A stretch of 64,000 nt of DNA. Origin: Chitinophaga pinensis. GTDB lineage: Bacteria > Bacteroidota > Bacteroidia > UBA7662 > JAIXUI01. The notes beneath the pieces are model-generated. The model made no database searches, had not been told where the DNA came from, and saw nothing but the letters and a program-made list of their open reading frames with translations. The stretch is taken from positions 20,260 through 84,259 of the forward strand of contig CALSBM010000002.1 of NCBI GenBank assembly GCA_943373175.1, given 5' to 3'. Shown here piece by piece: positions 1 through 64,000 of this stretch; the stretch's first letter is position 1; every line of letters starts with the position of its first letter. Both the position numbers and the translations under genes were made by a program.

Positions 1-1
1 G

Positions 2-202
2 GCTCAGGCCGTTTCCTACACCACTGGCGTTCCTGCTATGCTTGGCGCCTTAATGATGCTTACTGGAAATTGGATGAAGCCCGGTGTTTATAATGTGGAA
101 GAGTTTAACCCTGACCCATTCCTGAAACTCCTTGGTGAGTATGGTTTGCCTTGGCACGAAAAAGTTAATGTGCCTCTCGCTTTCAATGATTATAACCTTT
201 AA
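2..202 (+). CDS. Saccharopine dehydrogenase family protein (carboxy(nor)spermidine dehydrogenase-like), 3' end only
   Basis: Frame 2 reads AQAVSYTTGVPAMLGALMMLTGNWMKPGVYNVEEFNPDPFLKLLGEYGLPW...NL*, the characteristic C-terminus of this family. The gene is cut by the window edge. Confidence 0.85.
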   Translation, partial: AQAVSYTTGVPAMLGALMMLTGNWMKPGVYNVEEFNPDPFLKLLGEYGLPWHEKVNVPLAFNDYNL

Positions 203-227
203 TTAACCTAATTCCGCATATTTGGGT

Positions 228-3200
228 ATGCGGATTAAGTTCTTTTTATTCTTCTTGGGCTGGCTTTTCTTGAACTTTACAGTGAAGAGTCAGCCTTTGG
301 TGTATCAAGTCTTATCGTCTTCAGGAAGCAATCCGGGAGGGATTAACACAGATTCTGATACTATTGACCGCACACCGGCCAACGGATTTCAACAACTTTT
401 AGGTGCCGGAGTCACACTTCCCACTTTCAGCCCTGCTTGGAACATTCCTTTTCCATTCAAATTTTATGGTCAGCCTCAAGCTCAGTTTTGCGTTGCACAT
501 ACGGGAGTAGTTACGTTTGATGTAGCTCGGGCAAACACACCTACTTCTCCCAGCACTTCAATTTTTAGTACCAACAGCCTTCCCAACAACTCAATTGCAG
601 CCTTTTGGGGCTCATTCCCATTTCCGGCGGGAACGGGAAGCCAGTCTGCGGTTTATGGAAAAGTGTATGGACAAAGTCCTAATCGTCAATATTGGATCGA
701 TTGGACTCGTTTTGACCTCAATGGTGGTACTGGTCTATGGTTTTCATTGGTGTTTGAAGAAACCACCAACGCTGTTTTTATGGTGGATAGAACAACTTTT
801 GTTTTTAATCCTCAACCGTTTAGGGCGGGTATAAAGAAAGATGTTTCCACTTTTTTGGAGGTCCCAGGAGGTTTCTTGAGCCTTCAAGCAGGCAGTCCAT
901 CTGCCTCAGATAACTCATTCTTAAGGTTTGCGCCTAAAGAACTCAGGGCCGATACTCTGGAAGTTTTCCAGAATCAAACGTTGAATTTTGGCAGCCTCCC
1001 CGATCCTTATTCGGTCAATTTCCAAGGTAGCCGGCAACAATACCTGATCAGTAAATCAGAACTGGTAACCTTAAAAGATTATCCGGTTTTAAACAGTCTT
1101 TCTTTTCACAGAGCCAATTCTTTTCAAAATCCATTTTATGCTAATTATTCTATCAAACTAAAAAATGTAAGCATTCAAAATTTATCTCAAGGCTTTGTCG
1201 CGAATGCTCAGCAAGTGTTCATTAATGGTTCTTATCAGACTGGAAGTGATTGGAATCAGCATGTATTTCAATCGCCCTTTGAATGGGATACCACACAAAA
1301 CCTGCTGGTTGAAATTTGCTTTACAGGTAATAATGGACAGCCCTTTAGCAGCCAAGGAGTAACAGGTGGCTTTTACTCCCCATTTTCAAGCATTGCGATA
1401 GCACAAAATAACAATCAGGTTTGCGGGCTACCCTTCTTTAACTCTCCTTTCAATCCGGTTTCAACAGATTTTAGACCTGATTTCAGGTTAGTGGGTGTAG
1501 AACCTTATGTGGATTTACTTCCTCCTCGGTTGGATAGCTTATCAAGCACCGGAGACAGTTGTTTGCCCTCTTCCCGTGTTATCAGGGTAAAGGTTCAGGA
1601 TAATAGGGGCGCGATTAAAGTGAACCTGCTCCATCGTGCATACAATGCCAACCGTTGGGACAGCATTCCCATGTCTCCTGATACTGGGGATTTCTGGCGT
1701 GCCGTTTTGCCCCCTCAATCTTCAGGTATTCCTTGGCTCTACACCGCAGCAGCCATAGACAGCTCCGGAAACCGCTCTGATACCTTGCCTGCTAAAGGAT
1801 TTTCAGATGGTTTAACTGTTTTTTCCCTTGGGCCTGATGTTACCGCAATACAAGGCACTCCCAAAACACTTAGTCCTAAGCGAGATGGTGTAAAAGGACT
1901 TAAAATAACCGAAGTGATCCTTTCCAGTGGCCCTGCTTACAGCAGCCAACTTCAAACCACCTTTCCTCCGAATGCCCCTTCAGTTTTTTCTGCTGATGAG
2001 GTGATAGAAATACAAAATGTCAGTCCCATCCCCATCGATGTAAGCGGTTTTCAATTAGAATGGTTGCTTAGTAACCCTGCTGTTCCTCGGTTAAATTTCA
2101 CTTTCCCACAAGGCACTATCGCAGGCCCTAACCAGGTTCTTCTTGTTTACTCAGGATCTTTGCCCAACCAGAACAGCGACAGAATCTTTTTCATGGGCAG
2201 TTTCGCTAACCTAATGAGTTCTACCGATCGAGCAGGGTTTATCCTCAAAGATTCAAGCAATCAACTATTAGATGCTGTTGCAGTTAATGGATTCAGTTTT
2301 AATGTGAATACAGGAGTAAGACTGAGCGATTGGAATGGTCAGATTTTTATTCCCAACAACAGCACCGGTATTTCCAGACTTAATGAAACCAATAATGCCT
2401 CTGATTGGAACATTATCACAACTGGAAGGGATACTACCTCCTTTGGGTTTACCAACCCAAGTATGCTACGTGATTTTGCGAATTACTTCTGGAGAAAGGG
2501 AACAGCCTCAAACATCATCAGCAGAGAAAGAGAATTGCCCATAATTATTCAAAACCCTGAGATTTATCAATTAGAAATTAGCCTCGGCAACTGTAGTTAT
2601 CAGGATACCATTCAAGTGAATACCCTTGTTTATTGCAATCCTGGTGGCACCCCTACTGCCCCTCAAATCAAAGAATGGCGTTTAGGCGGAGTTATTCAAA
2701 ATCAGATACAGCCTTTTGGCCCAAAACCATTGAACACCACCAGTGGAGTTGTGTTGGTTGCCGGAAAAGGGCCATATCGATTCAGAGCAGTTACTACTCC
2801 GCTTAACCAGCCTCACTGGGTAAGTGTTTGGCTAGATTTAAATCGCGATGGAATAATCAGCGATTCGTCTGAGCGAGTTCTTAGATCATCCTGTATTTCT
2901 GATACTGCCTTTGGAAGGATATATGTCCCTGTTGGACAGTCCTCAGGGCCTTTATTAATGCGAATTGCTTTGGATATTGATAGTCTTGCTTTGCCTTGCG
3001 GCCCTTTTCAATCATTTCATGAAGATGTTGTTGTCCAATTTATCCAGCCAACAGAAGACCTTATCCCGCCAACACTAACCTTGCAGAAATCGGTCAATAA
3101 TCCTTGTGCTCCTTCAGCAATTTCTCTATCAACCGATGTTTCAGACCCGGAAGGAGTTGATAGTGTATGGTATCAATGGACACTTTGGCCTTCAGCATTC

Positions 3201-4778
3201 ACAGGTAGTTTACCTGCGAACTGGGATTCAGTGACTTGGAAATGGATAGCTAATCTTACACCTCCAAATCCGGGGCAATTGTTAATGTTTCAGGCTGGAG
3301 CAATAGATTTCAATCGTAATAAAAGTTTTTCTAAAGAAGATGCTGTTTCTAACAGAATAGATTCGGTTTATGCCGGAAATGATACGGTAGGAATTGCAGG
3401 AAGCAGTTTGAAAAGAATCGGTGGCGTTACTAAAAATGGCATTCTCATTTCTGAAATTCTATTAATCCCTGCACTGCAAGGTGCACGTGCCAATGCCGAC
3501 TCCTCAACTTCTTTGTTTTGGGGTCCCGATATGATAGAAATAACCAATACCACGGATACAGTTCAAGATATTGGAAGTTATCGTTTAAAGGTTGAAGTAA
3601 TTAAAACAGCTAGTCCTGTTTATTACGAAGCTAAAGTGCCTCAAGGAAGGATACTACAGCCCGGAGAAACCTTGGTTTTCACTGCTGGCACCTACATCTT
3701 TCAGCTTCCACCAAAGTTGATTCCCTTCAACTTTGCCACAACGCCACCAGATATTTGGGATTATGATGATCGAATGGCTGTGGCCTTATTTGACCCTGCA
3801 GGTTATGCTGTAGATGCCGTTTATCTCAACGACCATGAGCCATTAATTCCTGAAGACTGGCCAGGGTCAAGAATGTATGGCAGATTAATTCCGGAACTAG
3901 TAAGTGGGGTACAACGAACCCGCTCCAAAGACCTTGATCTCGGTTCAGATTGGGAATCGACTTCCCCCAATTCTGGAAGAAATATCAACATGGGTAAAAG
4001 AAACGCAGTTCTCGACACTAACCGTTTTCGGAGTTATTGGAAAGAGATAACTTCTGGTCGAATGAGTAACAGTAGTGAGTTAAACACAACCTTTCAAGGA
4101 CTTAAAACCTGGATTTTTGAATCAGAGTTTAACCAGTGTCTGCTCACCGATACCTTCACTGCAGAAGCAGACAGCCTGTTTAAAGACCTCAAAATCAATC
4201 GGTTTATTCAGAGTTCTAACTCACTTTTTTACGATAGCGTTCAAATAGGTGTTTGGCTTTCCAATCAAGGAATAATGCCAACCGACACTTTCAAGATCAG
4301 TTTGTACGACAATAACAACCTCTACGCTACGGACACGGTTGCTTTAGTTATTGCTCCCAGAGACAGTTTGCTTTATCGTTTCAAGCTTCCTTGGATAGCT
4401 TCACAACCCGGCTTTCGGGGATTGAGGGCTGCTGTTCAACTTGAAGGTGATAGAAACGCTCGAAACGATACCTTTTACCTGCTTGTAAATTCACAGGTTA
4501 ATTCCAAAGTTGAAGTACTCGAAACATTTAACGTTTATCCAAACCCTGCAAAGGATTATGTTATCGTTGAGTTTCCTACCAGAAATAACAATAACTGGGA
4601 TATCTCCATGCTGGATGCTTCTGGGAGAATAGTTAGGGAACAATCCCTCCTTTCTAAAGAAAATCATAATTTTTCAAGGATTACTTTAAATATTTCGGAT
4701 TTATCTTCTGGATTTTACTTAATCAAGGCCACTAATAGCCTTAGTGGAGACATGTATTGGAAACTCCTTAAAGAGTGA
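228..4778 (+). CDS. Large T9SS type-A cargo protein (~1516 aa): N-terminal domain, Ig-like domains, two lamin-tail-like modules, degenerate GEVED domain, CARDB-like domain
   Basis: Signal peptide after the ATG at 228. Lamin-tail-like motifs GLKITEV/GILISEI...EIxN. GEVED-like VWLDLNRDG. C-terminal VYPNPAKDYV...SGFYLIK type-A CTD. Confidence 0.85.
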   Translation: MRIKFFLFFLGWLFLNFTVKSQPLVYQVLSSSGSNPGGINTDSDTIDRTPANGFQQLLGAGVTLPTFSPAWNIPFPFKFYGQPQAQFCVAHTGVVTFDVARANTPTSPSTSIFSTNSLPNNSIAAFWGSFPFPAGTGSQSAVYGKVYGQSPNRQYWIDWTRFDLNGGTGLWFSLVFEETTNAVFMVDRTTFVFNPQPFRAGIKKDVSTFLEVPGGFLSLQAGSPSASDNSFLRFAPKELRADTLEVFQNQTLNFGSLPDPYSVNFQGSRQQYLISKSELVTLKDYPVLNSLSFHRANSFQNPFYANYSIKLKNVSIQNLSQGFVANAQQVFINGSYQTGSDWNQHVFQSPFEWDTTQNLLVEICFTGNNGQPFSSQGVTGGFYSPFSSIAIAQNNNQVCGLPFFNSPFNPVSTDFRPDFRLVGVEPYVDLLPPRLDSLSSTGDSCLPSSRVIRVKVQDNRGAIKVNLLHRAYNANRWDSIPMSPDTGDFWRAVLPPQSSGIPWLYTAAAIDSSGNRSDTLPAKGFSDGLTVFSLGPDVTAIQGTPKTLSPKRDGVKGLKITEVILSSGPAYSSQLQTTFPPNAPSVFSADEVIEIQNVSPIPIDVSGFQLEWLLSNPAVPRLNFTFPQGTIAGPNQVLLVYSGSLPNQNSDRIFFMGSFANLMSSTDRAGFILKDSSNQLLDAVAVNGFSFNVNTGVRLSDWNGQIFIPNNSTGISRLNETNNASDWNIITTGRDTTSFGFTNPSMLRDFANYFWRKGTASNIISRERELPIIIQNPEIYQLEISLGNCSYQDTIQVNTLVYCNPGGTPTAPQIKEWRLGGVIQNQIQPFGPKPLNTTSGVVLVAGKGPYRFRAVTTPLNQPHWVSVWLDLNRDGIISDSSERVLRSSCISDTAFGRIYVPVGQSSGPLLMRIALDIDSLALPCGPFQSFHEDVVVQFIQPTEDLIPPTLTLQKSVNNPCAPSAISLSTDVSDPEGVDSVWYQWTLWPSAFTGSLPANWDSVTWKWIANLTPPNPGQLLMFQAGAIDFNRNKSFSKEDAVSNRIDSVYAGNDTVGIAGSSLKRIGGVTKNGILISEILLIPALQGARANADSSTSLFWGPDMIEITNTTDTVQDIGSYRLKVEVIKTASPVYYEAKVPQGRILQPGETLVFTAGTYIFQLPPKLIPFNFATTPPDIWDYDDRMAVALFDPAGYAVDAVYLNDHEPLIPEDWPGSRMYGRLIPELVSGVQRTRSKDLDLGSDWESTSPNSGRNINMGKRNAVLDTNRFRSYWKEITSGRMSNSSELNTTFQGLKTWIFESEFNQCLLTDTFTAEADSLFKDLKINRFIQSSNSLFYDSVQIGVWLSNQGIMPTDTFKISLYDNNNLYATDTVALVIAPRDSLLYRFKLPWIASQPGFRGLRAAVQLEGDRNARNDTFYLLVNSQVNSKVEVLETFNVYPNPAKDYVIVEFPTRNNNNWDISMLDASGRIVREQSLLSKENHNFSRITLNISDLSSGFYLIKATNSLSGDMYWKLLKE

Positions 4779-4918
4779 TATAGCCCTTTCAATGTGTCGA
4801 TAGAATTAAGGAATTAGTCTTTTCAGAGCTGTTAAAATCTTTAAATTAACCTTCATTAAACCATTTATTGAGCTTCTTTATCTTACAATTCAAGAGCAGT
4901 AGCCATAACGGAGTAATC

Positions 4919-7900
4919 ATGAACAAAATAATCCTTTTTACAATCTGTATGCTGACGATGCTGGTGAGCCAGCGGTCTCATGCACAATTGGTGGTTTACC
5001 AAGTAAGCCCACAAACCACAACGGGCGGTAACCCGGGAGGAATCAATACTGATTCTGATACCTTATCCCGGTCATCTGGAAATGGGTTTACCCAGGTTTT
5101 AGGGCCAAACCAGATTTTTCCGATATACTCAGCTAAGCAAGCTATTCCTTTTAGTTTTCGTTTTGGAGGGCAGTTGGTTAGCGAGTTCGTTGTATCAACA
5201 ACCGGAATTCTGACTTTCGACACTAGCCGTGCAGGCGTGTTTTCTAGTCCGGTTGCAGGTGCTTTTACTTCTAACTTAATCCCAGATAAGTCTGTTGCAG
5301 TGTATTGGGAAAATTCTCCTTCTACCGGCACAAGCACCAATGACGTAGTAACCCGTAAGGTTTATGGAACAGCTCCTAACCGCCAGCTTTGGATTGATTG
5401 GTGTTCTATGGCAACAGGCAATGCTACCGACGCTTATTTCTCCGTTGTGATGGAAGAAACGACTAACAAAATTTATGTTGTCGATAAAAGAGTATTCACT
5501 GGAACCAACATAACCGGAACCGTTGGGGTTAAAGTAAGCAACACCAATTATGTTGAAGCCTTTGGCTCGCCGAATCTTGGTTTTACTTCTGGAACTCCTT
5601 TAGCCAATGACAACTACTATTACGAAATTTCGCAGCAAACGTATCAGACTGTAATTGGTCAAATTGGAACCGGAACCACCAACAACGCAGCAGGTGGATA
5701 TCCTTCTGTTTACGGCAATAACTTTTGGGGAGCAAAACATCAGTTCCTTATTCGCAAAAGTGAGCTTACAGCGTATTTAAACCGTCCACTTTTATCTGAG
5801 CTGAGTTTTTATGTAGTAACTCCGGGACAAGCTATCGCTTACAACAACTTTAGTATCAGCTTGAAAAATACTAATGCAGATTCTATAAACACTTTTCAAA
5901 CTGGATTTCAAACCGTCTATACCAATTCAAGCGTAGCAATCGATACAGGATGGAATAATCATCTCTTTAACAATCTCTTCCAATGGGACACTACTGGAAA
6001 CCTCTTGGTTGAAGTGTGTTTTAACAATACGGGCTTTACAGCCAACAACACCATTCTACAAAACACCCTCATGCCTTTCAGAAGCACGATGGTATTAAGA
6101 GGTGATAATGCAACAAATTGCTCAGGCCTTACTCCTTCATTTTCAGCTGATGTTAATCAATTCTTGAGACCTAACATGTTGCTAACTGGCATTGAAGCAT
6201 TCGCGGATTTGTTGCCACCGAGAGTTGACAGTCTAGGTCAAGTAGCTAGTTTGTGTAATCCCGCTCCAAAAACGGTAACTGCTCGTATTCTGGATAACCG
6301 GGGAGTGCTCAATGCAAGATTGATTTATTCCTTAAACAACGGCACTAACTGGGATACCGTTGCCATGACACTCAATGCAGGTCTGTACACTGGTAGTATT
6401 CCTGCCGGTACAGCAGGAGTAACGATACAATACACCGTTACAGCAGTTGACTCAGCAGGTAACATTACTGTTCCCCCTCCGGCTCTATCTTATCTCGATG
6501 GAGGATTAACCATCAATCTAGGCCCAGATCAAACCATTCCGGCAGGAGCTTCGGTAACTTTAGATCCTCAGGTAAACAAAGTACGGGGATTGAAGATTAC
6601 TGAAATGGTGCTTTCGAGAAATGCGATTTTTGCTAACCAGCTTCAACCAACTTATCCTTCTATCCTCGCTGGATTTACCGCATCAGATGAACTTATGGAG
6701 GTTCAAAATGTGAGTGACCAGCCGCTGAATGTTTCCGGTTTTACCATGGAATGGATAACAACTGGTGGGCCTGGAGGAGTAAATACCTATAGTGCAGTAA
6801 TTCCTACTGGCACAATTATACCGGCTGGCGGCTTTGTCTTCTTTGTCAGCGGTACTGTCTCTGATGCCAATAATCGCATTTTTGGCATGACAAGCCCTGC
6901 AAATGCGTATCAAACAGCTAATTCAGTAGGGTTTATTCTAAGAGATTCTGTAGGAAACATTGTTGATGTTTTGGCCATGAACGGCTTTAACTTCCCTGTT
7001 GCATCAGGTGTTACTGCTTCTGATTGGTTGGGTTCTATTCCTAGCAGTAACCAAAGAGCTGGCGTTCAGCGTATCAACGAAACTAACAACGCATCCGATT
7101 GGGTTATCACAACCGCAAATCAAATCATTACTTCCTTGGGAGCTACCAATGTTGGAATGACTAGTGATTATGCAAGCTACAGTTGGACGCGCACTAGCTC
7201 TGTTGGAATCTTTAGCACAGAACGGTCGGTTCAGGTAAGCCCAACGACAACCACAACTTACTTTCTTAATGCCGCCTCTAATAATTGTATAGTTCGCGAT
7301 ACTATTGTTGTGAATGTAATCGACTACTGTCAGGTTAGCACAGATTCAGTCCCGGTTTACATTCAGGAAGTTCTTTTTACTGGCTTGAGCAACTTTGGGT
7401 TCCCGACTACTAATGGCTATCAGTTTTTTAGTAATATATCTTCTCGTGTAATTCCAGGTTCAAGAAACAATATTCTGAGTGTTACTCCGGGATTTGTGAA
7501 TGGAACTGTCCCTGTTCATTTTAAAGCTTGGGTAGATTGGAATAAGGATGGTGACTTGTCTGATCCTGGTGAAGAAATTCTTAGTTCAGGCCCTGATACT
7601 ACCACTGTAAGACTTAACTATACTGTACCAAGTAACGCATCACAAGGCATTTCAAGATTAAGAATAGGAATTTTCACCACTTCTGGTGTTGGTCCATGCG
7701 ATACTACAGCGTTTGGTGATTTTCACGATTACCCCATTGAAATAGTTCCTTCATCTGTAGATACTAATAAACCAGTATTCGCAAGCTTGAATACCATAAC
7801 TCCTCAATGCAACCCTACAGCAAGGAGTATTCAGTCAGTTTGGTCTGATAACTTTACGGTTGACAGCGTTTATCTTGACTATTCAATCGACAACGGAGCA

Positions 7901-10900
7901 ACTTCTAACAGTGTTGCATTAACCTACCAGCTTGCAAACAACGAATGGACGGGCATTTTACCTGCAGGAATTAAAGGCACCAAGGTCATTTATTCAACTA
8001 GAGCAATCGACCATAGTGGTAATTCAAGAAGCTCTATTCTAAAATCATTTATCGATGGCGAATTCGTCGTACACGCAGGCAACGACACCACTGTACCTCC
8101 AACAAGTGGCGCCTTTAACAGAATTGCGAAAATTTCAAGGAATGGGCTTAAAATCTCTGAAATCCTTGTAAGTCGGGCTTCAACGGGCGCTCAAACTATT
8201 TGGCCAGCAGCACTACCTCAGGGAGGAAATGCAGATATGGTTGAAATTGCCAATACTATGGCTGTACCCGCAGATTTATCTGGCATGACCCTAAGAGTAC
8301 ATTTAATTTTTGGAGGTGGTCCAGGTGGGGGCGCTCAGAATTTGAACTTCGTTTTCCCTGCTGGCAGTATTGTTCCTCCCGGTCAAACGGCGGTTGCAAT
8401 TTATGCAACAGGTGGAAACAACCTTGCTAACCGAGTTTTTTACACCGGAAACAATTTCAATCTTTTCAATGCCAATGGTCAATTTGGGGTTGCATTAATT
8501 AATGTTGATAGTACTATTCAAGATGCATTTCTCGCGAACAACATCGTTCCAACCTCTATTATGGGAATAAGTGCCTCTGATTTTGTCGGGACGATGGCAA
8601 TCGGAGGAAACATTGCTGGTGTCCAACGTAATGTATTGACAGATTCTAATACTCCATCCGACTGGGTGCTAAGCAATGCTCAGCCTACAACTACTTCACT
8701 TCTCGCCTATAATTCCGGTGTTGGAGTTCGTTTAGCAAGTTATCAATGGAAAAACTTGGGTAACAATACGGTGCTATCCAATAATGATACGCTAACTATT
8801 ACAACCCCTACTTCAACTCAGTATGAAGTCGCGTTTACTGTTGATACTAATTGTACCGTTAAAGACACTTTCAATGTAACTGTTTCAACCGCATTTCTTG
8901 ATTTAGCTGTTGATAGTATTGTACTTCCAACAAGCTGTGTTTTGGGGGCAAATGAAATTATAAGAGTTAGAGTAAAAAATGTTGGGTTCAGTGCTTTAAC
9001 GATGAGCACTTCCCCTGTTACTGCCATCCTCGATGTCAATGGGGTGCCAACTACTTTAACCAGAAGCACAGGTACACTTGCTTTGAATGACACGATTTGG
9101 TTTCAATTTTCTGGAATTGATCTTACTGGCGCTCAGATTCCGGTTCGATATCAAATAAGCTCCTTGATTATAGTTAATGGTGACCTGGTAAGTTCCAACA
9201 ATACTAAAGGCCCCGAAGTAGTACTATCAGAACTGATTTCGGTTAATGCAGGTACTGATCAAACGATAGGGCCGGGAGTGACTACTACCTTAACAGCTTC
9301 TTCCAGCTTTGAGAGAATAGTGATTTCTGAAGTTATGCAGTCTAGAGGCAATACTGGTACTCAGGCTACTTTCCCACCAGCTATTAATACAGGGGGTGGA
9401 ATTGGCGGTCCAGATGTATTCGAATTTACTAATGTTGGCCCTAACCCAGTTTCCCTCTCAGGGCTTCAATTCCAAGCATTAACCGCAGGGGGTGGCCCAG
9501 GTCCTGGAACCGCTGTTAACTATACTTTCCCTAATGGGGTAATTCTGCCTCCCGATTCTATATTTACTGTTATCGCGGGAACAGGCACCAACGATACTAT
9601 TGGTCGTTACTTCTTCACTGGAGGTGGTAATAACAATCCAATCAACTCTACAGCTGCTATTGGCTATGTTTTAAGACGTGGAACAAGAATTATCGACGCT
9701 TTTGCAGTGAACAACTTCAATTTCCCGGTCGCTTCAGGTGTAACTGCCGATGATTGGAGTGGATCGATTAACGTTGCCAACCTTGCAGGAGCACAACGAA
9801 CAGGATTTGATAATAATACTTCCTCAAATTGGAGGGCCGACACAACTAACTTCCCTTCAACAATCGGTGCTAGAAATGCTGGATTAATTGCAACTCCTGG
9901 TAGCACACACTGGAGAGTACTCGGCAATACCACAAGCCTTGGCACATCTAACACTATTCAAGTAACCCCTTCTGCGACTTCAAACTACGTTTATACCTTA
10001 ACGGTCAACAACTGCCAATTCAGCGATACTGTTTTAGTAAACGTTTCTACTACATTCGTTGATTTAACACCAGATTCTATTCGTTTAGGAAATGGAGCTT
10101 GCGACAACAGCACTTTTGCTGACGTTGAAGTTAGAATTAGAAACATTGGATTAAGCACACTTAATGCAGCTATCAATCCAATTACATTGACTGCAACTGT
10201 TGGAGGAACTCCTACAACTTTTTTAATTAACAGTGGAACATTTGCTGCTAATTCTATTACATGGGTAACAATTCCCTCAGTTTCGCTTACTGGTCTTCAA
10301 ATCAATACATTCAACGCTGCTGTTGGAATCAAACTTAGTTGTGCGGTAGATATTTTGGCAAGTAACGACTCCTTAAATCCGGTTAGAATAATTAAGGCAC
10401 CGATGGCAGTTAGAGCCAGTAACGATACTACGGTCATTCCAGGTGGTACGGTTACCTTATCTGCATTGCCTACTCTTGGTAGCGTGGTGATTTCTGAGGT
10501 GTACTATGCTGCAAACGGGCAAGGTGCTCAGGCAGCAGGGTCATTCCCGACTGCAATTACTACTCCGGTAGGGGCCTCATTCATAGAAATTGCCAACAAT
10601 TCAACAGCGATAATGAACCTGAGTGGTTGGGTACTTGAATCTGTTGGTAACAGTCCATTAGCCATTTTTACTTTTACACTACCCTCATCCGCAGTTCTTG
10701 CGCCCGGCCAGGTATTGGTTTTAAGCAGCCAAACAGGAACTGCTGACACCGTAAATAAAGTGTATTTCTTGAATCTGGCGGCTAACCCATTTGCCGCAAA
10801 TAGAGCTTGGGGGTTAATTCTTCGTCAGGGCACAACGATTATGGATGCAGTCGCTTTCAATACGTACACTTTCTTACCAACCAGTGGGGTTACTGCATTC

Positions 10901-11797
10901 GATTCTCGTGGGTCAGTTAATAACATCGGTGGACGTGCAGCAATGATCAGAAAAGGCTGGGACACCAATTCTTCCCCTGATTGGGCATTAAGTTCTGCTA
11001 ACGATGTTTCTTCCATTGGAGCATTTAACAATGGATTGAACAAGTTTAATGCAACGTTCGTATGGTCTGTAGGAGGAAATCCGGTTGGTGCTGGAAGTTC
11101 TTTGAATGTTAACCCAACTGTTAACACCACTTACATCGTTAGTGCTAGTAACGGATTCTGTGTGGCTTACGATACAGTTAATGTGAGTATGTCCAGTGTT
11201 CGTAACCTCGAAATGATTGCTTTCAATACACCAACTAACATTCCGATTTTCGGGCCAACCCCCATTTCGGTTAAACTGAGGAACATCGGAAATCAGGCTG
11301 TTTCAGGCTTTGATTTGTTCCTTGTTGAAGGTGGATTGATGATCGCGACCAACAACATCACCAGTAGCATTGCGGTAAATGGCACTTTTGATCACACATT
11401 TTCGACCAATTGGAGTCCGGTGCTTGCAGGCCCTCTTACACTTACAGCTTACCACAACCTCGCCAATGATGTGAATAGAGGTAATGACACCATAACTGCC
11501 ACCTACAATTCTTTTGTAAGCACGGCAGATGTTGTAGCAGACGAGTTTAAATGCTATCCTAACCCTGCTAACGATGAAGTATTTATTGATGCGAAAATCC
11601 AAGGGTCTCACAGGTTGCAGGTAGTTGTTCGCGATCTGGCAGGAAGAACGGTGCTGAACATTCCGGTGGGAATGATAAATAATGGATTAAGCCGTTTCCC
11701 GATTCAAACCAATAGCTTAAACAATGGTCTATACATTTTCGAGATACTCTCAGATGAAGCTTCTGTGATGAAAGCGAAAATTCAGATTTTAAAATGA
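4919..11797 (+). CDS. Giant T9SS type-A cargo protein (~2292 aa), paralog of the upstream gene, with four lamin-tail-like modules, a GEVED domain and three CARDB-like domains
   Basis: The ATG at 4919 gives a signal peptide (MNKIILFTICML...). It shares NPGGINTDSDT with the upstream gene. GEVED-like AWVDWNKDGDLSDPGEE. CTD CYPNPANDEV...NGLYIFEI. Confidence 0.87.
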   Translation: MNKIILFTICMLTMLVSQRSHAQLVVYQVSPQTTTGGNPGGINTDSDTLSRSSGNGFTQVLGPNQIFPIYSAKQAIPFSFRFGGQLVSEFVVSTTGILTFDTSRAGVFSSPVAGAFTSNLIPDKSVAVYWENSPSTGTSTNDVVTRKVYGTAPNRQLWIDWCSMATGNATDAYFSVVMEETTNKIYVVDKRVFTGTNITGTVGVKVSNTNYVEAFGSPNLGFTSGTPLANDNYYYEISQQTYQTVIGQIGTGTTNNAAGGYPSVYGNNFWGAKHQFLIRKSELTAYLNRPLLSELSFYVVTPGQAIAYNNFSISLKNTNADSINTFQTGFQTVYTNSSVAIDTGWNNHLFNNLFQWDTTGNLLVEVCFNNTGFTANNTILQNTLMPFRSTMVLRGDNATNCSGLTPSFSADVNQFLRPNMLLTGIEAFADLLPPRVDSLGQVASLCNPAPKTVTARILDNRGVLNARLIYSLNNGTNWDTVAMTLNAGLYTGSIPAGTAGVTIQYTVTAVDSAGNITVPPPALSYLDGGLTINLGPDQTIPAGASVTLDPQVNKVRGLKITEMVLSRNAIFANQLQPTYPSILAGFTASDELMEVQNVSDQPLNVSGFTMEWITTGGPGGVNTYSAVIPTGTIIPAGGFVFFVSGTVSDANNRIFGMTSPANAYQTANSVGFILRDSVGNIVDVLAMNGFNFPVASGVTASDWLGSIPSSNQRAGVQRINETNNASDWVITTANQIITSLGATNVGMTSDYASYSWTRTSSVGIFSTERSVQVSPTTTTTYFLNAASNNCIVRDTIVVNVIDYCQVSTDSVPVYIQEVLFTGLSNFGFPTTNGYQFFSNISSRVIPGSRNNILSVTPGFVNGTVPVHFKAWVDWNKDGDLSDPGEEILSSGPDTTTVRLNYTVPSNASQGISRLRIGIFTTSGVGPCDTTAFGDFHDYPIEIVPSSVDTNKPVFASLNTITPQCNPTARSIQSVWSDNFTVDSVYLDYSIDNGATSNSVALTYQLANNEWTGILPAGIKGTKVIYSTRAIDHSGNSRSSILKSFIDGEFVVHAGNDTTVPPTSGAFNRIAKISRNGLKISEILVSRASTGAQTIWPAALPQGGNADMVEIANTMAVPADLSGMTLRVHLIFGGGPGGGAQNLNFVFPAGSIVPPGQTAVAIYATGGNNLANRVFYTGNNFNLFNANGQFGVALINVDSTIQDAFLANNIVPTSIMGISASDFVGTMAIGGNIAGVQRNVLTDSNTPSDWVLSNAQPTTTSLLAYNSGVGVRLASYQWKNLGNNTVLSNNDTLTITTPTSTQYEVAFTVDTNCTVKDTFNVTVSTAFLDLAVDSIVLPTSCVLGANEIIRVRVKNVGFSALTMSTSPVTAILDVNGVPTTLTRSTGTLALNDTIWFQFSGIDLTGAQIPVRYQISSLIIVNGDLVSSNNTKGPEVVLSELISVNAGTDQTIGPGVTTTLTASSSFERIVISEVMQSRGNTGTQATFPPAINTGGGIGGPDVFEFTNVGPNPVSLSGLQFQALTAGGGPGPGTAVNYTFPNGVILPPDSIFTVIAGTGTNDTIGRYFFTGGGNNNPINSTAAIGYVLRRGTRIIDAFAVNNFNFPVASGVTADDWSGSINVANLAGAQRTGFDNNTSSNWRADTTNFPSTIGARNAGLIATPGSTHWRVLGNTTSLGTSNTIQVTPSATSNYVYTLTVNNCQFSDTVLVNVSTTFVDLTPDSIRLGNGACDNSTFADVEVRIRNIGLSTLNAAINPITLTATVGGTPTTFLINSGTFAANSITWVTIPSVSLTGLQINTFNAAVGIKLSCAVDILASNDSLNPVRIIKAPMAVRASNDTTVIPGGTVTLSALPTLGSVVISEVYYAANGQGAQAAGSFPTAITTPVGASFIEIANNSTAIMNLSGWVLESVGNSPLAIFTFTLPSSAVLAPGQVLVLSSQTGTADTVNKVYFLNLAANPFAANRAWGLILRQGTTIMDAVAFNTYTFLPTSGVTAFDSRGSVNNIGGRAAMIRKGWDTNSSPDWALSSANDVSSIGAFNNGLNKFNATFVWSVGGNPVGAGSSLNVNPTVNTTYIVSASNGFCVAYDTVNVSMSSVRNLEMIAFNTPTNIPIFGPTPISVKLRNIGNQAVSGFDLFLVEGGLMIATNNITSSIAVNGTFDHTFSTNWSPVLAGPLTLTAYHNLANDVNRGNDTITATYNSFVSTADVVADEFKCYPNPANDEVFIDAKIQGSHRLQVVVRDLAGRTVLNIPVGMINNGLSRFPIQTNSLNNGLYIFEILSDEASVMKAKIQILK

Positions 11798-11807
11798 AAC
11801 TAATCAG

Positions 11808-14800
11808 ATGATAAAAAGGCTTTTTGCCGGAATCGCAGTTATTCTATTTTCTTTTATCGGATTTAAGGCAACCGCTAACCACATGATGGGAGGCGATATG
11901 TACTACTCGTACTTAGGCCTTAAACCCGGAGATCCGACAAGATCCCTTTATCGTCTAACCGCCGTCATTTACAGAAATTGTAATGGCGGCGGTGCGCAAT
12001 TAGAAATTTCATACCCTTTTGGAGTTTATAATGCCCTGAATAACACGCTAATACAGACAGTTGATTTAAATCAGATATCTTTTGTACAATTAGGGCAATA
12101 TGCACCAGGTTGTAGCTATCCTTCTTCGGTTTGTATTCAGGAAGGAATGTATGAGGGAATAATTGAAATACCCAACAACCTCACAGGAAATCCGGGCTTT
12201 CACATTTCTATGTACTCTTGGAGAAGAAACACCAACATAAACAATATATCAACCAATGGAGGTAATCAGTCGGGACCAGATGGAATGATTTGGAATTGTT
12301 ATATTCCTCCTCATTCCTTTACTAATAGCTCACCTCGTTTCCTCGCTAAACCATTGCCGTATATGTGCGTTGGCCGGGAATTCCGATTTAATCACAATGG
12401 TTTCGACCCCGATGGCGATTCACTGGTATTCTCTTTTGCTCATCCCTACGGTTCAATCGGTGTGGGTGCGGGTGCAGGTGGGGCTCCAGCCGGTGTTGTC
12501 GGTGGAGTACCCAATAGCCCTCCCCCTATTGGTTTAGCGAATAATCCAAGACCTCCCAACGCGAACCCCAACACGACCTTCTGGTTTGGAGGTGTTCAGT
12601 ATTTACCCGGATACTCGTTTCCCAATACCCAGATAAATTCCCTGAATGGAATGACCATTAACCCATACACCGGGGAAATCGCGGTTACGCCAACCCAAGC
12701 AGGAAACTTTGTTATAGCAGTAGAAGTAAAAGAATATCGGGTTGATCGCCTTAATGACACTACTATTTATCTTGGATCTATAAGGCGGGATTTGCAATTT
12801 CTAGTAGGTGCAGGGTGTGCGAATAATTTTGCACCTGTTGTCACCAATATCCCCGATAGCTTTGTTGTAGAAGCTGGAACCCCATTAAGCTTCAATTTTC
12901 TTGTTTTTGATGCAGAAGGCGATAGTGTAATCATCGATAAACAGGGGCAAATTTTTGACGCCTCCGGAGGATTTCAACCTCCTTATGCTAACCTTCCAAC
13001 AGCCTCAGGATTGCAAGTAGTTCAAGGAAGTTTCAGTTGGACTCCTTCTTGCTCCTATGCGCGTGTAGCTCCATATTTTTTCTCTATTTTAGTTAGAGAC
13101 AATCAATGTAATGCAACACAAAAAACAGTTTATGTAAAAGTTACTCCTAAAGACATTATAAAACCACCTTCTATTCAATGCATTGATGTTGCTAGTAATA
13201 ACAGTATTAAAATCAATTATTCAAGACCGCCTGGAAGTATTACGGACTTCCAACTATTTCGTGTGCAAAGAAGGGCTTTCGGCAGTAGTACATGGACTCA
13301 AATTGATTCAATAAATAATTGGTCAACTGGCTCATACACCGATAATTCAATTAATAACGCATTAACTCAACGGTATGAGTATCGGATGATCTCTGTAAAT
13401 CAATGTAAAGAAGAAGGGTTGCCATCCAATATTGTAACTTCAATCACCCTCACTGGGAATCGCTACAGTGCTGACCGGATACAATTACGTTGGACTAAAC
13501 CAACTTTTCCTGTTTCATTTATAGCTAAAATCAGAATTCAAAGAAGTGTTAATGGTGGAGTTTTTAATACTATTGACTCTATTCCTTCTACTGATACTGT
13601 CTATAACGATAAATGGTGCACTTCTTCCGTTAGTTATCGCATTTTTTACATAGAAAACACCACCGGTTGCCAAATAGGAACAATAACTCCTAATGGCTAC
13701 TCTCTTTTTGATACTGTTAAACCCAATGCCCCAGGGCTGTTAGTAGCGAATGTATTAGGAAACGGCAGGGTGGAAATTACAGTTTCTAGTTCTGATTCAA
13801 GCGACGTTGCCTCCTATCGACTTTTGCGGTCAATAAACGGAGGGCCATTTGTGTTGATTAATTCTGTACCAAACAACAGAACTTCAACTCATGTAATTCA
13901 AGATTTCGATAGCCCAAATGGAAGAATAAGTACTTGTTATAGGGTATTGGCGACGGATATTTGTGGATTAAACAGCGACACAACCGCTCCTCATTGTATA
14001 TCTCAGTTAAATGCTTCACCAGGACAATTGAGAATAAATTTAAGTTGGACAAATTATAGAGGACGCCCATTCAGTACTTGGAGAATACAAAAACTGCAAA
14101 GCAGCAACTGGGTAACCCTTCCCCATGTCGGAAATGTTCCTGATTCATCTTACATTGATTCCGTTTCCCTGATTTGCAACCAACTTCAAACCTATCGGGT
14201 GAAATTCTTTGCCAACGGAAGTGATACTACTACTTCTCACAGCAGTCAAATTATAATTGCCCCATTTGATACGGTAAGGCCAGAAACTCCGGCTATCTAT
14301 TCTGCCACAGTATGGAATGCAACTCAAAACAGAGTTTCATTTTTTACTGTAGCCGACGCAGATGTGAATCGATACCAGATTTTGGCTTCAGTAAACAATG
14401 GCCCTTATTCTCAGGTTGGTCAAATTCTGAATCCGCAAGCTGGATTACAAACTTTCTCGCACACAGGGATAAATACAGGAGCAAACACTTACTCTTATAG
14501 AATTCAGGCAGTAGATACCTGCAGCCAAAACAGGTCTGATAGTTCCGCAATTCAACGCCCTATACTTTTATCTGGCAATCCTGGAAATTTAAGCGCATTG
14601 CTTTCATGGACTCCATACGTTGGATACACCCTAAAGCGTCAAAGAATTCAGCGATTAATCGGAACTACTTGGACTGACATCGGATTCACTGATTCATTAG
14701 CAACCTCATATCGTGACACAGGCTCTCTGGCCTGTAACCAACCCTATCGCTATCGCTTACTTGCTGAGAAATCAGCAGATACTTTAGGTACATTTTCGAA

Positions 14801-17800
14801 TGAAGTAGTTGTCACTCCATTTGACACCTTGAGGCCGATAACACCGAATGTGTTAATGGCAACGGTTAACAGCACATCCTCTATTACCTACTCGTTCTTA
14901 AAGTCTTCTTCGGGAGATGTAAACCGTTATCAGGTACTCGGCAGTCTTAATAATGGTAGTTGGACTGTTATTTCGACTATAAACCCTCCATTTACAGACA
15001 CCTTATCCTTTACTCAAACAGGGATAAATACGCGCACTAACACTTACCGTTATCGAGTAATTGCCTTAGATAGCTGTGCCAACAATCGTTCTGATTCCAG
15101 TTTAATTCACATCCCGGTGCGATTGTCGGGTTCAGCCGGCCAATTACGAGCAACGCTAACTTGGCCGCTTTATCAAGGTTTCAATATTGATTCTCAAATA
15201 GTTCAAAAACTTTCTGGCACTTCTTGGCTGCCTTTAGCAGTTGTATCAGGAATAGCAACTAATTATGTGGACAGTGTTAATCTTCCTTGTAATGTATCTC
15301 AATCTTATCGAATTGTAAGTGTAAGTAGCAAAGGGTTAGGGAGTCTTTCGAATGAAATTGCCGTTATTCCTTTTGATACCATACCTCCTGATGCTGCTCA
15401 AGTTCTAAATGTATCAGTTCCTTCCAATGGAATTATTCAGGTTGAATGGAAAGCAAGTCCATCAGTAGATGTAAACCGCCACAGGCTTTGGAACAGCGTC
15501 AATGGATCACCAGCAACGAATTCTATTGATACAATAGTAAGAGGTGGAAATCCCGGAATCTTTCTGTCACAGTATAATGCCAACACAACGCTGAACAACT
15601 GTGTTTTTGTTAATGCTGTTGATAGCTGTTCTAACCTCAATTCTCCCAATAGTCCATCGTTCTGTGCCGTAACGTTAACTGGCTCACCAGGAAACCTCAG
15701 AAGCAACCTTAGCTGGACTGCCTTTGTTGGATACAACTTAAGTAGTTATCAAATTGAAAGACAAAATCCGGGAAGTAGTGTTTGGAACAACGTTGCCAGT
15801 GTAAGTGCGACATCCCTTTCCTATACAGATTCTATCAATACTCCTTGCAATAATACTTTTACCTATCGGATTACGGCTCTTGAAAATGGAGGTGCAAGAA
15901 CAAGTTTGTCTAACATTATAAATATTACTCCCTTTGATACAGTTCGGCCTAATGCTCCATCGATAAACCAAATCAGTGTTTACAGTTCAGGAAGTATTAG
16001 GTTAGATTTTAATGCAAGTAATTCAGTAGATGTTGACCGGCATCTTGTTTATCGATCATCAGGGGGAGCATTTCAATTAATTGACACTCTTCGCCAACAA
16101 GGCAATGGTGCTAACGTAATTTGGTATGATAGTACCGCAAGTACCTCATCTCCTATTAGTTATTGTTATTATTTAGTAGCACTTGACAGTTGTCAGAATA
16201 ACGCATCTGCCCCTTCAGATACAGATTGTACTGTTCGACTTACTGCAACCGGAAATAGCTGCACTAAGGTTGTGAACCTCACCTGGACTGGATATCAGGG
16301 TTGGAATTCAGGGATTAGCAGGTACGAAATTTACCGCTCAGATAATAATGGCCCATACATCCTTCAGGCTCAGGTAACTGGAAGTACTACTGCATTTAGT
16401 CAGGCTAGTTTACCTTTGGGAGTATCCTTCTGCTATCAAATTATTGCAGTTCAAACTGGTACAGGAGCAAACTCAGCCTCAAATTTCTTTTGCCTAACAT
16501 TAGGACCTCCTTCACCTCCAGTAATAAGTTCAGCAAGTGTTTCACAAACTGGTTTAAGTAATGGAGAAGTAGTTTTGAATTGGAGAATTCCCTCAGGGCA
16601 GCAAGCGAATTTCCTGACTTTGTATTATGCAAGTGGAAGAAGCGGTCCAATGACTATGCTGCAAACCAATATTCAGCCTACTCAAACTAGCTTCGTTCAT
16701 CAAAACCTGAATACAAAAACTGAAGTTCATCGGTACTACCTCACGCTGACCGACTCGTGCACCAATACTTCAGCACCCTCCGATACAAACAGAACTATCG
16801 ACTTCAGCATTCAGGGCGGCCAGGTGGTGCATAGAATGAACTGGACACCATACCTTGGTTGGCCAGTTCAACGATATCGCATACATCGCTTTGATCCGAG
16901 TGGATTGGTTGTGGTTGACAGCGTTCCCGGGACAGATACCGTTTACAATGCATTCCCTGCACCATGTAATCGCGATGTATCGTATAAAGTTGAAGCTATT
17001 GGACCGTTAGGACAAAGCAGTTTCTCAGATACTGCTCAAACACGCGCAGTGGATATTCTCCCTCCCAATGCTCCAACTTTTCAGAACGCAACAGTACTAA
17101 ACGACAACAGGGTTCAACTCAATTTTATTACTGCTGATTCCTTAGACATCTTTGCCTATTCGGTGCGCAGGTCTGTGAATGGAGGAAATTACAGCCACGT
17201 CAATTTTGTAGCTCATCCCGGACCCGGACAATCATTAACCTATCTGGATACCGTAAACACTCTGAATGACCAGCTTTGTTACGTTGTTGTTACGTTGGAT
17301 AGTTGCCTTAATGCGACTTCCTCAGACACCTTCTGTGTAGTTCAATTAAAAGCTGAGTCACAACAACTTCAAAACCGGATTTCCTGGTCTGCGTTCCGGG
17401 GATATAACATATCCAGTCAAATACTGGAAAGTTGGAATGGCACTAACTGGAGTACTTTAGCTACTCTTCCTAGTGCCGATACTCAGTATTTTCATACCCC
17501 ATTGCCCTGTTCTGTTACCGAGCGTTATCGCATAACACTAAATGAAGCTGGTGGAACCAGAATCACCTTATCGGATACTGCTTGGGCTACTCCATTCGAC
17601 ACCGTGAAGCCGGCTAAACCTGTGATTCTTTGGGCTAGTATCAGAACCAATACCACTGCTTTATTGAAGTGGCAACCTAATACAGAAAGTGACCTTGCCG
17701 GTTACAGGATTTACTACCGCTCTTCTGGAAATCCATGGGCTTTCTTTACTCAAACCGGAAAAATCGACTCTGTTCAAATTAATGGACTAAACACGCTGGA

Positions 17801-20800
17801 TTCTACTTATAGTTTTGCCATTGCAGCCTTTGACACTTGCGGCGGTAACAGGTCTGATACTGCACAATTCCACAGTACAGTTCAACTTCGTGGCACTGCT
17901 GGTAACCTCTCGAACAGCCTGAACTGGACGCCTTATGAAGGATTTTCGGGTGTCAATAAATACTACATTGAAAGATTAACAGGAACAACTTGGACGACCC
18001 TTGATTCAGTTAATGGTCTAACCAACCTCTATATACACGCCAACCTTCCATGCAATCAGCCAGTTATCTATCGAATTAAAACGTTAAGTAATGATGGATT
18101 TATCAGTCTTTCCGACACACTGAGGAGAATCCCATTTGATACGATTCCACCGGTAGCACCGGTAATCCGAAATCTTACCGCTCTCAATAACTCAAGTTTA
18201 GTGGTGAATTGGGATCCGGCAGATTTGCAAGTAGGCACCCATGAGATATTCCTGAAATCAATCAATGGAAGTTGGTCATTAGTTGCAACAGTTGGTAATG
18301 TAGGTACCCATACATTAAGCGGACTCAATACACTCGATTCTTCCTATTGTGTTCGGATTCAGGCACTTGATACATGCGCTTTCAACCGTTCTGCCTTTAG
18401 CCAAGAGCATTGTAGCATGCAATTGAATGGAGTTGCCGGAAACCAAAGCAATACCTTGAACTGGAGCCCATACACAGGATTTCAAAACTGGAAGTATTAC
18501 ATTGAACAGCCCGGAGGTAGTGATTGGAATGTAATTGATTCGGTTGCTTCGGGGATTCAAACATTCACGCACCAGCCCTTGGCTTGTAACGTTACTCAAA
18601 CTTATCGAATAAGGGCAACCAACCTCATTACTGGATTTTCTGCGGTCTCCGATACCTTAATGCGTACCCCCTTCGATACAGTAAAACCTAATCGGGCAGT
18701 ACTGCAATCAGTTTCGGTGACAGGTCCAAATACTATTCAAGTTTCATGGCAAGCAGGCCCCAGCCCTGATGTAAATCGTTATGAAGTTTGGCGTTCAGTT
18801 TCGGGTGGTGCATTCAGCCTGATTACTACTGTAACCAACCAGACTTCCTATACCGATAATGTTCCTTCAGCCACGCAGGGGCAACGTTATCAGTATCAGA
18901 TTATCGCAATTGACTCATGTAATTCTGCTAACCGTTCGGATCCTTCCTTGTCTCACTTAACGATGAACCTTAGCAGCCGAACTGGTGCATGTTCGCCAGC
19001 GGTAATATTGAACTGGACTGCATACCCTTACTTCCCGGGCGGCCTTGCTAACTACCAGGTTCTTCGCTCACAAAACAATGGACCATTCGCTCCTATCGCA
19101 ACCATATCAGCCAACGATACATTCTTCACCGATAATGGCGTAAACGTAACTTCAGCTTATTGTTACCGCATTCAGGCCAACAGCTTAGTTGGAACCCTTA
19201 ATGCCGTTTCTGATAGTACTTGTATTGCGCCGGCTGTGTTTGCTACTACTGCTGCCAAGCCAATGGTCTATTCTTCAGTTATTGCAACCGGAACTACAAC
19301 AGGAACTGCGTATGTTGCATGGACACCCTACAATCCTGTGGTTGATACGCTTGCAAGAGGTTATCGTTTGTATCATAGTACAGTTTCGGTTAACGGCCCT
19401 TGGAACCTGATTGCTACCTTCAATCAGGTTACCCCAACCAGCTTCAACCACACTAATGTTAATACCAGAACCGGACGCAACTTTTACACTGTTCGTGTGA
19501 TAGATTCCTGTGGGTTTGAAGGCGACTCGGCAGCAGCTCATAGTCCAACCTTGTTGCAAGTCAATAATGGAAACCTGCGAACCAACCTGTTCTGGACTCG
19601 TTATGTAGGAAGTACTCCTTCCTCCTTCGCACTTCAAAAGTCGGTAAACGGAGGTCCTTACTTCGTAATTCCTGGCCTATTGCCTACCGATACTTCCTTT
19701 ACGGATACCTTGATTCGTTGCGGACAGACTTACTCTTACCTCATTCAGCAAACCATAACCGATGCATCCGGGGGTACAAATATCAGCTTATCTGACACTG
19801 TTCAAGTAATAGGTCGTGATACCATTGCACCGGATGTACCTGTTCTCTTTGAGGCAAGTGTAACCAGAACAGATGCTGTTCTTGGAGAAATCACACTTCA
19901 ATACTTGGGTTCTTCACAAGACAACCTCAATGGCTTTCGAATCTATCGTTCAGCGAATAACGGACCGTTCAGTTTCACCTTTGTGGCCAATACAGGAACG
20001 GGACCGTTCTCTTACACAGATCAAAATTTAAATACCAGCGACAACACCTATCGTTACTTTGTCACCTCTACCGATAGCTGTAGTAACGAATCCGATTCTT
20101 CAGAAATACACGTTTCAACCAACCTGACGGTAGTTGCCGTAAACGGTGCTAACGCACTAAGCTGGACACCTTATGCAGGTTTCCAAACACTGGAGTATAA
20201 GATTGAACGTAAAACTGCTGGGACCGCATGGGCGAGTCTCGGAAACTTCCCATCTACACAAATCACTTATGACGACTCCCTAGTCCTTTGTGATACCGTT
20301 TATTATTATCGAGTTACTGCTCTTAACATTACCCCAGTAGTTCCACCAACCCAGGCATTTGCTTACTCCGATACTGCATCGGCCAAAGCGTTCGAAAGTA
20401 TCCCTCCGTTAGCACCTGCAATACATCAAGCTACTGTTGAACAGACCTCAACCACCCGCGGTGCTGTACGGGTCAACTGGTTGCCTTCCGTTTCCCGCGA
20501 TGCAATGAGGTACATTGTTTCTCGCAGTACAAGTGGGGGGACATTCATCCAAGTCGCTGACCTTGGTTTAGTTACTACTTGGTTAGATACAGTACTTAAT
20601 ACCGTTCAGGAAACCTATACTTATAGAATTGAGGTCATAGATTCTTGCTTCAACCGCAGTGTTTCCCCAAGTGTAGATCATACTACTATAGTCCTAAATA
20701 CTGCCCCAAGCAATGAATCCGCCATATTGAACTGGACTCCTTACGCAGGTTGGACCGTTAATGAGTATGAAATCTGGAGAGATAATGTGAAGGTTGGAAG

Positions 20801-21803
20801 CGTCTCAGGAGCGGTGACCACTTACACCGATACCAATCTGTTCTGCACCACCACATACAGTTATACGATTGTTGCAACACAGCTTGCAGACTCGGCTCGT
20901 TCATGGTCTAACTTCAGCAACGTTCGTCCCTTCGATACTAGAGCACCGCAGCCTGCCGAGATTATCAGTGTAAGCGTAGATTCTGCCAACAACAGCCGTA
21001 TTATTCTTCGTTGGAAACCTTCCCTCAGCTTCGATGTGCAATTCTATCAAATAATGAAACGAGAGAATGGAAGTAACCGAATTTCACCGCTCACCAATGT
21101 ATTCGGAAACATTGACTCTGTATTCGTCGATAGTCTAAGCTTTAACGAAGGACAAAACAGCTTCTGCTACTCTCTTATCGCCTTCGACTTCTGTGGAAAT
21201 ATTGGAGATACTTCCAACCAAGGGTGCAGCATTAATCTAGAAGTCACCATTGACCCTGACCAAGCTGTTGTACAAAATGTCTTGACCTGGAATGCCTACT
21301 CTGAGTTTAAAGCAGGTACAGAACGTTACGAAATACTCCGCTCCTCCGACGGCGGCTTAACATGGAGCAACTTAGCCGCTCTTCCTGCCGGGCCTGCTAT
21401 ACTTTCCTATTCCGACAACCAACTGCCAGACAGTAGTGGGGCTGCTTGTTATGTGATTGTAGCTTTTGAGAATACCGGAGGCTTCGACGCTACTTCCCGT
21501 TCCGATAAAGTATGCGTAATTCAACCTGCTAGAATTCAGATTCCGAATGTGTTTACTGCCAACGATGATAATCTTAACGACACCTTCGGGCCTATCGGAA
21601 CCTTCTTCACTGCCTACAACACCCGCATCTACGATCGTTGGGGCAATGAAGTCTTCCGCTCAACTCCTGATAGACTTCGCTGGGATGGCCGACACCATAA
21701 CGGAGGCCCTCTGGCAGAAGGCAACTATACTTATGTCATTGAAGTTACAGACCTAAATGGAAAAGCTATCCTCCGTGAAGGACGAGTAACCCTCCTCAAA
21801 TAG
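11808..21803 (+). CDS. Giant T9SS type-B cargo (gliding-motility-associated CTD) protein, 3331 aa, with ~15 paired FnIII-like repeats
   Basis: Signal peptide followed by ANHMMGGDMYY. Repeated PFDTxxP units. C-terminal IPNVFTANDDNLNDTF...IYDRWGNEVF...WDG...YTYVI...GRVTLLK type-B CTD. Confidence 0.9.
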   Translation: MIKRLFAGIAVILFSFIGFKATANHMMGGDMYYSYLGLKPGDPTRSLYRLTAVIYRNCNGGGAQLEISYPFGVYNALNNTLIQTVDLNQISFVQLGQYAPGCSYPSSVCIQEGMYEGIIEIPNNLTGNPGFHISMYSWRRNTNINNISTNGGNQSGPDGMIWNCYIPPHSFTNSSPRFLAKPLPYMCVGREFRFNHNGFDPDGDSLVFSFAHPYGSIGVGAGAGGAPAGVVGGVPNSPPPIGLANNPRPPNANPNTTFWFGGVQYLPGYSFPNTQINSLNGMTINPYTGEIAVTPTQAGNFVIAVEVKEYRVDRLNDTTIYLGSIRRDLQFLVGAGCANNFAPVVTNIPDSFVVEAGTPLSFNFLVFDAEGDSVIIDKQGQIFDASGGFQPPYANLPTASGLQVVQGSFSWTPSCSYARVAPYFFSILVRDNQCNATQKTVYVKVTPKDIIKPPSIQCIDVASNNSIKINYSRPPGSITDFQLFRVQRRAFGSSTWTQIDSINNWSTGSYTDNSINNALTQRYEYRMISVNQCKEEGLPSNIVTSITLTGNRYSADRIQLRWTKPTFPVSFIAKIRIQRSVNGGVFNTIDSIPSTDTVYNDKWCTSSVSYRIFYIENTTGCQIGTITPNGYSLFDTVKPNAPGLLVANVLGNGRVEITVSSSDSSDVASYRLLRSINGGPFVLINSVPNNRTSTHVIQDFDSPNGRISTCYRVLATDICGLNSDTTAPHCISQLNASPGQLRINLSWTNYRGRPFSTWRIQKLQSSNWVTLPHVGNVPDSSYIDSVSLICNQLQTYRVKFFANGSDTTTSHSSQIIIAPFDTVRPETPAIYSATVWNATQNRVSFFTVADADVNRYQILASVNNGPYSQVGQILNPQAGLQTFSHTGINTGANTYSYRIQAVDTCSQNRSDSSAIQRPILLSGNPGNLSALLSWTPYVGYTLKRQRIQRLIGTTWTDIGFTDSLATSYRDTGSLACNQPYRYRLLAEKSADTLGTFSNEVVVTPFDTLRPITPNVLMATVNSTSSITYSFLKSSSGDVNRYQVLGSLNNGSWTVISTINPPFTDTLSFTQTGINTRTNTYRYRVIALDSCANNRSDSSLIHIPVRLSGSAGQLRATLTWPLYQGFNIDSQIVQKLSGTSWLPLAVVSGIATNYVDSVNLPCNVSQSYRIVSVSSKGLGSLSNEIAVIPFDTIPPDAAQVLNVSVPSNGIIQVEWKASPSVDVNRHRLWNSVNGSPATNSIDTIVRGGNPGIFLSQYNANTTLNNCVFVNAVDSCSNLNSPNSPSFCAVTLTGSPGNLRSNLSWTAFVGYNLSSYQIERQNPGSSVWNNVASVSATSLSYTDSINTPCNNTFTYRITALENGGARTSLSNIINITPFDTVRPNAPSINQISVYSSGSIRLDFNASNSVDVDRHLVYRSSGGAFQLIDTLRQQGNGANVIWYDSTASTSSPISYCYYLVALDSCQNNASAPSDTDCTVRLTATGNSCTKVVNLTWTGYQGWNSGISRYEIYRSDNNGPYILQAQVTGSTTAFSQASLPLGVSFCYQIIAVQTGTGANSASNFFCLTLGPPSPPVISSASVSQTGLSNGEVVLNWRIPSGQQANFLTLYYASGRSGPMTMLQTNIQPTQTSFVHQNLNTKTEVHRYYLTLTDSCTNTSAPSDTNRTIDFSIQGGQVVHRMNWTPYLGWPVQRYRIHRFDPSGLVVVDSVPGTDTVYNAFPAPCNRDVSYKVEAIGPLGQSSFSDTAQTRAVDILPPNAPTFQNATVLNDNRVQLNFITADSLDIFAYSVRRSVNGGNYSHVNFVAHPGPGQSLTYLDTVNTLNDQLCYVVVTLDSCLNATSSDTFCVVQLKAESQQLQNRISWSAFRGYNISSQILESWNGTNWSTLATLPSADTQYFHTPLPCSVTERYRITLNEAGGTRITLSDTAWATPFDTVKPAKPVILWASIRTNTTALLKWQPNTESDLAGYRIYYRSSGNPWAFFTQTGKIDSVQINGLNTLDSTYSFAIAAFDTCGGNRSDTAQFHSTVQLRGTAGNLSNSLNWTPYEGFSGVNKYYIERLTGTTWTTLDSVNGLTNLYIHANLPCNQPVIYRIKTLSNDGFISLSDTLRRIPFDTIPPVAPVIRNLTALNNSSLVVNWDPADLQVGTHEIFLKSINGSWSLVATVGNVGTHTLSGLNTLDSSYCVRIQALDTCAFNRSAFSQEHCSMQLNGVAGNQSNTLNWSPYTGFQNWKYYIEQPGGSDWNVIDSVASGIQTFTHQPLACNVTQTYRIRATNLITGFSAVSDTLMRTPFDTVKPNRAVLQSVSVTGPNTIQVSWQAGPSPDVNRYEVWRSVSGGAFSLITTVTNQTSYTDNVPSATQGQRYQYQIIAIDSCNSANRSDPSLSHLTMNLSSRTGACSPAVILNWTAYPYFPGGLANYQVLRSQNNGPFAPIATISANDTFFTDNGVNVTSAYCYRIQANSLVGTLNAVSDSTCIAPAVFATTAAKPMVYSSVIATGTTTGTAYVAWTPYNPVVDTLARGYRLYHSTVSVNGPWNLIATFNQVTPTSFNHTNVNTRTGRNFYTVRVIDSCGFEGDSAAAHSPTLLQVNNGNLRTNLFWTRYVGSTPSSFALQKSVNGGPYFVIPGLLPTDTSFTDTLIRCGQTYSYLIQQTITDASGGTNISLSDTVQVIGRDTIAPDVPVLFEASVTRTDAVLGEITLQYLGSSQDNLNGFRIYRSANNGPFSFTFVANTGTGPFSYTDQNLNTSDNTYRYFVTSTDSCSNESDSSEIHVSTNLTVVAVNGANALSWTPYAGFQTLEYKIERKTAGTAWASLGNFPSTQITYDDSLVLCDTVYYYRVTALNITPVVPPTQAFAYSDTASAKAFESIPPLAPAIHQATVEQTSTTRGAVRVNWLPSVSRDAMRYIVSRSTSGGTFIQVADLGLVTTWLDTVLNTVQETYTYRIEVIDSCFNRSVSPSVDHTTIVLNTAPSNESAILNWTPYAGWTVNEYEIWRDNVKVGSVSGAVTTYTDTNLFCTTTYSYTIVATQLADSARSWSNFSNVRPFDTRAPQPAEIISVSVDSANNSRIILRWKPSLSFDVQFYQIMKRENGSNRISPLTNVFGNIDSVFVDSLSFNEGQNSFCYSLIAFDFCGNIGDTSNQGCSINLEVTIDPDQAVVQNVLTWNAYSEFKAGTERYEILRSSDGGLTWSNLAALPAGPAILSYSDNQLPDSSGAACYVIVAFENTGGFDATSRSDKVCVIQPARIQIPNVFTANDDNLNDTFGPIGTFFTAYNTRIYDRWGNEVFRSTPDRLRWDGRHHNGGPLAEGNYTYVIEVTDLNGKAILREGRVTLLK

Positions 21804-21827
21804 CATTCGTAAGTTTCAAAACTTTCC

Positions 21828-21860
21828 AAACGGGCTACTGTTAGTAGCCCGTTTTGTTTT
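21828..21860 (+). terminator. Intrinsic terminator after the T9SS operon
   Basis: AAACGGGCTACT-GTT-AGTAGCCCGTTT followed by TGTTTT. Confidence 0.85.
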
Positions 21861-21901
21861 CAGTTAGTTGCGGCCAGAGTTCTCTGCCTGTTTGATAAAC
21901 G

Positions 21902-21909
21902 TAAATTTG
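21902..21909 (+). promoter_or_regulatory. Candidate Bacteroidota sigma70 -7 element (TAAATTTG)
   Basis: Matches TAnnTTTG. It lies ahead of a structured-looking region and dnaE2. No clear -33 element. Confidence 0.4.
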
Positions 21910-22115
21910 AAAGAAAGAATCCTTCGACTGTACTGAAGACATTGGGGGAGCTAGCATCCGAAGGTTGAGTGCTTCACCAAAGTTTAAGCATACAAAAACA
22001 GTAGCTCCTCTCTGCTTAATGCCAATGAAATAAGTTGAGTGCTTCTTTCTCGCTCACTTGTTAAACCCGTCCAAATTGCCAATATTGTAATCGACATTTT
22101 GTCAACGATATTGAC

Positions 22116-25070
22116 ATGCTATTCCCTTGTTTCTCATGGTTCAGCCTTAACTTTGGCACGCTCTCCGTAGAGCGCCTGCTCGAAGAGGCCTCCCGGCGCG
22201 GCTACCGAAGGCTGGCACTGGCAGACCTCAACAACACCTCGGGCATTCCCGACTTTTTACGGCTGGCGCCTAAGTACGGCATTCAACCTGCGGTTGGTGT
22301 AACCTTCGCTGAAGGCAGCCAACTGCGTTACGTGGCCTTAGCACAGGATGCCGAAGCTTATGCTGAAATCAACCGACATCTGTCGCAGCAACTCAAAACT
22401 GGCACTATGCCGCGACGGCGAGCCGAAGGCCTGCATCATGCTCGCGTTGTGTATCCCACAGGCAGCTACGGCGGCTGGCGGTTAAGGCCCAATGAGTTTG
22501 TGGGTGTTAACCTCGAAGAACTCCGCCACTGGCAAATCAGGCGTAAAGGCCTTCCCGAAGACAGTCTCGTGTTTGCTCACCCTGTTGTAGGCCTCGGCCC
22601 TTCTGATTACAACACTCATCGGCTTCTACGCGCTATCGATCAGAACATCCTCTTGAGTCGTCAGCAACCCGGCAGTCTCGCCCCTCGCTCCTGGCTTATG
22701 CCCGAACCGGAACAGCTTCGCGAAGCGGCAGCTAAAGCTCCGGAACTCTTCCGCCGAACCCGCTACCTATTCGATAGCTGCCAACTTAACCTCGGATTTG
22801 GTCAGCCAAAAAACCGCCATCACCTTGGTTCAGATGCCAATTATGACCGCGAACTACTCCGTAAGGAAGCAGAAGTCGGCGCATTTAGCCGCTATGGCCA
22901 TTGCTCCGGCGAAGTACAGCAACGCCTCAACCATGAACTTCAACTCATTGAATCGCTGGGCTTTACCTCCTACTTCCTTATCTGCTGGGATATGCTCTGC
23001 TTTGCACGCAGCAAAGGCTACTTCTACGTCGGGCGAGGGTCTGGAGCTAACAGCATCGTTGCCTATTGCTTGCTTATCACCAACGTGGATCCGCTAGAAC
23101 TCGACCTCTTCTTCGAGCGATTTATCAACCCCAACCGCAGCTCTCCCCCCGACTTCGACATCGACTTCTCCTGGAAAGACCGCGACGATATCCTGCGCTA
23201 CCTATTTGAACGGTATGGAGAGGAACACGTCAGGCTACTCGGAACCTATACCACCTACCAACAGCAGGGCGTTTTGCGTGAGCTGGGTAAAGTATTTGGC
23301 CTGCCACGACAAGAAATCGAAGAGTTGCCACGATGGTTGCATGAACCACCACCTGCCGACAGCACCCTCACCAAAACCCTGATACGCTATGCCAAACGCC
23401 TGCTCGATACTCCGGCACACCTATCTATTCATGCAGGTGGTGTGCTCATTTCTGAAAAACCAATGCATTATTACACCGGCACTTTCTGGCCCCCGAAGGG
23501 ATTCCCGGTGACCCAATTCTCTATGCTTGAGGCCGAAGACCTAGGATTGTACAAATTCGACATCCTCAGCCAACGGGGACTCGGACACATACGGGAAGCC
23601 GTGGACCTGATACGGGAAAACCGGAATGAAGAAGTAGATGTACACGACATCATCGGTTTCAAGCGAGACCCCGCCATTAAGGCCCTCATCCGGGAAGGAC
23701 ATACGCTTGGCTGCTTTTATGTAGAATCGCCGGCTATGCGCATGTTGCTACGAAAACTGCGGGCGGAAGAATATCCTGATTTGGTAGCCGCCAGCTCCAT
23801 CATCCGGCCAGGCGTGGCGCGCTCAGGCATGATGAAGGAGTACATCCTGCGCTTCCGGATGCCTGAACGGCGGCAACTGGCGCACCCCGCACTCATGAAA
23901 CTCCTGCCCGACACCTTCGGCATCATGGTGTATCAAGAAGATGTAATCCGGGTAGCCCATCAATTTGCTGGCATGAGCCTCGCCGATGCCGATGTGCTCC
24001 GTCGGGGTATGTCGGGTAAGTTCCGCTCCCGTGAAGAGTTTGCCAGGGTGCGAGAAATCTTCTTCGAAGGCTGTTGCCGGCAAGGCCATCCGGATGTGCT
24101 CAGTAAAGAAATCTGGTTTCAGATCGAAAGTTTTGCCAGCTATTCCTTCTCCAAAGGCCATTCAGCCTCCTTTGCAGTAGAAAGTTTTCAGAGTCTTTGG
24201 CTGAAAGCGCACTATCCTTTAGAATTCATGACCGCCGTCATCAACAATTTCGGAGGATTCTACCGTACCGAGTATTACGTTCATGAAGCGCGTCGTGCAG
24301 GTGCTCAGGTGGAAGCGCCGTGCGTGAACCATTCAGGATTGCTGTCGCGGCTTGAAGGGCAGATTTTATGGCTGGGGTTCACCCACTTGCAGGGATTCGA
24401 AAGTGCTTCAGTTGAAAAAATGATGGCAGCCAGAATGCGCCACGGCGACTTTCACTCACTAGAAGACTTTCTGGTACGCACCGGATTATCCACCGATCAA
24501 ACAAGGCTTTTAGTTCGAATTGGCGCCTTTCGCTTTACCGGACGGAGTCGCCAAAACCTGCACTGGGAGTTGTTTGGGCTGGCACGTCAGCAGCATTCAC
24601 AGCCAGCAGACATTCCTGTAGCCTTGTTCGAAACACCGGCTGAACAATTTGAACTTCCACCGCTTGACGACACCCCTACTGCACTTGCCTTTGATGAGCT
24701 TGAGCTATTCGGCTTCTCTCTCAGTAGTCCATTCCTTTTGATTCAGCCCGACGCTTTGCAGGACAACGGGATGCGAGCGAAGCAACTGCCGGCAAAAGCT
24801 GGGTTGGCAGTGACTGTTTTTGGCTATCTGGTGACGGTTAAAAGTACTCGAACCATCACGCGGGAAATCATGGGCTTCGGCACCTTCCTCGACATTGAAG
24901 GCGACTGGATTGATACTGTCCACTTTCCGGATACTTACCGCAAGCACCCTTTCCGAGGGAGTGGTTGTTACCGAATTTCAGGGAAAGTGACGGAAGAATT
25001 CGGGTTCTACAGCATTGAAGTGGACTCTATGGAAAAACTCCCTTTAAGAAATAGATGGGATTTGCCATAA
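22116..25070 (+). CDS. dnaE2: DNA polymerase III alpha subunit, DnaE2-type (error-prone)
   Basis: PHP-like N-terminus, VGRGSGANSIVAY, PDFDIDF, HLSIHAGG, KFDILSQRGL, YSFSKGHS and a C-terminal OB fold. At 984 aa it lacks the long C-terminal extension of replicative DnaE. Confidence 0.88.
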   Translation: MLFPCFSWFSLNFGTLSVERLLEEASRRGYRRLALADLNNTSGIPDFLRLAPKYGIQPAVGVTFAEGSQLRYVALAQDAEAYAEINRHLSQQLKTGTMPRRRAEGLHHARVVYPTGSYGGWRLRPNEFVGVNLEELRHWQIRRKGLPEDSLVFAHPVVGLGPSDYNTHRLLRAIDQNILLSRQQPGSLAPRSWLMPEPEQLREAAAKAPELFRRTRYLFDSCQLNLGFGQPKNRHHLGSDANYDRELLRKEAEVGAFSRYGHCSGEVQQRLNHELQLIESLGFTSYFLICWDMLCFARSKGYFYVGRGSGANSIVAYCLLITNVDPLELDLFFERFINPNRSSPPDFDIDFSWKDRDDILRYLFERYGEEHVRLLGTYTTYQQQGVLRELGKVFGLPRQEIEELPRWLHEPPPADSTLTKTLIRYAKRLLDTPAHLSIHAGGVLISEKPMHYYTGTFWPPKGFPVTQFSMLEAEDLGLYKFDILSQRGLGHIREAVDLIRENRNEEVDVHDIIGFKRDPAIKALIREGHTLGCFYVESPAMRMLLRKLRAEEYPDLVAASSIIRPGVARSGMMKEYILRFRMPERRQLAHPALMKLLPDTFGIMVYQEDVIRVAHQFAGMSLADADVLRRGMSGKFRSREEFARVREIFFEGCCRQGHPDVLSKEIWFQIESFASYSFSKGHSASFAVESFQSLWLKAHYPLEFMTAVINNFGGFYRTEYYVHEARRAGAQVEAPCVNHSGLLSRLEGQILWLGFTHLQGFESASVEKMMAARMRHGDFHSLEDFLVRTGLSTDQTRLLVRIGAFRFTGRSRQNLHWELFGLARQQHSQPADIPVALFETPAEQFELPPLDDTPTALAFDELELFGFSLSSPFLLIQPDALQDNGMRAKQLPAKAGLAVTVFGYLVTVKSTRTITREIMGFGTFLDIEGDWIDTVHFPDTYRKHPFRGSGCYRISGKVTEEFGFYSIEVDSMEKLPLRNRWDLP

Positions 25071-25096
25071 GGGTTGCTTGATAAGGTCTGATTACC

Positions 25097-25104
25097 TACC
25101 TTTG
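25097..25104 (+). promoter_or_regulatory. Promoter -7 element for rpsF-rpsR-rplI
   Basis: TACCTTTG(C), with TTG at 25074-25076 lying 20 bp upstream, matching the Bacteroidota -33/-7 layout. Confidence 0.75.
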
Positions 25105-25125
25105 CAGTCCTTTTTAACGCAAATT

Positions 25126-25494
25126 ATGCTTAAACCGTACGAAACCGTATTCATCATGACCCCGGTCCTCACCGAGGAACAAGTGAAAGAAACGGTAGGG
25201 AAGTTTGAACAGGTACTGAAGGAAAACGGTGCCGAAATTGTCTTCCAGAATCACTGGGGACTACGCAAGCTGGCTTATCCCATCCAAAAGAAGACCAGCG
25301 GATTCTATCACCTCATCGAGTTCAAAGGAGATTCGGATTTAATTAGCCGATTTGAAATTGAATTGAAACGCGATGAGCGTATCATGCGCTTTTTAACGGT
25401 AGCTCTCGACAAATATGCCGTGATTTACAATGAAAGCCGACGCAACGGAAAGAAAGAGAAAGTGGAAGTTCCAACGCAAAACGAGGAGAACTAA
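25126..25494 (+). CDS. rpsF: 30S ribosomal protein bS6
   Basis: MLKPYETVFIMTP...WGLRKLAYPIQKK...DERIMRFL. The ATG at 25126 is preferred over the TTG at 25078. Confidence 0.97.
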   Translation: MLKPYETVFIMTPVLTEEQVKETVGKFEQVLKENGAEIVFQNHWGLRKLAYPIQKKTSGFYHLIEFKGDSDLISRFEIELKRDERIMRFLTVALDKYAVIYNESRRNGKKEKVEVPTQNEEN

Positions 25495-25497
25495 AAC

Positions 25498-25755
25498 ATG
25501 ATTAACAATCCATTTGCCGCAATGTCTCCCCGTGAGGAGATTCGTAAGAAGTACTGTCGTTTCAAGAAAAATGGCATCAAGTACATTGACTACAAAGACG
25601 CTGTCTTCTTACTGAAATTTGTAAACGAGCAAGGCAAACTATTGCCACGCCGTATCACCGGAACTTCACTTAAGTATCAGCGCAAAGTATCTCAGGCTGT
25701 TAAGCGTGCGCGCCACCTTGCCCTGATGCCTTATGTTGCAGACGCTCTTAAATAA
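25498..25755 (+). CDS. rpsR: 30S ribosomal protein bS18
   Basis: KKYCRFKK...IDYKD...[17 protein letters not shown]...ARHLALMPY. Confidence 0.97.
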
Positions 25756-25775
25756 TAATCGGGAGGACTATCATC

Positions 25776-26219
25776 ATGCAAATCATCCTGAAAGAAGATT
25801 ACAAGGGTCTTGGCTACAAGAACGACGTTGTTAAGGTCAAGAACGGACATGGCCGCAACTTCTTAATTCCAAAAGGCATTGCTGTGATTGCTAATGACAG
25901 CAATCTTAAAATGCGCAATGAAGAAGTTCGTCAGGCAGAATTCAAGCAAGCTAAAGTCAAAGCAGAAGCCGAAGTTATTGCTGAGAAAATCAACTCTATC
26001 ACGCTCAATATCGGTGCTAAAGCCGGTGAGTCTGGAAAGATTTTCGGAGCAGTTACCAACGTTCAGGTTGCTGAGGCACTTGCAGGAAAAGGTATCGCGG
26101 TTGACCGCCGCAAGATTTCCTTCAAAGGCGACATTAAGCACGTAGGCAGCTATGAGGCTGAGGTGGATCTTCACCGTGAAGTGAAAGCAACTCTAAAATT
26201 TGAAGTAGTAGCAGAATAA
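25776..26219 (+). CDS. rplI: 50S ribosomal protein bL9
   Basis: MQIILKED...LG...VKVKNGHGRNFLIPKG...KIFGAVT. Confidence 0.97.
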   Translation: MQIILKEDYKGLGYKNDVVKVKNGHGRNFLIPKGIAVIANDSNLKMRNEEVRQAEFKQAKVKAEAEVIAEKINSITLNIGAKAGESGKIFGAVTNVQVAEALAGKGIAVDRRKISFKGDIKHVGSYEAEVDLHREVKATLKFEVVAE

Positions 26220-26231
26220 TCTACTTCTGAA

Positions 26232-26277
26232 ATTAACTAAAAAAAGCCCACCCCACCGTGGGCTTTTTTTAGTTAAT
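26232..26277. terminator. Bidirectional intrinsic terminator formed by a perfect 20-bp inverted repeat
   Basis: ATTAACTAAAAAAAGCCCAC-CCCACC-GTGGGCTTTTTTTAGTTAAT. Confidence 0.85.
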
Positions 26278-26343
26278 ACCCGGATAGTTTCCTATGAAAA
26301 ACAGGTTCATTACTTACCCGGGAATTTTTCTTATTTTTCGAAA

Positions 26344-26922
26344 GTGGAAGCACTAACCAAAGCTATCAATGCGGGTCGAGATGATCTGGTAGATCAATTG
26401 CTGTTTCAGCACCCAGACTGGGTTCATGCCGAGGACTCATTAGGCACCAGCATGCTGATGCACGCACTGAACGAACGCCAGCCTTGGGTGGCAGGTGTAA
26501 TCATTCGCCACCGCCGCCATTTCAGCCCTTGGGAACTGGTAGCATGCGGTCTTGAAGGTGACTTGCGCCGCCAGCTTGATATAAATCCGGATTGGGTCAA
26601 CCTCTTCAGTCCAGATGGCTATCCGCTTATTGGGATAGCTGCTTGGTTTGGACAGGACGTTACCCTTCGTTTGCTTCTGGAAAGAGGCGCCAACCCCAAT
26701 GCTATCGCAGTAAATCCGGGTAGAATGTCTGCCTTGCATTGTGCAGCAAGTCAAAACCATCAGGAAGTTGCACGGCTGTTACTGTCTTACGGAACCTCGT
26801 TAAGCCACCTTGATCAAAATGGAAAAACTGCTTTTAAGCTGGCAAGTGACCTGGAGCACTATGAGTTTATGGAAGCGTTAAACAACCCTTCTTCGTCGCA
26901 AAATCCAGCCGTTCAGCGATAA
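26344..26922 (+). CDS. Ankyrin repeat protein
   Basis: GYPLIGIAAWFG...LLLERGANPN, SALHCAASQNH...LLLSYG, GKTAF. GTG start. Confidence 0.88.
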   Translation: MEALTKAINAGRDDLVDQLLFQHPDWVHAEDSLGTSMLMHALNERQPWVAGVIIRHRRHFSPWELVACGLEGDLRRQLDINPDWVNLFSPDGYPLIGIAAWFGQDVTLRLLLERGANPNAIAVNPGRMSALHCAASQNHQEVARLLLSYGTSLSHLDQNGKTAFKLASDLEHYEFMEALNNPSSSQNPAVQR

Positions 26923-26958
26923 TTACACTGCTTTTGTGGTAATACGGCCAAGGAAACG

Positions 26959-26966
26959 TACCTTTG
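26959..26966 (+). promoter_or_regulatory. Promoter -7 element for the DEAD-box helicase
   Basis: TACCTTTG(C) located 22 nt before the ATG. Confidence 0.65.
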
Positions 26967-26988
26967 CACACGCACTACAGCGTTCTTA

Positions 26989-28788
26989 ATGACTTCATTT
27001 TCAGACTTAGGACTTCGCCAAGAGCTATTAAGCGCCATCGAAGACCTCGGGTTTACACAACCCACCCCTATTCAGGAACAGGCTATCCCCATTCTTCTCC
27101 AAGCCACTACCGATTTTGTTGGTTTGGCACAAACAGGTACTGGTAAAACCGCTGCCTTCGGCCTTCCACTTTTACATCTTGTTGACACCCGCCGCCGTGA
27201 GGTTCAAGGGTTGATCCTCTCTCCTACCCGCGAACTTTGCCTTCAGATTTCTACCGATTTAGAGCGCTACTCGGCTCACATGCCTCAATTGCGTATTTGT
27301 GCTGTTTATGGTGGCGCAAACATTCAACCCCAAATCCGCACCCTGCGTGATGGTGTTCAGATTGTTGTTGCTACGCCTGGTCGCTTAATCGACCTCATCG
27401 ATCGCGGTGCTATTAAGCTCGACACTGTTTCCTTTACCGTTCTCGACGAGGCAGATGAAATGCTCAATATGGGCTTTCGCGACGACCTTGACTACATTCT
27501 CAGCAATACTACCGGAAAAAAATCTACTTGGTTGTTTTCCGCCACCATGCCGAATGAAGTTCGTCGCATTGCTGCTCAGTATATGACAGAACCGGCAGAG
27601 ATAACCGTTGGCAAGAAAAACCAATCTGCCGCCAATATCACGCACAACTACTTTGTTACTACTCAGGCGCATCGTTATGAGGTGTTGAAACGTATTGTTG
27701 ACAGTCATCCTGGCATGTACGGAATCATCTTTACTCGGACTAAAATGGACGCTCAGGAGATTACTGAGAAGCTCATCCGGGAAGGATACGATATTGATGC
27801 GTTACATGGTGACTTAAGTCAGCAGCAACGCGACAAAGTCATGTCCCGTTTTCGTGAAAAATCCCTTCAATTGCTCATTGCTACTGACGTTGCCGCGAGA
27901 GGTATTGATGTGGAAGGAATTACTCACGTAATCAATTACGCCTTACCAGACGATATCGAAGTTTACACGCACCGTTCAGGGCGTACAGCCCGAGCAGGCC
28001 GTTCCGGTATTTGTCTTTCTATTGTTCATCAAAAAGAACAGCATAGGATTCGCGATTTGGAAAGAATGCTAAAAGTTCCGTTCAACAAACTTCCTATTCC
28101 TAACGGCACAGAAGTCTGCGAAAACCAATTCATGCATTTCATTACCAAAATAGTGGAAACTCCTTTGGATCATGGAGAGTATGAGCGCTACCTGCCACAA
28201 GTAGAAGATGTGCTTCGGGAAATGAGCAAAGAAGAGTTACTTCAAAGAGTAGTTGCACTTGAATTTAGCCGTTTCCTTGCCTACTATAAAAACGCTCCTG
28301 ATCTTAACTTGCACGATAGCCGTGACCGCAAAAAACAAGATCAAGATCGTAGTAATAGCAGCGGCGATGAGTTTGTGCGTATTTTCTTCAATATTGGTTC
28401 TAAGGATGGCTTCTATAAGGCCAGTTTCCTTCAGTTTGCCCTTGACGCTTCAAACATCAGTAAAACTGAACTGGGAAGAATTGACCTTAGAGAAGTTTAT
28501 ACCCATGTTGAAATCAATCCTTCCCTTGCAGACCAAATGATTAATGCCATACATGGCTTAAAAGTTAATGGACGCAGGATTCGGGTAGAATATGCAGACC
28601 GCAATATGAACAAAAGCAAAGGCGGCGGTTCGGGCAGTCGGGAAGGGTTTAGTGAACGCCCCCCACGAACTGAAGGCGAGTCTAGCGGTGGCGGAGGTGG
28701 ATACTTCCAAAGCCGTGAACGCTCTGATTCCTCACGCTCAGATAAACCATCCTTTGGTGAACGAAAAAAGGGTAAGAAGTTCTACTAG
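26989..28788 (+). CDS. deaD: DEAD-box RNA helicase (DeaD/CsdA-like) with DbpA-type RNA-binding C-terminal domain
   Basis: Q motif, AQTGTGKT, PTREL, DEAD, SAT, ARGID, HRSGRTARAG and a C-terminal FFNIGSKDG domain. Confidence 0.88.
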   Translation: MTSFSDLGLRQELLSAIEDLGFTQPTPIQEQAIPILLQATTDFVGLAQTGTGKTAAFGLPLLHLVDTRRREVQGLILSPTRELCLQISTDLERYSAHMPQLRICAVYGGANIQPQIRTLRDGVQIVVATPGRLIDLIDRGAIKLDTVSFTVLDEADEMLNMGFRDDLDYILSNTTGKKSTWLFSATMPNEVRRIAAQYMTEPAEITVGKKNQSAANITHNYFVTTQAHRYEVLKRIVDSHPGMYGIIFTRTKMDAQEITEKLIREGYDIDALHGDLSQQQRDKVMSRFREKSLQLLIATDVAARGIDVEGITHVINYALPDDIEVYTHRSGRTARAGRSGICLSIVHQKEQHRIRDLERMLKVPFNKLPIPNGTEVCENQFMHFITKIVETPLDHGEYERYLPQVEDVLREMSKEELLQRVVALEFSRFLAYYKNAPDLNLHDSRDRKKQDQDRSNSSGDEFVRIFFNIGSKDGFYKASFLQFALDASNISKTELGRIDLREVYTHVEINPSLADQMINAIHGLKVNGRRIRVEYADRNMNKSKGGGSGSREGFSERPPRTEGESSGGGGGYFQSRERSDSSRSDKPSFGERKKGKKFY

Positions 28789-28797
28789 AATAATTGG

Positions 28798-28824
28798 AAA
28801 GCCGGGTTAGCCCGGCTTTTTTTT
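28798..28824 (+). terminator. Intrinsic terminator after the helicase
   Basis: AAAGCCGGG-TTAG-CCCGGCTTT followed by a T run. Confidence 0.88.
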
Positions 28825-29455
28825 CTCACGTAAATTGTCCTATTTAACCTAATATCAGAATTTCCTAATCACACAAAAGGCAACTTTAAACACTCCCGGA
28901 TATTGCTATTTTATCATTGTGAATATCGCTTTATCCATTTAACTTATTGATTTTTAGCTGGTTGTTTACTTTCTAAAACTTACAATAAAGTCTTTTCGTA
29001 AAAGAATATTCACTATCGTAAAAAGCTATTCAATGGCAACGTTCCTAGCTTTTTTACATGGTACTTTTCCCCCGGAATTGTGCTGATTCATACATTTATT
29101 AGACCTGATCTGCGTTGGAAACCACCCAAACAGTTGTCTTGAAATTTGCGTCAATCTACCGGAAACCTTGTCAATCGAAAGGGCCTTTACTATTGTGGAT
29201 ATTCATTATTATAATCCATTAGGAGTCATTTTTTTGACTGAATAAAGACGCTACAATAATTCGTGCAAACGTGCTTGACGGAGAAACAGCTATATAATCA
29301 GCAACCAGAATTTAATCGGAATTAGAATTTGAAGCGTTGATAACCAATTAGTTTAGAGAAAAAGATTATTGCCCTCCAATTTTCACAGGCAAACAGATGC
29401 TATTTTTATGATCATTCAAGCTAATTGCTTATTCTGCTAAACTAATTCTACAGCC

Positions 29456-29887
29456 TTGAGTAGCATTCAAAAAGTTAATTACAAGAGTCCGGATGAACTT
29501 TTAAATCATCTTCCCGAAGAACAGGTTCTTATGATGGAATGGCTCATGCAATACATTTCGGAGGTACTTCCTGAGTGTACGATAAAAATGAACTTCAACG
29601 CGCCGTTTTATCGTAGGAAGAAAAATCTTGTTTACCTCTGGCCTTCTGCTCTTCCATGGGGAGGAATCACTACTGGGGTTGCTGTTGGTTTTATTCACGG
29701 TCATTTACTCAGTAACGATCAGGGCTGGCTTTCAATGGGTAATCGTAAGCAGATTGGAATCCGGGTATTTAACAGTGTTCAGGAGTTACAACAACAAGCT
29801 GAAATGTTGAACATGTACTTACTTGAGTCGGCAATGATAGAAGATGAGCTATCAGCACGCACAAAAAAAGCCGGAAGAACACCATAG
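29456..29887 (+). CDS. DUF1801/YdhG-like protein
   Basis: Size and pattern (LPEC...FNAPFY...LVYLWPS...GFIHGHLL...R.FNS) resemble DUF1801. TTG start. Confidence 0.65.
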   Translation: MSSIQKVNYKSPDELLNHLPEEQVLMMEWLMQYISEVLPECTIKMNFNAPFYRRKKNLVYLWPSALPWGGITTGVAVGFIHGHLLSNDQGWLSMGNRKQIGIRVFNSVQELQQQAEMLNMYLLESAMIEDELSARTKKAGRTP

Positions 29888-29900
29888 GCTCTTCCGGCTT
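29863..29900 (-). terminator. Terminator for the minus-strand polysaccharide module, overlapping the 3' end of the DUF1801 gene
   Basis: AAGCCGGAAGA...TCTTCCGGCTT, with an A7 tract on the left that reads as a U tract on the minus strand. Confidence 0.75.
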
Positions 29901-29921
29901 AGTTAAGAATCAATTGCTGAA

Positions 29922-32141
29922 TTAGCTCAGCGTATAACTTTTTTCATTGAAGCTAAGGGTCAAAATCTTCTTGATAATTCTCCTTAACCTGCTTCTCTTC
30001 TTAGGCACTTCACCGAATACCGATTCTAGCTTATAAGGCGCAACAACATTGAGGAACAAAGAAATGTTGTTGTTGGTTGCTTTGCGGAATAAGTTCAGGG
30101 AATGATTATCAGAATCTGTCCAAACCTTATTGGCCGCAGCAATTAATACAGAATGGGTTGCTTGGCGAACAATCTGTACAGGAATTGGGTTATCAATCAA
30201 AGCCGGAAGCTCTAAGATGATTAGTTTAGGATTAATTAATCCAGGGTGGTCATCTGGTAGGAAATCGCTTAAGGAGGCGTAATCAACAAAGTTGGTGTGA
30301 ATGACATAACTGATGTCGTTATTGGAAACACGCTCTATATCGCGGTAATTCTTGTAGTTATTGACAGTTATCGGGTGAATGAAATAAACTCCATCCATGA
30401 TATCGGAGAATTTGTTGAAGAGTTTACTTCCAACCCAAGTTTTACCTACTTCAGTCTTAGTAGAGAAAAGCAGCAAAAGATTGTAAGGCTGAGGATTATC
30501 AACTTTTCCAAATTCGATTTTTATACTAGAAAGCGAGTGCTCAATGAGTGCAGCCTCCAAGTAGTCTAAGTCAATTAACTTCTCTGAGGGATCTATCAAA
30601 GGCAAAGCGCCCAACATATTGAGGCCGGTAGCCTGCTCTGCACGAGTGATTGATTTGAGTGTATTGTCTAAGAACTCGACCGTTACAAAGAATCCAAGAG
30701 CCAATACAAATCCGCCTATAAACGATACAACAATCAAAAGCGGACGTTTAGAAGGCTCAGGTTTCTGTGGGAAGAATGGCGCATCCACCATTTTAAGATT
30801 CGAAGACAACTCGATGTTTTGTTGACGCAATTGCGCCATGTTTAATCCATGGAGCAACTGAAGGTATTCCTTCTCAATGATATCAACGTTTCTATTGAGG
30901 CGATTTAAGGTTGAACCAAGAGGAGCAAATTGGTTGTAAATGCCGTCAAACTCGATTTTCCTTTTCTCAATAACCCGCATTTTGGCTTTGCTTTCATCCA
31001 GATTGAGGATGTTGTCGAGCCATTGGTTGAGTAAGTTTTGACGTGGCACCGATTCAATGGTGTTGTTTAACCTAAAATACTCATCAACCAACCTTCTGAT
31101 TTCTTCTTTTAACTGCTCAGTTTTCGATACCAGTTTAGCAATTTCCTGAGGGTTTTCATTGGCAATACGCGCATTAGCAAGAAGAAAATTGGCACTCGAA
31201 AGCTCGGAGCGTTTTTCCATAAGCTTTTGTGTGTTCATGAGTACCATACTACGTGAGCCTATTTTTTCTTCGAGGCGTTTAAGGGCAGCCTCAGCAGACT
31301 CAATCTCCATTTTCTCACGGTAGATTTCCTTTTCAAGTTCTTCCTTTGCTTCGGCTATATACTTAGTTTGCTCGTCGTAGTTGATGATTTTATTTTTAAT
31401 TCCAAAATCCCTCAACTCATCCTCGGCACCTTTCAGTTTTCCGAATGTTTTGGAAGTCTGGTCTGCGAAATAACCTACAACACTTTCTGTTTCTGAGCCT
31501 TTATTCCTTTTATACCTGGACATAAAGACATTAGCCAGTGTTACCAACGTTTGCTGAGTTACACCGGGGTCATTTCCTTTGAAGCTTAAGTCCAACATAT
31601 CGGAGCTTTGCTTACGTGCAACAGTCATGTTTCTGGTAATAGATGCAATTCCGTACGTGGGGTTGTCGGAATTGAGGAGCGAAATGATTTCGTTCTTGTA
31701 ATGGGCATTTTTATACCTGACAATATTGCCAACGGTATTTTCGAGTGAGTATTTATCTACGAGTTTATCTCTTAAACGGGCAGGGATAATCTCTTGCAAC
31801 TCTCTGAAACCACCTGAAGAAAGTAATTCTGCTTTAGGTTGGTTCAGCATTAAATGTTGAGCTAACAACCTCAGTGCTACTTCTTCGATGGTTTCCCTTG
31901 CCTTAACGGTTGCAATCAAGTTATCGAAGGCGTTATTTACCGCAAAGTAGTCCACCCGGGTCTCTTCGGTACTCATAATTGAAACACCAGAAGCAAGTCC
32001 TGTGTACATCAGGCAGTTTGACACATATTCCTTTTTCTCATTACGAGTGAAAAAGAATACGACCAGAGCCAGCGTGAGTGGAAAGAGCACCAGCCATCTA
32101 AGGTTTTTGATGATAATCCGAATAAAATCGACCAAGCTCAT
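29922..32141 (-). CDS. GumC/Wzc-like polysaccharide co-polymerase with degenerate P-loop C-terminal domain
   Basis: N-terminal TM, long coiled-coil periplasmic region, second TM (PLLIVVSFIGGFVLALGFF), then STKTEVGKT Walker-A-like motif. Confidence 0.8.
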   Translation of the reverse strand: MSLVDFIRIIIKNLRWLVLFPLTLALVVFFFTRNEKKEYVSNCLMYTGLASGVSIMSTEETRVDYFAVNNAFDNLIATVKARETIEEVALRLLAQHLMLNQPKAELLSSGGFRELQEIIPARLRDKLVDKYSLENTVGNIVRYKNAHYKNEIISLLNSDNPTYGIASITRNMTVARKQSSDMLDLSFKGNDPGVTQQTLVTLANVFMSRYKRNKGSETESVVGYFADQTSKTFGKLKGAEDELRDFGIKNKIINYDEQTKYIAEAKEELEKEIYREKMEIESAEAALKRLEEKIGSRSMVLMNTQKLMEKRSELSSANFLLANARIANENPQEIAKLVSKTEQLKEEIRRLVDEYFRLNNTIESVPRQNLLNQWLDNILNLDESKAKMRVIEKRKIEFDGIYNQFAPLGSTLNRLNRNVDIIEKEYLQLLHGLNMAQLRQQNIELSSNLKMVDAPFFPQKPEPSKRPLLIVVSFIGGFVLALGFFVTVEFLDNTLKSITRAEQATGLNMLGALPLIDPSEKLIDLDYLEAALIEHSLSSIKIEFGKVDNPQPYNLLLLFSTKTEVGKTWVGSKLFNKFSDIMDGVYFIHPITVNNYKNYRDIERVSNNDISYVIHTNFVDYASLSDFLPDDHPGLINPKLIILELPALIDNPIPVQIVRQATHSVLIAAANKVWTDSDNHSLNLFRKATNNNISLFLNVVAPYKLESVFGEVPKKRSRLRRIIKKILTLSFNEKSYTLS

Positions 32142-32153
32142 GGTTACAAATGT

Positions 32154-32924
32154 TTATTTTCTAAGCTTTGAAATGGATACTCCAACAGTAGTTTCCAACT
32201 GATTGAAGGCAATAGTGAAGGAGCGTTTGGCCATTTCAAAGTTATTTTCATTGATGGTTACCGTTTGCATGATTTGAGTATAAGATGCCAAGTCTAAGAC
32301 TCCATCACGAAAAGATTTTTCAGCGAGCACCAAATTGATTTTAGAAGACTGAGTTGCATCGTTATGAATCCTCATCAACCGATAAAAGGCGAGTACATCG
32401 TTGTACTCCATAATTATCTGACGACGCAACACTAACTCTGCTTCTTCTTTCTTGTATTTGGAAGCCTTCAAATCCATTTTGGTAGCATTAACTTTTGCTT
32501 GACGGCCAAAGATTTCATACAAAGGTAATCTGAGGTTTAATCCAAATGCGACTCCATTACTTAAAGTCGACGACTGCGCCTGTCCAAGCCCTGAATTAGA
32601 CTGTAGTATCAAATCCTGATTACCTGCTGTCACATTCACAAACGGAATCATCCCATTCATCCATGAATAGCGATCAACATTAATCTGTTGTTCGGTTTTG
32701 GATATCACGGCATCGTTAAACTTCAAGGTAGGGCTATTCTTTAGCGCAATTTTTACGATGGAATCAAGAGGCAGTAATTGTTCTGAAAGATCCTGTTGTA
32801 TGTCACCAAAAAGGGCAAGCTCATTTTCTAATAGTAACGAATCTTTTACTTGCGCCTTTAACTGAGGAGATAAAGCCCAAAAAATCAGAATTAGGCAGCT
32901 ATAGTTAGGCCACTTCAGTTTCAT
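32154..32924 (-). CDS. TolC/outer-membrane efflux family protein with a single OEP repeat (256 aa)
   Basis: Signal peptide, LDSIVKIALKNSP, two beta-strands (FVNVTAG, GLNLRLPLY) and long amphipathic helices ending QLETTVG. Confidence 0.75.
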   Translation of the reverse strand: MKLKWPNYSCLILIFWALSPQLKAQVKDSLLLENELALFGDIQQDLSEQLLPLDSIVKIALKNSPTLKFNDAVISKTEQQINVDRYSWMNGMIPFVNVTAGNQDLILQSNSGLGQAQSSTLSNGVAFGLNLRLPLYEIFGRQAKVNATKMDLKASKYKKEEAELVLRRQIIMEYNDVLAFYRLMRIHNDATQSSKINLVLAEKSFRDGVLDLASYTQIMQTVTINENNFEMAKRSFTIAFNQLETTVGVSISKLRK

Positions 32925-32925
32925 A

Positions 32926-34119
32926 CTATACGTTCTCTTTTTGAAGAAGTGCTGGAATCGTTCTGAGAATCAGATTGATATCATGCCAAAAGCTGTAATT
33001 TTTTGCATAATCATTATCCAGACTCATGCGCTCCTCCTCTGACATTTCTCCTTTTCCTCTTTTCATAACCTGCCAAAGGCCAGTAATTCCAGCCGGAGCG
33101 AGAAACCTGAGCGAGAATTGGTCAGTTGTAATTTTTTCAGCTTCGTACAAGGGCAATGGGCGATTTCCTACTAATGACATATCGCCTTTCAATACATTGA
33201 AAAGTTGAGGAAGTTCATCAATACTGGTGTTCCGGATGAACTTCCCTACTTTAGTGATGCGTGGATCATCCTTGATTTTCACGAAAGCTGACCCTGCCTT
33301 AGCCTTTTTGATTCTAGCGTATTCTTCCTCCGTAACCATCTGACCATCCATATAGAGCAAGTCTGGATTGAGCAGATCTAATTCACCCGAAAGAGACATT
33401 GTTCCTTGGCTGGCAGACTCTGTTTCTGCAACCACATTGTTATACTGGTTTAAATGCGCAAGCTCTTTCAGTTTGGCATCAGCGCCAGTGAACATAGACC
33501 TAAACTTGTAGAATTTGAAAATCTGATACCCAGTACCTACTCTTAATGAATAGTAAAACACAGGCCCTTTCGATTCAAATCGTATGGCGATAGCAACAAT
33601 TAGAAATAAAGGAAGAAGAAAAACCAAAGCAACGCTGCAAACCAATACATCGAAAATGCGTTTGGATAGCGGCATTTTATACTTTAGTTGATCCGTGTGT
33701 TTAATATCAATATGGGCATTCAATGCCGGAGGGTTTTCTATCAAGTAATTAAACCTGAGTTTTAACCCATCTGTATCATGAAGGCTTTCATAAATATCAT
33801 TGAGTCCCTCTTTGAGTGCAATAGAGGCAACCCTTGGATTGACTTCATCTAATAACAATACAAAAGGCAGTTTCCAAAGATGTTCATTGCGCAAAGTTCT
33901 AAGCAAAGGCAATCCATTAACATCGTAAAGGTTGCATTTGGAAACAACCAAGTCTATGGATTGATCATGTTTGACAGCGTCAACAAAGTCGAAACCGCTT
34001 TTGAACGTAATAACATGGTAATCATTACCGAATTTATCGGTGAAATTGTGGTTGATTTCCGGATCCTGGCAAATAAGTCCTATGGTTTTCATGCTTTCAT
34101 CTGAGGTGTTGGAAGACAT
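32926..34119 (-). CDS. Sugar transferase (monotopic phosphoglycosyltransferase, WcaJ/PglC-like) with N-terminal receiver-like domain
   Basis: KRIFD...GPVFY...KFRSM...DDPRITKVGKFIRNTSIDELPQLFNVLKGDMSLVGNRP. The first ~130 aa follow a REC pattern. Confidence 0.9.
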   Translation of the reverse strand: MSSNTSDESMKTIGLICQDPEINHNFTDKFGNDYHVITFKSGFDFVDAVKHDQSIDLVVSKCNLYDVNGLPLLRTLRNEHLWKLPFVLLLDEVNPRVASIALKEGLNDIYESLHDTDGLKLRFNYLIENPPALNAHIDIKHTDQLKYKMPLSKRIFDVLVCSVALVFLLPLFLIVAIAIRFESKGPVFYYSLRVGTGYQIFKFYKFRSMFTGADAKLKELAHLNQYNNVVAETESASQGTMSLSGELDLLNPDLLYMDGQMVTEEEYARIKKAKAGSAFVKIKDDPRITKVGKFIRNTSIDELPQLFNVLKGDMSLVGNRPLPLYEAEKITTDQFSLRFLAPAGITGLWQVMKRGKGEMSEEERMSLDNDYAKNYSFWHDINLILRTIPALLQKENV

Positions 34120-34121
34120 GA

Positions 34122-34499
34122 TTAGAGCCTGAGGCGGCGGAAAATGTTATCAATTCTAGCATCTAACTCTTCCGGATTGAAGGGCTTGACCAAGTAGTCA
34201 TCGGCTCCTGCTCTCAAGCATTTAATTTTGTCGGCAGTAGAATCATTTCCTGATAAAGTAATCAAGGGCAATTCCTTAAAAAGACCACTGGTTCGAACAT
34301 GTCGGATAAACTCGATACCGTTGATTTCAGGCATATTAATATCTGCAACAATGATATCCGGGATGTTTCCAGCTTGCAACCAACCCAATGCTTCCTTTCC
34401 GTTAGCTTTAGATACTACTTGGTATCTGCTGCCAAAATAAAGTTCAAGTAATTTAAGAATGGTCTTTTCGTCATCAACCGCGAGAAGCACTTTTTTCAT
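34122..34499 (-). CDS. Single-domain response regulator (receiver only)
   Basis: VDDE, DIIVADINMPEING, LSG and GADDYLVKPF show intact canonical residues. Confidence 0.93.
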   Translation of the reverse strand: MKKVLLAVDDEKTILKLLELYFGSRYQVVSKANGKEALGWLQAGNIPDIIVADINMPEINGIEFIRHVRTSGLFKELPLITLSGNDSTADKIKCLRAGADDYLVKPFNPEELDARIDNIFRRLRL

Positions 34500-34540
34500 A
34501 GAACCAGATTAGGTGGGAGTGGGGAAAAAATTTAAAAACG

Positions 34541-35524
34541 CTATTTAGAGACGTACATAACTTCTTTAACTGCCTTCACAATCTTCTCTACACTTGGCAG
34601 ATAAGCTTGCACTAAAGGCAGTGAATAAGGCATAGGAACATCTGTTCCATTAACCCTAAGTACAGGAGCGTCGAGGTAATCAAAAGCATCTTTCTGAACA
34701 CGGAAAGCTATCTCAGATGAAATGCTGGCAAAAGGCCAAGATTCGTCGATAACTACAATTCTGTTTGTCTTTTTAACTGATTCAATGATGGTTCGAGTGT
34801 CGAGAGGGCGGATTGTACGCAAGTCTATAACTTCAGCAGAAATGCCCTCTTTTTCCAATGCTTCAGCAGCAGCAAGGGTCACTTTCATCATTTTATTGTA
34901 AGAAACCAACGTTACATTGTTGCCTTGGCGTACAACATCTGCAAGCCCAATGGGGATGATGTACTCTCCATCAGGAACTAAGCCTTTGTCGCCATACATC
35001 TGTTCAGATTCCATGAAAATAACCGGATCATCGTCGCGAATGGCTGCTTTCAATAATCCCTTAGCGTCTGCAGGGTTAGAAGGTGAAACGACTTTCAAGC
35101 CGGGGCAGTTGGCGTACCAGCTTTCAAAAACCTGACTGTGTTGTGCCGCTAAAGTTCCTGCTGAGCCTGATGGTCCACGAAACACCATGGGTATGTTGAT
35201 TTGCCCACCAGACATGGACAACATTTTCGCTGCGGAGTTAATAACTTGGTCAATAGCGACCAATGAAAAATTAAACGTCATAAACTCAATTATCGGGCGA
35301 AGGCCGTTCATCGCTGCACCAACTCCAATTCCCGCAAAACCGAGTTCAGCAATAGGCGTATCGATAACACGGCGGGAGCCAAATTCTTCGAGCATTCCTT
35401 GGCTTACTTTGTAAGCACCATTATACTCTGCAACTTCTTCGCCCATCAAAAAGACGCGCTCATCACGACGCATTTCTTCAATAAGGGCTTCCCGCAATGC
35501 TTCACGAAACTGAATTTCTCTCAT
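34541..35524 (-). CDS. pdhB: Pyruvate dehydrogenase E1 beta subunit
   Basis: [13 protein letters not shown]...[16 protein letters not shown]...AAQHSQ...DLRTIRPLD. Confidence 0.95.
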
Positions 35525-35592
35525 CTATCGGATATTAATTCACAATTATAAAGATTTCGCACGTCCTTTTTTGCCCGAACTGGGCAATTTCG

Positions 35593-36291
35593 TTAACCAC
35601 GCGGTTTTAAAGGACGTATTTCGATATCTACTGGTAAATAATTGGTAGAAGTCTTAATCATCCAATCAAGCATTTGTCCTACTTCTACAGGATTCATCAT
35701 ATTAGGATGTGCGGTAATGGATTCGACCCGGTCGAAAAATGCTGTATTTACTGAACCGGGATAAACGCAACTCACTTTAATTCCAAACTCTCTCAGTTCC
35801 TTGTACAATGCGCTTGAGATTCCCGAAACAGCAAATTTAGTTGCGCTGTAGCCACTTCCCTGAACAACTCCATCTTTCCCAGCAATGGAAGCAATGTTGA
35901 TGATATGTCCCGCTCCTTGAGCTTTCATTACCGGGACTAGGCAACGTATGGCGTACATCAATCCATGTACGTTCACATCAAACATTTCATGCCATTGCTC
36001 GATTGGTAGCTCTTCAACCCTACCAAACCACCCTAAACCGGCATTATTTATCAACCCATAAATTCTACCGTAAGTCAAGTGCTCCATCGTTAGCTTAAAA
36101 ACCTCTTGAACAGAATGAAAATCAGAAATAGTACAGTTAAAATGTTTAAGCGCTGGATGTTGAAATTCTGGTTCATTTCTGCTCCAACTTACCACTGAAA
36201 AGCCGCTCAATAATAGTGCTTTAGCGGTTTCAAGGCCAATGCCTTTGTTAGCACCGGTAATGACGATGGTGTCGCCTTTTTGTATAGACAT
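35593..36291 (-). CDS. SDR family NAD(P)-dependent oxidoreductase
   Basis: ITGANKGIG, INNAG, YSATK. The probable ATG is at 36291. Confidence 0.92.
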   Translation of the reverse strand: MSIQKGDTIVITGANKGIGLETAKALLLSGFSVVSWSRNEPEFQHPALKHFNCTISDFHSVQEVFKLTMEHLTYGRIYGLINNAGLGWFGRVEELPIEQWHEMFDVNVHGLMYAIRCLVPVMKAQGAGHIINIASIAGKDGVVQGSGYSATKFAVSGISSALYKELREFGIKVSCVYPGSVNTAFFDRVESITAHPNMMNPVEVGQMLDWMIKTSTNYLPVDIEIRPLKPRG

Positions 36292-36377
36292 GGTTAAAAG
36301 CTTGTTAATTATGGAGAAATTGAAAAAAACGTCTCTTTTGAGGCCGTACAAAAATAAAATCTAAACTTCTCTTTCAT

Positions 36378-36385
36378 TAAATTTG
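36378..36385 (+). promoter_or_regulatory. Promoter -7 element (TAAATTTG) for the small secreted protein
   Basis: TAnnTTTG located 18 nt before the ATG at 36404. Confidence 0.55.
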
Positions 36386-36403
36386 TGTTGTAAACTTAAC
36401 AAA

Positions 36404-36649
36404 ATGAAAAAATCACTTTTTGCACTTGCCCTTGCCGGTTTTCTGTTTGCCGGTCTTAACAATGCTAACGCTTGTGATGACAAAAAAGCAGCTTCTACAA
36501 AAGGCGCTAAAAAAGAGTGTAGCTCTTCTGACAAAGCATCTGCAACTGCTGCTAAGAAAGATGGCAAGACTGAAGGATGCGCAGACAGCAAAGAAGCTAA
36601 AAAAGGTGGATGTTGCTCTAAAGACAAAGCCGCTCCAGCTAAAAGCTAA
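36404..36649 (+). CDS. Small secreted Lys/Ala/Cys-rich hypothetical protein (81 aa)
   Basis: Clear signal peptide (MKKSLFALALAGFLFAGLNNANA), with its own promoter-like element and terminator. Confidence 0.8.
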   Translation: MKKSLFALALAGFLFAGLNNANACDDKKAASTKGAKKECSSSDKASATAAKKDGKTEGCADSKEAKKGGCCSKDKAAPAKS

Positions 36650-36670
36650 ATTCCTCTTTCTCCAAGATAT

Positions 36671-36699
36671 GAAAGCCACTTCCGAGTGGCTTTCGTGCT
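36671..36699 (+). terminator. Intrinsic terminator-like hairpin
   Basis: GAAAGCCACT-TCCG-AGTGGCTTTC, a perfect 10-bp stem followed by a T-rich tail. Confidence 0.75.
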
Positions 36700-36744
36700 T
36701 TTATGGCTTATTACAAGTTCATTTTTGGTTACATTTGAGTTCCT

Positions 36745-38115
36745 ATGAAACATGTCAACGCGTATATCGCTGCTAACCAGGATCGATTTCTGGATGAGCT
36801 CTATGCCCTGCTTCGCATCCCTTCTGTAAGCGCAAATCCAGCCTACCGCGACGACGTTTTCCGTTGTGCTGAATTTGTTGCTGAAGCCATGAAAAGTGCT
36901 GGACTTGACGAAGTGGAAATTTGCCCGACGCCAGGCTTTCCTGTTGTGTATGGTGAAAAAATCTTGGATACTTCCCTGCCAACTGTTTTGATTTACGGTC
37001 ATTACGATGTTCAGCCCGCTGAGCCTTTCGAGCTTTGGCACTCACCACCTTTTGAGCCTACTTTGAAAGATGGCAAAATCTACGCTCGTGGAGCAGCCGA
37101 TGACAAAGGGCAATTTTACATGCACGTAAAGGCTGTGGAATTCATGCTTTCTACTCATTCGCTTCCATGCAATGTCAAGATGATGATTGAAGGTGAAGAG
37201 GAAGTTGGCTCTGACAATCTTGGGAACTTCTGCCGTGAAAACAAAGAGAAGCTGAAGGCTGATGTAATTCTGATTTCCGATACCAGCATGGTTGCCAACG
37301 ATGTCCCCTCTATTGATGTTGGACTTCGTGGTCTTTCTTATTTGGAAGTAGAAGTTACCGGCCCAAACCGAGATTTACATTCAGGTGTATATGGAGGTGC
37401 AGTGGCTAATCCCATCAACACATTATGTAAAATGATTGCTTCACTAACCGATGAAAACAATCATATTACCATCCCCGGTTTTTATGATGAAGTTGCAGAC
37501 GTTAGTGTGGACGACCGGAACGCTATGGCGCAGATACCCTTTTCAGAAGTTGACTATAAAACTGATTTGAATATTGCTGATGTTCAGGGAGAAGCTGGTT
37601 TTTCTACCATTGAACGCACTTCTATACGACCTACTCTTGATGTCAACGGAATCTGGGGAGGTTATACCGGAGAAGGTTCCAAGACGGTACTTCCATCCAA
37701 AGCGTTTGCGAAAATCTCCATGCGGTTAGTGCCTAACCAATCTTCTGACGAAATAACAGCAAAGTTCAAAAAGCACTTCGAAGCAATTGCTCCAAAAAGT
37801 GTTCGGGTAGAAGTTCGCCCACACCATGGCGGAGAACCAGTGGTAACCCCAACTGATTCTATTCCGTTCAAAGCTGCCGCCGCAGCCATGGAAACCACCT
37901 TCGGTAAGAAGCCTATTCCAACTCGTGGTGGAGGAAGTATCCCAATTGTAGCCTTGTTTGAAAAAGAGCTCAAATGTAAAACGGTTCTTATGGGCTTTGG
38001 GTTAGATTCGGATGCGTTGCATTCGCCAAACGAACACTACGGCGTTTTTAATTACTTGAAAGGGATTGAGACTATTCCATGGTTCTTTCAGCATTTCAGA
38101 GAAATGAACAAATGA
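36745..38115 (+). CDS. M20 family dipeptidase
   Basis: YGHYDVQP, ARGAADDKG, EGEEEVGS, DLHSG, HSPNE. Confidence 0.93.
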   Translation: MKHVNAYIAANQDRFLDELYALLRIPSVSANPAYRDDVFRCAEFVAEAMKSAGLDEVEICPTPGFPVVYGEKILDTSLPTVLIYGHYDVQPAEPFELWHSPPFEPTLKDGKIYARGAADDKGQFYMHVKAVEFMLSTHSLPCNVKMMIEGEEEVGSDNLGNFCRENKEKLKADVILISDTSMVANDVPSIDVGLRGLSYLEVEVTGPNRDLHSGVYGGAVANPINTLCKMIASLTDENNHITIPGFYDEVADVSVDDRNAMAQIPFSEVDYKTDLNIADVQGEAGFSTIERTSIRPTLDVNGIWGGYTGEGSKTVLPSKAFAKISMRLVPNQSSDEITAKFKKHFEAIAPKSVRVEVRPHHGGEPVVTPTDSIPFKAAAAAMETTFGKKPIPTRGGGSIPIVALFEKELKCKTVLMGFGLDSDALHSPNEHYGVFNYLKGIETIPWFFQHFREMNK

Positions 38116-38129
38116 CAGAATAGCTAATT

Positions 38130-38166
38130 AAAAAAGAGCCGTCCGGAATTCAGACGGCTCTTTTTG
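38130..38166. terminator. Bidirectional intrinsic terminator
   Basis: AAAAAGAGCCGTC...GACGGCTCTTTTT between convergent genes. Confidence 0.85.
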
Positions 38167-38202
38167 TTTAGCAACTTCAACAAAAAACCGTGAGTAAATT
38201 TC

Positions 38203-38237
38203 AAAAAAAAGCCGCTAACAAGAATTTGTAAGCGGCT
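38203..38237 (-). terminator. Intrinsic terminator after rplT
   Basis: Minus strand reads AGCCGCT...AGCGGCT followed by a U run. Confidence 0.75.
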
Positions 38238-38259
38238 AAAGGTTGCAGGTATTGACCGA

Positions 38260-38604
38260 TTAACGAACGGTATTGACTACAGTTTGAAAAGCAACTGGGT
38301 GATTCATGGCGAGGTCAGCGAGGACTTTACGATTGAGTTTCAGTTGTTTCTCATTGATTTTACCCATCAGTTGAGAATAAGAAAGACCTTCTTGACGAGC
38401 ACCTGCGTTGATACGGGCAATCCAAAGAGTACGGAAGTGACGTTTTTTGGTTTTGCGGTCACGGTAAGCGTAAACGCCTGCCTTTTCAACGGCATTTTTG
38501 GCGACCGTGTACACTTTAGAACGTGCTCCCCAATAGCCTTTGGCAAGGCGCATGATTTTTTTTCTGCGACGGCGGGAAGCCACGTGGTTGACGGATCTGG
38601 GCAT
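38260..38604 (-). CDS. rplT: 50S ribosomal protein bL20
   Basis: [16 protein letters not shown]...LWIARINAG...[10 protein letters not shown]. Confidence 0.98.
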
Positions 38605-38623
38605 CTTCTAAAAATTTAAGGGT

Positions 38624-38824
38624 TTATTTTCCGATTGCGAGCAAACGTTTAACATTATCTTCCTGCGTGTGGTGAACCATAGCAGTGCGAACGAGGTTGC
38701 GCTTGCGCTTAGTTGATTTTTTAGTCAGGATGTGACTGTGGTAAGCGTGTTTACGCTTGATTTTGCCTGTTCCGGTAAGCGCGAAACGCTTTTTAGCACC
38801 GGAATTGGTTTTCATCTTGGGCAT
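38624..38824 (-). CDS. rpmI: 50S ribosomal protein bL35
   Basis: [14 protein letters not shown]...[14 protein letters not shown]. Confidence 0.98.
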
Positions 38825-38834
38825 ATCCGTAGAA

Positions 38835-39386
38835 TTACTTGGTTTTCAATGATTTAGGAGAGATGAAGATGTGCATTCGTTTACCTTCGAGCTTAGGCAT
38901 TTGTTCAAGTTTTCCTATTTCTTCAAGTTTTTGTGCAAACTGAAGCAACAGAAGCTCACCACGCTCTTTAAATACGATTGCTCGTCCTCTGAAATGAACG
39001 TATGCTTTAACTTTTGCTCCCTCAGTGAGGAAAGTCTCAGCATGTTTAAGTTTGAAGTTAAAGTCGTGCTCATCGGTATTAGGGCCGAAGCGAATTTCCT
39101 TCACTACAGTTTTTACCGTATTGGCCTTTATTTCCTTTTCCTTCTTACGTTTTTCGTAAAGAAATTTAGAGAAATCGACTATTCTACAGACCGGAGGAAG
39201 TGCTCTGTCGGTAATGGTGACTAAGTCCAGACCTTGTTGGTCGGCCATAGCAATTGCTTTTTCAAGCGAGTAAACACCATTCTCTACATTTTCGCCTACA
39301 AGGCGTACTTCCGTAGCGGTAATCTGCTCGTTTATGGGCAGTTCGTATTCCGGTTTGACCACACGGGCCGGCTGTCTGGGTTTCAA
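38835..39386 (-). CDS. infC: Translation initiation factor IF-3
   Basis: INEQI...EVRLVG...[12 protein letters not shown]...KEIRFGP...[11 protein letters not shown]. The TTG start overlaps the thrS stop. Confidence 0.96.
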
Positions 39387-41323
39387 TTTCTGTTAATTTC
39401 CCTTTCTATTGAGTCGCGAACATACTGAACAAATTCCGAAATGCTCATAGAGCCGAGGTCGCCCTCGCCCTGCTTTCGCACCGATACTCTTCGTTCACTT
39501 TGCTCTTTTTCACCGATTATAAGCATGAGAGGCACTTTTTGAATCTCCGCATCACGAATTTTCCTTCCGATTTTCTCGTCTCGATGGTCAGTGAAGCCGC
39601 GAATATCGTGATTAATAAGCTCTTTTAAAACTTCATCGGCATAATCCCTAAATTTTTCGCTGATTGAAAGAATAGCATATTGTTCAGGAGCGAGCCAAAG
39701 CGGGAATTTTCCAGCGCAATGCTCAATTAAAACTGCAGTAAATCTCTCAAGCGATCCAAAAGGCGCCCGGTGTATCATCACTGGACGGTGCTTCTGGTTA
39801 TCAGCCCCTGTATATTCCAGTTCAAATCGCTCCGGCAGGTTGTAGTCCACTTGAATGGTGCCCAGTTGCCATTTCCTTCCCAGCGCATCCTTGACCATAA
39901 AATCGAGCTTAGGGCCATAAAATGCAGCTTCTCCCAATTCGGTTGTGGTAGTGAGGTTACGCTCAGCTACAGCGTCAATGATTGCCTGCTCGGCTTTCTC
40001 CCAAGCCTCATCAGTACCAATATACTTCTCTTTATTCTCCGGATCTCTAAGCGAAATCTGAGCGGTGAATTCAGTAAAACCCAGTGCATTGAAAACATAA
40101 AGTACGAGGTCTATCACCTTGATAAACTCGTCTTTCACTTGATCAGGGCGGCAAAATAAATGTGCATCGTCTTGGGTAAAACCCCTGACTCGGGTTAGTC
40201 CATGAAGCTCGCCACTCTGTTCATACCGATAGACAGTTCCAAATTCAGCAAACCTTAGTGGCAAATCGCGGTAAGAACGAGGCCTCGTTTTATATATTTC
40301 GCAATGATGCGGGCAGTTCATGGGTTTCAGAAAATACTCTTCGTTCACATCTGGAGTTCGGATGGGTTGGAAAGAGTCTTTGCCATATTTCGCATAGTGC
40401 CCGGAGGTGACATACAACTCCTTGGAACCAATGTGCGGGGTTACTACCGGCAGGTAACCAGCTTTAAGCTGTGCTTTTTGAAGGAAGGCTATCAGACGTT
40501 CCCGCATCATAGCTCCTTTGGGCAACCATAATGGAAGACCCATACCTACTTTTTCTGAAAATGCGAAAAGCTCAAGTTCTTTACCCAACTTACGATGGTC
40601 ACGTTTTTTAGCTTCTTCCAGTAAATAAAGGTATTCCTTGAGTTCTTTTTTATCGGGAAATGTTACAGCGTAAATGCGTGTTAGCTGTTTGTTTTTCTCA
40701 TTGCCCCTCCAATATGCTCCGGCGGTATTGAGCAACTTTACGGCTTTAATGGACGAAGTGTTCGGGATGTGTGGCCCTTTGCATAAATCCACGAACTGCC
40801 CCTGTTGATAAAAGGTTATATCGCCATCCGTCAGGTCCTGAATCAGTTCAATCTTGTAAGGGTCGCCCTTTTCGGTAAAATAACGAAGAGCATCCGCTTT
40901 GCTCACCTCAGTGCGCTCATAAGTGTTACCCTGAGCAGCGAGTTCAATCATTTTAGCCTCGATTTGCTCGAAGTCATCCGATGAAAAGGAATGATCTCCG
41001 AAATCGATATCGTAGTAAAATCCGCGTTCAATGGATGGGCCAATGCCTAATTTTATTCCGGGATAAAGTTCTTCGAGTGCTTCTGCCATTAGGTGAGCCG
41101 AAGAATGCCAGAAGGTTCTTTTGGCTTCTTCTTGCTCCCATGACAGAAGTTCAAGGGTGCAATCCTCTAAGAGTGGGCGGAGTAAATCTCTTACTTCTCC
41201 ATTGACTTTAGCCGCCAGCATTCGACGAGCTAAACCTTCGCTGATGCTCTTGGCAACATCAAGGGAAGAAGTTCCAGCCGGATATTGGCGTTTTGCGCCA
41301 TCGGGAAGGGTAATTGTGATCAT
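39383..41323 (-). CDS. thrS: Threonine--tRNA ligase
   Basis: TGS domain, [41 protein letters not shown]. Confidence 0.98.
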
Positions 41324-42363
41324 GATTTTATTTCAGAAAGCCTGGCTTTTGCCAGTACATGTTTAGGATCTATTTCGAGTGTTTTTTGAAAGTCAAGTTT
41401 TGCTCTGCTTTTATCCCCTTTAAGTAAAAAGCAATATCCGCGATTAAACAGAGCATCTGCGTATAAATTATTGGCTTCCCAAGAACGGGAAAACCATTGA
41501 ATAGCCTCATCAAGTTGATTTTGTCCTAATGCTATATATCCCAAATTAAACAACGCCAAAGGCTGAGTAGGTTGAAAGCGAATCAGTTCACGGTAAGTGT
41601 CTGCAGCTCGATCCAACTCCCCCTTACTTTGGTACCACATACCAAGGGAGTACCACGCTTCGTCTCGGGTGCTGTCCATTCTTATGGCATTTTGAAAATA
41701 GCGGCTTGCCAGTGTATCCTTTTTCGCCGAATAGTAAAGTCCTAACTGGAGATATGCCTCGTAATACGAAGGGTCGAGTTCGAGGGCAGTTTGAAAACTC
41801 GACATAGATTTAACAGGATTCTTCTGTTCGAGATAAATCATTCCCTTCCAATAATACCCTTCTGCAATAGTTGGATCGAGCTTAAGACCTTGATTGATTG
41901 ATTGAAAAGCTAACTCGTACTTCCGATTATAATACAACCATTCTCCTTTGCGGAGGTGAGCCAATGCAAACTTAGGATTGATCTTAAGTGCTTTATCTAT
42001 AGCATTTTCTGCCTGAACCGGAGCGCCAAGCCGGACATTCAGGGTGTGCAAGGTGGTAAAGTAAGCCGCATTGAGTGTGTCGAAACGAAAAGCTATCTCT
42101 AAATCAGATAGTGCGCGTTTCCACTGACGGACTTTAATTAGCGCAAGCGCGCGGTTATGGTAATTTTCCGGATTCTCCGGGCTTTGATTGATGACCCTAG
42201 TCAGTTCCTTCAACTCATCATTGAGGAAAAGAATGCTATCTCCTGCAAGCGAATCATTAACGCTTACTTCCTTTTGATCTTTAGGCTGGCCGGAATTGCA
42301 TGAGAAAAATCCAACAGCCAGAATGGCAGCAGGTATCCATTTAAAAAGAGAAGTAAACTTCAT
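41320..42363 (-). CDS. Tetratricopeptide-repeat lipoprotein
   Basis: Lipobox-like GFFSC and multiple TPR motifs. The stop overlaps the thrS ATG. Confidence 0.88.
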
Positions 42364-42370
42364 TAGGCGG

Positions 42371-42378
42371 CAAAATTA
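42371..42378 (-). promoter_or_regulatory. Promoter -7 element (TAATTTTG) for the TPR-thrS-infC-rpmI-rplT unit
   Basis: TAnnTTTG on the minus strand, 7 nt before the ATG. Confidence 0.6.
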
Positions 42379-42497
42379 GGGTGATGAAACCGAGCATAAA
42401 AGCGTGAAGGTTAATAATATGCCGGAAAAACTCTCTCGCCAGACTGTTTCAACACTTTAATTTGATGCAAATGCTCATGTTGGAGCGTGTAGGTTTA

Positions 42498-42505
42498 TAG
42501 ATTTG
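42498..42505 (+). promoter_or_regulatory. Promoter -7 element (TAGATTTG) for the TolB-like gene
   Basis: TAnnTTTG located 5 nt before the ATG at 42511. Confidence 0.55.
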
Positions 42506-42510
42506 TGGCC

Positions 42511-43617
42511 ATGAAAAAACACCTAAGGCTCTTATTGATTCCGATAGCCTTTTACGGATTTGCATTTACAACAGGGCCTATCAATAAAACTTCTACTCCC
42601 GCCACTAACGGATCCGACAGTTTGTTGTATCCAGAAGAAAAGCACTTTAGTAATATCCGCCAATTGACCTCTGGAGGCGACAACGCCGAAGCGTACTGGA
42701 GTTTTGATAGCAGGCATTTAATTTTTCAATCCAACAATAAGCAATGGGGGGTGCAATGTGATCAGATTTTCCTCATCAAGGATGAAACGCCCGCCCCTGC
42801 CGATATTGCTCCTTCTATGCTAAGTAGCGGAAAAGGAAGAACCACTTGTGCGTATTTTTTGCCCGGAAACAAATCTGTTTTGTTTGCTACAACCGAAGCA
42901 GGCGGTGCAGCTTGTCCGCCTGAGCCTCAGCGAAGAGCCGATGGCAAATACCTGTGGCCTATTTATCCAAGCTTTGATATTGTAGTAACCAATTTGAAAG
43001 GCAAAGTTCAAAAAAAATTGACCAACCATCCCGGATACGATGCTGAGGCTACTGTATCGCCGGATGGGAAGAAAATAGTTTTTACTTCTGATCGAAGTGG
43101 AGACCTCGAATTATGGACTATGGACATCAATGGGAAAAATCTTCGTCAGGTGACCAAGGGGCTTGGCTATGATGGAGGTGCTTTCTTCTCGCCTGACTCC
43201 AAAAGACTTGTTTTCAGAGCATCACGGCCTACTTCTGATTCTGAAATCAGTGAGTACAAAGCCTTGCTTAAAGAAGGTTTGGTTGCTCCTACTAGTATGG
43301 AAATCTACACTTGTAACTTAGATGGAAGTAAACTAAAACAGGTAACCCGCTTAGGCAAAGCCAATTGGGCTCCTTTCTTCCATCCGTCAGGGAAGAAAAT
43401 TATTTTTTCATCCAATCATAAGAGTAAGCGTGGATTTCAGTTTAACCTGTTCATGATTAATGAAGACGGAACCGGATTGGAGCAAATTTCGTATGACAAG
43501 GTGTTCGATGCGTTTCCTATGTTTTCTCCTAATGGCAAAAAGCTGGTTTTTTCTTCGAACCGTAATAACAAAGGAACAAGAGATACCAACATTTTTGCAG
43601 TTGACTGGAAAGATTAA
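42511..43617 (+). CDS. TolB-like periplasmic beta-propeller (PD40 repeats)
   Basis: Signal peptide and repeated SPDGKKIVFTS / FSPDSKRLVF / FHPSGKKIIFSS / FSPNGKKLVFSS motifs. Confidence 0.88.
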   Translation: MKKHLRLLLIPIAFYGFAFTTGPINKTSTPATNGSDSLLYPEEKHFSNIRQLTSGGDNAEAYWSFDSRHLIFQSNNKQWGVQCDQIFLIKDETPAPADIAPSMLSSGKGRTTCAYFLPGNKSVLFATTEAGGAACPPEPQRRADGKYLWPIYPSFDIVVTNLKGKVQKKLTNHPGYDAEATVSPDGKKIVFTSDRSGDLELWTMDINGKNLRQVTKGLGYDGGAFFSPDSKRLVFRASRPTSDSEISEYKALLKEGLVAPTSMEIYTCNLDGSKLKQVTRLGKANWAPFFHPSGKKIIFSSNHKSKRGFQFNLFMINEDGTGLEQISYDKVFDAFPMFSPNGKKLVFSSNRNNKGTRDTNIFAVDWKD

Positions 43618-43635
43618 AAAAGGCAAAAGAATAAG

Positions 43636-44367
43636 GTGAGTCGAAATCTGGTGGTAATCCCCACCTACAATGAAAAGGGGAACATCGAAGCAATGCTCAG
43701 GAGGATTTTCGCTCTGGGCCACCACTTTCATATCCTGGTGGTGGATGACAATTCGCCGGATGGCACAGCCGACATTGTGAGAACCCTTCAGCAGGATTTC
43801 CATGGAAAGCTTTTTCTTGAAAGCAGAAGCGGCAAACAAGGCTTAGGGACTGCTTACATACACGGATTCAGGTGGGCACTTGCCCGTTCTTATCAACTTA
43901 TCTACGAAATCGACGCAGATTTCAGCCATAATCCGGACGATCTGCTTAAACTTGAACACACTTGCCTTCGGGAGGATGCAGATATAGCCATTGGTTCGAG
44001 GTATGTAACCGGCGTTAATGTGGTTAATTGGCCTATCTCAAGGGTACTACTCTCCTATTTTGCATCAGTTTATGTACGGTTTATCACCAGGATGCCCATT
44101 ATGGATGCTACTGCCGGTTTTATTTGCTATAAAAGACAGGTGTTAGAAAAAATCCGGTTTGATAAAATTCGGTTTGTAGGCTACGCCTTTCAGATAGAAA
44201 TGAAATACACTGCCTGGAAACATGGATTTGCGCTTAAAGAAGTACCGATAATTTTCACCGACCGTACTGTTGGGGAATCAAAAATGTCGAAAGGCATAGT
44301 AAAAGAAGCTGTTCTCGGAGTAATCTCCATGAGGCTACGCACTATCTTCCGTTCCTATAAAAATTAA
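43636..44367 (+). CDS. Polyprenol monophosphomannose synthase (GT2, Ppm1/Dpm1-like)
   Basis: VIPTYNE, VDDNSPDGT, GLGTAY, DADFSHNP, GSRY, DATAGF, GYAFQIEM. Confidence 0.9.
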   Translation: MSRNLVVIPTYNEKGNIEAMLRRIFALGHHFHILVVDDNSPDGTADIVRTLQQDFHGKLFLESRSGKQGLGTAYIHGFRWALARSYQLIYEIDADFSHNPDDLLKLEHTCLREDADIAIGSRYVTGVNVVNWPISRVLLSYFASVYVRFITRMPIMDATAGFICYKRQVLEKIRFDKIRFVGYAFQIEMKYTAWKHGFALKEVPIIFTDRTVGESKMSKGIVKEAVLGVISMRLRTIFRSYKN

Positions 44368-44368
44368 G

Positions 44369-45331
44369 ATGAAAGAACAACTTTGTTTCGGCGTTGATAT
44401 TGGAGGCACCAATACCTCCATTGGACTTGTTAACCGTATAGGCGATATACTCAACGAGGAAGTTATCCCAACACATCGTGAACAGGATGCTAGTTCCTAC
44501 CTGCCACGATTATTCCGCAAGATGGAGGAGATGGGCAAACGTTATCAAGAAGATTACGAGCTGGCCGGCATAGGGATTGGCGCACCAAACGCCAATTTTT
44601 ACCGAGGAACCGTTGAAAACCCTCCTAATTTGAACTGGGGAAAGGTCGTAGAAGTTAGAAAAATCGTTGGTGAACATTTCGGTATTCCCTGCGCCTTAAC
44701 GAACGATGCAAATGCAGCAGCTATTGGAGAAATGACGTTTGGCGCCGCTCAAGGCATGAAGGATTTCATCGTGGTCACCTTGGGTACCGGCTTAGGTAGT
44801 GGAATTGTAGTTAATGGACAATTGGTTTATGGCCACGATGGTTTTGCTGGTGAGTTAGGGCATACCATAGTGAATGTAAACGGGCGGCATTGTGGTTGTG
44901 GCAATAAAGGATGTTTGGAAACTTATGTTTCTGCGACAGGCATCAAACGAACCATTTTCAAACTTTTGGCTGATTATACTTCAGACAGCGAATTGCGAAA
45001 TGTGAGTTTCGAAGAACTTGATGCAAAAATGATTACAGAAGCTGCAATCAGAGGAGATAAAATCGCTCTTGAAGCATTTGAATATACTGGGAGAATTTTG
45101 GGTATGAAGCTGGCAGAAGCTATAGCCATTACCAGCCCTGAAGCTATTTTCCTCTTTGGAGGCTTAGCGAATGCAAGGGATTTGCTTTTCCAACCTACTT
45201 TGCTTCACATGGAAAAATTTCTACTTCCCATTTTTAAGAATAAAGTCAAGCTTCAAATTTCAGGATTGCAGGATAAAAATGCTGCAGTGCTCGGTGCTTC
45301 TGCTTTAATTTGGAACGATCTAATTCGTTAA
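44369..45331 (+). CDS. ROK family sugar kinase (glucokinase-like)
   Basis: GVDIGGT, NDANAAA, TLGTGLGSG, GELGH, CGCGNKGCLE. Confidence 0.93.
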   Translation: MKEQLCFGVDIGGTNTSIGLVNRIGDILNEEVIPTHREQDASSYLPRLFRKMEEMGKRYQEDYELAGIGIGAPNANFYRGTVENPPNLNWGKVVEVRKIVGEHFGIPCALTNDANAAAIGEMTFGAAQGMKDFIVVTLGTGLGSGIVVNGQLVYGHDGFAGELGHTIVNVNGRHCGCGNKGCLETYVSATGIKRTIFKLLADYTSDSELRNVSFEELDAKMITEAAIRGDKIALEAFEYTGRILGMKLAEAIAITSPEAIFLFGGLANARDLLFQPTLLHMEKFLLPIFKNKVKLQISGLQDKNAAVLGASALIWNDLIR

Positions 45332-45379
45332 CGAATTCCTAATTAAAAGAATATCAACTGGTTACTGCCTTTGTTTTTC

Positions 45380-45387
45380 TACCTTTG
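45380..45387 (+). promoter_or_regulatory. Promoter -7 element (TACCTTTG) abutting the start of the HYC/CC/PP ORF
   Basis: TAnnTTTG(C) lies 1 nt before an ATG and 4 nt before an in-frame GTG. Confidence 0.6.
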
Positions 45388-45388
45388 C

Positions 45389-45772
45389 ATGGTGAAAAAG
45401 TTAGTCCGTCTGGTTTTAGTAATGGCGTATCTGCTTGCGGTAAGCGGAGTAAGCATTGTGCGCCATTACTGTGCCGACGAGCTGGCTTCAATAAGTCTGA
45501 ATTCTGATTCAGGCTGTGGCAGTTGTTCTGATACTGAGGATGATTGTTGTAGCACAGAGGTAACTCAATCTGAGGTTAATCACGACCACTCTCCGGCTAC
45601 TTCCGTTTGTTTCAGTCCTTGGTTTCAAGTATTGAAATCAGTACTTCCACCCTCCTACTCGCTTTGGTTAGTTCAAAAAGCTGAACGAGTTACACACTTT
45701 TGGGAGCGAGGTCCTCCCTTATATAAGAACCTCCATCATTTCCTTTCTTGGGTCGCTAACTGGAGAAATTAG
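45389..45772 (+). CDS. HYC_CC_PP-type small membrane/secreted protein with C-terminal RGPP motif
   Basis: Hydrophobic N-terminus, then RHYC, CGSC, DDCC, HDH and ERGPP. The start is ATG 45389 or GTG 45392. Confidence 0.75.
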   Translation: MVKKLVRLVLVMAYLLAVSGVSIVRHYCADELASISLNSDSGCGSCSDTEDDCCSTEVTQSEVNHDHSPATSVCFSPWFQVLKSVLPPSYSLWLVQKAERVTHFWERGPPLYKNLHHFLSWVANWRN

Positions 45773-45862
45773 CCTTGATTATTCTGCACGAAGTTATCGT
45801 GCGATGTCTTGTGCTTACTGTTGAACATGTTCAACCCGTTTTCTCCATTTAAAACCCAACCA

Positions 45863-46408
45863 ATGAAAAATCTTTTTTTGAGCATCATGCTCTTTTTAGC
45901 TGTACTGAGCAGCCAAGCCCAAACCATGACCTCAGCAACCCTTCAAATTTCCGGACTTACCTGTTCTATGTGTCAGAAGTCCACGTATAAAGCACTCTTG
46001 TCACTCCCATTTGTAAAGTCAATTGAAACTGACTTGGCGAAAGCGAAATTTATTCTGCAATTCAAAACGGATGTAGCAGTTGATCCGGACTTAATTTCGA
46101 AAGAAGTTGAAGATGCCGGCTTTGCAATTGCCGGTTTAACCATAGCGGTTTCCATGCCCAAGGTTTCCATTGAAAAGGATCAGCATCTTAAAATAGGTCA
46201 GCGTTGGTATCACTTTGTAAATTCAGCCGGTAAAACGGTTGAAGGAGTTGTTAATCTTCAATTCATTGACAAACACTTTGTTGAAGATTCTCAATTCTTG
46301 GTTTATTCTAACAAGACCGATTATGGTTGCTATAAAACAGGAAAAATGGCTGCTTGCTGCCATTCCGGGGATCAACCTTCGGGTAGAATTTATCACGTTA
46401 CGCTCTGA
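45863..46408 (+). CDS. Exported heavy-metal-associated (HMA) domain protein
   Basis: Signal peptide, GLTCSMC metal motif, HMA fold and C-terminal GCYKTG...ACCH...YHVTL. Confidence 0.88.
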   Translation: MKNLFLSIMLFLAVLSSQAQTMTSATLQISGLTCSMCQKSTYKALLSLPFVKSIETDLAKAKFILQFKTDVAVDPDLISKEVEDAGFAIAGLTIAVSMPKVSIEKDQHLKIGQRWYHFVNSAGKTVEGVVNLQFIDKHFVEDSQFLVYSNKTDYGCYKTGKMAACCHSGDQPSGRIYHVTL

Positions 46409-47244
46409 TGCGCTATTTACGCATGTTGTTCCTGTCGATTTTTTTATTGACAGGAACAAACGGCTGGTGTCAGGAGCTTTATGTAGCCACTGACCCAGCT
46501 TCAAATATGCCAGCCAAGTCATTAGGTTTCCGCCTCAATTACAAGGGTATGGAGTCTCCTTCGCGAATTATGGGACGTTATCAGGCTGAAGTTAGAGCAG
46601 GACTTACCAAGAAACTGATGGTGATGGGCGCTTTTAGCTTTTCCGATTACTATCAATTGAAAACACAGTTTGAGGGAGTGCAATTAGGGATGCAATACCG
46701 ACTTTTTAGCAAAGACCGGGTACATCGTCATTTACGTGGTGCACTTTGGGCACGTTACAGCCATTCGCTGAATCCGCAGCATTTGAGCGACCTTAATTTT
46801 TCAGGAGATCATAGTGGAATAAGTTTGGGTGGAACTTTAACTCAGCTTATCCATAAAGTGGCCTTTTCAACCACTATTGGATGGAGCAATGTCTATTACA
46901 CACAGCGTGAATCCGGATTTGACCAAGGGAATACCATCACAGGTAGCCTTTCGATTGGTGGATTAGCTTATCCTTTGAAATACAGTTCCAGCTTTAAGAA
47001 AACTAATGTCAATCTCTACGCTGAAATGCTGGGAGGCTGGAACAGTGGCTATGAAGGAGTTATTGGCCTGCATCCTATTCAAAACGGGCACTGGTTAGAT
47101 TTACAGCCGGCAATTCAATTCATTTTTAATTCGCAAACACGCCTTGATTTAGCCTATCGGTTTGAATTAGATGCCAATGTTAGGCGCATGGGACCGAATA
47201 TGGTGATGTTTCGTTTGGAACATTTGCTTTTTAAGGCTTGGTAA
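46408..47244 (+). CDS. Hypothetical outer-membrane beta-barrel protein
   Basis: Signal peptide, alternating aromatic/hydrophobic strands and a C-terminal aromatic residue. The start overlaps the HMA gene stop. Confidence 0.65.
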   Translation: MRYLRMLFLSIFLLTGTNGWCQELYVATDPASNMPAKSLGFRLNYKGMESPSRIMGRYQAEVRAGLTKKLMVMGAFSFSDYYQLKTQFEGVQLGMQYRLFSKDRVHRHLRGALWARYSHSLNPQHLSDLNFSGDHSGISLGGTLTQLIHKVAFSTTIGWSNVYYTQRESGFDQGNTITGSLSIGGLAYPLKYSSSFKKTNVNLYAEMLGGWNSGYEGVIGLHPIQNGHWLDLQPAIQFIFNSQTRLDLAYRFELDANVRRMGPNMVMFRLEHLLFKAW

Positions 47245-47262
47245 TAATAAACTGATCTATCT

Positions 47263-47300
47263 CCGCCTGTGGATTTTGGTGAGAAGCTATTCACAGGCGG
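47263..47300. other. Stem-loop without a U tract
   Basis: CCGCCTGTGGAT...ATTCACAGGCGG just after the barrel gene stop. Confidence 0.55.
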
Positions 47301-47431
47301 CTGTTCTGAAAAATCAACCTTTAAATTTTTTAGTAGGAAATAGATAAGTAAACTCCGATCAAAAGTGAGTATGCGTTCTTTTCTGAACCAAGATTACTCT
47401 TTAGTCAATAAATTTTTCGCTTTGCTTTGAG

Positions 47432-48565
47432 TTAAAGCCAAATGAGCTTTTGATGTTCTAATATGGAGGCTTTAAGTATTGACCTTTTCAGCTTACCCGC
47501 TTCTGAAAGAGGAAAAGCCGGAATTGAGGCAATTGCAACAGGACGATTCCGGCTAATGGTTTGTGAAAGCCAACCTTTCCATAACGCTTCATCGGGAAGA
47601 GGTTCCTGAAAAACCCACACCGGGCGTTCTCCCCATTTTTCGTGAGGAACTCCAACAATCGCGAAGGTGATTTGAGTATCCTGTATCAAGTTACTCAAAT
47701 CATTCTCTAACTGCTCTGGTAGTAGTTTTAGCCCACCGCTGTTGATGAGGTTGTCGAGACGCCCCAGAACCTTAAACCTGTCTTGATTTGAAACATCCAA
47801 TTCTACACTGTCATTGGTTGGAAGGTAGAAGTGCTCATTTTCTGTCAGTCCGGTCCAGTAGGCAGGTAGGCTGATGGTTAAGCTGGTATCTGCTTCTTCC
47901 TTTGCCTTATAGGGCGATATCAGCGTAAAATGCGAATCCTCTAACGTCTTTAATGCTACAAAACTGAGGCTTTCGGTCATCCCGTACGTTTGCAGCATTG
48001 CACAAGGCAACACAGCATTCAATTGCTGACCCAGCGACTCGGAAACATTTGCTCCACCTAAAAGTATTAGACTGAAGCAATTTCCTGCTTCGTTGATGCT
48101 TCCGCTGTTCAAACAAGCAACTGCCTGCGCGGGCAAAAGTGAAAGCACTACATTTCGCTCTTGTTTTGCCTCTTCCGAAAGCTCTAACAGGGGATCAAGC
48201 CGGTTAGTTAACAGACTGATGTTCCAACCTGCAAGCAGTGCTCGAATCACTAACATGAAACCACCGGCTCGATCAACAGGCAGAGCCAGCCAGGCATGAT
48301 CGATTGGATAAGAATTAAGCGCTAAGATTTGCGCGTTTGCAGCTTCTTCAACCCAATTTCTAGAAAAGCTAATCGACTTAGGCGAACCGGTTGAGCCAGA
48401 TGTTTGTAAGGAAAAGGCGCGGCATGCCGGATTAAACCATTGCTGTATGAGCGACCAAAAAGCGCGCTCATGGTCTGAAAGAACGTCAGTTTCGAGTTGT
48501 TCTGTTGCAAAAGCCAGAGCCTGTCCGGGAAGTAGGCTTCGTCCCATAAAGAACAATGGCTTCAT
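47432..48565 (-). CDS. AMP-binding enzyme, O-succinylbenzoate-CoA ligase (MenE)-like
   Basis: TSGSTGSPK, YGMTES, GRLDNLINSGGLK, GKLKR. The short form is typical of Bacteroidota MenE. Confidence 0.75.
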   Translation of the reverse strand: MKPLFFMGRSLLPGQALAFATEQLETDVLSDHERAFWSLIQQWFNPACRAFSLQTSGSTGSPKSISFSRNWVEEAANAQILALNSYPIDHAWLALPVDRAGGFMLVIRALLAGWNISLLTNRLDPLLELSEEAKQERNVVLSLLPAQAVACLNSGSINEAGNCFSLILLGGANVSESLGQQLNAVLPCAMLQTYGMTESLSFVALKTLEDSHFTLISPYKAKEEADTSLTISLPAYWTGLTENEHFYLPTNDSVELDVSNQDRFKVLGRLDNLINSGGLKLLPEQLENDLSNLIQDTQITFAIVGVPHEKWGERPVWVFQEPLPDEALWKGWLSQTISRNRPVAIASIPAFPLSEAGKLKRSILKASILEHQKLIWL

Positions 48566-48567
48566 GG

Positions 48568-49641
48568 CTATCCTTCTACGCCTTCTTTAAGTCTTTCTGC
48601 GTTTTCTGCGAGTTGTAGTGCATCAAGGAACCCTTGTAAATCCCCATCAAGTACTTGGGAGAGGTTGTACAAGGTTACACCTATTCGGTGATCGGTAACG
48701 CGGGACTGCGGGAAGTTGTAAGTGCGGATTTTAGCAGAACGGTCTCCGGAAGAAACCATGGTTTTCCGCCTTCTTGCGACTTCTTCTTGTCGTTTATTGA
48801 GTTCTTGCTCGTACAGGCGGGTACGCAACATTTGCATAGCACGTTCGCGGTTGCCAATTTGAGAGCGTTCAACCTGGCAGGTAACTACAATTCCAGAGGG
48901 TTTGTGAGTCAACATCACTTTAGTTTCTACCTTATTGACATTCTGGCCGCCGGCACCACCAGAGCGAGCAGTTTGCAATTCAATATCAGCCGGGTTAATA
49001 GTGACTTCTAACTCATCGGCTTCCGGAAGAACTACTATAGAAGCTGCTGAAGTATGCACACGCCCCTGAGTTTCCGTATCTGGTACACGTTGAACGCGAT
49101 GTACTCCAGACTCGTATTTTAGGATACCATAAACGTCTTCACCAATAATGTTCAGCACTACTTCTTTATAACCACCAGCGGTACCTTCATTTTCATCCAC
49201 CAATTCAACCTTCCAACCTTTGTTTTCGCAATACCGCATGTACATACGGTAGAGGTCACCGGCAAAAAGTGCGGCTTCGTCGCCTCCGGTACCAGCACGG
49301 ATTTCGAGAATGGCGTTGCGGCTGTCTTCAGGGTCCTGTGGAATGAGCATAAACCGGATGGCTTCTTCCATAGGTTCTTTCTGTGGAATAAGTTCATCGA
49401 GTTCGGCCTTGGCCATTTCTATCATTTCAGGATCTTTTTCTTCCTGCAACATCCGCTGACTGTTGATAATGCTATCGGTCAGTTTGCGGTAAGTATGATA
49501 GGCGTCCACAATCTTTTCCAGATCCTTGTATTCCTTATTAAGGCGCGCATATCGGCGCATATCCTCGAACACATCGGGTTCGAGGAGCATTTGGCCTACC
49601 TCTTCCCAGCGTTGTTTTATTGCTTCTAATTTATCCAGCAT
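48568..49641 (-). CDS. prfA: Peptide chain release factor 1
   Basis: [17 protein letters not shown] and RTYNFPQ. The ATG at 49641 overlaps the upstream stop (TGATG). Confidence 0.97.
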
Positions 49642-50414
49642 CAGTTTGAGCTCAGCGGCCACAAAGTTACTCTTCCCTGGCGGAGAAAGTATATCCCACT
49701 GGAAGAAGGTGCAATAGATTCAGGTATTTGGCTGGCATCCAAGGGCCACTCTCTTGCTTTAAGCGACTTCATGTTCCATTGAATGAGTTTTTCAGAAGTT
49801 AGCATCCACAAATCATGGGCATTTAGTGCGATGTCTGTAACGCCTTCCATAGGGATTTTCCGAATAAATGCCCCGTAAAAATCGAAGACCCAAACTCCTT
49901 GCTGATAAATGAGCAGGTAAAGTTTTCTTTGGTGTTCGATTAAATCAAATGCTTGAAATCCGGACGGAAAATGCTGGTTTAACCTGGGCCCTTCCCAATT
50001 TTGCATGCCTTCTGCTTCGTATTTACGAAAACATAAGGTACGGTCGTCGAAGAACCAAATCCTGTTATCGGCACTTCTGCAAAACAAAGGATTTGATGCA
50101 CTGCGGGCTTCTTCAATTACCCTCTGACTAACCGGGTAAAGGTTGTTATCGAATTCGGCAAGGGTTGAAGTTTCCGGGTAAAACGCAAGGGGCTTTAATG
50201 GGTTAAGCAAGTCAAAGGAAGAAATTCTACCCAAGTTTCGGTCTCGCCAATTCGCGATAACTTTCCCCGACGTATCTAACCGGATGATTTCGTTATCGGG
50301 TTTAATTTCATACAGATTTCCCTGCATATCTGTGTAAAGCCGGGTTTGCGATGATGCTTGCTTGCAATTGAAACAAAACCACAGAGAAAAAAGTAAGCGC
50401 AGTATTAACTTCAA
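49641..50414 (-). CDS. Hypothetical exported protein (beta-propeller-like)
   Basis: Signal peptide and [14 protein letters not shown]...FDNNL...[10 protein letters not shown]. It overlaps both neighbours. Confidence 0.7.
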
Positions 50415-51700
50415 GGGAGGATAATTTTTCCGATTGACTGTTTACAACGAATCAGGTACATGCCTGGTGTAAGACCCCAATCGGATTGGTTAAAGTAGTT
50501 TTTCACTACAAGCTGAGTTTTGAGCCTTCTTCCTTGAAGATCTACTATTTCTATTGTTTCATTAAGCCAATTATCCGGGAAATGCCATGATATACTGCCG
50601 TCTGCGCCCAACCGGCAACTGATAAATGGCTGATCGATTCTTGGGTTGTGAGTTGAAACCTGAGGTTGGAAAACTTGCTTCAACAATCCCCATAAGGCGT
50701 TATCAAAAGAAGAAAGAGCGAGCATGGATTGCCCTGAAGATTCACCCAAACGAACCACGACCAAGTTCATGGAAGGAACCACATAGATTTTCTGATCGTT
50801 TTTTCCTAAAGCTGCCATCATATCCGGTGGTGCGTTAGGGACTAACTGGCCTGAATAAAGTATTTGGGTAAGAGGAAGCATGTGGTTAGGCTGCCCGTTG
50901 AGCCACCAGAGATACCCATACGAGCGATTTAAGGTTTGTGAAGGCGTGGTCATCTGCCGGAAATAGGCAGTATCGCCTAAAATAGCTTGGCCATTCCAGT
51001 TTCCTTGAGCCAGATTCAACAATCCGAAACGGGCAATATCCCTTAACCTGCTGTAATATATACCATCATACCAAAGGCCAGACATGCCAATTCTGAACTT
51101 CACCCATTGGTTGGTTAATTGTGCTAAGTTGAGTGGAGAACAAGAGTCCAAAACCGACTGTAGTAGCAGGTATGGAGCGTTATGATACGCCCAACGAGTT
51201 CCTGCCGGTGCTTTATAAATCAAGCAGGAATCTACTGTGCAGTTATCATCTGGAACACCGTCGTCGAGACCGGTGGTCATGGTAAGCTGGTGCCGAATGG
51301 TGATGCTGTCTTCTCTAGGGAGCGAAAGGTTAGTCCAGCCTTGACCAAGGTACTGAGACGTTTTTTGTTGAATGCTTAATAGCCCCTTTTCCTGGGCGAT
51401 GCCAATTAACATGGCTGTCAGGGTTTTGCCGGCAGAAGCCCAATACCAAAGACTGTCTTTGGTAAATGTTCCATAATAACGCTCCCAGGCAATTTTGCCA
51501 TCTTTTAGAATCAGAAAGCCTTTAGTGTTTTTTGAAGTTAGATATCGGTCAACGGTATCTAAGCACGTCCAACACCAATTAACTGATGAAGGATTGACAG
51601 TATCCCACTGATTTCCAGTTATGGGTGGGAAGTAAAGAGCCTGTGAGAAGCCCTTATTACAACCGAATACAAGGAGTAAAAACAGAATAACCTTCTTCAT
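50411..51700 (-). CDS. Serine hydrolase (beta-lactamase/AmpC-like family) with T9SS-like C-terminal domain
   Basis: SAGK (SxxK), YHN (YxN), YGYLWW and C-terminal IVDLQGR...PGMYLIR. Confidence 0.88.
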   Translation of the reverse strand: MKKVILFLLLVFGCNKGFSQALYFPPITGNQWDTVNPSSVNWCWTCLDTVDRYLTSKNTKGFLILKDGKIAWERYYGTFTKDSLWYWASAGKTLTAMLIGIAQEKGLLSIQQKTSQYLGQGWTNLSLPREDSITIRHQLTMTTGLDDGVPDDNCTVDSCLIYKAPAGTRWAYHNAPYLLLQSVLDSCSPLNLAQLTNQWVKFRIGMSGLWYDGIYYSRLRDIARFGLLNLAQGNWNGQAILGDTAYFRQMTTPSQTLNRSYGYLWWLNGQPNHMLPLTQILYSGQLVPNAPPDMMAALGKNDQKIYVVPSMNLVVVRLGESSGQSMLALSSFDNALWGLLKQVFQPQVSTHNPRIDQPFISCRLGADGSISWHFPDNWLNETIEIVDLQGRRLKTQLVVKNYFNQSDWGLTPGMYLIRCKQSIGKIILP

Positions 51701-51772
51701 ACCACTGTGACATTTCTCAAATGATAAAGTTCAACAAGTGTTGGATGAAAAGTTTGTAATTTTTTGAAATAC

Positions 51773-52411
51773 CTATACTAATTTTTGACGTATTGCTTTA
51801 GATACCGCTTCAGAGACTGAGTGAACATTGAGTTTTTCGTAAATTTTCTTGATATGGCTTCTAACAGTATCAATGCTGATGAGTAATTCGGCTGCAATCA
51901 TTTTATAGGAAAAGCCATCTACCAACAATTTTAGCAATTGCCTTTCTCTCGCAGTTAACCCGTATTGTGGCGTTGGCGACTGCTGTTCTGAAAAAAACTT
52001 AAGTACTTTCTGAGCTATTGCTGCACTCATCGGAACTTCGCCGTTTCTAATATCGACTATTGCCGATAAAAGCCTTGTCGGGGTTGTTTTCTTGAGCAGA
52101 TAACCATTAGCGCCGCGCTTCAATGCTTCAAAAAGATGGTCATTATCATCAAAAACGGTGTACATGATAACGGGAAGCTCAGGTTTGATGGATTTCACCT
52201 TAGTGAGCGTATCTAACCCATTAAGTACTGGCATGTCAATGTCCATGAGGATGACATCAGGAAACAGAGACCCTATAGCCTTTTCAACATGTTCACCATT
52301 TTCAAACATTCCTACGAGGTTAAAGTCTTCACTTAGAGAGAAGAGCTGACTAAGGCTCAAACGCAAGTCAGGATTATCCTCGTAAACTAATAGCCTGAGT
52401 GGTTGATCCAT
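51773..52411 (-). CDS. NarL/FixJ-family response regulator (REC + LuxR HTH)
   Basis: DVILMDIDMP, GANGYLLK, LTARERQLLKLLVDGFSYKMIA...TVRSHIKKIYEKL. Confidence 0.95.
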   Translation of the reverse strand: MDQPLRLLVYEDNPDLRLSLSQLFSLSEDFNLVGMFENGEHVEKAIGSLFPDVILMDIDMPVLNGLDTLTKVKSIKPELPVIMYTVFDDNDHLFEALKRGANGYLLKKTTPTRLLSAIVDIRNGEVPMSAAIAQKVLKFFSEQQSPTPQYGLTARERQLLKLLVDGFSYKMIAAELLISIDTVRSHIKKIYEKLNVHSVSEAVSKAIRQKLV

Positions 52412-52446
52412 TATTCAAATGACCGCCAATTTTTTTCAGGATACAA

Positions 52447-52462
52447 TCACATTTTTATGTGA
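52447..52462. promoter_or_regulatory. Palindrome TCACAT-N4-ATGTGA between the kinase and regulator genes
   Basis: Exact 6-bp inverted repeat 35 bp upstream of the regulator start. Confidence 0.5.
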
Positions 52463-52471
52463 ATATCCCCA

Positions 52472-55462
52472 TCAACTTGGCAGTTTAAATCTTAATTTCC
52501 AATGAGTTCCCAATCCGGGTTTAGAATGAAGTTCACATTCTGCTTGAATTTGTGCAGCACGTTGATGAATGTTGCTCACACCGTTTCCTCCTTTTCTTAC
52601 TTTTTGCAAATCGAATCCGCAGCCATTGTCTGATAAGTCAATCGCAATAGATTTCGAATCTACCCTGAGGGCGATACTCATTTCAGTGGCAGCAGAATGT
52701 TTAGCAGCATTGTTTACAATTTCCTTAAAGAGGAGGTATAAATGCTGACGAGTATCCATGGGTATCGCAGCTTGTTGTAGGTCGCCGGTAACCTTAAAAG
52801 TGAGTTCAATGCCCATAGCTTCCAACGTCTGAGCTGCAAATTCCCTCATTCTTGCCACAAGTTCCGGGAGTGCATCGTTTGTGGGCTTAATGGACCAGAC
52901 GATGTCAGAAACCCGTTCCATCATTTCTTGGGTGCTGTTTCCGATTCTATTTAGCAACTCTGAGGCATTTTCCGGCTTTCTTTTCGCCAGTTCTGTTAGA
53001 ATATTCACACTCGATAACGTTGCTCCAAGGTCATCGTGCAAATCAGAGGCTATCCGCTGGCGGACTTTTTCCAGCTCCTTTTTTCTCTTCATCTTGATTC
53101 TCCAGTAAGAATAAACTATGCTTCCAAGAAACAACGTTGATCCTAACAGGAACCACCAGGTAGTATAGAAAGGTGCTTTAACTTCAATCGTAATGAAACT
53201 TGATTTTCCCTTTGGCTCACTTTCGTATTGACCTGCAAACTCTAACTGATACTTGCCTGGAGGCAAGTATGATAACGTGATGGTTCGGCCTTCCGTGATG
53301 CTTTGCCACTCGTTGCTCTTGTTAACAAAGCGATAGGAATACCTGATTTTAGTAGCATCAATTAAAACTCCGGAAGTAAGATCTAGTTCTAAAGTATTCG
53401 CGCTAGTCTGAAGTGTATAATTAGCATCAATTGGAGCATTTATTTCTTTACCATTCATTCTAATTGCAGCAATAGAGGCAACAGGTGCTGATTTCTTTTT
53501 AAAGAATTCTGGAATTGAAAGAGTGTAAATAAATTTAGGGTCAATAAAAACTAATTCATTTTTATCGATAATGGCATTCGACGTATTTTCTTCGTCTTCA
53601 ATGCCATCGAATACGTTTAATTGTTTTAAAGCATCCAGCTTCTGTTTGAGGTACACGAGAAACCCGGTGTTGGTTTGGATCCAAACATTGAGAAAAGAAT
53701 CAGGGAAAATATTAATAACACGATTGTGGGGAACTTCCTGGTTATTAACAAGATGTATCCACTTTTTAGAATGGCCATCAAGAAACCACACGCCCGATTC
53801 TTCCGTACCAACCCATAAATTACCATTTGGCATTTCCCGAACTGCCGATAACGTTGGCATGTCATAAGAAGATCGGTTGTAATCTCCCGGAAAACGAATT
53901 GACTTCCACGAAAGCGTATTCGTATCGAGTTGACCCAATCCGTTATGATGTATATTGAACCAAATGGCCCTCGTTCCAACTCCTCCTCCAGAAAAATTTA
54001 TTGATGGAAGGTTCAACTCTTTGGCGGTGCGAAATACTAGACTATCTTTTCCCCAATGATAATACATCACTTGGTGTCCTACAGTGCCTAAAACGTAGCG
54101 CATAGAATCAAGTTGAAGAACTTGAAAAGATTTTAATTGCGGATAGCGGCATTCAGGTTCATGAAATACGACCGTATCTGCATTCGAGTACTTGACTTTT
54201 AACTTAGCAATACCCATATATCCCGTAAGCAGTACCTCATTTTCTTTTATTCTAAAGCAGTTAAACACCGCTCCATCTGTTATGCGATAATGGTTGTTAA
54301 GAAGCCAACATTTCCCATTATTACGGGAGATGGCATAAACACCGCTATAACCATTTCCAAGTAACCAATCCGAGTTCAGCACCATCATCTGATAATAGTC
54401 CGGTATTTCTGGGAATTTAGAGATATAATGAATTGGAATTCGTTTAAGAAAATGCCGTTTAGTGGAAATCACGGATAATCCTTTGTCTGTAGATACCCAA
54501 AGAAGTCCTTGATTATCCACCAATAACCCATAATTCTCTATAAAAAATGGAATGCGGTATTTAGGATCAGCCGATTTAAGTATTGTAGCCGTCCAATCTT
54601 CAGGATTAACAATCAAAACGCCATTTCCAAAAGAAGTAATGGCAATTCTACCATCGGTTAATGCGGCAAATTGAAAGGAAACAAATTTTTCGTTCAAACT
54701 TCCATTCAAACACTTCAATTTAATTTTTTCAATTTGCTTAGTAAATGGATTCCACACAATTAATCCATTAGCCCAACCACCGGAAAGTATTCGTCCATCC
54801 TTTAATTGTGCGATAGGTCCTTGAACTGGTTCAACTGGGTTAAGATATATTTTATCGACTTTTAATGTTAATTTATTTAACTGATAAAGACCATAAAAAG
54901 CGCTGAAATAATGGTAATCGCCTGAATTGGTAATCAGGAATCGATTAGCAATAACATCCGATATTAATTTTACAACTTTTGGCTTTCGGGAATCATATAA
55001 ATAAACCCCCATACCACCGCTAATAAATACTCGGAATTTATCAAGCGGCTTCACTGAAAAAACTCTTTTTATGTTTTCACTATTAAGCGGCTTAGGTAGC
55101 AGTATATGCCGCCATTTTAAGGTGTAAACATTTACCATCGAAAGCCCTCCTCTATGGCCCACGAGCATGATGGAATCTCCCCAAGGACTCAGTGCTTCAA
55201 TATGATTATTCCAAACAGGGCCTTCCGGTTGAAGATTTCGGAATACTCTAAATCGATACCCGTCGTAACAGTTTAAACCACTTTTGGTTCCTGCCCAAAT
55301 TATTCCTCTTTGATCCTGAGCTATACAAAATACTGCGTTATGGGAAAGCCCGTCTAACTTGGTAAAGTGTCTGATGCGTTGGAGGTTGTCCTCCAGAACA
55401 CCAGCACAGACAAGAGGGGGCAAGGCCATGCACAGCAACAGGAAGCACCAATGTCCTCTCAT
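52472..55462 (-). CDS. Sensor histidine kinase: beta-propeller (Reg_prop) + Y_Y_Y + TM + HisKA_3 + HATPase
   Basis: DGLSHNAVFCIAQDQRGIIWAGT, LPPGKYQL, PFYTTWWF, RIASDLHDDLG, DNGCGF, GNGVSNI, GLGT. Confidence 0.93.
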   Translation of the reverse strand: MRGHWCFLLLCMALPPLVCAGVLEDNLQRIRHFTKLDGLSHNAVFCIAQDQRGIIWAGTKSGLNCYDGYRFRVFRNLQPEGPVWNNHIEALSPWGDSIMLVGHRGGLSMVNVYTLKWRHILLPKPLNSENIKRVFSVKPLDKFRVFISGGMGVYLYDSRKPKVVKLISDVIANRFLITNSGDYHYFSAFYGLYQLNKLTLKVDKIYLNPVEPVQGPIAQLKDGRILSGGWANGLIVWNPFTKQIEKIKLKCLNGSLNEKFVSFQFAALTDGRIAITSFGNGVLIVNPEDWTATILKSADPKYRIPFFIENYGLLVDNQGLLWVSTDKGLSVISTKRHFLKRIPIHYISKFPEIPDYYQMMVLNSDWLLGNGYSGVYAISRNNGKCWLLNNHYRITDGAVFNCFRIKENEVLLTGYMGIAKLKVKYSNADTVVFHEPECRYPQLKSFQVLQLDSMRYVLGTVGHQVMYYHWGKDSLVFRTAKELNLPSINFSGGGVGTRAIWFNIHHNGLGQLDTNTLSWKSIRFPGDYNRSSYDMPTLSAVREMPNGNLWVGTEESGVWFLDGHSKKWIHLVNNQEVPHNRVINIFPDSFLNVWIQTNTGFLVYLKQKLDALKQLNVFDGIEDEENTSNAIIDKNELVFIDPKFIYTLSIPEFFKKKSAPVASIAAIRMNGKEINAPIDANYTLQTSANTLELDLTSGVLIDATKIRYSYRFVNKSNEWQSITEGRTITLSYLPPGKYQLEFAGQYESEPKGKSSFITIEVKAPFYTTWWFLLGSTLFLGSIVYSYWRIKMKRKKELEKVRQRIASDLHDDLGATLSSVNILTELAKRKPENASELLNRIGNSTQEMMERVSDIVWSIKPTNDALPELVARMREFAAQTLEAMGIELTFKVTGDLQQAAIPMDTRQHLYLLFKEIVNNAAKHSAATEMSIALRVDSKSIAIDLSDNGCGFDLQKVRKGGNGVSNIHQRAAQIQAECELHSKPGLGTHWKLRFKLPS

Positions 55463-55597
55463 TGTGGACAATTTAATTGACAATTTTTAAAGCAACATCA
55501 GACTTCTTACAGAACTTTTGATTTACAGTTTTTTGACATCTTTAAACACTGATAAACAAGTACATACATCACAATAACTTCGACAAAAATTAAAACT

Positions 55598-58500
55598 ATG
55601 CGTAAGTTATTACTTTCTTTTCTTGCCTATATAGCCCTCTTAATTCCGGCTTTCTCCCAGCATATCCCTGATTCTAACCATGTTGTTTCTGCTTCTGCCG
55701 GTGACACTATTCGGTGGGTAGCCCCATACTTTCAATCCGGCGGACACCTTAGTCTTCGTCAGCAAGCATTAGTCACCCAACTTTTTGGCGACACGCTTAT
55801 TTGGGTTGTCCCACCCGGTTTGCAACAAGGAGGAATGCTTAAATGGCAAACAGCCCAAGGTTTTATCTACCCCATTACCCAGTTTTATCTTCGCTTTCGT
55901 TACCATCCCGTAAACGGGTTGCCAACTGGCTATTGGACTGGCGTTAACTCCGGAGTGCCAGACACCTTAATGCTTCCGTTCTTATCAGGTTGGCGTTCAT
56001 TAAGTTGGCCGCGAAGTGCTGGAAATGCGCCGCCAATTTCATCCATGGGTAGTCCAAATATTTGGGAGTTTAATGATACTGCACTCTGGATAGTTCATGA
56101 TACTACAGGAGGCAATTTTATTACCGGCCCTGTTGGTACACGAATTCGATTAACTGGAAACAAAGATATTCGTGTTGCTCAAGGCGACCATTTTCATTGG
56201 GAATACTTTCCTTCCGACACCTTCCTTATTGCACAAACTTCTTTCAGTAGCCTCCTCGTAACCAGTGCTAAACCCGTATTTTTCCAAGCATCCAAGTTGG
56301 TTACGTTTGGAAATTTCAAACTGAATATTCCATCGGTTCAACTTCCTGACACCATCATCTCGAATGGCAACAATGATTTAGAATTTAGCTCTTCTGGGGA
56401 CACCCTTATCCTCAAACATTTGATGCACGTTGGAAAAAGAAACCGACGGCTGAGCGGAAAATGGGTTATCAAGGAATCTCTTCAGGCTTATGATTCAACC
56501 ACTGCAACGGGAAGTATCACCTGGGCTGGAGATAGTACTTCCTTTCTGATTGGAAACTGCATGTTTGATCAACTAATTGTCAAAAGAGGGTGTACGCTGA
56601 AGTTAAACCAGCCCCTCAGACTTAAACGTTCCGGAAACAGTGGTTGGAAGCAATGGGTTATGGAAACTGGAAGTACCTTAGAAACGGATACAGCTACTAT
56701 TATTTTAGAGGGAAGTCCTTTGCTTTTCTCCCGTGGGGAGCTTCAAGCCAATGTTAAGTTGAAGCTAAAATCACGTTCTCTGAGGCAGTTTTGGCCTTCA
56801 GGAAGCCGGGTAAAGCTACTCCATCAAGGAAATATCCATCTCATTTTACCGGACTCCTCATCAGGCACACTTGATTGGCCCGATTCAACAAACAAACAAT
56901 TAAGCTCATTAATAATAGGTAGAAACAGTCGATGGGAGTTAGGCTCCGGGTTTTCAGGCACTCACATTGATTCACTGTGCCAAATCAACGAAAACGCCTC
57001 ATTGGTGTTAAACGACAACAGACTTCTGCATTTCCCTTCGCACAGCATGATTCGAGTAAACGGAAGGATTGAAACGCTGGGAAATGAGGGATTAGCTGGC
57101 TCACAATCCGGGCAATTACGGTGCAATATTCAAAACTTACTATTCTCGGATTCTGCACATGTCCTTTATGTCGGTGGTACGCAAACGGTTTCACCTTTAT
57201 CCAACTACCCACGTCTGACATTGGGGAATACTGGAGTGAAAACACTTGCTGGCAATATCTTGATAAATGGAGATTTAAGTATCCGAGGTAACTACACCCG
57301 TCTCGATGCTGACATCTATACGATAACGATAGGACGTAGTATGTATGTGAGCACAACTTCGGGAAATGGATTTACAGAAGGACAATCTGAATTAGTATTC
57401 ACTCACCCAAGAGCGGAACTTAAAGTGGAAGGGTTTCATCAATCGGAAACTGTAAATCGAGTACGGATAAAATCAGGTGGAAGCTTAAAGTTGCTGAGTG
57501 GACTTCAAATTAAAGGCAGTGGAAGGCTTACGTTAGAAAATGGAGCTATTTTGAATGCAGATACTCATGATTTAAGCGGAACAGGCCTTCTTCAGATGCT
57601 TCCGCAAAGCCAGTTGTGGCTTTCGAAAGTAGGTAGTGATCCGTTGCCTGGCTTAAGTGGAATCGCCGCCACTTATCAAATAGATTCAAGTGCCGCATTA
57701 ATACTTAATGGTTTAGGAAATCAAAAACTGAGAGGAGGCAGAGTATATGGAATTTTAAAATTTCAAGGAACAGGTGAAAAAACCCTTAGTAGCTCTCTCA
57801 CCATTCCTCCACAGCGGGTTGAAATAGGCACAGGGGTTCGTTTAAAGCAGGAAAGCTGGAAACTCGGAGGAGTTGCTACCAGTTTGAAATTAGATTCTCT
57901 GTCATACTTTGAACTTAATGGAAGTGGAATTCAACCCGATTGTGGGGGGCATTGGGAAATCAACCCATCGGCAACTGTTGGAATTTTTTCAGTTGGCGCT
58001 GCAGCAACAATTCTTCGAAAGGGGAAAACCTATCCGAATTTGAATTTTGGAACTGGCAAAGTACAAACTAACAAACGGGACACCCTGCTTTTGCTTCCCG
58101 GCTGTACCCTATTGGTGGATAGTGGCTGCAACTGGTCCATTGAAGATTCAAGTTCACTAATTTCGAATGCCTCACCACTTTCATTAGACGTATCGGGAGC
58201 CGTCACTTGCAGTCATTCTGGCGGCCTAAAAGGGTTTTTTCAGCCTATGCTGGGAGCTCCTACTATTACCCTTTCGAGCGGAAGCCGAATTCAATACTTA
58301 TTCCCTTCAGGTCAACAACAAATCGATTCCCTGAACTTTCATCACCTCAGTTTTTCTGGAAATGGATACAAGCAAATTCCTTCGAAACTAACCGTAAAGG
58401 GAAATATTGAGTTCCCCAACGCCTTTTACAGCATCCCAGACACGATAATGCTTATCGGTCAAGACACGCAAACCGTGCGAATTCCGCTCGTTCAAAACAT

Positions 58501-59926
58501 GTTGGTTCAAGGAAAAGTGAAGCAATTCAACAACAACGTAATGGTGGGTGGAAGCGTGATAATGGAGGCAGGCAGTCAACTTCGGGGTGATGGCAATGAC
58601 ACTTTACGGTTAGGAAACAATGGAGCTTTTTGGACTTCAGATTCTCAATCCATAAAAATGCCCATTCAGGCTGTTTATCCTCATCCTTATCAAACATCTG
58701 GATGGAGGTTACTGGGTTTTCCTTGGTCGTTGCATACTCAAAAGTGGGGCAACAGGTTGAATGTGCTGGACACCCTTCAACCTAAAATCAGAGGGTTGGT
58801 ATCAAATTCTAGTAATGCTACTTGGCTGTCATTGGCTCAAAAAAGCAGAATCGAACAGAAAAGCACAGACAGCCTTAACCGAGCACCGCATGAAGCATGG
58901 TTGCTGCAATGTGGCCCTGCCGGATTACTGCAAAGTGCAAGAGACTCCATATTAATCAGTGGAACCAATCTTCCGGTATTCATTGAAAAGCCAGACACGA
59001 TGATAGGCTGGAAGACGCTTTCCAATCCATTTCTTCAACCAATTGCCTTAACGGACTCTTTACAATTTCATTCCACTGGCCTTTATTCGGGCATTTGGAG
59101 ATGGGGAGGATTAATAGCGCCGGGTTGGCTATATCAATCATCGTCAATTACACTTGCCGACAGCTTGTCGAACCCTAACCTATCGGTATTGGCTCCATTT
59201 CAAGCCGGCCTTGTTCACCGAAAGTCCCCGGGAATCATTCGATTTCAATCCGCTGAAAAACCTAACTCAACTCCAACAAGTACCCTTCTTCGGACTCAAA
59301 ACAAATACCAGCACCGCATCAAGTTGAGTATTCGGTTAGGGAAAAGAATCCGGCAAATGCTTGCGGTTCAAACTAAGCAAGGTTGGCTGAATGACACCAT
59401 TCCTTTACCACCCTTTCCAGAAGGTGATGCACTTTCTTTCGGTGCTTTGAACAATCCTGCTCAAGCACTTCTTTATCCAACCGTCTCGCAATCGCTTGTA
59501 ATTCCTTTGCACATCAAACCGATTTACTCCGATAGTTTAACGATAGAAATCGAAACAGAGCAACTGGAAACAGGCTGGCAGGTCTGGTTGTATGATTCGT
59601 TACTGCAGCAATTCTTTGCAGCCGGGCAAGCAATCCAAAAACGAAGTACTGCCGGAGCTAATCAACGATTTTCTTTACACCTTATCCGAGTCCCGGTCAA
59701 CAACAACGAAGCTCCAAATGAAAATCCGTTTAATTGGACAAACGGGCAACTTTGGTTAAAGGAGCATGTTGAATCATTTTCTGTATTCAATACAAATGGG
59801 CAACTAATCGAGTCTCAAATCAACTTGGATTCAGCGACTGCAATTCAGCTCCCGAATGGAATAGCTGGCATAGCTGTCATAAAAAAAGGCGGAAAACAGT
59901 GGATTTTCCCTGTTTTCCGCCCTTGA
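55598..59926 (+). CDS. Large exported protein (1442 aa) with beta-helix-like repeats and a probable degenerate T9SS CTD
   Basis: Signal peptide, repeated Y..LTL...G.KTL motifs, W..LSNPF...GIWRW region and C-terminal FSVFNTNGQL. Confidence 0.7.
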   Translation: MRKLLLSFLAYIALLIPAFSQHIPDSNHVVSASAGDTIRWVAPYFQSGGHLSLRQQALVTQLFGDTLIWVVPPGLQQGGMLKWQTAQGFIYPITQFYLRFRYHPVNGLPTGYWTGVNSGVPDTLMLPFLSGWRSLSWPRSAGNAPPISSMGSPNIWEFNDTALWIVHDTTGGNFITGPVGTRIRLTGNKDIRVAQGDHFHWEYFPSDTFLIAQTSFSSLLVTSAKPVFFQASKLVTFGNFKLNIPSVQLPDTIISNGNNDLEFSSSGDTLILKHLMHVGKRNRRLSGKWVIKESLQAYDSTTATGSITWAGDSTSFLIGNCMFDQLIVKRGCTLKLNQPLRLKRSGNSGWKQWVMETGSTLETDTATIILEGSPLLFSRGELQANVKLKLKSRSLRQFWPSGSRVKLLHQGNIHLILPDSSSGTLDWPDSTNKQLSSLIIGRNSRWELGSGFSGTHIDSLCQINENASLVLNDNRLLHFPSHSMIRVNGRIETLGNEGLAGSQSGQLRCNIQNLLFSDSAHVLYVGGTQTVSPLSNYPRLTLGNTGVKTLAGNILINGDLSIRGNYTRLDADIYTITIGRSMYVSTTSGNGFTEGQSELVFTHPRAELKVEGFHQSETVNRVRIKSGGSLKLLSGLQIKGSGRLTLENGAILNADTHDLSGTGLLQMLPQSQLWLSKVGSDPLPGLSGIAATYQIDSSAALILNGLGNQKLRGGRVYGILKFQGTGEKTLSSSLTIPPQRVEIGTGVRLKQESWKLGGVATSLKLDSLSYFELNGSGIQPDCGGHWEINPSATVGIFSVGAAATILRKGKTYPNLNFGTGKVQTNKRDTLLLLPGCTLLVDSGCNWSIEDSSSLISNASPLSLDVSGAVTCSHSGGLKGFFQPMLGAPTITLSSGSRIQYLFPSGQQQIDSLNFHHLSFSGNGYKQIPSKLTVKGNIEFPNAFYSIPDTIMLIGQDTQTVRIPLVQNMLVQGKVKQFNNNVMVGGSVIMEAGSQLRGDGNDTLRLGNNGAFWTSDSQSIKMPIQAVYPHPYQTSGWRLLGFPWSLHTQKWGNRLNVLDTLQPKIRGLVSNSSNATWLSLAQKSRIEQKSTDSLNRAPHEAWLLQCGPAGLLQSARDSILISGTNLPVFIEKPDTMIGWKTLSNPFLQPIALTDSLQFHSTGLYSGIWRWGGLIAPGWLYQSSSITLADSLSNPNLSVLAPFQAGLVHRKSPGIIRFQSAEKPNSTPTSTLLRTQNKYQHRIKLSIRLGKRIRQMLAVQTKQGWLNDTIPLPPFPEGDALSFGALNNPAQALLYPTVSQSLVIPLHIKPIYSDSLTIEIETEQLETGWQVWLYDSLLQQFFAAGQAIQKRSTAGANQRFSLHLIRVPVNNNEAPNENPFNWTNGQLWLKEHVESFSVFNTNGQLIESQINLDSATAIQLPNGIAGIAVIKKGGKQWIFPVFRP

Positions 59927-59943
59927 TTGAGCAATAATAAGCG

Positions 59944-61299
59944 TTACTGAGTTGGGCCGTTGTCCACGTTTGCCTCAATTGCAGACTGAATCGAAACTGG
60001 AACATTGGATAAGAAATCGTAACCAAGCAAGCTTTCGAGTGCATCAACACTAACACGGTACTGACCCCAGTTGGAAGGGTTTACTGATTGAGTGTTAGGA
60101 ACGTTAACTGCAATTACACGAGTTGAACTCGTTACACGGGCTGCATCGTTGGAACCTGTAGGAAGAACGATGATTACTTTCCATACTGAAGCAGGAACTG
60201 CGATGGTATTAGAAGAAATCCAGTTAGTAGTTCCACCATTCGATCCTGAACCGCCGTTTCCGCGTCCACCACAAACAATGTAAAGTTCATTACCAGCATT
60301 CATCAAGGTGCGGCAATACTCTTCTAACAATCTCCAGGTTTGCTGGTTGTTGGTTGGCGCTTGTGGAATAACGTTAGTCATGGTGAAAGTGACCTGATTC
60401 TCAGCAGAACTGAAATCACGGTCTTCTGAAGGACACATGTGGCCGCGGTCGAAACCAGAGTTGGTATAATTACCGGTTGTAACTCTATTCCAACCTGTTG
60501 GAAGAGTATTATCAGAAGTAAATGAAGTAGAACGAGGAGCGTTACCTTTCCAAACTGGACTTAAGTGCCAGCTAACCCAGTTTGGGATATTTCTTGAGCG
60601 GTTGTAGGAAAGACTATACATCTGCTTATCCATGAGATAGTTATTCGCATTTGATATAGCATTGGTTGCACCGCTTGGATTTCCCATTCCAAGGTTGTTG
60701 TCACGTGTTGGAGTGGTGCTTCCTGAGTTACTTGTCACCTGAACATTGTCGATATTAATTCTTGCTGAGCCACCGCTGACTTTGCGAATTTGAAAGCGAA
60801 CATTTCCGGTAACATTAAGAGAAAAGTTGGAAGTGGTGAGTGAAGTTCCTACAACAGAAACTGTATTCCCAACCTTAGTCCAAGAGCTGCCGCTATTGGA
60901 TGAAGACCAAAGTTCGTAGGAAGAACTTGCATCGCTTCCGTAAACTGCCGACTGAATGCTAATGGCAGAAGCTCCATTCGTCAAGTTGAAATTCATGGTG
61001 ATAGTACCGGAGTTCACCATTCTTGCCGAGGCCAATCCGGATTTTCGATCAGAAGCTGAAGTTCCAATCAAGGCATCAGCTAAGGTCCAACTTCCTGAAG
61101 CTAAAGACACTGAAGCCGAAGCATAAGACGTTTTAGTTCCTGATTCAAACCCTTCTGTTAACGATAAACTCGCAGTTCTTGAATCAGGATCTGGAATTTC
61201 TTGATCATTATTTGTTACTGGTGCGAAAATTTCAGCCTTTTGGCAGGAAATAAATACCAGCAAAGAGAGGCTTAGAGCAAAAAGATACAATTTTCTCAT
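59944..61299 (-). CDS. DNA/RNA non-specific endonuclease (NucA family) lipoprotein
   Basis: Lipobox FISC, N-terminal beta-rich domain, PNWVSWHL, FDRGHMCPS and NNQQTW. Confidence 0.92.
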   Translation of the reverse strand: MRKLYLFALSLSLLVFISCQKAEIFAPVTNNDQEIPDPDSRTASLSLTEGFESGTKTSYASASVSLASGSWTLADALIGTSASDRKSGLASARMVNSGTITMNFNLTNGASAISIQSAVYGSDASSSYELWSSSNSGSSWTKVGNTVSVVGTSLTTSNFSLNVTGNVRFQIRKVSGGSARINIDNVQVTSNSGSTTPTRDNNLGMGNPSGATNAISNANNYLMDKQMYSLSYNRSRNIPNWVSWHLSPVWKGNAPRSTSFTSDNTLPTGWNRVTTGNYTNSGFDRGHMCPSEDRDFSSAENQVTFTMTNVIPQAPTNNQQTWRLLEEYCRTLMNAGNELYIVCGGRGNGGSGSNGGTTNWISSNTIAVPASVWKVIIVLPTGSNDAARVTSSTRVIAVNVPNTQSVNPSNWGQYRVSVDALESLLGYDFLSNVPVSIQSAIEANVDNGPTQ

Positions 61300-61303
61300 G
61301 TTG

Positions 61304-61311
61304 CAAATCTA
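61304..61311 (-). promoter_or_regulatory. Promoter -7 element (TAGATTTG) for the nuclease
   Basis: TAnnTTTG(C) on the minus strand, 4 nt before the ATG. Confidence 0.6.
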
Positions 61312-61399
61312 TAAGAAATTTGTAAACATGGGAAAACACTAAGAAGATTTACCGGTTTAATCATCAACGCTTTACCTCGCAATAATCTTAGCCATCCAA

Positions 61400-62044
61400 A
61401 TGATGAATCCTAAACTTCGGATTGAAATCTGGTCCGACATTGTTTGTCCATTTTGCTACATCGGGCTGCAACAGCTCAATTCAGCATTGAAGCAATTACC
61501 TAAAGACACTGTATATGAGATAACTTGGAAGGGATTCCTTCTCAACCCAAACCTGCAAACTGTGCCAGGGGAAACCCTCGCCAACCACCTGGCTCGCACC
61601 AAGAACCAAAGCCTTGAATGGGCTACTGATGCTATGGAGCAAGCTACTAAAATGGCTGCTCAGGAAGGGTTGCAATTTAATTTAGAAAATGCTGTACCTG
61701 CCAATTCCATCTATGGGCACCAGCTTCTAAAATATGCAAGGCAAAATGGAAATGCTACTGAAGTGTATTCCCTGCTATTTCAAGCCTATTTTACGGATGG
61801 GAAAAAAATTGATAATTCCTTAGTCCTGAAATCGATAGCAGAAAAAAGCAATTTGTCGTGGGAGGATTTCGAAAATTCTCGTGAAAGCTTACAAGAGGAA
61901 CTGGAAAACGATTTCCAAGAAGCACGCATTCTTGGAATACAAGGAGTGCCCATGATGGTAATAAACCGAAAGTGGGGAATCTCAGGAGCCCGCGGCTCTC
62001 AACTAATGCTAAAAGCCTTTCTTCAGGCTATCGAAGAAAATTAG
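61400..62044 (+). CDS. DsbA family (FrnE-like) oxidoreductase
   Basis: IEIWSDIVCPFCYIG and GIQGVP. Confidence 0.9.
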   Translation: MMNPKLRIEIWSDIVCPFCYIGLQQLNSALKQLPKDTVYEITWKGFLLNPNLQTVPGETLANHLARTKNQSLEWATDAMEQATKMAAQEGLQFNLENAVPANSIYGHQLLKYARQNGNATEVYSLLFQAYFTDGKKIDNSLVLKSIAEKSNLSWEDFENSRESLQEELENDFQEARILGIQGVPMMVINRKWGISGARGSQLMLKAFLQAIEEN

Positions 62045-62047
62045 CGC

Positions 62048-62542
62048 TTACTTCAGATAAACCTGGCCTTCGTCCATCCGAAGTTCAATATGTTCTTGTA
62101 ACGTGGTGGATAACGATAATCCTACAAAATCAGGACTAACAGGAAATTTTTTGTGTGCACGGTCAACCAAAACTGCAATATGTAATTGCTGTATCAGTAC
62201 ACCCATAAAAGGCTTAAGTGCATACATCAGCGTTTGGCCTGAATTGGCGACATCGTCAACGAGAACTAAGGGTAAATGTTGCCAGTGTTCCGGTTCATGC
62301 GATAAGGTAATATCGTCATGAACCGGATTTCGTTTATTAATGCGGATAAAGCCAACTTCTACCTCAAGGTCTGAAATAGATCTTAGCTTTTCTGCTAGCA
62401 TTTCTGCTAACTGAAAGCCCCGATTTTTAATCCCAAAGAGGAAGATTTTCTTCTCAGAAGCATGTTTCTCAAAAATTTGCCACGCTAAGCGAAGTATCTT
62501 CTGCTCTACTTTTTGCGCATCTAAAATCAGGGTAGCTGACAT
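62048..62542 (-). CDS. Phosphoribosyltransferase family protein (PyrR-like)
   Basis: LVLVDDVANSGQT PRPP-binding loop and DRAHKKFPVSPDFVG. Confidence 0.85.
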   Translation of the reverse strand: MSATLILDAQKVEQKILRLAWQIFEKHASEKKIFLFGIKNRGFQLAEMLAEKLRSISDLEVEVGFIRINKRNPVHDDITLSHEPEHWQHLPLVLVDDVANSGQTLMYALKPFMGVLIQQLHIAVLVDRAHKKFPVSPDFVGLSLSTTLQEHIELRMDEGQVYLK

Positions 62543-62551
62543 AATTCCGAA

Positions 62552-63592
62552 TTATCGAATCAGTTGATCGTTCATTTCTTTAAGGGATAGCTCCCACTTC
62601 CAGGAAGAGTCCATCATTTCGTCGAGAGTACGCTGCGGAATCCAGCCCAACACTTCCTTAGCGCGGGTATTATCTGCATAGATGGCAACAACATCTCCAT
62701 CGCGCCTTGGGCCGATTTCGTAATTCAGTGCTACACCTGAAACTTTCAGGAACGACTGAACGGCCTCCTTCACCGTAACTCCGTTACCTGTACCCAGGTT
62801 GAAGACTTCAAGTTGTGAAGTGTAACGCTTATTTAACATAAATTCCAAAGCCTGAGTATGCGCTGAGGCAATGTCGCAGACATGAATAAAATCGCGAATA
62901 CAACTGCCGTCTCTGGTGGGATAATCGCCTCCGAAAATGGTTAGCTTCTCCCGTAACCCAATGGCTGTCTGAGTGATATACGGAACTAAATAAGAAGGAA
63001 CACCAATAGGCAACTCCCCGATACGAATCGAAGGATGAGCGCCTACCGGATTGAAATAACGAAGCGAAACCACATGAGTGGAAGAAGCATTAACATAATC
63101 TTTCAGGATATCTTCGCCCATTCGTTTAGTTCTCCCATAGGGCGATTCCGGCTCAGGCAGTGGGGTGTTTTCGGTAACAGGCAATTCGGGTGGGTTGCCA
63201 TAAACTGTACAAGAAGAAGAAAAAACTAAGTAGGGAATCGAAAACTCATCGCATGCCCTAAGCACATTATTGAGCCCAATAAGGTTGTTGTCGAAGTATT
63301 TCAATGGATTTTTAACTGATTCAGCAACACTTTTGAAAGCAGCGAAGTGAATAACTCCGTCTATGGCCTTACATCGACTGAGCAACTCTGAAAGTTGGTT
63401 GTAATCCCTTAAGTCAACTTCATGGTGTTCAAAACGTTCTCTTCCTATTAACTCAACAATTCGGTCTTCAATCCAAGGGTAGGAATTGGAATAGTTATCT
63501 AAGCTGATGACTTCATGCCCGGCTTCTACCAAATCAACGACAGTATGAGAACCAATAAATCCACAACCACCGGTAACCAGAATTCTGGCCAT
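62552..63592 (-). CDS. galE: UDP-glucose 4-epimerase
   Basis: TGGCGFIGSHT, HFAAFKSVAES, SSSCTVYG, YGRTK, LRYFNP, RDFIHV. Confidence 0.96.
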   Translation of the reverse strand: MARILVTGGCGFIGSHTVVDLVEAGHEVISLDNYSNSYPWIEDRIVELIGRERFEHHEVDLRDYNQLSELLSRCKAIDGVIHFAAFKSVAESVKNPLKYFDNNLIGLNNVLRACDEFSIPYLVFSSSCTVYGNPPELPVTENTPLPEPESPYGRTKRMGEDILKDYVNASSTHVVSLRYFNPVGAHPSIRIGELPIGVPSYLVPYITQTAIGLREKLTIFGGDYPTRDGSCIRDFIHVCDIASAHTQALEFMLNKRYTSQLEVFNLGTGNGVTVKEAVQSFLKVSGVALNYEIGPRRDGDVVAIYADNTRAKEVLGWIPQRTLDEMMDSSWKWELSLKEMNDQLIR

Positions 63593-63999
63593 TATCGTTT
63601 AATTTGATTCATAAGGTACTGTCCATAACCGCTTTTCATCAGCGGTTCAGCCAAAGCTGCTAATTGCTCTGTATTGATGAAGCCCATATTCCAGGCAATT
63701 TCTTCGATGCAACCAATCTTCAGGCCCTGGCGCTCTTCGATAACACGAACAAACTCTCCGGCTTGCATCAAGGAAGGTACAGTTCCGGTATCCAACCAAG
63801 CAGTACCACGACTAAGAATGCCCACTTTCAACTTACCTCTTTCAAGATAATGTTTATTGACATCGGTGATTTCGTATTCTCCGCGAGCCGATGGCTGTAG
63901 ATTTTTTGCGATTTCTACCACCTCATTATCATAGAAATACAACCCAGGAACAGCGTAATTCGATTTAGGCTTTAAGGGCTTCTCTTCGATTAAAATAGC
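63592..63999 (-). CDS. rfbA: Glucose-1-phosphate thymidylyltransferase, 3' part (5' end outside the window)
   Basis: The frame extends to the window edge and reads [20 protein letters not shown]...[10 protein letters not shown]...WLDTGT...[11 protein letters not shown]. Confidence 0.95.
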
Positions 64000-64000
64000 C

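Follow-up and report, generated by a model that had tools for sequence, protein, structure and literature searches.

What does a polysaccharide pathway look like when only four of its genes stand together, a receiver (REC), a phosphoglycosyl transferase (PGT), a half-size TolC-family protein (half-OMF), and a Wzc-like co-polymerase (PCP)? This question is raised by a locus in the genome of a freshwater member of the Bacteroidota (assembly GCA_943373175.1, Chitinophaga pinensis). The window, that is, the whole stretch of DNA that was analyzed, comprises 64,000 nt of contig CALSBM010000002.1 (positions 20,260-84,259, forward strand). A sequence-only reading had described the unit as lacking Wza/OPX, Wzx, Wzy, Wzb, glycosyltransferase, and kinase genes; in agreement, we found no Wza/Poly_export, Wzx, Wzy, Wzb, cluster-type glycosyltransferase (GT), or cognate kinase within the four-gene unit. 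We propose, with a probability of roughly 0.6, that together they form the conserved core, for regulation, priming, and export, of an exopolysaccharide pathway of the Wzx/Wzy type in Bacteroidota, which would work by the inferred mechanism set out below.

By ORF calls, the genes lie on the minus strand between 34499 and 29922 in the order REC, PGT, half-TolC, co-polymerase (Table 1). The tight packing reported earlier was confirmed by re-measuring the intergenic gaps from the ORFs (2, 1, and 12 bp), and so was the terminator said to close the unit: a terminator-like hairpin with a T-run starts 22 nt past the co-polymerase stop codon. It overlaps the 3′ end of a convergent DUF1801 gene. At the other end, the terminator scan returned no terminator between pdhB and the REC gene; with pdhB so close upstream, the REC start is not established as the 5′ boundary of the transcription unit. 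The corresponding spacer in relative L002 is 35 bp long, and a CCCCACT motif is the sole shared sequence. Housekeeping genes are found on both sides of the four-gene module.

Table 1. Coordinates of the four genes, their domains, and the adjoining elements.
Feature	Position in window	Strand	Size or residues	Basis or description
pdhB stop to REC start spacer	34500..34540	-	41 bp	read from sequence
Receiver gene (REC)	34499-34122	-	125 aa	
Phosphoglycosyl transferase gene (PGT)	34119-32926	-	397 aa	
PGT N-terminal pseudo-receiver	33700..34119	-	~residues 1-140	sub-threshold Response_reg and BLASTP to REC
Bac_transf catalytic domain (monotopic PGT)	32926..33699	-		Pfam, TIGR03025, motifs
Half-TolC (half-OMF) gene	32924-32154	-	256 aa	
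Half-size OMF: signal peptide, then one OEP repeat	32154..32924	-		Pfam, AF2, Foldseek
Wzc-like co-polymerase (PCP) gene	32141-29922	-	739 aa	
PCP-2-like membrane/periplasmic part	30597..32141	-	~residues 1-515	AF2, Foldseek, profiles
BY-kinase-like cytoplasmic domain	29922..30596	-	~residues 516-739	Foldseek, motif comparison
Intrinsic-terminator-like hairpin, 3′ end of unit	29868..29900	-		13-bp stem, 7 G-C pairs, 7-nt loop, TTTTTGTG tail

All four domain assignments made earlier were borne out by Pfam and TIGR profiles, alignment, AF2, Foldseek, and hhalign. Gene 1 is a predicted phosphorylatable single-domain receiver: it matches Pfam Response_reg (93.6 bits, 1.1e-26) and carries the canonical residues D9/D10, the acceptor D53, S83, and K104, all conserved in the clade alignment. 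Gene 2 is, on profile and motif evidence, a small monotopic PGT fused to a pseudo-receiver. Residues 153-392 align with positions 1-178 of 179 of the Bac_transf model (199.8 bits, threshold 27; 3.5e-59), and the protein matches TIGR03025 (8.9e-72). The translation displays a hydrophobic re-entrant-type helix, the motifs KFRSM, DDPRIT, and SIDELPQL (the Asp-Glu dyad), and an insertion of ~55 aa in the catalytic domain. The large-monoPGT architecture (4-TM bundle and DUF) is absent; the N-terminus is instead a REC-like soluble domain, and the WbaP, WcaJ, and EpsZ models match the C-terminal catalytic part only, below their cutoffs. The N-terminal domain scores 27 bits with Response_reg, under the cutoff of 30.2, and is recognizable by BLASTP to the neighboring REC (5e-08), where ‘DIIVADINMP’ of REC stands opposite ‘DLVVSKCNLY’ of the PGT. 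Lys stands in place of the acceptor Asp, and neither the acidic pair nor the conserved Lys is left. Across the five lineages with the fusion, the acceptor position is K, N, E, N, or S; Asp occurs in none.

What could a receiver do next to a pseudo-receiver? In our model, a hybrid histidine kinase would phosphorylate the receiver; the kinase gene stands beside the module in relatives and would reside elsewhere in this genome. The phosphorylated receiver would then dock on the PGT pseudo-receiver as a REC-REC heterodimer, and docking would switch on sugar-1-phosphate transfer to undecaprenyl phosphate. By analogy, the phosphorylated receiver probably switches on priming via the pseudo-receiver, as EpsW does for EpsZ in Myxococcus xanthus. 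EpsW~P activates the PGT EpsZ post-translationally (published in 2025; PMC12802240), and this provides a direct experimental precedent for receiver gating of priming. Both systems encode a stand-alone CheY-like receiver alongside the PGT that primes a Wzx/Wzy pathway, and in both a dedicated sensory kinase system appears to feed the receiver; here this holds for relatives, where a hybrid kinase gene (PAS-HisKA-HATPase-REC-Hpt) lies directly upstream of REC at two loci, L008 and L011. The systems also differ. EpsZ belongs to the large monoPGTs, has a 4-TM bundle and a DUF, and is proposed to be dimerized by EpsW, whereas the PGT here is small and has an N-terminal pseudo-receiver; the receiver here is not an EpsW equivalog (69.3 bits with model NF041866, cutoff 200). 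Since the target of EpsW is a large monoPGT without a REC domain, the REC-REC docking mode is extrapolated.

Alternatively, the receiver may act on the pseudokinase domain of the PCP, as a phosphate sink in a phosphorelay, or via some other partner, and the PGT pseudo-receiver would be a dimerization or stability domain only. We consider this somewhat unlikely. Algoriphagus and Roseivirga, which have a stand-alone REC, a PGT without a REC-like domain, and a DUF4842 gene between the two, speak for it, as does the Algoriphagus REC, itself degenerate and without the acceptor Asp. Together with several loci that have neither REC nor PGT, this acceptor loss indicates that receiver gating is not universal. 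[quoted passage not shown]

The other half of the module concerns export. Gene 3 is, on profile matches and a structural model, a secreted single-repeat TolC-family protein. The OEP match (68.4 bits, cutoff 22; 9.6e-19) spans one full repeat, model positions 1-187 of 187; the second tandem repeat usual in OMF protomers of ~430-500 aa is missing, and full-length OMF models score far below their cutoffs (TIGR01845, 32 bits against 210; TIGR01844, 31 against 225). In the AF2 model (pLDDT 85.8), a helix (65-91) is followed by two strands (95-107 and 118-130), a 66-residue helix (141-206), and a final helix (212-247). All of the top Foldseek matches in the PDB (39/39) are OMFs, of which the half-OMF covers about half each (TMt 0.30-0.37). 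The name ‘half-TolC’ in the sequence-only reading was apt, in that the protein comprises exactly one OMF structural repeat. It shares with TolC, OprM, and CusC (TC 1.B.17) the Pfam OEP family, the per-repeat order of short helix, beta-hairpin, ~66-residue helix, and half-length helix, and the tip glycine. The latter corresponds to Gly208, a nearly invariant residue in the periplasmic helical turn that lines up with the glycine of the TolC ‘VGT’ tip. Unlike these proteins, it has one repeat in 256 aa rather than two in ~430-490 aa. The family holds 497 clusters at E<1e-10, nearly all of 230-290 aa, and half-OMFs and full-size OMFs fall into separate score classes (at least 117 versus at most 83 bits). 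About 12% of the family representatives are inner-membrane Acyl_transf_3 proteins fused to an OEP repeat; such a fusion would anchor the repeat at the inner membrane if the retained internal signal peptide stays uncleaved.

Gene 4 is, as judged by profiles and modeling, a co-polymerase of the Wzc/PslE kind whose kinase domain is degenerate. Its first ~515 residues form TM1, an alpha/beta base, long periplasmic helices, and TM2 (AF2, pLDDT 83). The label ‘Wzc-like’ given earlier fits a protein that matches full-length Wzc by Foldseek (8e-19) and E. coli Wzc by hhalign (97.4%, residues 127-594), though with a probable pseudokinase. Among solved structures the best sequence match is PslE (1.3e-9), with Wzc at 9e-9. 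The chain-length determinant model TIGR03007 is matched at 1.1e-24 with 86.5 bits against a curated 278.9, and GNVR at 24.4 bits, under the cutoff of 27.7; some homologues have precomputed PF13807 or PF02706 matches. The C-terminal domain resembles the Wzc, Etk, and CapAB kinase domains (Foldseek E~1e-5, TMt 0.55-0.62). Walker A is partly retained as the P-loop S-x4-GKT (STKTEVGKT); Walker A′ (DxD) is missing (VYFIHPITVN versus VLLIDCDMRK), and the DTPP of Walker B is replaced by ‘LELP’. The C-terminus has two Tyr in its last 44 residues, no Tyr cluster, and a basic tail, GEVPKKRSRLRR. A query with E. coli Wzb had no match at any locus examined. These motifs suggest that the BY-kinase-like domain is probably a pseudokinase. 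BY pseudokinases scaffold PCP-2 proteins (PMC12004946), and the kinase-like domain would likewise be a phosphorylation-independent scaffold, as in the concept put forward for EpsV/EcpK of M. xanthus in the same paper; unlike EcpK, a separate protein, the pseudokinase here is fused to the PCP. PslE of the Psl pathway is similar in that the P-loop domain is degenerate in both proteins, which align through Walker A.

Do the half-OMF and the PCP belong together? The sequence-only reading had staked its proposal on conservation of the TolC-like gene beside the co-polymerase. At every one of the 17 independent loci compared, the half-OMF gene directly precedes the PCP gene. The loci span Bacteroidia MAGs, Flavobacteriales, Luteibaculum, Crocinitomicaceae, Algoriphagus, and Roseivirga, and the two genes are spaced from a 4-bp overlap, which is frequent, up to 27 bp. 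The pair stands at the head of complete Wzx/Wzy/glycosyltransferase clusters in relatives, with Wzy_C in 7 of 9 loci, along with GT2, GT4, Wzx, and methyltransferases. Within ~10 kb of each locus, the clusters showed neither an OPX (Poly_export) gene nor a match to E. coli Wza. Our literature search returned no published description of a half-TolC/co-polymerase pairing. Taken at the level of gene content and synteny, the four genes make up the core of an exopolysaccharide system that is widespread in Bacteroidota and, to our knowledge, undescribed.

The half-TolC and the co-polymerase together seem to form a trans-envelope export conduit that replaces Wza-Wzc, as far as sequence and models indicate. 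GT, Wzx, and Wzy proteins from elsewhere in the genome would complete, flip, and polymerize the repeat units. The co-polymerase ring would hand the chain to a TolC-like duct of several half-size protomers; six would give the 12-strand barrel of TolC, and with eight the stoichiometry would fit an octameric PCP. The duct would stand in for the Wza-type OPX channel.

Known systems provide parts of this picture. As in E. coli Wza-Wzc (OPX/PCP-2a), the PCP has two TM helices, a long helical periplasmic domain, and a C-terminal P-loop domain; as in Wza-Wzc export of capsule and colanic acid, the cluster context in relatives includes PGT, Wzx, Wzy, and GTs, and the concept is one of an envelope-spanning conduit (PMC12881504). 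Unlike Wza-Wzc, the clusters have no Poly_export/OPX gene, and the candidate outer-membrane partner is the single-repeat TolC-family protein; the kinase domain is without Walker A′ and Tyr cluster, and there is no Wzb phosphatase. PslE and EpsV/EcpK differ in the same respect: their partners are OPX proteins (PslD and WzaX), whereas the conserved neighbor here is the half-OMF. In the M. xanthus EPS pathway, WzaX is a Class-3 OPX paired with a beta-barrel porin. The class-3 OPX and porin system WzaB-WzpB-WzcB (PMC9603273, PMC12819527) is alike in that the element spanning the outer membrane is a separate, genomically paired protein of different fold; it keeps a Poly_export OPX, and its pore is an 18-stranded monomeric barrel, in contrast to the candidate oligomeric OMF-type duct here, with no OPX found in the clusters. 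Cyanobacterial cellulose, secreted by a tripartite system of synthase, HlyD-like, and TolC-like proteins (Maeda 2018, reviewed in PMC8892547), is a precedent for the duct predicted here: the polysaccharide crosses the outer membrane through a TolC-like exporter where a dedicated porin would be usual. As described there, that system differs from ours in being synthase-dependent, with a full-size TolC and an MFP adaptor.

A different account has the half-OMF as an accessory only, a periplasmic or outer-membrane scaffold or gate; the polymer would leave via a conventional OPX that other clusters also use, encoded at another place in the genome and perhaps accompanied by a beta-barrel porin. OPX proteins of classes 1-3 are common in Bacteroidota genomes, and our OPX search covered ~10 kb around each locus; class-3 OPX systems spread their export parts over several proteins, and a second region, of sugar-nucleotide/CpsB type, borders directly on the Algoriphagus locus. 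We nevertheless regard this account as unlikely, given the adjacency, often with overlap, of half-OMF and PCP at all loci in several families with an OPX in no cluster, and given that the modeled half-OMF keeps a full OMF repeat, beta-strands of membrane-spanning length, and the 66-residue helix. Much less likely still is that the pair serves as an efflux or type-I-like exporter of a lipid, glycolipid, small molecule, or protein, with the PCP-like protein as periplasmic adaptor. Such adaptors are the usual partners of OMFs, the PCP coiled coil is weakly HlyD-like (TIGR01843, E 0.0048), and the cyanobacterial HlyD-like/TolC-like pair is a precedent; yet the PCP is clearly Wzc/PslE-like over its full length and not an MFP. 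Furthermore, TolC, OprM, and CusC work with an MFP plus an RND, ABC, or MFS pump, while the genomic partner of the half-OMF is a PCP: no MFP, RND, ABC, or MFS gene is conserved beside the half-OMF/PCP pair, and the neighbors are Wzy, Wzx, GTs, and PGT.

The earlier view that the unit holds only control points stands for the lineage of the window but not for the relatives, where the core is embedded in full Wzx/Wzy/GT clusters that include a hybrid histidine kinase; the window is therefore better seen as carrying a split-off fragment than an autonomous system. Nowhere in the 64-kb window are there homologues of the Wzy, Wzx, GT, DUF4842, and hybrid-kinase genes of the relatives, so that a complete pathway in this organism would need genes from outside it. 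The fragment is nonetheless maintained. In comparison with a relative of ~80% nucleotide identity, REC is 100% identical in amino acids at 51% identity of third codon positions; PCP is 95%, PGT 88%, and half-OMF 87.5% identical, with third positions at ~50%. Such amino acid identity despite third-position divergence argues that the module is functional and, by this codon comparison, it is under strong purifying selection. In a last alternative, very unlikely in our view, the cluster has lost its Wzy/GT part in this genome and the four genes that stayed behind no longer function: the window and its close relatives, unlike all more distant ones, do lack Wzy, Wzx, GT, and kinase at the locus, and housekeeping genes flank the module, but the four ORFs are intact, their amino acid identity to the relative is held against saturated synonymous change, and at least three independent assemblies show the same stable arrangement.

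The fullest version of our proposal is that a hexameric or octameric duct of single-repeat TolC-family protomers docks directly on the Wzc-like ring, an OPX-free translocon class widespread in Bacteroidota that also preserves an extant pre-duplication, half-size TolC fold, with a receiver/pseudo-receiver pair in control of the priming PGT; we give it about even odds. If true, it would add a new class of trans-envelope polysaccharide translocon without OPX, and the half-OMF would be a living example of the half-size TolC fold before duplication.

The four-gene module would work like a Wza–Wzc translocon placed under the type of control that EpsW, a Myxococcus xanthus receiver, exerts on the initiating phosphoglycosyl transferase (PGT) EpsZ. 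We give a probability of about 0.6 to the duct part of this reading: the half-size outer membrane factor (half-OMF, or half-TolC; gene 3) would oligomerize into a TolC-like duct, take the polymer from the ring of the Wzc-like co-polymerase (PCP; gene 4), and replace Wza. The four genes lie head-to-tail with gaps of 2, 1, and 12 bp, and a hairpin 22 nt past the last stop codon overlaps the end of a convergent DUF1801 gene; the ORF calls and this hairpin bear out the tight packing and closing terminator described in the sequence-only reading. On the other side, pdhB ends 41 bp before the first module gene, and no terminator was seen in this spacer. This gives the unit a well-defined 3′ end but not a well-defined 5′ end. 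A sigma-70 promoter scan was uninformative (21 sites versus 16.9 expected; Bacteroidota use other promoters), and an Rfam scan of the window matched no family.

Features of the module, of the rest of the window, and of related loci (L and P handles denote related loci and half-OMF family representative proteins)
Feature	Position	Strand	Remarks
Gene 1, receiver (125 aa)	34499-34122	minus	ORF
Gene 2, transferase (397 aa)	34119-32926	minus	ORF
Gene 3, half-TolC (256 aa)	32924-32154	minus	ORF
Gene 4, co-polymerase (739 aa)	32141-29922	minus	ORF
Terminator-like hairpin	29900-29868	minus	13-bp stem, 7 G-C pairs, then T-run
Three consecutive giant genes (1518, 2309, 3331 aa)	222-21803	plus	Type IX secretion cargo
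DNA polymerase III alpha-type gene (984 aa)	22116-25070	plus	G+C 0.51-0.57 versus ~0.43 around
Ankyrin-repeat protein (192 aa; 206 aa in relatives)	26344-26922	plus	Between ribosomal protein and DEAD-box helicase genes
Lone GT2	43636-44367		
Two-component pair: 1003-aa Reg_prop/Y_Y_Y/HisKA_3 sensor kinase, LuxR-type response regulator	51773-55483	minus	
Receiver in a relative	L002:8423-8800		
Stand-alone receiver, Algoriphagus	L001:5442-5831		
Stand-alone receiver, Roseivirga	L016:4012-4407		
DUF4842 proteins	L001:5836-7857; L011:2589-4814; L022:1880-3889; L016:4418-6469		
Stand-alone Hpt, Crocinitomicaceae	L020:19053-19391		
Stand-alone receiver, Crocinitomicaceae	L020:1307-1690		
Acyl_transf_3::OEP fusion examples	L022:4064-5941; P0019, P0023, P0042, P0059, P0104, P0146		

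Gene 3 encodes one complete OEP repeat (Pfam, 68.4 bits), unlike TolC-family OMFs, which have two. Its N-terminus is signal-peptide-like, and the Gln after the predicted cleavage site is nearly invariant. The AF2 model (pLDDT 85.8) comprises a helix at residues 65-91, a beta-hairpin of two 13-residue strands, and helices of 66 and 36 residues; as modeled, the protein is one TolC structural repeat. Outer membrane factors fill the first 39 places among its PDB matches, with about half of each target aligned. At the periplasmic helical turn, Gly208 is nearly invariant and aligns with the glycine of the TolC tip 'VGT', the region of TolC on which adaptors dock. In a full HMMER scan across 1.84 billion representatives, the half-OMF family comprises 497 clusters (E<1e-10). 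The best 150 of these are almost all single-repeat proteins of 230-290 aa, and a score gap separates half-size proteins (at least 117 bits) from full-size OMFs (at most 83 bits).

In the model of gene 4, two TM helices accompany an alpha/beta base, periplasmic helices 58-77 residues long, and an alpha/beta domain on the cytoplasmic side; this model matches full-length Wzc (Foldseek, 8e-19). A profile search of the PDB returned PslE and Wzc (1e-9), and hhalign against E. coli Wzc gave 97.4%; a single-sequence phmmer search of the PDB gave nothing useful. Unlike BY-kinase PCPs, gene 4 has neither the catalytic motifs nor the Tyr cluster: the P-loop survives in part (S-x4-GKT), no Walker A′ (DxD) is left, Walker B reads ELP, and the C-terminus is a basic tail. 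These motifs fit the concept of a BY pseudokinase, or phosphorylation-independent PCP-2 (PMC12004946).

The pairing of these two genes is strict. We compared 17 independent loci from Bacteroidia MAGs, Flavobacteriales, Luteibaculum, Crocinitomicaceae, Algoriphagus, Roseivirga, and others; a locus search with a narrow half-OMF alignment returned 13 loci. In 17/17, the half-OMF gene directly precedes a gene homologous to that of the 739-aa PCP, at spacings from a 4-bp overlap to 27 bp, and the adjacency of TolC-like and co-polymerase genes expected from the window alone thus held throughout this neighborhood survey. Farther downstream, the relatives carry Wzy_C (7 of the 9 loci scanned), GT2 and GT4 transferases, Wzx, and methyltransferases. 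The full order of the window (REC, pseudo-receiver-PGT, half-OMF, PCP) recurs in three loci, L007, L008, and L011; in the latter two, a gene for a hybrid histidine kinase (PAS-HisKA-HATPase-REC, with or without Hpt) comes before it. The Algoriphagus and Roseivirga loci contain REC, a DUF4114/DUF4842 protein, a short PGT, an Acyl_transf_3 acyltransferase, half-OMF, and PCP. The DUF4842 protein (~670-740 aa) recurs in clusters beside REC or PGT; those of Algoriphagus and L022 also contain DUF4114, and the window holds no homologue of it. A stand-alone Hpt and a stand-alone receiver border the cluster in a Crocinitomicaceae locus, an arrangement which suggests that the members of the phosphorelay can be encoded separately.

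To our knowledge, every described Gram-negative Wzx/Wzy- or ABC-dependent capsule or EPS export system uses Poly_export (OPX), either by itself or together with a beta-barrel porin. The one precedent for a polysaccharide that leaves through a TolC-type duct is cyanobacterial cellulose, whose export uses a full-size TolC together with an HlyD-like adaptor (PMC8892547). Class-3 OPX systems show that the pore through the outer membrane may be formed by a protein of its own (PMC9603273, PMC12819527). Full-text literature searches turned up no account of half-size OMFs or of OMF–PCP pairings. OPX proteins are common in Bacteroidetes, and the carrier genomes may encode one elsewhere. Within the clusters, neither precomputed Pfam annotation nor Pfam scans of 84+10 neighbors found Poly_export. 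E. coli Wza and Wzb, as phmmer probes of limited sensitivity, matched nothing in any locus, and the Wzc probe gave one weak match only; the lack of a Wza match supports the absence of OPX there.

Against a duct stands, at first sight, the architecture of about 12% of the best half-OMF representatives: Acyl_transf_3::OEP fusions of 610-665 aa, with an inner-membrane acyltransferase at the N-terminus and OEP at the C-terminus, which would tether the OEP repeat to the inner membrane. Inside the fusions, a signal-peptide-like stretch that has an Ala-x-Ala / Gln site (for example, KRFSGKIAVILLMISISVTVASA|QD) is retained, and the fusion genes directly precede the PCP gene in the same cluster type; signal-peptide cleavage that releases the OEP repeat is thus plausible. 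The fusions suggest that O-acylation is coupled to export, with the fusion possibly cut by signal peptidase. In Algoriphagus and Roseivirga, acyltransferase and half-OMF are separate adjoining genes.

The TolC-like duct is favored by the strict, often translationally coupled pairing without OPX in the clusters, and by the retention of membrane-length beta-strands, a ~100-Å helix, and the near-invariant Gly208. Six copies would restore the 12-strand barrel of TolC; eight would match octameric Wzc/PslE rings (8 chains in each structure entry) and give a wider pore.

On the control side, gene 1 is a canonical single-domain receiver (Response_reg, 93.6 bits) that keeps the acidic pair, acceptor Asp53, Ser83, and Lys104, and is not an EpsW equivalog. 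It shares 100% aa, 81.5% nt, and 51% third-position identity with the receiver of a relative (L002), a constraint above that on pdhB (95% aa) that would imply many interaction surfaces. Gene 2 is a monotopic PGT (Bac_transf, 199.8 bits; TIGR03025, 9e-72) with an intact Asp-Glu dyad (IDELPQ) and, unlike EpsZ-type PGTs, is not a large monoPGT. The catalytic domain (window 32926-33699) has a ~55-aa insertion between KFRSM and DDPRIT (residues ~212-275); the Algoriphagus and Roseivirga PGTs (253-261 aa) are long enough to hold it too. The first ~140 residues are receiver-like (27 bits; BLASTP 5e-08 versus gene 1), with Lys at the phospho-acceptor position. In the five lineages with the fusion, the residue found there is K, N, E, N, or S, and neither the acidic pair nor the conserved Lys remains; by these residues, the domain is a true pseudo-receiver. 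We infer that the phosphorylated receiver would bind it and activate priming, from the experimentally supported EpsW~P–EpsZ mechanism (PMC12802240) and from the invariant REC/PGT adjacency in the five fusion-bearing lineages. Judged from gene content and residues, such gating is not universal, since some loci have neither REC nor PGT and the Algoriphagus REC has no acceptor Asp. The stand-alone receivers of Algoriphagus and Roseivirga have no N-terminal acidic pair; that of Algoriphagus has Gly in place of the acceptor and keeps KPFNP. The 'signal' protein of this branch may itself be a pseudo-receiver.

Homologues of the Wzy, Wzx, GTs, DUF4842 protein, and hybrid kinase of the relatives are absent from the window, so that at this site only the core is left in this lineage. 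In comparison with a relative that shares ~80% nt and ~50% third-position identity, aa identities are 100% (REC), 95% (PCP), 88% (PGT), and 87.5% (half-OMF), comparable to pdhB (95%); on this conservation, the core is not decaying. Two candidates for missing members were rejected: the two-component kinase of the window, which is of the Reg_prop/Y_Y_Y/HisKA_3 type, is paired with a DNA-binding regulator of its own, and shows no homology to the hybrid kinases, and the lone GT2, which has no homology to the relatives' cluster GTs.

In this Bacteroidota genome, the module is flanked by housekeeping genes (pdhB, SDR, thrS-infC, DEAD-box helicase, and ribosomal protein genes). The locus occurs in lake and freshwater metagenomes (DNA runs) and in no RNA-seq run. 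Elsewhere in the window, the giant proteins carry Lamin-tail (LTD), GEVED, and fn3/GH85_C-like domains with Por_Secre_tail or CHU_C sorting domains, and are probably surface adhesins. The DNA polymerase III alpha-type gene holds the same place in relatives (982 aa); its G+C island may reflect biased usage or old acquisition. An ankyrin-repeat protein is unusual in a free-living bacterium.

The two repeats of TolC are thought to stem from duplication, which makes a half-size OMF evolutionarily interesting. If true, the pairing of a Wzc-like co-polymerase with a TolC fold without OPX would add an outer-membrane exit architecture and tie polysaccharide export mechanistically to tripartite efflux machines. 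The receiver and pseudo-receiver-PGT would extend the EpsW–EpsZ principle to small monoPGTs and suggest a concrete docking mode. Roseivirga and Algoriphagus are culturable carriers, so the idea is directly testable. In databases, these genes go by no more specific names than 'TolC family protein' and 'GumC family protein / ExoP'; re-annotation could cover hundreds of such genes in marine and freshwater Bacteroidota, whose EPS matters for aggregates and carbon flux.

Follow-up and report, generated by a model that had tools for sequence, protein, structure and literature searches.

TolC-type outer-membrane factors (OMFs) with two repeats per subunit are found throughout diderm bacteria; the canonical form is a homotrimer with a 12-stranded barrel and a 12-helix tunnel, and in tripartite pumps one hairpin of the adaptor meets one TolC repeat. 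For Wzx/Wzy- and ABC-dependent polysaccharides, the described routes are octamers of Wza-type OPX proteins and composites of an OPX protein with a beta-barrel. TolC and Wza are both about 140 Å long. The complex formed by Wza and Wzc is an 8:8 assembly (PMC12881504).

We analysed a 64,000-nucleotide stretch of DNA from a genome assembled as Chitinophaga pinensis (GCA_943373175.1, contig CALSBM010000002.1, positions 20,260 to 84,259; hereafter the window), in which a predicted four-gene operon on the minus strand encodes, in order, a response regulator (RR), a phosphoglycosyl transferase (PGT), a TolC-family protein with a single OEP repeat (half-OEP) and a polysaccharide co-polymerase (PCP). 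The operon is flanked by housekeeping genes, a strong terminator-like hairpin lies directly 3' of the PCP stop codon, and the window's module contains no Wzx, Wzy or glycosyltransferase genes. The most informative feature of this locus is the conserved pairing of half-OEP with a PCP in loci that have no OPX gene, a feature absent from the initial annotation of this DNA. The occurrence of this pairing in many Bacteroidota points to an undescribed route for polysaccharides across the outer membrane; in the full-text literature and the main OPX papers, we found no published description of half-size TolC proteins or of a TolC-PCP pairing.

Table 1. Features of the half-OEP gene and its predicted operon, in positions of the window.
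Feature	Position	Strand	Basis
Half-OEP, predicted single-repeat OEP/TolC-family outer-membrane protein, 256 aa	32154..32924	-	ORF and Pfam
Signal peptide, residues 1-25 of half-OEP, predicted cleavage LKA↓Q	32850..32924	-	Read from sequence
OEP repeat, residues 53-248 of half-OEP	32181..32768	-	Pfam PF02321
Predicted transmembrane beta-hairpin, residues 95-130 of half-OEP, low-confidence outer loop	32535..32642	-	AF2 and co-variation
Single-domain response regulator (RR), 125 aa, first gene of the operon	34122..34499	-	PF00072 at 1.1e-26
Phosphoglycosyl transferase (PGT, Bac_transf) with N-terminal receiver-like domain, 397 aa	32926..34119	-	PF02397 at 3.5e-59
PCP-2a-type polysaccharide co-polymerase (PCP), 739 aa, with P-loop domain	29922..32141	-	GNVR and TIGR03007 matches
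Intrinsic-terminator-like hairpin closing the operon	29868..29900	-	13-bp stem with 7 G-C pairs, then T run

The half-OEP protein matches PF02321 with an E-value of 9.6e-19 and a score of 68.4 bits (cut-off 22), and the match spans the complete profile of 187 positions (1-187). This is its sole Pfam match, with neither a second OEP repeat nor a Poly_export or SLBB domain found by Pfam, and the NCBIfam TolC and NodT models are matched over only half of their own length. Since the upstream stop codon lies 1 nt before the half-OEP ATG and the downstream PCP gene begins 12 nt past the half-OEP stop, there is no coding space for a second repeat on either side. The ORF, the single full-length match and these gaps bear out the initial annotation, which had described a 256-aa protein with one repeat and tight flanks, and its statement that there is no sign of a frameshift likewise stands: contigs from three other lake/freshwater metagenome runs vary over the half-OEP gene by substitutions only, with no insertions, deletions or joints, and comparison with an 88%-identical ortholog from a pond MAG (locus L001) gave a dN of 0.071, a dS of about 2.2 and a dN/dS of ~0.03. 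The half-OEP gene is intact and under purifying selection. No RNA run was among the sequencing runs that contain this DNA. Its product carries a Sec signal peptide, recognised by an N-terminal hydrophobic segment and an A↓Q site, and Gln25 is kept in at least 90% of 43 family members; glutamine at +1 after signal peptidase I cleavage is a Bacteroidota pattern, which both the cleavage site and the conserved Gln25 fit.

The other complete OEP genes of the same 3.07-Mb genome, which include at least seven two-repeat OMFs, are either 450-519 aa long with two repeats or RND-fused (two genes), and two further single OEP matches end at contig ends. By their sequence, two ORFs appear to be inner-membrane pump-TolC fusions: one of 1523 aa (contig C13, 30193-34764, +) ends in two OEP repeats and the other, of 1436 aa (contig C59, 12897-17207, -), has one detected OEP repeat. 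The N-terminal parts of both are RND-like as judged by sequence start and length, and a lipoprotein-like gene adjoins each. Elsewhere in the window, positions 222-21803 (+) contain a row of three giant ORFs (1518, 2309 and 3331 aa), and an ortholog of the 3331-aa ORF has a CHU_C (type IX secretion) C-terminal domain in precomputed Pfam annotation. An 88-aa ORF at 36383-36649 (+), overlapped by other ORFs in several frames, begins like a signal peptide or lipoprotein and ends in a tail rich in Lys, Ala and Cys (CC…C…C…CC); its product may be a small secreted protein that binds metal or sits at the surface.

When half-OEP was searched exhaustively with phmmer against 1.84 billion cluster representatives, 539 matches passed E<1e-3 and 226 clusters passed E<1e-10. 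Each of the 150 best relatives is matched over one stretch only, and 142 of the 150 are 215-330 aa long (median 253.5), the remainder being seven shorter fragments and one 625-aa fusion; word-indexed searches gave the same half-length picture. Where relatives carry a name, it is 'TolC family protein' or 'outer membrane protein TolC' only, and the named sources are Algoriphagus, Cytophagales, Prolixibacteraceae, Chitinophagales and Bacteroidia. We also surveyed 301 evenly drawn Bacteroidota genomes with a threshold of >100 bits; every match above this threshold lies in an open frame of 232-279 aa, and a half-length member is present in about 23 of the 301 genomes, some of which fall outside the window's own class. 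All named family members belong to the Bacteroidota, with few cluster members carrying names. As judged from these searches, half-OEP is a genuine and conserved single-repeat TolC-family protein that belongs to a half-length family.

The 625-aa fusion, P0149, comes from Cyclobacteriaceae MAGs (five cluster members) and joins an Acyl_transf_3 acyltransferase in frame to a half-OEP; in relatives of P0149 the acyltransferase is a separate gene directly upstream of half-OEP. We considered this fusion as an argument against an outer-membrane location and dropped it, as the signal peptide and its A↓Q site are retained at the junction. With this signal peptide intact before the half-OEP part (…VASA↓QD…), the mature half-OEP could still be cleaved off and exported.

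A single-sequence AlphaFold model of half-OEP was all-helix, with a pLDDT of 40.9, and was unusable; it was replaced by a model built with a 43-sequence alignment (pLDDT 85.9, pTM 0.72). This model contains helices at residues 53-63 and 65-91, strands at 95-104 and 121-130, a helix of 66 residues and about 100 Å at 141-206, and a return helix at 212-247. In a Foldseek comparison with the PDB, the top 39 matches were all OMF chains and none had another fold; they comprised TolC, OprM, OprJ, CmeC, CusC, SilC, VceC, MtrE and OprN, with alignments of 202-228 columns against chains of 400-490 residues, that is, about half of each target, and TM-scores of 0.49-0.60 when query-normalised and about 0.33 when target-normalised. 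The PDB holds no solved structure of a half-length OMF relative. Both halves of E. coli TolC can be aligned with the family profile, in which the glycine at the tip of the periplasmic helices falls on the TolC tip motifs; both the beta-hairpin and the tip motif are conserved across the family. The predicted fold of half-OEP is exactly one TolC repeat.

Mean-field DCA of 293 family sequences, equivalent to about 207 effective sequences, placed the hairpin pairs 103-119 and 92-131 first and third among the co-varying pairs and also recovered the helix-helix registers. A second enriched beta1-beta2 register was detected at i+j=227 (z=6.0), alongside i+j=222-223 (z about 3.5-3.8), a weak signal of the kind that a closed homo-oligomeric barrel would give, where strands have a second partner in the adjacent subunit. 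The weak co-variation fits two beta1-beta2 registers and hints at strand pairing between subunits.

We then compared 26 related loci, 22 of which are distinct. Half-OEP lies directly before a PCP of the same family in 15 of the 22 distinct loci, which represent several families, and the spacing in these adjacent loci ranges from a 61-nt overlap to a 12-nt gap. Eight loci (L001, L039-L041, L043, L045, L056 and L057) have an RR and a REC-fused PGT upstream of half-OEP. In six loci of a more distant half-OEP subclade the PCP is 3-7 kb away, and in two loci no PCP was found within 9 kb. One locus, L040 (genome G187, 7322-9732), has the RR, the REC-fused PGT and half-OEP followed by no PCP gene; the congeneric L039 has the full four-gene module. 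In the Pfam-annotated related loci, Wzx, Wzy_C and glycosyltransferase genes come next in the same gene string, with no Poly_export gene in the locus and no membrane-fusion protein or transporter genes in the string, and the remaining loci were scanned for RR, PGT, PCP and Wza only. No Poly_export gene lies within 9 kb of half-OEP in the 23 carrier genomes; 21 of these, including the source genome, have such genes elsewhere and two have none. One OPX-free genome encodes additional PCPs that have no neighbouring half-OEP gene.

The source genome encodes exactly two GNVR-type PCPs, one of which directly follows the sole Wza in a classic wza-wzc pair on contig C33, while the other follows half-OEP; half-OEP therefore sits in the positional slot of Wza. 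A phmmer search with the half-OEP-linked PCP alone gave no match in the PDB and a family profile was needed, which matched nearly the whole of both P. aeruginosa PslE (2.4e-24) and E. coli Wzc (1.1e-20); each solved entry of these two proteins contains 8 chains. Gly566 and Lys567 of its P-loop (STKTEVGKT) are invariant in the PCP family, and no tyrosine cluster was seen when the C-terminal sequence was read, so that the protein, with a P-loop and no tyrosine tail, may be a pseudokinase. The canonical Wzc of the source genome (C33, 27471-30044, +) ends in ~16 YG repeats. The PCP also has a weak HlyD-type coiled-coil match. The PGT matches TIGR03025 at 8.9e-72 and Response_reg at 5.3e-06, the latter below the cut-off, and the usual phospho-acceptor position of its receiver-like domain seems to be substituted (…DLVVSK…).

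Taken together, we favour with moderate confidence a reading in which half-OEP forms a homo-oligomeric duct that docks on the PCP and exports polysaccharide without an OPX protein. Half-OEP would be a secreted single-repeat member of the TolC/OMF superfamily that contributes one beta-hairpin and one helix pair of ~100 Å per subunit, and several identical subunits would close into a beta-barrel and a helical tunnel. The duct would dock on the periplasmic helical domain of the PCP-2a encoded directly downstream and would replace the Wza/OPX exporter in a Wzx/Wzy-type module, so that the polymer crosses the periplasm and the outer membrane, with synthesis switched on via the upstream RR and the REC-fused initiating transferase. 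We thus infer for half-OEP an outer-membrane location, homo-oligomerisation, contact with the PCP and a polysaccharide cargo. Several observations count against this model: the OPX genes elsewhere in 21 of the 23 carriers could act in trans, one related genome has the RR, PGT and half-OEP genes with no adjacent PCP, the PCP of the more distant subclade is distant or was not found, Wzx, Wzy and glycosyltransferase genes are missing from the window's module, and the extra PCPs of the OPX-free genome have no half-OEP.

With two strands and two helices per subunit, half-OEP could not form a TolC-like trimer, which would have only 6 strands, and the suggestion in the initial annotation of a larger ring than a trimer follows by logic from these numbers. 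Six subunits would reproduce the TolC geometry (12 strands and 12 helices), and eight would match an octameric co-polymerase. The initial annotation had also raised a possibly wider pore; this is possible but not required, because Wza at its narrowest is already tighter than the TolC lumen. We hold more tentatively, as something possible rather than expected, that eight half-OEPs form a 16-stranded barrel and a 16-helix tunnel that meets an octameric PslE/Wzc-like PCP tip to tip in an 8:8 assembly, which would be a third export machine, free of OPX and present in many Bacteroidota genomes. This arrangement is attractive if each PCP contacts one half-OEP and if the PCP is an octamer as PslE and Wzc are.

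Half-OEP could instead be an accessory outer-membrane or periplasmic partner, with the polymer leaving through a conventional OPX/Wza protein encoded elsewhere, such as the Wza on contig C33, an arrangement similar to that of class-3 OPX proteins with their separate barrels. The Poly_export genes of 21 of the 23 carriers, with one in the source genome, speak for this possibility, yet the single Wza of the source genome lies directly before its own canonical Wzc, none of the carriers has an OPX gene within 9 kb of half-OEP and two have no detectable OPX at all, and membrane pore and periplasmic tunnel are both already part of the predicted TolC fold; we consider an accessory role unlikely. A real duct might also carry something other than a Wzy-made polysaccharide, with the PCP-like protein serving as a membrane-fusion-type adaptor for a glycolipid, an oligosaccharide or a small molecule. 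Such a cargo would suit the weak HlyD-type match of the PCP, its P-loop domain without a tyrosine tail and the lack of Wzx, Wzy and glycosyltransferase genes in the window's module, but it is decidedly unlikely given that in relatives the same core is followed by exactly these genes (Wzx, Wzy_C and glycosyltransferases) in one gene string, that an initiating PGT is encoded directly upstream of half-OEP, and that the PCP profile matches nearly the full length of both PslE and Wzc.

That half-OEP forms no ring of its own, and either mixes with two-repeat TolC paralogs or acts as a non-channel helical scaffold, seems very improbable to us. There are at least seven potential two-repeat partners in the genome, but the family HMM barely detects these OMFs (8-42 bits), to which the family is only distantly related; moreover, the conserved genetic partners are a PCP and a PGT rather than efflux pumps, and the conservation of the beta-hairpin and tip motif also speaks against this reading. 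We give practically no credence to truncation, pseudogenisation or misassembly, for which short length is all that speaks, and rejected them on the basis of the hundreds of half-length relatives, the dN/dS of ~0.03, the intact signal peptide, the conserved synteny and the indel-free independent assemblies. Full-length orthologs, which a truncation would imply, were not what the length distribution showed, as the relatives are half-length too.

A maximum-likelihood tree that also included 20 two-repeat OMFs, split into N- and C-terminal repeats, recovered 61 half-length proteins as one clade (SH-aLRT 96) apart from both kinds of repeat and left the relation of this clade to the N versus the C repeats without resolution. 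We considered an origin from the C-terminal repeat, which profile comparison favoured (hhalign score 176 versus 132; median 77 versus 28 bits) with a full-length set chosen by its match to the half-OEP profile. The source genome's unselected paralogs, whose repeats were separated with a purpose-built generic OEP HMM, no longer showed the preference (median 16.5 versus 14.8 bits), and we lean neither towards nor against this origin. Because it vanishes with unselected paralogs, the apparent C-repeat affinity is largely a selection bias. The initial annotation had likened the protein to the pre-duplication ancestor of TolC, for which we find no support in this tree or in the distribution of the named members. 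A secondary, derived origin of the half-length proteins appears to fit better as the more parsimonious account, because the named members are all Bacteroidota whereas two-repeat OMFs occur across diderms.

If the preferred model of a PCP-docked duct is true, a TolC-like duct of half-size subunits tied to a co-polymerase would constitute a further export route, in a protein family carried by roughly one in thirteen of the sampled Bacteroidota genomes. Half-OEP would also give the TolC superfamily its first studied natural member with a single repeat, with a bearing on the evolution of the pseudo-sixfold TolC channel and on how pore width is set by subunit number. Should the 8:8 assembly be true, a single-repeat subunit would let the TolC architecture adopt the symmetry of its partner, and would offer a natural test case for the origin of the TolC alpha/beta-barrel from a single hairpin unit. 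The database label 'TolC family protein' masks both the half length and the proposed role of these proteins, which belong to a known superfamily and in which the architecture and the partner are new and the role probably so.

Among described systems, half-OEP shares with the TolC/OMF proteins (PF02321, TCDB 1.B.17; E. coli TolC, OprM, CmeC, OprJ and CusC) the repeat signature, the predicted fold of one repeat (short helices, beta-hairpin, ~66-residue helix and return helix), the signal peptide and the conserved glycine at the periplasmic helical tip. It differs from them in having one repeat in 256 aa rather than two in 420-500 aa, and in its genetic neighbours, which are a PCP and a PGT instead of a membrane-fusion protein with an RND, ABC or MFS transporter. 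With Wza/OPX (Poly_export, PF02563) it shares, by gene adjacency only, a place directly before a PCP-2a gene like that of wza in the C33 wza-wzc pair, and presumably also the role of building that half of a polysaccharide conduit through the cell envelope which lies in the periplasm and outer membrane. Wza, however, has an alpha-helical membrane barrel, whereas half-OEP would form a beta-barrel of unrelated fold with no Poly_export or SLBB domain, and the single Poly_export gene of the source genome is on another contig. The upstream arrangement of an RR and a REC-fused PGT, kept in at least eight genomes, recalls EpsW-EpsZ of Myxococcus xanthus (PMC12802240); in the window the PGT itself has the N-terminal receiver-like domain, and this likeness concerns the neighbours of half-OEP rather than half-OEP. 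The composites of class-3 OPX proteins and beta-barrels in Myxococcus (PMC9603273, PMC12819527, bioRxiv 10.1101/2022.04.04.486985) are, like the proposed half-OEP duct, an alternative outer-membrane route for Wzx/Wzy polysaccharides with a beta-barrel pore in place of the Wza helices; neither TolC nor Bacteroidota is mentioned in PMC9603273 or PMC12819527. These composites combine a periplasmic OPX protein with a separate single-chain barrel, whereas the half-OEP locus has no OPX gene and its barrel would be oligomeric and TolC-like.

Follow-up and report, generated by a model that had tools for sequence, protein, structure and literature searches.

A canonical receiver paired with a small phosphoglycosyl transferase that bears a degenerate receiver domain: a candidate protein-level switch of polysaccharide initiation in Bacteroidota

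What could be the role of a canonical, stand-alone receiver that is encoded directly ahead of a glycan-initiating enzyme whose own N-terminal receiver domain has lost the chemistry of phosphorylation? This question is raised by two adjacent genes on the minus strand of a 64,000-nucleotide stretch of Chitinophaga pinensis DNA (contig CALSBM010000002.1, positions 20,260 to 84,259; hereinafter, the window). The supply of undecaprenyl phosphate and nucleotide sugars is both limiting and shared and, to our knowledge, the gating of the first committed step in surface-polysaccharide pathways is largely unknown in bacteria. The sole experimentally supported response regulator we know of that acts directly on an initiating phosphoglycosyl transferase (PGT) is the one that acts on a myxobacterial large PGT, described in 2025. 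In a different phylum, a related arrangement is hard-wired, with a canonical free receiver always located beside a small PGT bearing a dead receiver. The gene pair probably acts as a protein-level switch of sugar-coat synthesis.

The upstream gene of the pair (34122..34499, minus strand) encodes a single-domain response regulator of 125 amino acids (aa) that matches Pfam Response_reg with 93.6 bits. All five catalytic and switch positions are kept, namely, D9/D10, the acceptor D53 (34341-34343, within DIIVADINMPEING), S83, Y102 and K105-P106. The same holds across the family: among 72 pairs, the equivalents of CheY D57, S/T87 and K109-P110 are present in 72 free receivers and the equivalent of D13 in 71. 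The preliminary description of this locus had taken the stand-alone protein to be a canonical receiver, which these residues bear out, and the protein is presumably phosphorylatable. It is not an orthologue of EpsW, a myxobacterial regulator discussed below, as it scores 69.3 bits with the EpsW model NF041866, under the cut-off of 200.

The second gene (32926..34119, minus strand; 397 aa plus stop), in which a pseudo-receiver is fused to a small monotopic PGT, starts 2 nt away from the stop codon of the receiver gene and in a different frame. The possibility that the two are halves of one frameshift-split gene was considered and rejected because, in every one of the 71 scorable loci, the receiver and the PGT are separate genes, each with a start and a stop codon. 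Residues 153-392 of the fused protein correspond to positions 1-178/179 of the Bac_transf profile (PF02397; 199.8 bits, cut-off 27), and the best structural match of the PGT part detected with Foldseek is PglC (8e37, target TM 0.74). The models of large PGTs each score under their cut-offs (TIGR03025, 242.7 against 295.55; WbaP, 213 against 403; WcaJ, 201 against 411), and the score with the EpsZ model NF041877 (163.5 bits, cut-off 800) indicates that the protein is not an EpsZ orthologue either. In the AlphaFold2 (AF2) model, the N-terminal region consists of a soluble receiver (REC) fold followed by one long helix (residues 151-182), and the four-helix transmembrane bundle is absent. This helix (33574..33669, minus strand; LSKRIFDV...LLPLFLIVAIAIRFE) is predicted to be a re-entrant membrane helix; it contains the family-invariant P170, and K153, R154 and D157 are likewise invariant columns. 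The profile matches and the predicted structure together assign the fused protein to the small (PglC-like) class of monotopic PGTs (monoPGTs), with the pseudo-receiver as its sole extra domain.

The catalytic half of the protein is complete. KFRSM (33493-33507, minus strand), DPR (within DDPR, 33259-33270, minus strand), DELPQ (within IDELPQ, 33205..33222, minus strand), GxRP and PG(I/L)TG are all present in the window PGT and are invariant in 74 aligned relatives. The claim that IDELPQ is intact is thereby upheld, D301, E302, L303, P304 and Q305 being invariant across the 74 sequences. The D301-E302 pair, identified by its invariance and by alignment to WbaP, is what we take, from established knowledge of PglC and WbaP, to be the catalytic Asp-Glu dyad of monotopic PGTs. 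With its catalytic motifs all intact, the PGT is a plausible regulated output. An insert of about 70 aa had also been described between KFRSM and DDPR. The insert is there, but it is shorter than that: 74 residues separate the two motifs (33271..33492, minus strand) compared with 30-35 in insert-less relatives, and therefore the true, subfamily-specific insert comprises about 44 aa. The insert of the window PGT contains no cysteine, whereas most of the insert-bearing relatives carry a CxxC...C...C pattern, and AF2 models this region with low confidence (pLDDT 36-68 in the window protein and 31-54 in P0076, a relative with a Cys4 insert).

The fused N-terminal domain (residues 10-130; 33730..34092, minus strand) was delineated from the AF2 model, Foldseek matches to receivers and alignments. 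It is predicted to adopt a (beta-alpha)5 fold with the element order b1a1...b5a5, with pLDDT >90 for residues 11-130, and a second family member, P0076, also shows a receiver fold with pLDDT >90. Foldseek aligns the domain with many receivers at target TM of 0.79-0.86, the closest being OmpR/PhoB-type receivers (for example, ArcA, 1xhf: target TM 0.85, rmsd 2.3 Å over 122 columns), so the REC fold presupposed in the preliminary description is supported. At the sequence level, Pfam Response_reg scores 27.0 bits, under the 30.2 cut-off, and a pairwise BLASTP comparison with the free receiver yields 25% identity (E 1e-8). The position of the phospho-acceptor Asp is occupied by K61 (33937-33939, within IDLVVSKCNLYDVNG), that of the acidic pair by C17/Q18 (within LICQD), that of the beta4 Thr/Ser by L90 (within PFVLLL) and that of the Lys-Pro by S112/L113 (within NDIYESL). 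Alignments with CheY and the BLASTP comparison of the two domains uphold the residue assignments of both receivers and, with them, the substitution of Lys for the acceptor Asp and the loss of the other three elements, all of which had been noted before; the strings then quoted were all located on the minus strand of the pair. Judging from alignment and model, this is a REC-fold pseudo-receiver in which canonical phosphorylation is impossible. A shifted acceptor Asp was considered and rejected: D56 is 29% conserved, the D66 column is dominated by Gly, D19 is 33% conserved, and the domain also lacks the Lys and the residues for metal binding.

Examination of the acceptor position across orthologs, as had been proposed, indicates that the degeneracy of the fused receiver is a family-wide trait. 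A complete active site (acidic residues, Asp, Ser/Thr and Lys combined) occurs in none of 190 fused-domain relatives, and the acceptor column contains Glu in 55, Tyr in 35, Asp in 23, Gly in 14, Lys in 13 and other residues in the remainder; it is unconstrained (3.2 bits among 126 non-redundant members). Such scrambling of the former active-site columns, along with very low sequence conservation (a phmmer search with the 149-aa pseudo-receiver query against 1.8 billion representatives gave 61 matches at E <= 1e-3, 2 of these at E <= 1e-10), is what one would expect if the domain were a vestige of a receiver-PGT fusion that worked in the past, with no regulatory or interaction role today. We consider this highly improbable, given that divergent members are still predicted, with very high confidence, to keep the fold, that conservation of D108, F110 and R122 on the surface is 94-99%, and that the domain is retained in at least four orders of Bacteroidota, although 130 useless residues would be expected to be lost. 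The best-kept polar residues are D108 (33796-33798), which is acidic in 99% of the 126 non-redundant members, and R122 (33754-33756), which is Arg in 94% of these. The pLDDT >90 in two members, the match to the REC fold and the conservation of D108 and R122 despite the unconstrained acceptor column argue that the fused domain is not decaying. The 61 phmmer matches themselves are weak and of mixed lengths, too sparse to chart domain architectures or REC-pREC-PGT triple fusions (pREC, pseudo-receiver), and a word-index search with the pseudo-receiver alone as the query gave no matches.

The two proteins appear to belong together. In each of the 71 related genome loci with a scorable pair, a canonical free receiver is encoded directly upstream of the PGT, on the same strand, with a spacing of -44 to +63 nt and with an overlap of 23 nt in 28 loci. 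These loci span Chitinophagaceae, Sphingobacteriaceae, Cyclobacteriaceae and Bacteroidales MAGs, and such strict and often overlapping pairing across Bacteroidota is a strong argument for functional coupling. In Myxococcus xanthus, EpsW, once phosphorylated, interacts directly with the PGT EpsZ and thereby activates it (Schwabe et al., mBio 2025, PMC12802240); in the EpsZ-EpsW model, EpsW contacts the cytoplasmic and catalytic domains of EpsZ and promotes its dimerisation (PMC12802240). The window pair resembles EpsW/EpsZ in that a single-domain response regulator with all phosphorylation residues is paired with an initiating monotopic PGT (PMC12802240), and post-translational control by direct contact, which in the myxobacterial case operates in a Wzx/Wzy-type exopolysaccharide pathway, would by analogy apply here as well. 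The differences are substantial, however. EpsZ belongs to the large monoPGTs and has a transmembrane bundle at its N terminus as well as a cytoplasmic DUF, whereas the window PGT is small and carries a pseudo-receiver; the myxobacterial kinase is DifE, whereas no kinase is linked to the pair in the window.

Most likely, the phosphorylated free receiver controls PGT activity by direct contact. The 125-aa protein would be the phospho-switch, phosphorylated at D53 by an unlinked histidine kinase; the phosphorylated form would bind the PGT and change the rate of the committed step, the transfer of a sugar-1-phosphate to undecaprenyl phosphate, so that control of the PGT would be post-translational. 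The pseudo-receiver would serve as a protein-protein interaction module through which the signal reaches the catalytic domain in the membrane, and could pair with the free receiver, self-dimerise, or both. The sequences and models show what the domains are, which residues are lost and kept, the fold, the strict pairing of the genes and the operon around them; that the free receiver is phosphorylated and physically touches the PGT, which surface it uses and whether it activates or inhibits are matters of inference. Binding of a phospho-switch receiver to the PGT, with the pseudo-receiver coupling the signal to catalysis, is the best explanation of the locus, and we regard the chances that it is correct as about even.

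Which surfaces might be involved is suggested by the alpha4-beta5-alpha5 face. The window free receiver possesses the full OmpR/PhoB-type signature of this face (K91, D100, D101, E111, R115 and R122), whereas the pseudo-receiver keeps only the central pair, D108/R122, which aligns with D101/R115 of the free receiver, and has lost the peripheral salt-bridge positions. A passage in Gao et al. 2008 (PMC2586830) describes two central charged residues that are strictly invariant and on which the dimerisation of PhoB critically depends; these are not numbered in that text, and equating them with D101/R115 and, hence, with D108/R122 is our own, alignment-based assignment. The free receiver keeps the equivalents of both D101 and R115 in 20 of the 72 pairs, including the one in the window, and has neither in 45, a loss that occurs in the Sphingobacteriaceae-type subfamily. 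The fused domain retains its pair in both classes: D108 is acidic and R122 basic in 20/20 cases where the free receiver keeps the pair, and the respective positions are Asp and basic in 45/45 cases where it does not. An Asp at the D108 position (GA.DY motif) is, however, widespread among receiver families, and its role may in part be structural.

With D101/R115 complete in the free receivers of just 20 of the 72 pairs and the counterpart kept in essentially all pseudo-receivers, the alignments argue that a symmetric REC:pseudo-REC heterodimer cannot be the general mechanism. The preliminary description, in which the free receiver docks on the pseudo-receiver to turn glycan initiation on or off, is thus supported in part, and self-dimerisation of the pseudo-receiver is as good a reading of the conserved pair as such docking. 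Atypical OmpR/PhoB-family regulators that lack acceptor chemistry form constitutive, phosphorylation-independent dimers. The pseudo-receiver, then, might be chiefly a constitutive, phosphorylation-independent homodimerisation domain that makes a normally monomeric small PGT dimeric. The free receiver would then, in an EpsW-like manner, stabilise or break the dimer by binding a composite surface of which the catalytic domain is a part, instead of pairing with the other receiver. The persistence of D108/R122 regardless of whether the free receiver keeps D101/R115 is better explained by such self-association than by a symmetric heterodimer, given the 45 of 72 free receivers without the pair. Activated dimers, ArcA-BeF3 (1xhf) for example, are among the OmpR/PhoB receivers that match the domain best in structure, and EpsW itself contacts the cytoplasmic and catalytic domains of EpsZ and promotes dimerisation in the published model (PMC12802240). 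Small monotopic PGTs, however, are reported in the discussion of the same paper to act as monomers (PMC12802240), so the need for dimerisation is not evident. We rate constitutive homodimerisation as unlikely, and it overlaps with a phospho-switch acting on the PGT through the pseudo-receiver rather than ruling it out.

A more specific version of direct contact would apply at least to the insert-bearing subfamily, which includes the window and in which both partners keep the central Asp/Arg pair. There, tentatively, the phosphorylated free receiver and the pseudo-receiver might heterodimerise via alpha4-beta5-alpha5 and thus gate the PGT, forming a "split response regulator" in which the phospho-accepting and the output-coupled receivers are separate polypeptides. 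If so, this would be a trans-acting receiver-receiver switch on an enzyme, rather than on transcription, that is conserved across Bacteroidota. Should the receivers pair, the locus would provide a clear natural case of an enzyme controlled by receiver/pseudo-receiver heterodimerisation, as well as a simple system of two proteins in which to study the allosteric control of monotopic PGTs. Thousands of Bacteroidota genes annotated as "sugar transferase" could, moreover, be annotated by a rule derived from it.

REC folds without acceptor chemistry, such as the D2 adaptor of PleD, HP1043, ChxR, FrzS and the N-domain of KaiA, function as phosphorylation-independent dimerisation or docking modules; PleD has both a true receiver and a pseudo-receiver in one polypeptide, packed against each other. 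These domains are attached to DNA-binding, GGDEF or coiled-coil outputs, whereas the window pseudo-receiver is attached to a membrane glycan-initiating enzyme and, unlike in PleD, the two receivers are separate gene products. In contrast to the OmpR/PhoB family (PMC2586830), neither window protein has a DNA-binding domain. For receiver-fused small monoPGTs, the discussion of PMC12802240 cites a sequence-similarity-network survey by O'Toole, Imperiali & Allen (PNAS 2021), and the window protein shares the architecture of these fusions, a receiver located N-terminal to a PglC-like small PGT. Compared with those fusions as the citing paper presents them, the Bacteroidota family is distinguished by a fused receiver that is always degenerate and a canonical free receiver that always adjoins it. 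A literature search for experimental work on receiver-small PGT fusions found none. Another small Bac_transf enzyme with an N-terminal signalling-type domain is All4160 of Anabaena PCC 7120, a STAS-Bac_transf protein in which the STAS domain is phosphorylated on Ser by partner-switching kinases, a phosphorylation system proposed to control the synthesis of a polysaccharide layer (bioRxiv 10.64898/2026.04.08.717354). Unlike in All4160, the fused domain of the window protein is a non-phosphorylatable receiver fold, and the phosphorylatable partner would be a separate protein.

The receiver and PGT genes, a putative two-gene signalling module, are the first of four genes in an operon for polysaccharide initiation and export. 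The third gene (32154..32924, minus strand; 256 aa) encodes an outer-membrane efflux (OEP/TolC-like) protein of half size, which has one OEP repeat (Pfam, 68.4 bits) and a weak match to CmeC, and is also found directly 3' of the PGT gene in many relatives. The last gene (29922..32141, minus strand; 739 aa) encodes a polysaccharide co-polymerase (PCP)/chain-length-determinant-like protein that matches TIGR03007 with 86.5 bits, under the cut-off, and GNVR with 24.4 bits; its C terminus contains a degenerate P-loop-like region where relatives match AAA_31. A PCP-like gene is conserved one or two genes 3' of the PGT gene and is a neighbour in 47 of the 71 loci.

This frequent neighbour, and the fact that a shared operon alone would equally fit a target other than the PGT, give some room to the view that the free receiver is merely co-expressed with the PGT and acts on a PCP-like or kinase-like downstream protein, or takes part in a phosphorelay, as a phosphate sink or as a connector, together with a sigma-54 NtrC-type regulator or a hybrid kinase, the role of the pseudo-receiver being structural and unrelated. 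Sigma-54 NtrC-type regulators with receiver domains are indeed encoded directly upstream of the module in four relatives (L002, L003, L007 and L008; the regulator family occurs in about 6 of the 71 loci), and a hybrid PAS-HisKA-REC kinase in one (L017). The adjacency of the receiver and the PGT (71/71, often overlapping) is, however, far tighter than that of the PCP-like gene (47/71) or the sigma-54 regulators (about 6/71), and no kinase or sigma-54 regulator was found near the module in the window, so that we consider mere co-expression improbable and retain direct control of the PGT as the preferred reading. The neighbours of the module differ among relatives. A sigma-70 promoter scan around the operon, with a model that does not cover Bacteroidota promoters, found 13 candidates against a shuffled expectation of 13.2. 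An intrinsic-terminator-like hairpin with a 13-bp stem followed by a T-run (29868..29900, minus strand) begins 22 nt past the stop codon of the 739-aa gene and is the probable end of the operon.

The free receiver, a stand-alone canonical receiver of 125 aa (34499..34122), is encoded by the first of four consecutive, nearly gapless minus-strand genes, followed by those for the PGT, a 397-aa small monotopic phosphoglycosyl transferase with an N-terminal pseudo-receiver (34119..32926), a 256-aa OEP-type protein (32924..32154) and a 739-aa PCP-like protein (32141..29922). The PGT gene starts 2 nt past the stop codon of the free receiver, in a different reading frame, and a strong terminator-like hairpin (29900..29868; 13-bp stem, then a T-run) follows the 739-aa gene. 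Upstream of the free receiver lie housekeeping genes, for a pyruvate dehydrogenase E1-beta-like protein (35524..34541) and a short-chain dehydrogenase.

Aligning the fused domain to CheY and to the free receiver shows that the acidic pair (D12/D13 in CheY, D9/D10 in the free receiver) is replaced by C17/Q18, the phospho-acceptor (D57, D53) by K61, the beta4 Thr/Ser (T87, S83) by L90, the switch aromatic (Y106, Y102) by I109 and the Lys-Pro (K109-P110, K105-P106) by S112/L113. The preliminary description had already reported the loss of the acceptor Asp, acidic pair, beta4 Thr/Ser and the lysine of Lys-Pro; this alignment bears it out, and all the motifs quoted there are found where it placed them. 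The free receiver matches the Pfam Response_reg profile with 93.6 bits, and residues 32-109 of the fused domain with just 27.0 bits, below the cut-off of 30.2. In the AlphaFold2 model, built from 74 homologues, PGT residues 11-130 have pLDDT > 90 and follow the b1a1b2a2b3a3b4a4b5a5 order, and a Foldseek search against the PDB retrieves receivers of the OmpR/PhoB class (ArcA 1xhf/1xhe, RstA, VicR, PmrA, CpxR and KdpE; target TM 0.79-0.86, rmsd 2.2-2.5 A, about 120 columns). By both approaches the N-terminal domain has the REC fold, and no shifted acceptor Asp is conserved among relatives: D56 is Asp in 29%, D19 in 33%, and position 66 is mainly Gly. Neither of these two objections foreseen in the preliminary description applies.

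The loss of the receiver chemistry is family-wide. A word-index search with the PGT returned 8,000 matches, the best 120 of which are nearly all Bacteroidota 'sugar transferases' of 380-460 aa, with one 312-aa fragment; these cover 79-100% of the query (most at least 90%) at 42-91% identity. When the Asp position was followed across relatives, as the preliminary description had proposed, a complete receiver active site was found in none of the 190 members examined (119 from this search and 71 from genome loci). The acceptor column contains 55 Glu, 35 Tyr, 23 Asp, 14 Gly, 13 Lys and 9 Ala, along with other residues, and is unconstrained, with an entropy of 3.2 bits in 126 non-redundant members. 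Across the 190, the acidic pair is nearly always lost, the Thr/Ser position is mainly V, L or I, and the Lys of Lys-Pro is retained in 40; even where the acceptor residue is Asp, in a minority of members, the metal-binding acids and the Ser/Thr are missing. The fused domain evolves fast overall, and phmmer finds just 61 matches at E <= 1e-3 among 1.8 billion cluster representatives.

The pairing with the free receiver is equally general. One genome per species was scanned, giving 80 loci, of which 76 encode a free-receiver relative (33-100% identity, mainly 120-150 aa, by ORF calling and BLAST); the four loci with no receiver match are a Chloroflexota one, a cyanobacterial one, one other fusion-less PGT and a truncated contig. 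The receiver gene is directly upstream of the PGT gene on the same strand in all 71 scorable loci, with a spacing of -44 to +63 nt and a 23-nt overlap in 28 of them. The taxa with the pair include Chitinophagaceae, Mucilaginibacter, Pedobacter, Parapedobacter, Cyclobacteriaceae and Bacteroidales MAGs, and the closest public relative of the window is a pond Bacteroidetes MAG (L001). The free-receiver positions aligned to CheY D57, S/T87 and K109-P110 are kept in 72 of 72 pairs, and D13 in 71. Thus, throughout the family, one partner has been kept phosphorylatable while the other has lost its chemistry.

Downstream of the pair, relatives recurrently encode a half-size OEP, a PCP-like protein of about 720 aa, a Wzy_C polymerase-like protein, an acetyltransferase and GT2 enzymes, so the receiver/PGT module heads Wzx/Wzy-type polysaccharide clusters; in the window, the set at this site stops after the first four genes. 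The OEP/TolC-like outer-membrane efflux protein (32154-32924, minus strand) has a single OEP repeat, versus two in TolC-family protomers, and its one-repeat gene is kept between the PGT and PCP-like genes in many relatives. The protein may take the place of a Wza-type one as an atypical outer-membrane exit for the polysaccharide. The chain-length-determinant-like PCP protein (29922-32141, minus strand) falls below the cut-off of every curated model (GNVR 24 bits, TIGR03007 86 bits). Its C-terminal region, which may be a degenerate BY-kinase-like domain, has only a Walker-A-like STKTEVGKT, and the C-termini of relatives match ParA/AAA_31-type P-loops. Immediately upstream of the pair, 18-22 Sphingobacteriaceae loci encode a single-module NRPS of about 1340 aa (C-A-T-TE) together with a phosphopantetheinyl transferase (Mucilaginibacter-type examples: L032, 440-4471; L057, 4492-5256).

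The catalytic half of the PGT is intact in its motifs: residues 153-392 match Bac_transf with 199.8 bits (Pfam), and the conserved motifs of monotopic phosphoglycosyl transferases are complete and invariant across the family, in agreement with the intact catalytic motif noted initially. In the AlphaFold2 model, residues 151-182 form one long helix containing an invariant proline, the pattern expected for a re-entrant membrane helix. Given this single helix, the lack of an N-terminal transmembrane bundle and scores under the curated cut-offs of every large-PGT model (TIGR03025, WbaP, WcaJ, EpsZ), the protein is a small PglC-like PGT with a soluble N-terminal receiver-fold domain; its C-terminal part matches PglC in Foldseek (target TM 0.74). 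The insert of about 70 aa initially placed between KFRSM and DDPR corresponds to a segment that is indeed 74 residues long (PGT residues 210-283; window 33271-33492, minus strand), but the true insert is about 44 aa, because this spacing is 30-35 aa in insert-free relatives, versus 73-79 aa in the subfamily with the insert. In most bearers (72 of 119 sequences, e.g., P0008, P0019, P0034 and P0076), the insert has a CxxC...C...C pattern and resembles a small zinc-binding element; the window PGT and its closest relatives (P0002, P0003, P0005, L001) keep its length but lack cysteines altogether. AF2 confidence is low for both versions.

Among the 126 non-redundant members, the best-conserved polar residues of the pseudo-receiver are D108 (acidic in 99%) and R122 (Arg in 94%, basic in 99%); F110 (aromatic in 97%), A101 and L126 are likewise conserved. 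D108 and R122 align with D101 and R115 of the free receiver, which follows PhoB-style numbering (D53, K105) and has the full OmpR/PhoB interface signature (K91, D100, D101, E111, R115, R122). On the basis of mutational work on PhoB, we equate the D101/R115 positions with the central pair of charged residues in the alpha4-beta5-alpha5 dimer interface of OmpR/PhoB regulators. Gao et al. (PMC2586830), in passages that give no residue numbers, describe two such residues that are absolutely conserved and on which PhoB dimerisation crucially depends. The fused domain, having lost the switch but conserved the Asp/Arg pair, seems to have kept the core of a receiver-receiver contact surface. The Asp belongs to the GA.DY motif common in many receiver families, and structural needs may account for part of its conservation. 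The Arg is the more specific of the two.

The free receivers fall into two classes. D101 and R115 are both kept in 20 of 72 pairs, including the window (class A), and both replaced in 45, typically by Ala/Ala in Sphingobacteriaceae (class B); 7 are mixed. The pseudo-receiver keeps its pair in both: position 108 is acidic in 20/20 class A and Asp in 45/45 class B members, and position 122 is basic in 20/20 and 45/45. The catalytic-domain insert is present in class A and absent in class B, the acceptor position is variable versus mostly Glu, and the former Lys-Pro is variable versus Tyr-Pro. These linked traits separate the window and loci L001-L020 from L021-L070 (Sphingobacteriaceae, Chitinophaga).

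The observations in the preliminary description are confirmed, insert size excepted, and its interpretation, in which the free receiver would dock on the pseudo-receiver to switch glycan initiation, is supported in part: functional coupling of the free receiver and the PGT is strongly supported. A histidine kinase encoded elsewhere would phosphorylate D53, as the intact chemistry suggests; the activated receiver would bind the pseudo-receiver-PGT, as suggested by the 71/71 synteny and the EpsW/EpsZ precedent; the pseudo-receiver, with its retained fold and D108/R122, would supply a receiver-type surface coupling the signal to the membrane-embedded catalytic domain; and initiation of the repeat unit on undecaprenyl phosphate would be switched on or off. 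We regard it as evenly balanced whether the free receiver regulates the PGT directly, and consider a specific receiver-on-pseudo-receiver heterodimer less likely than not. A symmetric heterodimer with reciprocal Asp-Arg bridges is possible in class A, but cannot explain the conservation of D108/R122 in class B, whereas self-dimerisation of the pseudo-receiver would explain it in both. These readings can be combined, for example if a pseudo-receiver dimer is capped by the phosphorylated free receiver or competes with it.

The principle of response-regulator control of a PGT and the bare receiver-PGT architecture are already known. Schwabe et al. (mBio 2025, PMC12802240) showed post-translational activation of the large monoPGT EpsZ by EpsW, a single-domain regulator, in its phosphorylated form; they used proximity labelling and heterologous activation along with a 2:2 AF-Multimer model (ipTM 0.88) in which EpsW promotes dimerisation and contacts both the catalytic domain and the cytoplasmic DUF. 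Scores against curated models place the window proteins outside the EpsW and EpsZ orthologue groups. According to the discussion in PMC12802240, which cites O'Toole et al. 2021, small monoPGTs can be receiver-fused, with regulation unexplored. All4160, a STAS-Bac_transf enzyme of Anabaena, is described in a 2026 preprint (bioRxiv 10.64898/2026.04.08.717354) as controlled through phosphorylation of its STAS domain. Our searches (pseudo-receiver and polysaccharide, receiver and PF02397, and related topics) found no literature on a Bacteroidota pseudo-receiver-PGT module; within the literature searched, it appears new that the fused receiver is degenerate in every member, that it is always paired with a canonical free receiver, that it retains an Asp/Arg interface pair and that the family has two subfamilies.

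No kinase gene is found near the module in the window. The one obvious kinase, a 1003-aa sensor kinase (Reg_prop/Y_Y_Y and HisKA_3; 55483..52472), is adjoined by its own LuxR-type response regulator (pair at 51773-55483, minus strand) and is unlikely to serve the orphan free receiver. In some relatives, the gene immediately preceding the free receiver encodes a sigma-54 NtrC-type response regulator (L002, L003, L007 and L008, about 4200-5600) or a hybrid PAS-HisKA-HATPase-REC kinase (L017, 1979-5173), hinting at a signalling pathway that feeds the module; the window has no comparable gene next to the free receiver. Overall, the window looks like a Bacteroidota chromosome, with about 43% GC and giant proteins. 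Three successive giant ORFs (222-21803, plus strand; 1518, 2309 and 3331 aa), the first with a lamin-tail domain and a type IX secretion C-terminal sorting domain, probably encode secreted or cell-surface proteins. A 2-kb block of 54% GC (22001-24000), against about 43% in the remainder of the window, coincides with a 984-aa DNA polymerase III alpha-like gene (22116-25070, plus strand).

Follow-up and report, generated by a model that had tools for sequence, protein, structure and literature searches.

So far only two proteins, both proteobacterial and of the DUF2946 family, have been shown to exert metal control as nascent exported peptides: CruR and CutF, which serve as metal-responsive leader ORFs (PMC9426467, PMC9973294). 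CutF of Rhodobacter capsulatus (PMC9973294, bioRxiv 10.1101/2025.02.05.636593) is a small exported protein that heads a metal operon; it carries a periplasmic Cys motif and a C-terminal proline motif, is followed by structured RNA before the next gene, and acts only in cis. Since only a few residues separate its PPP motif from the stop codon, the stalled ribosome itself melts the stem-loop that covers the Shine-Dalgarno site. In cells CutF is degraded quickly or escapes detection. CutF-like proteins have been found upstream of many classes of metal genes, and 19% of the published list, flagged in bulk, belongs to Bacteroidota (PMC9973294). CruR (Bp2923) of Bordetella pertussis (PMC9426467) combines an export signal with a CXXC motif and an R-x-P-P core at a conserved distance. 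It is the first gene of an outer-membrane uptake operon (TonB receptor), is followed by a long intergenic region, and its output is Rho-dependent termination.

The motif shared with CruR is known from a wider group of arrest peptides. ApdA, ApdP, SecM and the Streptomyces RAPP/RGPP uORFs ('RQH'; PMC10987492, PMC10951233, PMC12992588) have the core near the C-terminus of a small secretory or membrane protein with a co-directional gene downstream, a layout shared by the ORF described here. Among known arrest cores RGPP is the most robust and the most tolerant of context; it is depleted from proteomes, and all seven Streptomyces small proteins with RAPP or RGPP that were tested arrest (PMC12992588). 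HAPP and HGPP are also known arrest cores (PMC10987492, PMC10951233, PMC12992588). Surveys of RAPP-like peptides report no copper-related RAPP/RGPP uORFs in Bacteroidota. The preliminary description of our locus was built on these arrest motifs and metal leader ORFs, and both premises hold (PMC12992588; PMC9426467, PMC9973294).

The locus lies in a 64-kb window, by which we mean the whole stretch of DNA that was analysed. Its features are as follows.

45380..45387, plus strand: Bacteroidota-type -7 promoter box TACCTTTG (TAnnTTTG), 1 nt before the ATG at 45389 and 4 nt before the GTG at 45392
45389..45772, plus strand: HYC_CC_PP / DUF8199 ORF, 127 aa plus stop, with an alternative start at GTG 45392
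45389..45448, plus strand: candidate export signal, aa 1-20 (K3, K4 and R7, hydrophobic residues 8-18, G20)
45464..45550, plus strand: Cys/His cluster H26-Y-C28, C43-G-S-C46, C53-C54, from the alignment and the AF2 model
45551..45706, plus strand: linker, aa 55-106, variable in sequence and fixed in length, with no consensus residues among 131 members
45707..45718, plus strand: R107-G-P-P110 (CGA GGT CCT CCC), candidate ribosome pause/arrest site, from orthologue and family conservation
45719..45769, plus strand: 17-aa tail after the PP (LYKNLHHFLSWVANWRN), whose last codons are the 5' arm of the closing helix
45750..45768, plus strand: 5' arm of the closing helix, inside the ORF, with its core UGGAGAAA at 45761-45768; 15 bp with 45840-45857
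45783..45804, plus strand: hairpin 1, core GCACGA/UCGUGC; inverted repeat at 45785-45803 (TGCACGA/TCGTGCG), extended stem 45771-45815
45820..45835, plus strand: hairpin 2, GUUGAA-CAUG-UUCAAC, a perfect 16-nt palindrome in the DNA (GTTGAACATGTTCAAC)
45840..45857, plus strand: 3' arm of the closing helix (UUUCUCCA...ACCC), which stops 5 nt short of the HMA start codon
45863..46408, plus strand: exported HMA-domain protein, 181 aa, with GLTCSMC (PF00403, E 8e-7) and a C-terminal extension of about 90 aa
46408..47244, plus strand: 12-stranded outer-membrane beta-barrel, 278 aa (AF2 pLDDT 86.3), its start sharing 1 nt with the HMA stop

By analogy with CutF and CruR, we lean towards reading the ORF as a cis-acting, translation-coupled, metal-sensing leader of a three-gene operon that consists of the leader, the exported HMA protein and the barrel. 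The call in the ORF listing runs from a TTG (45371..45772, 133 aa), the first ATG at 45389 gives the 127-aa product (MVKKLV...WRN), and the GTG at 45392 lines up with an ATG in four of four orthologues. Position 45380, the start coordinate of the preliminary description, is the first base of the TAnnTTTG box and not of the ORF. In the orthologues L005 and L006, as in 26 loci from Flavobacterium, an identical box precedes the start codon by exactly 4 nt, so that this distance recurs in two distant clades. The promoter geometry suggests that the mRNA is leaderless or nearly so, and the earlier proposal of a leaderless ORF is plausible. The sequence of the locus was found in DNA runs only (lake and freshwater metagenomes) and in no RNA run.

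The ORF is the single HYC_CC_PP / DUF8199 copy inside the window. It scores 39.2 bits against NCBIfam NF047658 (HYC_CC_PP; cut-off 28) with aa 4-115 of 127 covered, and Pfam PF26622 (DUF8199) is precomputed for exactly this protein and its relatives. The family comprises about 985 clusters at 50% identity (E<=1e-3). NF047658 and PF26622 are sequence families without assigned function, and our literature search found no paper mentioning either. In its members a hydrophobic helix at the N-terminus is followed by HYC and, about 29 aa further on, by CC; PP comes about 55 aa past the CC and leaves about 16 aa to the C-terminus. In the ORF the three name-giving motifs are H26-Y-C28, C53-C54 and P109-P110, spaced by 26, 54 and 17. 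Cultured carriers of the family include Flavobacterium pectinovorum DSM 6368 (L072) and F. aquidurense (L063). The hydrophobic N-terminus, HYC, CGSC, CC and HDH that had been noted at the outset can all be read directly from the translation, the RGPP lies at precisely the coordinates given for it, and the family had been correctly named. Four orthologues, 58-67% identical, retain both the RGPP and the three-gene order.

The ORF had also been proposed to be a Bacteroidota counterpart of CruR. The leader-like layout, the first place in a metal operon and the fixed Cys-to-PP distance fit this, but a Pfam match to DUF2946 (PF11162) is missing: hmmscan gave none for the ORF at E<=0.1, nor for 131 diverse members at E<=1. 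DUF8199 is therefore an analogue or a very distant relative of DUF2946 and not a member of it. The Cys-to-PP ruler also differs, being 45 ± 1-2 aa in CruR (PMC9426467) and about 55-60 aa in DUF8199, and CruR, which is proteobacterial, is without the HYC and CC motifs. The RAPP of CruR is 3 residues from its C-terminus, whereas 17 residues follow the PP in the window ORF, and the PP is likewise 17 codons from the stop, unlike the PPP of CutF. The published filter for CutF-like proteins (PP in the last 15 residues) would reject the window protein and most of DUF8199, as the mode of the tail length in the family is 16 (15.7 ± 2.1 aa, with about one third of the members at 15 or less).

The N-terminus has positive charge and an 11-residue hydrophobic core, and the AF2 model places a helix at residues 2-19 (pLDDT >90), a candidate for either a cleavable signal or an N-in anchor. 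G20 is conserved in at least 90% of DUF8199 members. In 131 diverse members C28, C54 and P110 are invariant and H26, C43, C46 and C53 are kept in at least 90%; many members have C-x-C or CC in place of the CXXC formed by C43 and C46. The cluster is modelled on a three-stranded sheet (aa 21-61), within a prediction whose pLDDT is 77.7 overall and >87 for aa 1-40. The ORF also contains H65-D-H67. In 231 distinct sequences the distance from CC to PP is 54.7 ± 1.9 aa.

The RGPP is invariant in five of five orthologues and P109 is kept in at least 90% of the family. The residues in front of the PP vary. Among 134 representatives the -2 position is H in 29, N in 16, Y in 12 and R in 4, and the -1 position is A, S or G in 75. 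An R/H-A/G-PP core is present in 23 of the 134 (15 HAPP, 6 HGPP, 2 RGPP), so that HAPP and HGPP, both known arrest cores, account for 21. Unlike the RAPP-like peptides, most members carry motifs without R (NAPP, xSPP, PPP), which may or may not arrest ribosomes. Conservation of Arg/Gly before the PP, on which the preliminary description had staked its proposal, is confined to the clade of the window (R at -2 in 4/134). The element shared across the family is the PP, and RGPP is one clade's version of it. In a few members (L030, L035, L058) the PP is missing and the tail retained. The tail is conserved in sequence: F118, L119, S120 and W125 are invariant in the orthologues (FLSW..W), and elsewhere patterns such as PLYxxxxVFRI are found. 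The GGGAG/CUCCC hairpin that spans the RGPP codons locally is not retained by the orthologues.

The HMA and beta-barrel genes that had been noticed downstream are confirmed by PF00403 and by the 12-stranded AF2 barrel, for which Foldseek returned matches to FapF and a COG4313 channel. A homologue of the barrel, P0288, is fused to an HMA domain. The HMA start codon is conserved in the orthologues. Conservation of the downstream gene classes had been named as a check, and across the family DUF8199 does head metal operons of many classes. In 76 of the 80 further loci the gene that follows has the same orientation; these loci were searched with a 27-sequence sub-alignment and are therefore biased to HYCGGK-type members. 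The DUF8199 gene is almost always first in its operon, and the gap behind it is typically 75-125 nt, against -4 to 40 nt for later gaps. Downstream are TonB receptors, HMA proteins, HMBD proteins with P-type ATPases, RND pumps, multicopper oxidases, a YncE-like protein with AraC, and HMA plus barrel. Many of these genes are on mobile elements. As the downstream genes have only "metal" in common, a regulator fits better than a dedicated partner protein.

A partner protein is nonetheless the most probable of the alternatives. The ORF product could persist as a Cys/His protein that binds metal, either anchored in the membrane or periplasmic, for example as a metallochaperone or as an accessory subunit for the transporter that follows, with the PP as a structural turn and the RNA helix described below as an ordinary translational coupling or mRNA-stability element, without sensing. 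The model puts the five Cys and the one His that are conserved on a small beta-sheet at pLDDT 87-93, the tail past the PP is conserved, some members do without the PP, and the neighbours are metal-binding proteins that are possible exchange partners. Such a protein would, however, have downstream partners that are unrelated and of opposite function (uptake receptors versus efflux pumps or oxidases), and a 50-aa linker whose length is fixed while its sequence is not conserved. Its gene would nearly always be first and followed by an unusually long structured spacer, and its fold has no relative in the PDB (best E 0.85). A stable protein would also be compatible with an additional regulatory role.

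The evidence for a leader extends into the spacer RNA. The two inverted repeats that had been reported after the ORF are present, and both are enclosed by a longer-range helix between the last codons of the ORF and an 18-nt segment (-6 to -23) that stops 5 nt short of the HMA start. This helix, which ties the end of the ORF to the start region of the next gene, is new here. The whole spacer element folds at -32 kcal/mol (z -3.4), and the same architecture is found in L001, L005, L006 and L008 (z -3.7 to -5.7). The arm duplex with the ORF end has -20.3 kcal/mol versus -9.9 in shuffles (z -4.9). The closing helix is present in five of five orthologues by three different sequence solutions, and is also seen in Flavobacterium and in an Ignavibacteriota-type group. 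In the same comparison of arm duplexes with shuffles z was below -2 in 34 of 70 loci. With MAFFT and RNAalifold the variable hairpins came out misaligned and the consensus energies weak; this approach was replaced by per-sequence folds, shuffled duplex energies and a swap of cognate and non-cognate arms. In the swap, cognate arms gave -9.2 and non-cognate arms -6.4 kcal/mol (25 sequence-distinct representatives; permutation p≈5e-5), and the closing helix co-varies between clades. By downstream class, the median z is -2.9 to -3.7 for TonB receptors and HMA plus barrel and about 0 for multicopper oxidase and HMBD plus ATPase operons; the helix is missing in about 1/4 to 1/2 of the clades, chiefly in front of oxidase or ATPase operons. 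Most loci that bear it head outer-membrane uptake operons, as CruR does with its TonB receptor.

Hairpin 1 is present with differing sequence in all five orthologous spacers. The HMA start codon and the preceding 5 nt are unpaired in every fold, and Rfam has no family for the spacer of the window or of one Flavobacterium locus at E<=1. Hairpins that cover the HMA start, as in CutF, were considered and rejected, because the region from -6 to -23 is covered by the outer helix and not by the hairpins.

An attenuator is improbable at this locus. Here the spacer hairpins would attenuate or terminate transcription, intrinsically or through Rho as in CruR (PMC9426467), and translation of the ORF would control read-through and not initiation at the HMA gene. 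Hairpin 1 was picked up by a terminator-like scan, and all orthologues have a spacer whose 3' part is rich in C and poor in G, as in a rut site; this C-richness is expected anyway, since pairing with G-rich Trp and Arg codons requires C. Neither hairpin is followed by a T-tract in the orthologues, and hairpin 1 as an intrinsic terminator was rejected because a T-rich tail is not conserved. The element that is conserved and co-varies is the long-range helix, which ends 5 nt before the start codon and points to the initiation region. Very unlikely, finally, is that the palindrome GTTGAACATGTTCAAC, although perfect over its 16 nt and overlapped by a near -7 box (TACTGTTG, 45816-45823), is the DNA operator of a dimeric metalloregulator at an internal HMA promoter, with the ORF irrelevant to regulation: the operon has no regulator gene, and the orthologues keep pairing rather than sequence (GGTTGA/TCAACC, GCTGAT/ATCAGC and GCTGC/GCAGC in the DNA; GGUUGA/UCAACC, GCUGAU/AUCAGC and GCUGC/GCAGC in the RNA), so that we take it for RNA structure and reject the operator.

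If the ORF is a metal-sensing leader, the following sequence of events may be proposed, in which pausing or arrest at the PP, metal dependence, the identity of the metal and the sign of the regulation are what we infer. The mRNA would be made leaderless from the promoter that abuts the start codon, and the nascent chain would be exported by means of its N-terminal signal. With the ribosome at R107-G-P-P110, about 55 residues would separate the peptidyl-transferase centre from the CC. As this is roughly the length of exit tunnel plus translocon, the Cys/His cluster would be just out on the periplasmic side. Metal binding or disulfides in the cluster could then alter the pull on the chain and with it the dwell of the ribosome at the PP, in analogy to CutF and CruR.

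A ribosome held at the PP would cover the mRNA to about 45730 only and could not reach the hairpins, because the PP is set back from the stop by 17 codons. The closing helix (45750-45768 with 45840-45857) would be untouched and, unlike the stem-loop of CutF, would be left closed by the stalled ribosome, since it is anchored on the last codons of the ORF and there is no Shine-Dalgarno site. Closed, it would sequester -6 to -23 of the HMA gene. Only ribosomes that move past the PP and translate the 17-codon tail as far as the stop would unzip it and free the unstructured, A/C-rich initiation region needed by Bacteroidota, in which mRNA structure around the start, and not a Shine-Dalgarno site, tunes initiation (PMC6847099). 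Pausing at the PP would in this way gate the number of ribosomes that reach and open the helix, and the barrel gene would be translated next through the start/stop overlap.

Several observations count against a leader. Conservation of the tail is not explained by an arrest peptide alone, although part of it is constrained by the RNA helix, and the moderately confident AF2 fold is compatible with a stable protein. Arg/Gly is not family-wide, a few members are without PP, the helix is missing in about a quarter to a half of the clades, and the Pfam scan gave no sequence link to DUF2946.

More speculatively, and doubtful as yet, DUF8199 as a whole might consist of leaderless metal-sensing arrest ORFs across Bacteroidota and Ignavibacteriota with a logic unlike that of CutF and CruR: the pause would be set back by about 17 codons, the arrested ribosome would keep a stop-codon-anchored helix shut, and released ribosomes would open an initiation region without a Shine-Dalgarno site. 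The helix, present before uptake-type genes and absent before detoxification genes, may then set the sign of regulation.

If the ORF is such a leader, the principle of metal control by nascent exported peptides would reach a second, sequence-unrelated family of about 1000 clusters at 50% identity. The coupling would be built differently where ribosomes ignore Shine-Dalgarno sites, from a leaderless start, a set-back pause and a stop-codon-anchored helix. A promoter, a sensor, a ruler, a pause site and an RNA switch are predicted to be contained in one compact cis-element of 480 nt. A named but so far uncharacterised family, found ahead of TonB receptors, P-type ATPases, RND pumps and multicopper oxidases, would also gain a function.

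The DUF8199 ORF is the first gene of a unit of three genes, so delimited because a convergent gene comes after the barrel gene. The features of the unit are as follows:

45380-45387, + strand: Bacteroidota-type -7 box TAnnTTTG, 4 nt ahead of the GTG at 45392
45371-45772, + strand: DUF8199 ORF as called; the first ATG (45389) gives 127 aa
45707-45718, + strand: R107-G-P-P110, from the ORF translation
45750-45768: 5' arm of the closing helix, core UGGAGAAA (Trp-Arg-Asn codons)
45770-45772, + strand: ORF stop codon TAG
45840-45857: 3' arm of the closing helix, core UUUCUCCA, ending 5 nt ahead of the AUG at 45863
45863-46408, + strand: exported HMA-domain protein (PF00403)
46408-47244, + strand: 278-aa protein, with a 1-base overlap with the HMA stop

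The ORF product (MVKKLVRLVLVMAYLLAVSGVSIVRHYCADELASISLNSDSGCGSCSDTEDDCCSTEVTQSEVNHDHS...FWERGPPLYKNLHHFLSWVANWRN) scores 39.2 bits against NCBIfam NF047658 'HYC_CC_PP family protein' (curated cut-off 28), which bears out the assignment in the preliminary description, and its precomputed Pfam family is PF26622 (DUF8199). The motifs named in that description are all in the ORF (H26-Y-C28, C43-G-S-C46, C53-C54, H65-D-H67, and R107-G-P-P110), and the 90-nt spacer between the ORF stop and the HMA gene holds the two inverted repeats it reported (45785-45803 and 45820-45835). The HMA and beta-barrel genes follow 3' of the ORF, as it had stated. A profile search of 1.84 billion representatives returned 985 DUF8199 clusters at E<=1e-3, nearly all of 120-135 aa. 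Alignment of 131 diverse members shows invariant C28, C54, and P110, conservation of at least 90% at G20, H26, C43, C46, C53, and P109, and no consensus residues between ~68 and PP. The ORF and these 131 members gave no hit to Pfam DUF2946, even at E<=1, and no mention of HYC_CC_PP, DUF8199, PF26622, or NF047658 was found in the literature searched.

The AF2 model of the 278-aa protein is a 12-stranded beta-barrel (pLDDT 86.3) that is similar in structure comparison to FapF and the COG4313 outer-membrane channel (TM 0.5-0.6). The barrel family is without a Pfam model and has 269 homologues; one of these (P0288, 424 aa) carries an HMA domain in the same chain, a fusion that links the barrel to metal handling, and its record is labelled Russula earlei (a fungus), probably through bacterial contamination of that assembly. 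The HMA protein has a C-terminal extension of ~90 aa (46130-46405) without a family match that ends in ...MAACCHSGDQPSGRIYHVTL, and the CCH motif in this extension may be a second metal site. The genes on either side of the unit within 39383-55483 have housekeeping or unrelated roles (thrS, a TPR lipoprotein, a PD40/Tricorn-like protein, a GT2 glycosyltransferase, a ROK kinase, an AMP-binding ligase, prfA, a beta-lactamase-family protein, a LuxR-type response regulator, and a large hybrid sensor kinase), and no metalloregulator gene was found near the ORF in this interval. The organism itself was found in lake and freshwater DNA metagenomes only.

Four orthologues have their ATG at the alignment position of the GTG at 45392. 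TAnnTTTG stands exactly 4 nt ahead of the start codon in the window, in orthologues L005 and L006, and at 26 Flavobacterium loci, and the window-type and Flavobacterium clades with this spacing share only ~25% protein identity. The spacing implies that the mRNAs at these loci are probably leaderless, as had been proposed for the window. In other clades the box lies 18-21 nt upstream of the start codon (21 nt at Chitinophagales-type loci). A 148-aa ORF lies 45 nt upstream of the Flavobacterium DUF8199 gene, and the promoter arrangement shows a gene that apparently begins its own transcript despite this ORF.

Folded alone, the spacer forms the two hairpins of the inverted repeats. With ~20 nt of the 3' end of the ORF included, five of five orthologues fold to one architecture, in which the last codons and stop of the ORF pair with the stretch just 5' of the HMA start and the two hairpins are enclosed. 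The window element folds with an MFE of -32 kcal/mol (z-score -3.4), and z-scores in the orthologues run from -3.7 to -5.7. The sequence of the outer helix varies (UAAAUAGGA/UCCUAUUUA in L001, UAGGAGU/ACUCCU in L006), as does that of hairpin 2 (GUUGAA, GGUUGA, GCUGAU, and GCUGC). All three helices differ in sequence among the orthologues and therefore RNA structure is favored in the spacer over a DNA operator, which we regard as very improbable. The last ~27 nt ahead of the HMA start (45836-45862 in the window, with 11 C and 1 G; likewise in L001, L005, L006, and L008) are C-rich and nearly G-free; this rut-like stretch could let Rho load when untranslated, and may equally reflect pairing with the G-rich Trp/Arg codons.

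The same design occurs in Flavobacterium spacers, which look unrelated to that of the window yet pair UGAUUUUAAUG, from the stop codon on, with CAUUAAAAUCA just 5' of the TonB-receptor AUG, enclosing two variable hairpins. It was also found in an Ignavibacteriota-type group, and the element has no match in Rfam. Pairing between the ORF end and the pre-start window exceeded that of dinucleotide shuffles at 34 of 70 loci (z < -2), and among 25 sequence-distinct representatives cognate arms paired more strongly than non-cognate arms (mean -9.2 vs -6.4 kcal/mol; permutation p≈5e-5). With no correction for phylogeny, the helix is strong (median z -2.9 to -3.7) where a TonB receptor, a small HMA gene, or the window-type HMA comes next (L062-L092 of Flavobacterium, L042, L044, L057, L061, L073, and window 45750-45857) and absent (median z about 0) where the next gene is of the T9SS/oxidase, HMBD/ATPase, or HMA-DUF3347 type (the comparison loci were L023, L033-L035, L018-L021, L039, and L047). 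Its presence may separate uptake-type from detoxification-type operons.

The orthologues share the gene order ROK kinase, DUF8199, HMA protein, and barrel. Distant members, drawn from 80 Bacteroidota and Ignavibacteriota genomes and from three long contigs, stand first in co-directional clusters of varied content:

TonB-dependent receptor, HMA, VTT/DedA (28 Flavobacterium loci)
HMA, TonB receptor
YncE-like propeller, AraC, HMA-MauE, methyltransferase, HMBD, P-type ATPase, RND
T9SS-tailed proteins, multicopper oxidase
HMBD, P-type ATPase
HMA-DUF3347
RND, outer-membrane factor
HMA and barrel, window type (Pedobacter, Mucilaginibacter)

The next gene is co-directional in ~76 of 80 loci, and the gap 3' of the DUF8199 gene is typically 75-125 nt vs -4 to 40 nt for later operon gaps. 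Metal handling, including both uptake and detoxification, is the only feature common to the downstream genes. The same pattern of varied metal genes has been reported for CutF-like and CruR-like leaders, and a regulator would account for it better than a dedicated partner protein would. Several of the clusters (L009-L011, positions 1-7000) adjoin tyrosine integrases, type I and II restriction-modification genes, and excisionase-like HTH genes, which suggests mobile metal-resistance islands.

R-G-P-P is kept in the four orthologues (58-67% identity) within the context [FV][WF][ED]RGPP. The preliminary description had named non-conservation of this Arg/Gly among homologues as a refutation of its arrest proposal, and on that ground the RGPP-specific claim fails across the family. 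Among 134 diverse representatives position -2 before PP is H in 29, N in 16, Y in 12, P in 11, and R in only 4, position -1 is A in 30, S in 26, and G in 19, and 38 have PPP; the commonest tetrapeptides are HAPP (15), NAPP (10), and HGPP (6). The family-conserved element is PP after a small residue. Most of the motifs are non-Arg, and in this the RGPP of the window clade is an exception. HAPP and HGPP are documented arrest cores of the 'RQH' class (PMC10987492), and among known cores RGPP ranks as the most robust and the most tolerant of context, besides being EF-P-refractory and depleted from proteomes; seven of seven small Streptomyces proteins tested with C-terminal RAPP or RGPP arrest translation (PMC12992588). 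The distance from CC to PP is 54.7 ± 1.9 residues in 231 distinct sequences, with an unconserved linker. A ruler of this kind (45 ± 1-2 residues) is also present in CruR, whose regulation is lost when five residues are added to it (PMC9426467). These precedents and the fixed distance of PP from a sensor-like Cys cluster keep the idea of arrest alive. About 55 residues would roughly span the exit tunnel and translocon, so that the Cys/His cluster would be newly exposed to the periplasm at the moment when PP occupies the peptidyl-transferase center.

The anatomy of the ORF and spacer fits a translation-coupled gate, a reading that we hold to be somewhat favored; within it, true arrest at RGPP could fall either way. 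We infer every step of the mechanism, including that a metal would lengthen or shorten the pause. Initiation in Bacteroidota relies on weak structure and on certain nucleotides 5' of the start codon rather than on Shine-Dalgarno pairing (PMC6847099). The HMA gene should therefore be repressed by a helix over -6 to -23, and the barrel gene would be coupled to the HMA gene through the start/stop overlap. A ribosome reading to the stop must open the helix because the 5' arm is inside the ORF. A ribosome with Pro109 and Pro110 in the P and A sites would cover mRNA only to about 45730, ending 20 nt short of the helix, which would thus stay closed. A pause site set back in this way offers a rationale for the conserved ~16-codon tail. 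Behind the arrested ribosome ~140 nt of RNA would be untranslated, and Rho or RNases may add polarity.

As the main alternative, the ORF product may simply be a stable protein of the membrane or periplasm that binds metal through Cys/His, in which case PP would be structural and the helix would reflect ordinary translational coupling. We consider this possible though rather doubtful, and it could hold together with a leader function. It is consistent with the predicted fold (pLDDT 77.7; an N-terminal helix, a three-stranded sheet with the Cys residues, and three short helices), in which the PP region is the least confident part and for which no PDB structural relative was found, with the conserved sequence of the tail beyond PP (FLSW..W in the window, PLYxxxxVFRI in another clade), and with the few members without PP. 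Those members (L030, L035, and L058; e.g. HPLPYKPKAPIY and NHLPSYKAKIPIY) keep the C-terminal P-[IL]-Y...[FL]-x-I tail, so the tail is under no less constraint than PP in some lineages. However, the downstream partners are heterogeneous, the linker is fixed in length and free in sequence, and the gene stands at the operon head before a long structured spacer. Transcription attenuation is, like the operator, less likely, and we think it improbable, since the T-rich tail of hairpin 1, which a scan of the window marked as terminator-like, is unconserved.

For the leader gate, the closest systems by function are the DUF2946 leaders CutF (Rhodobacter capsulatus; PMC9973294) and CruR (Bordetella pertussis), although by sequence the ORF belongs to HYC_CC_PP/DUF8199. 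It falls outside the CutF-like definition (a proline motif within the last 15 residues), and in CutF the stalled ribosome itself melts the stem-loop (bioRxiv 10.1101/2025.02.05.636593), whereas here it would leave the helix closed. In CruR, unlike the proposed gate, only three residues separate RAPP from the stop, and regulation acts through Rho-dependent termination. The general idea is already published, as Bacteroidota make up 19% of the CutF-like list of Öztürk et al. Cu-related RAPP/RGPP uORFs were not found in Bacteroidota by Fujiwara et al., a result that is explained by the mostly non-Arg DUF8199 motifs. The concept is thus that of CutF and CruR in a different, uncharacterised family with different wiring (a leaderless start, a set-back pause site, a stop-anchored closing helix, and no SD), and the closing helix in the spacer RNA is the main new result. 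A leader role for DUF8199 is testable and broad, and to specialists it would not be unexpected.
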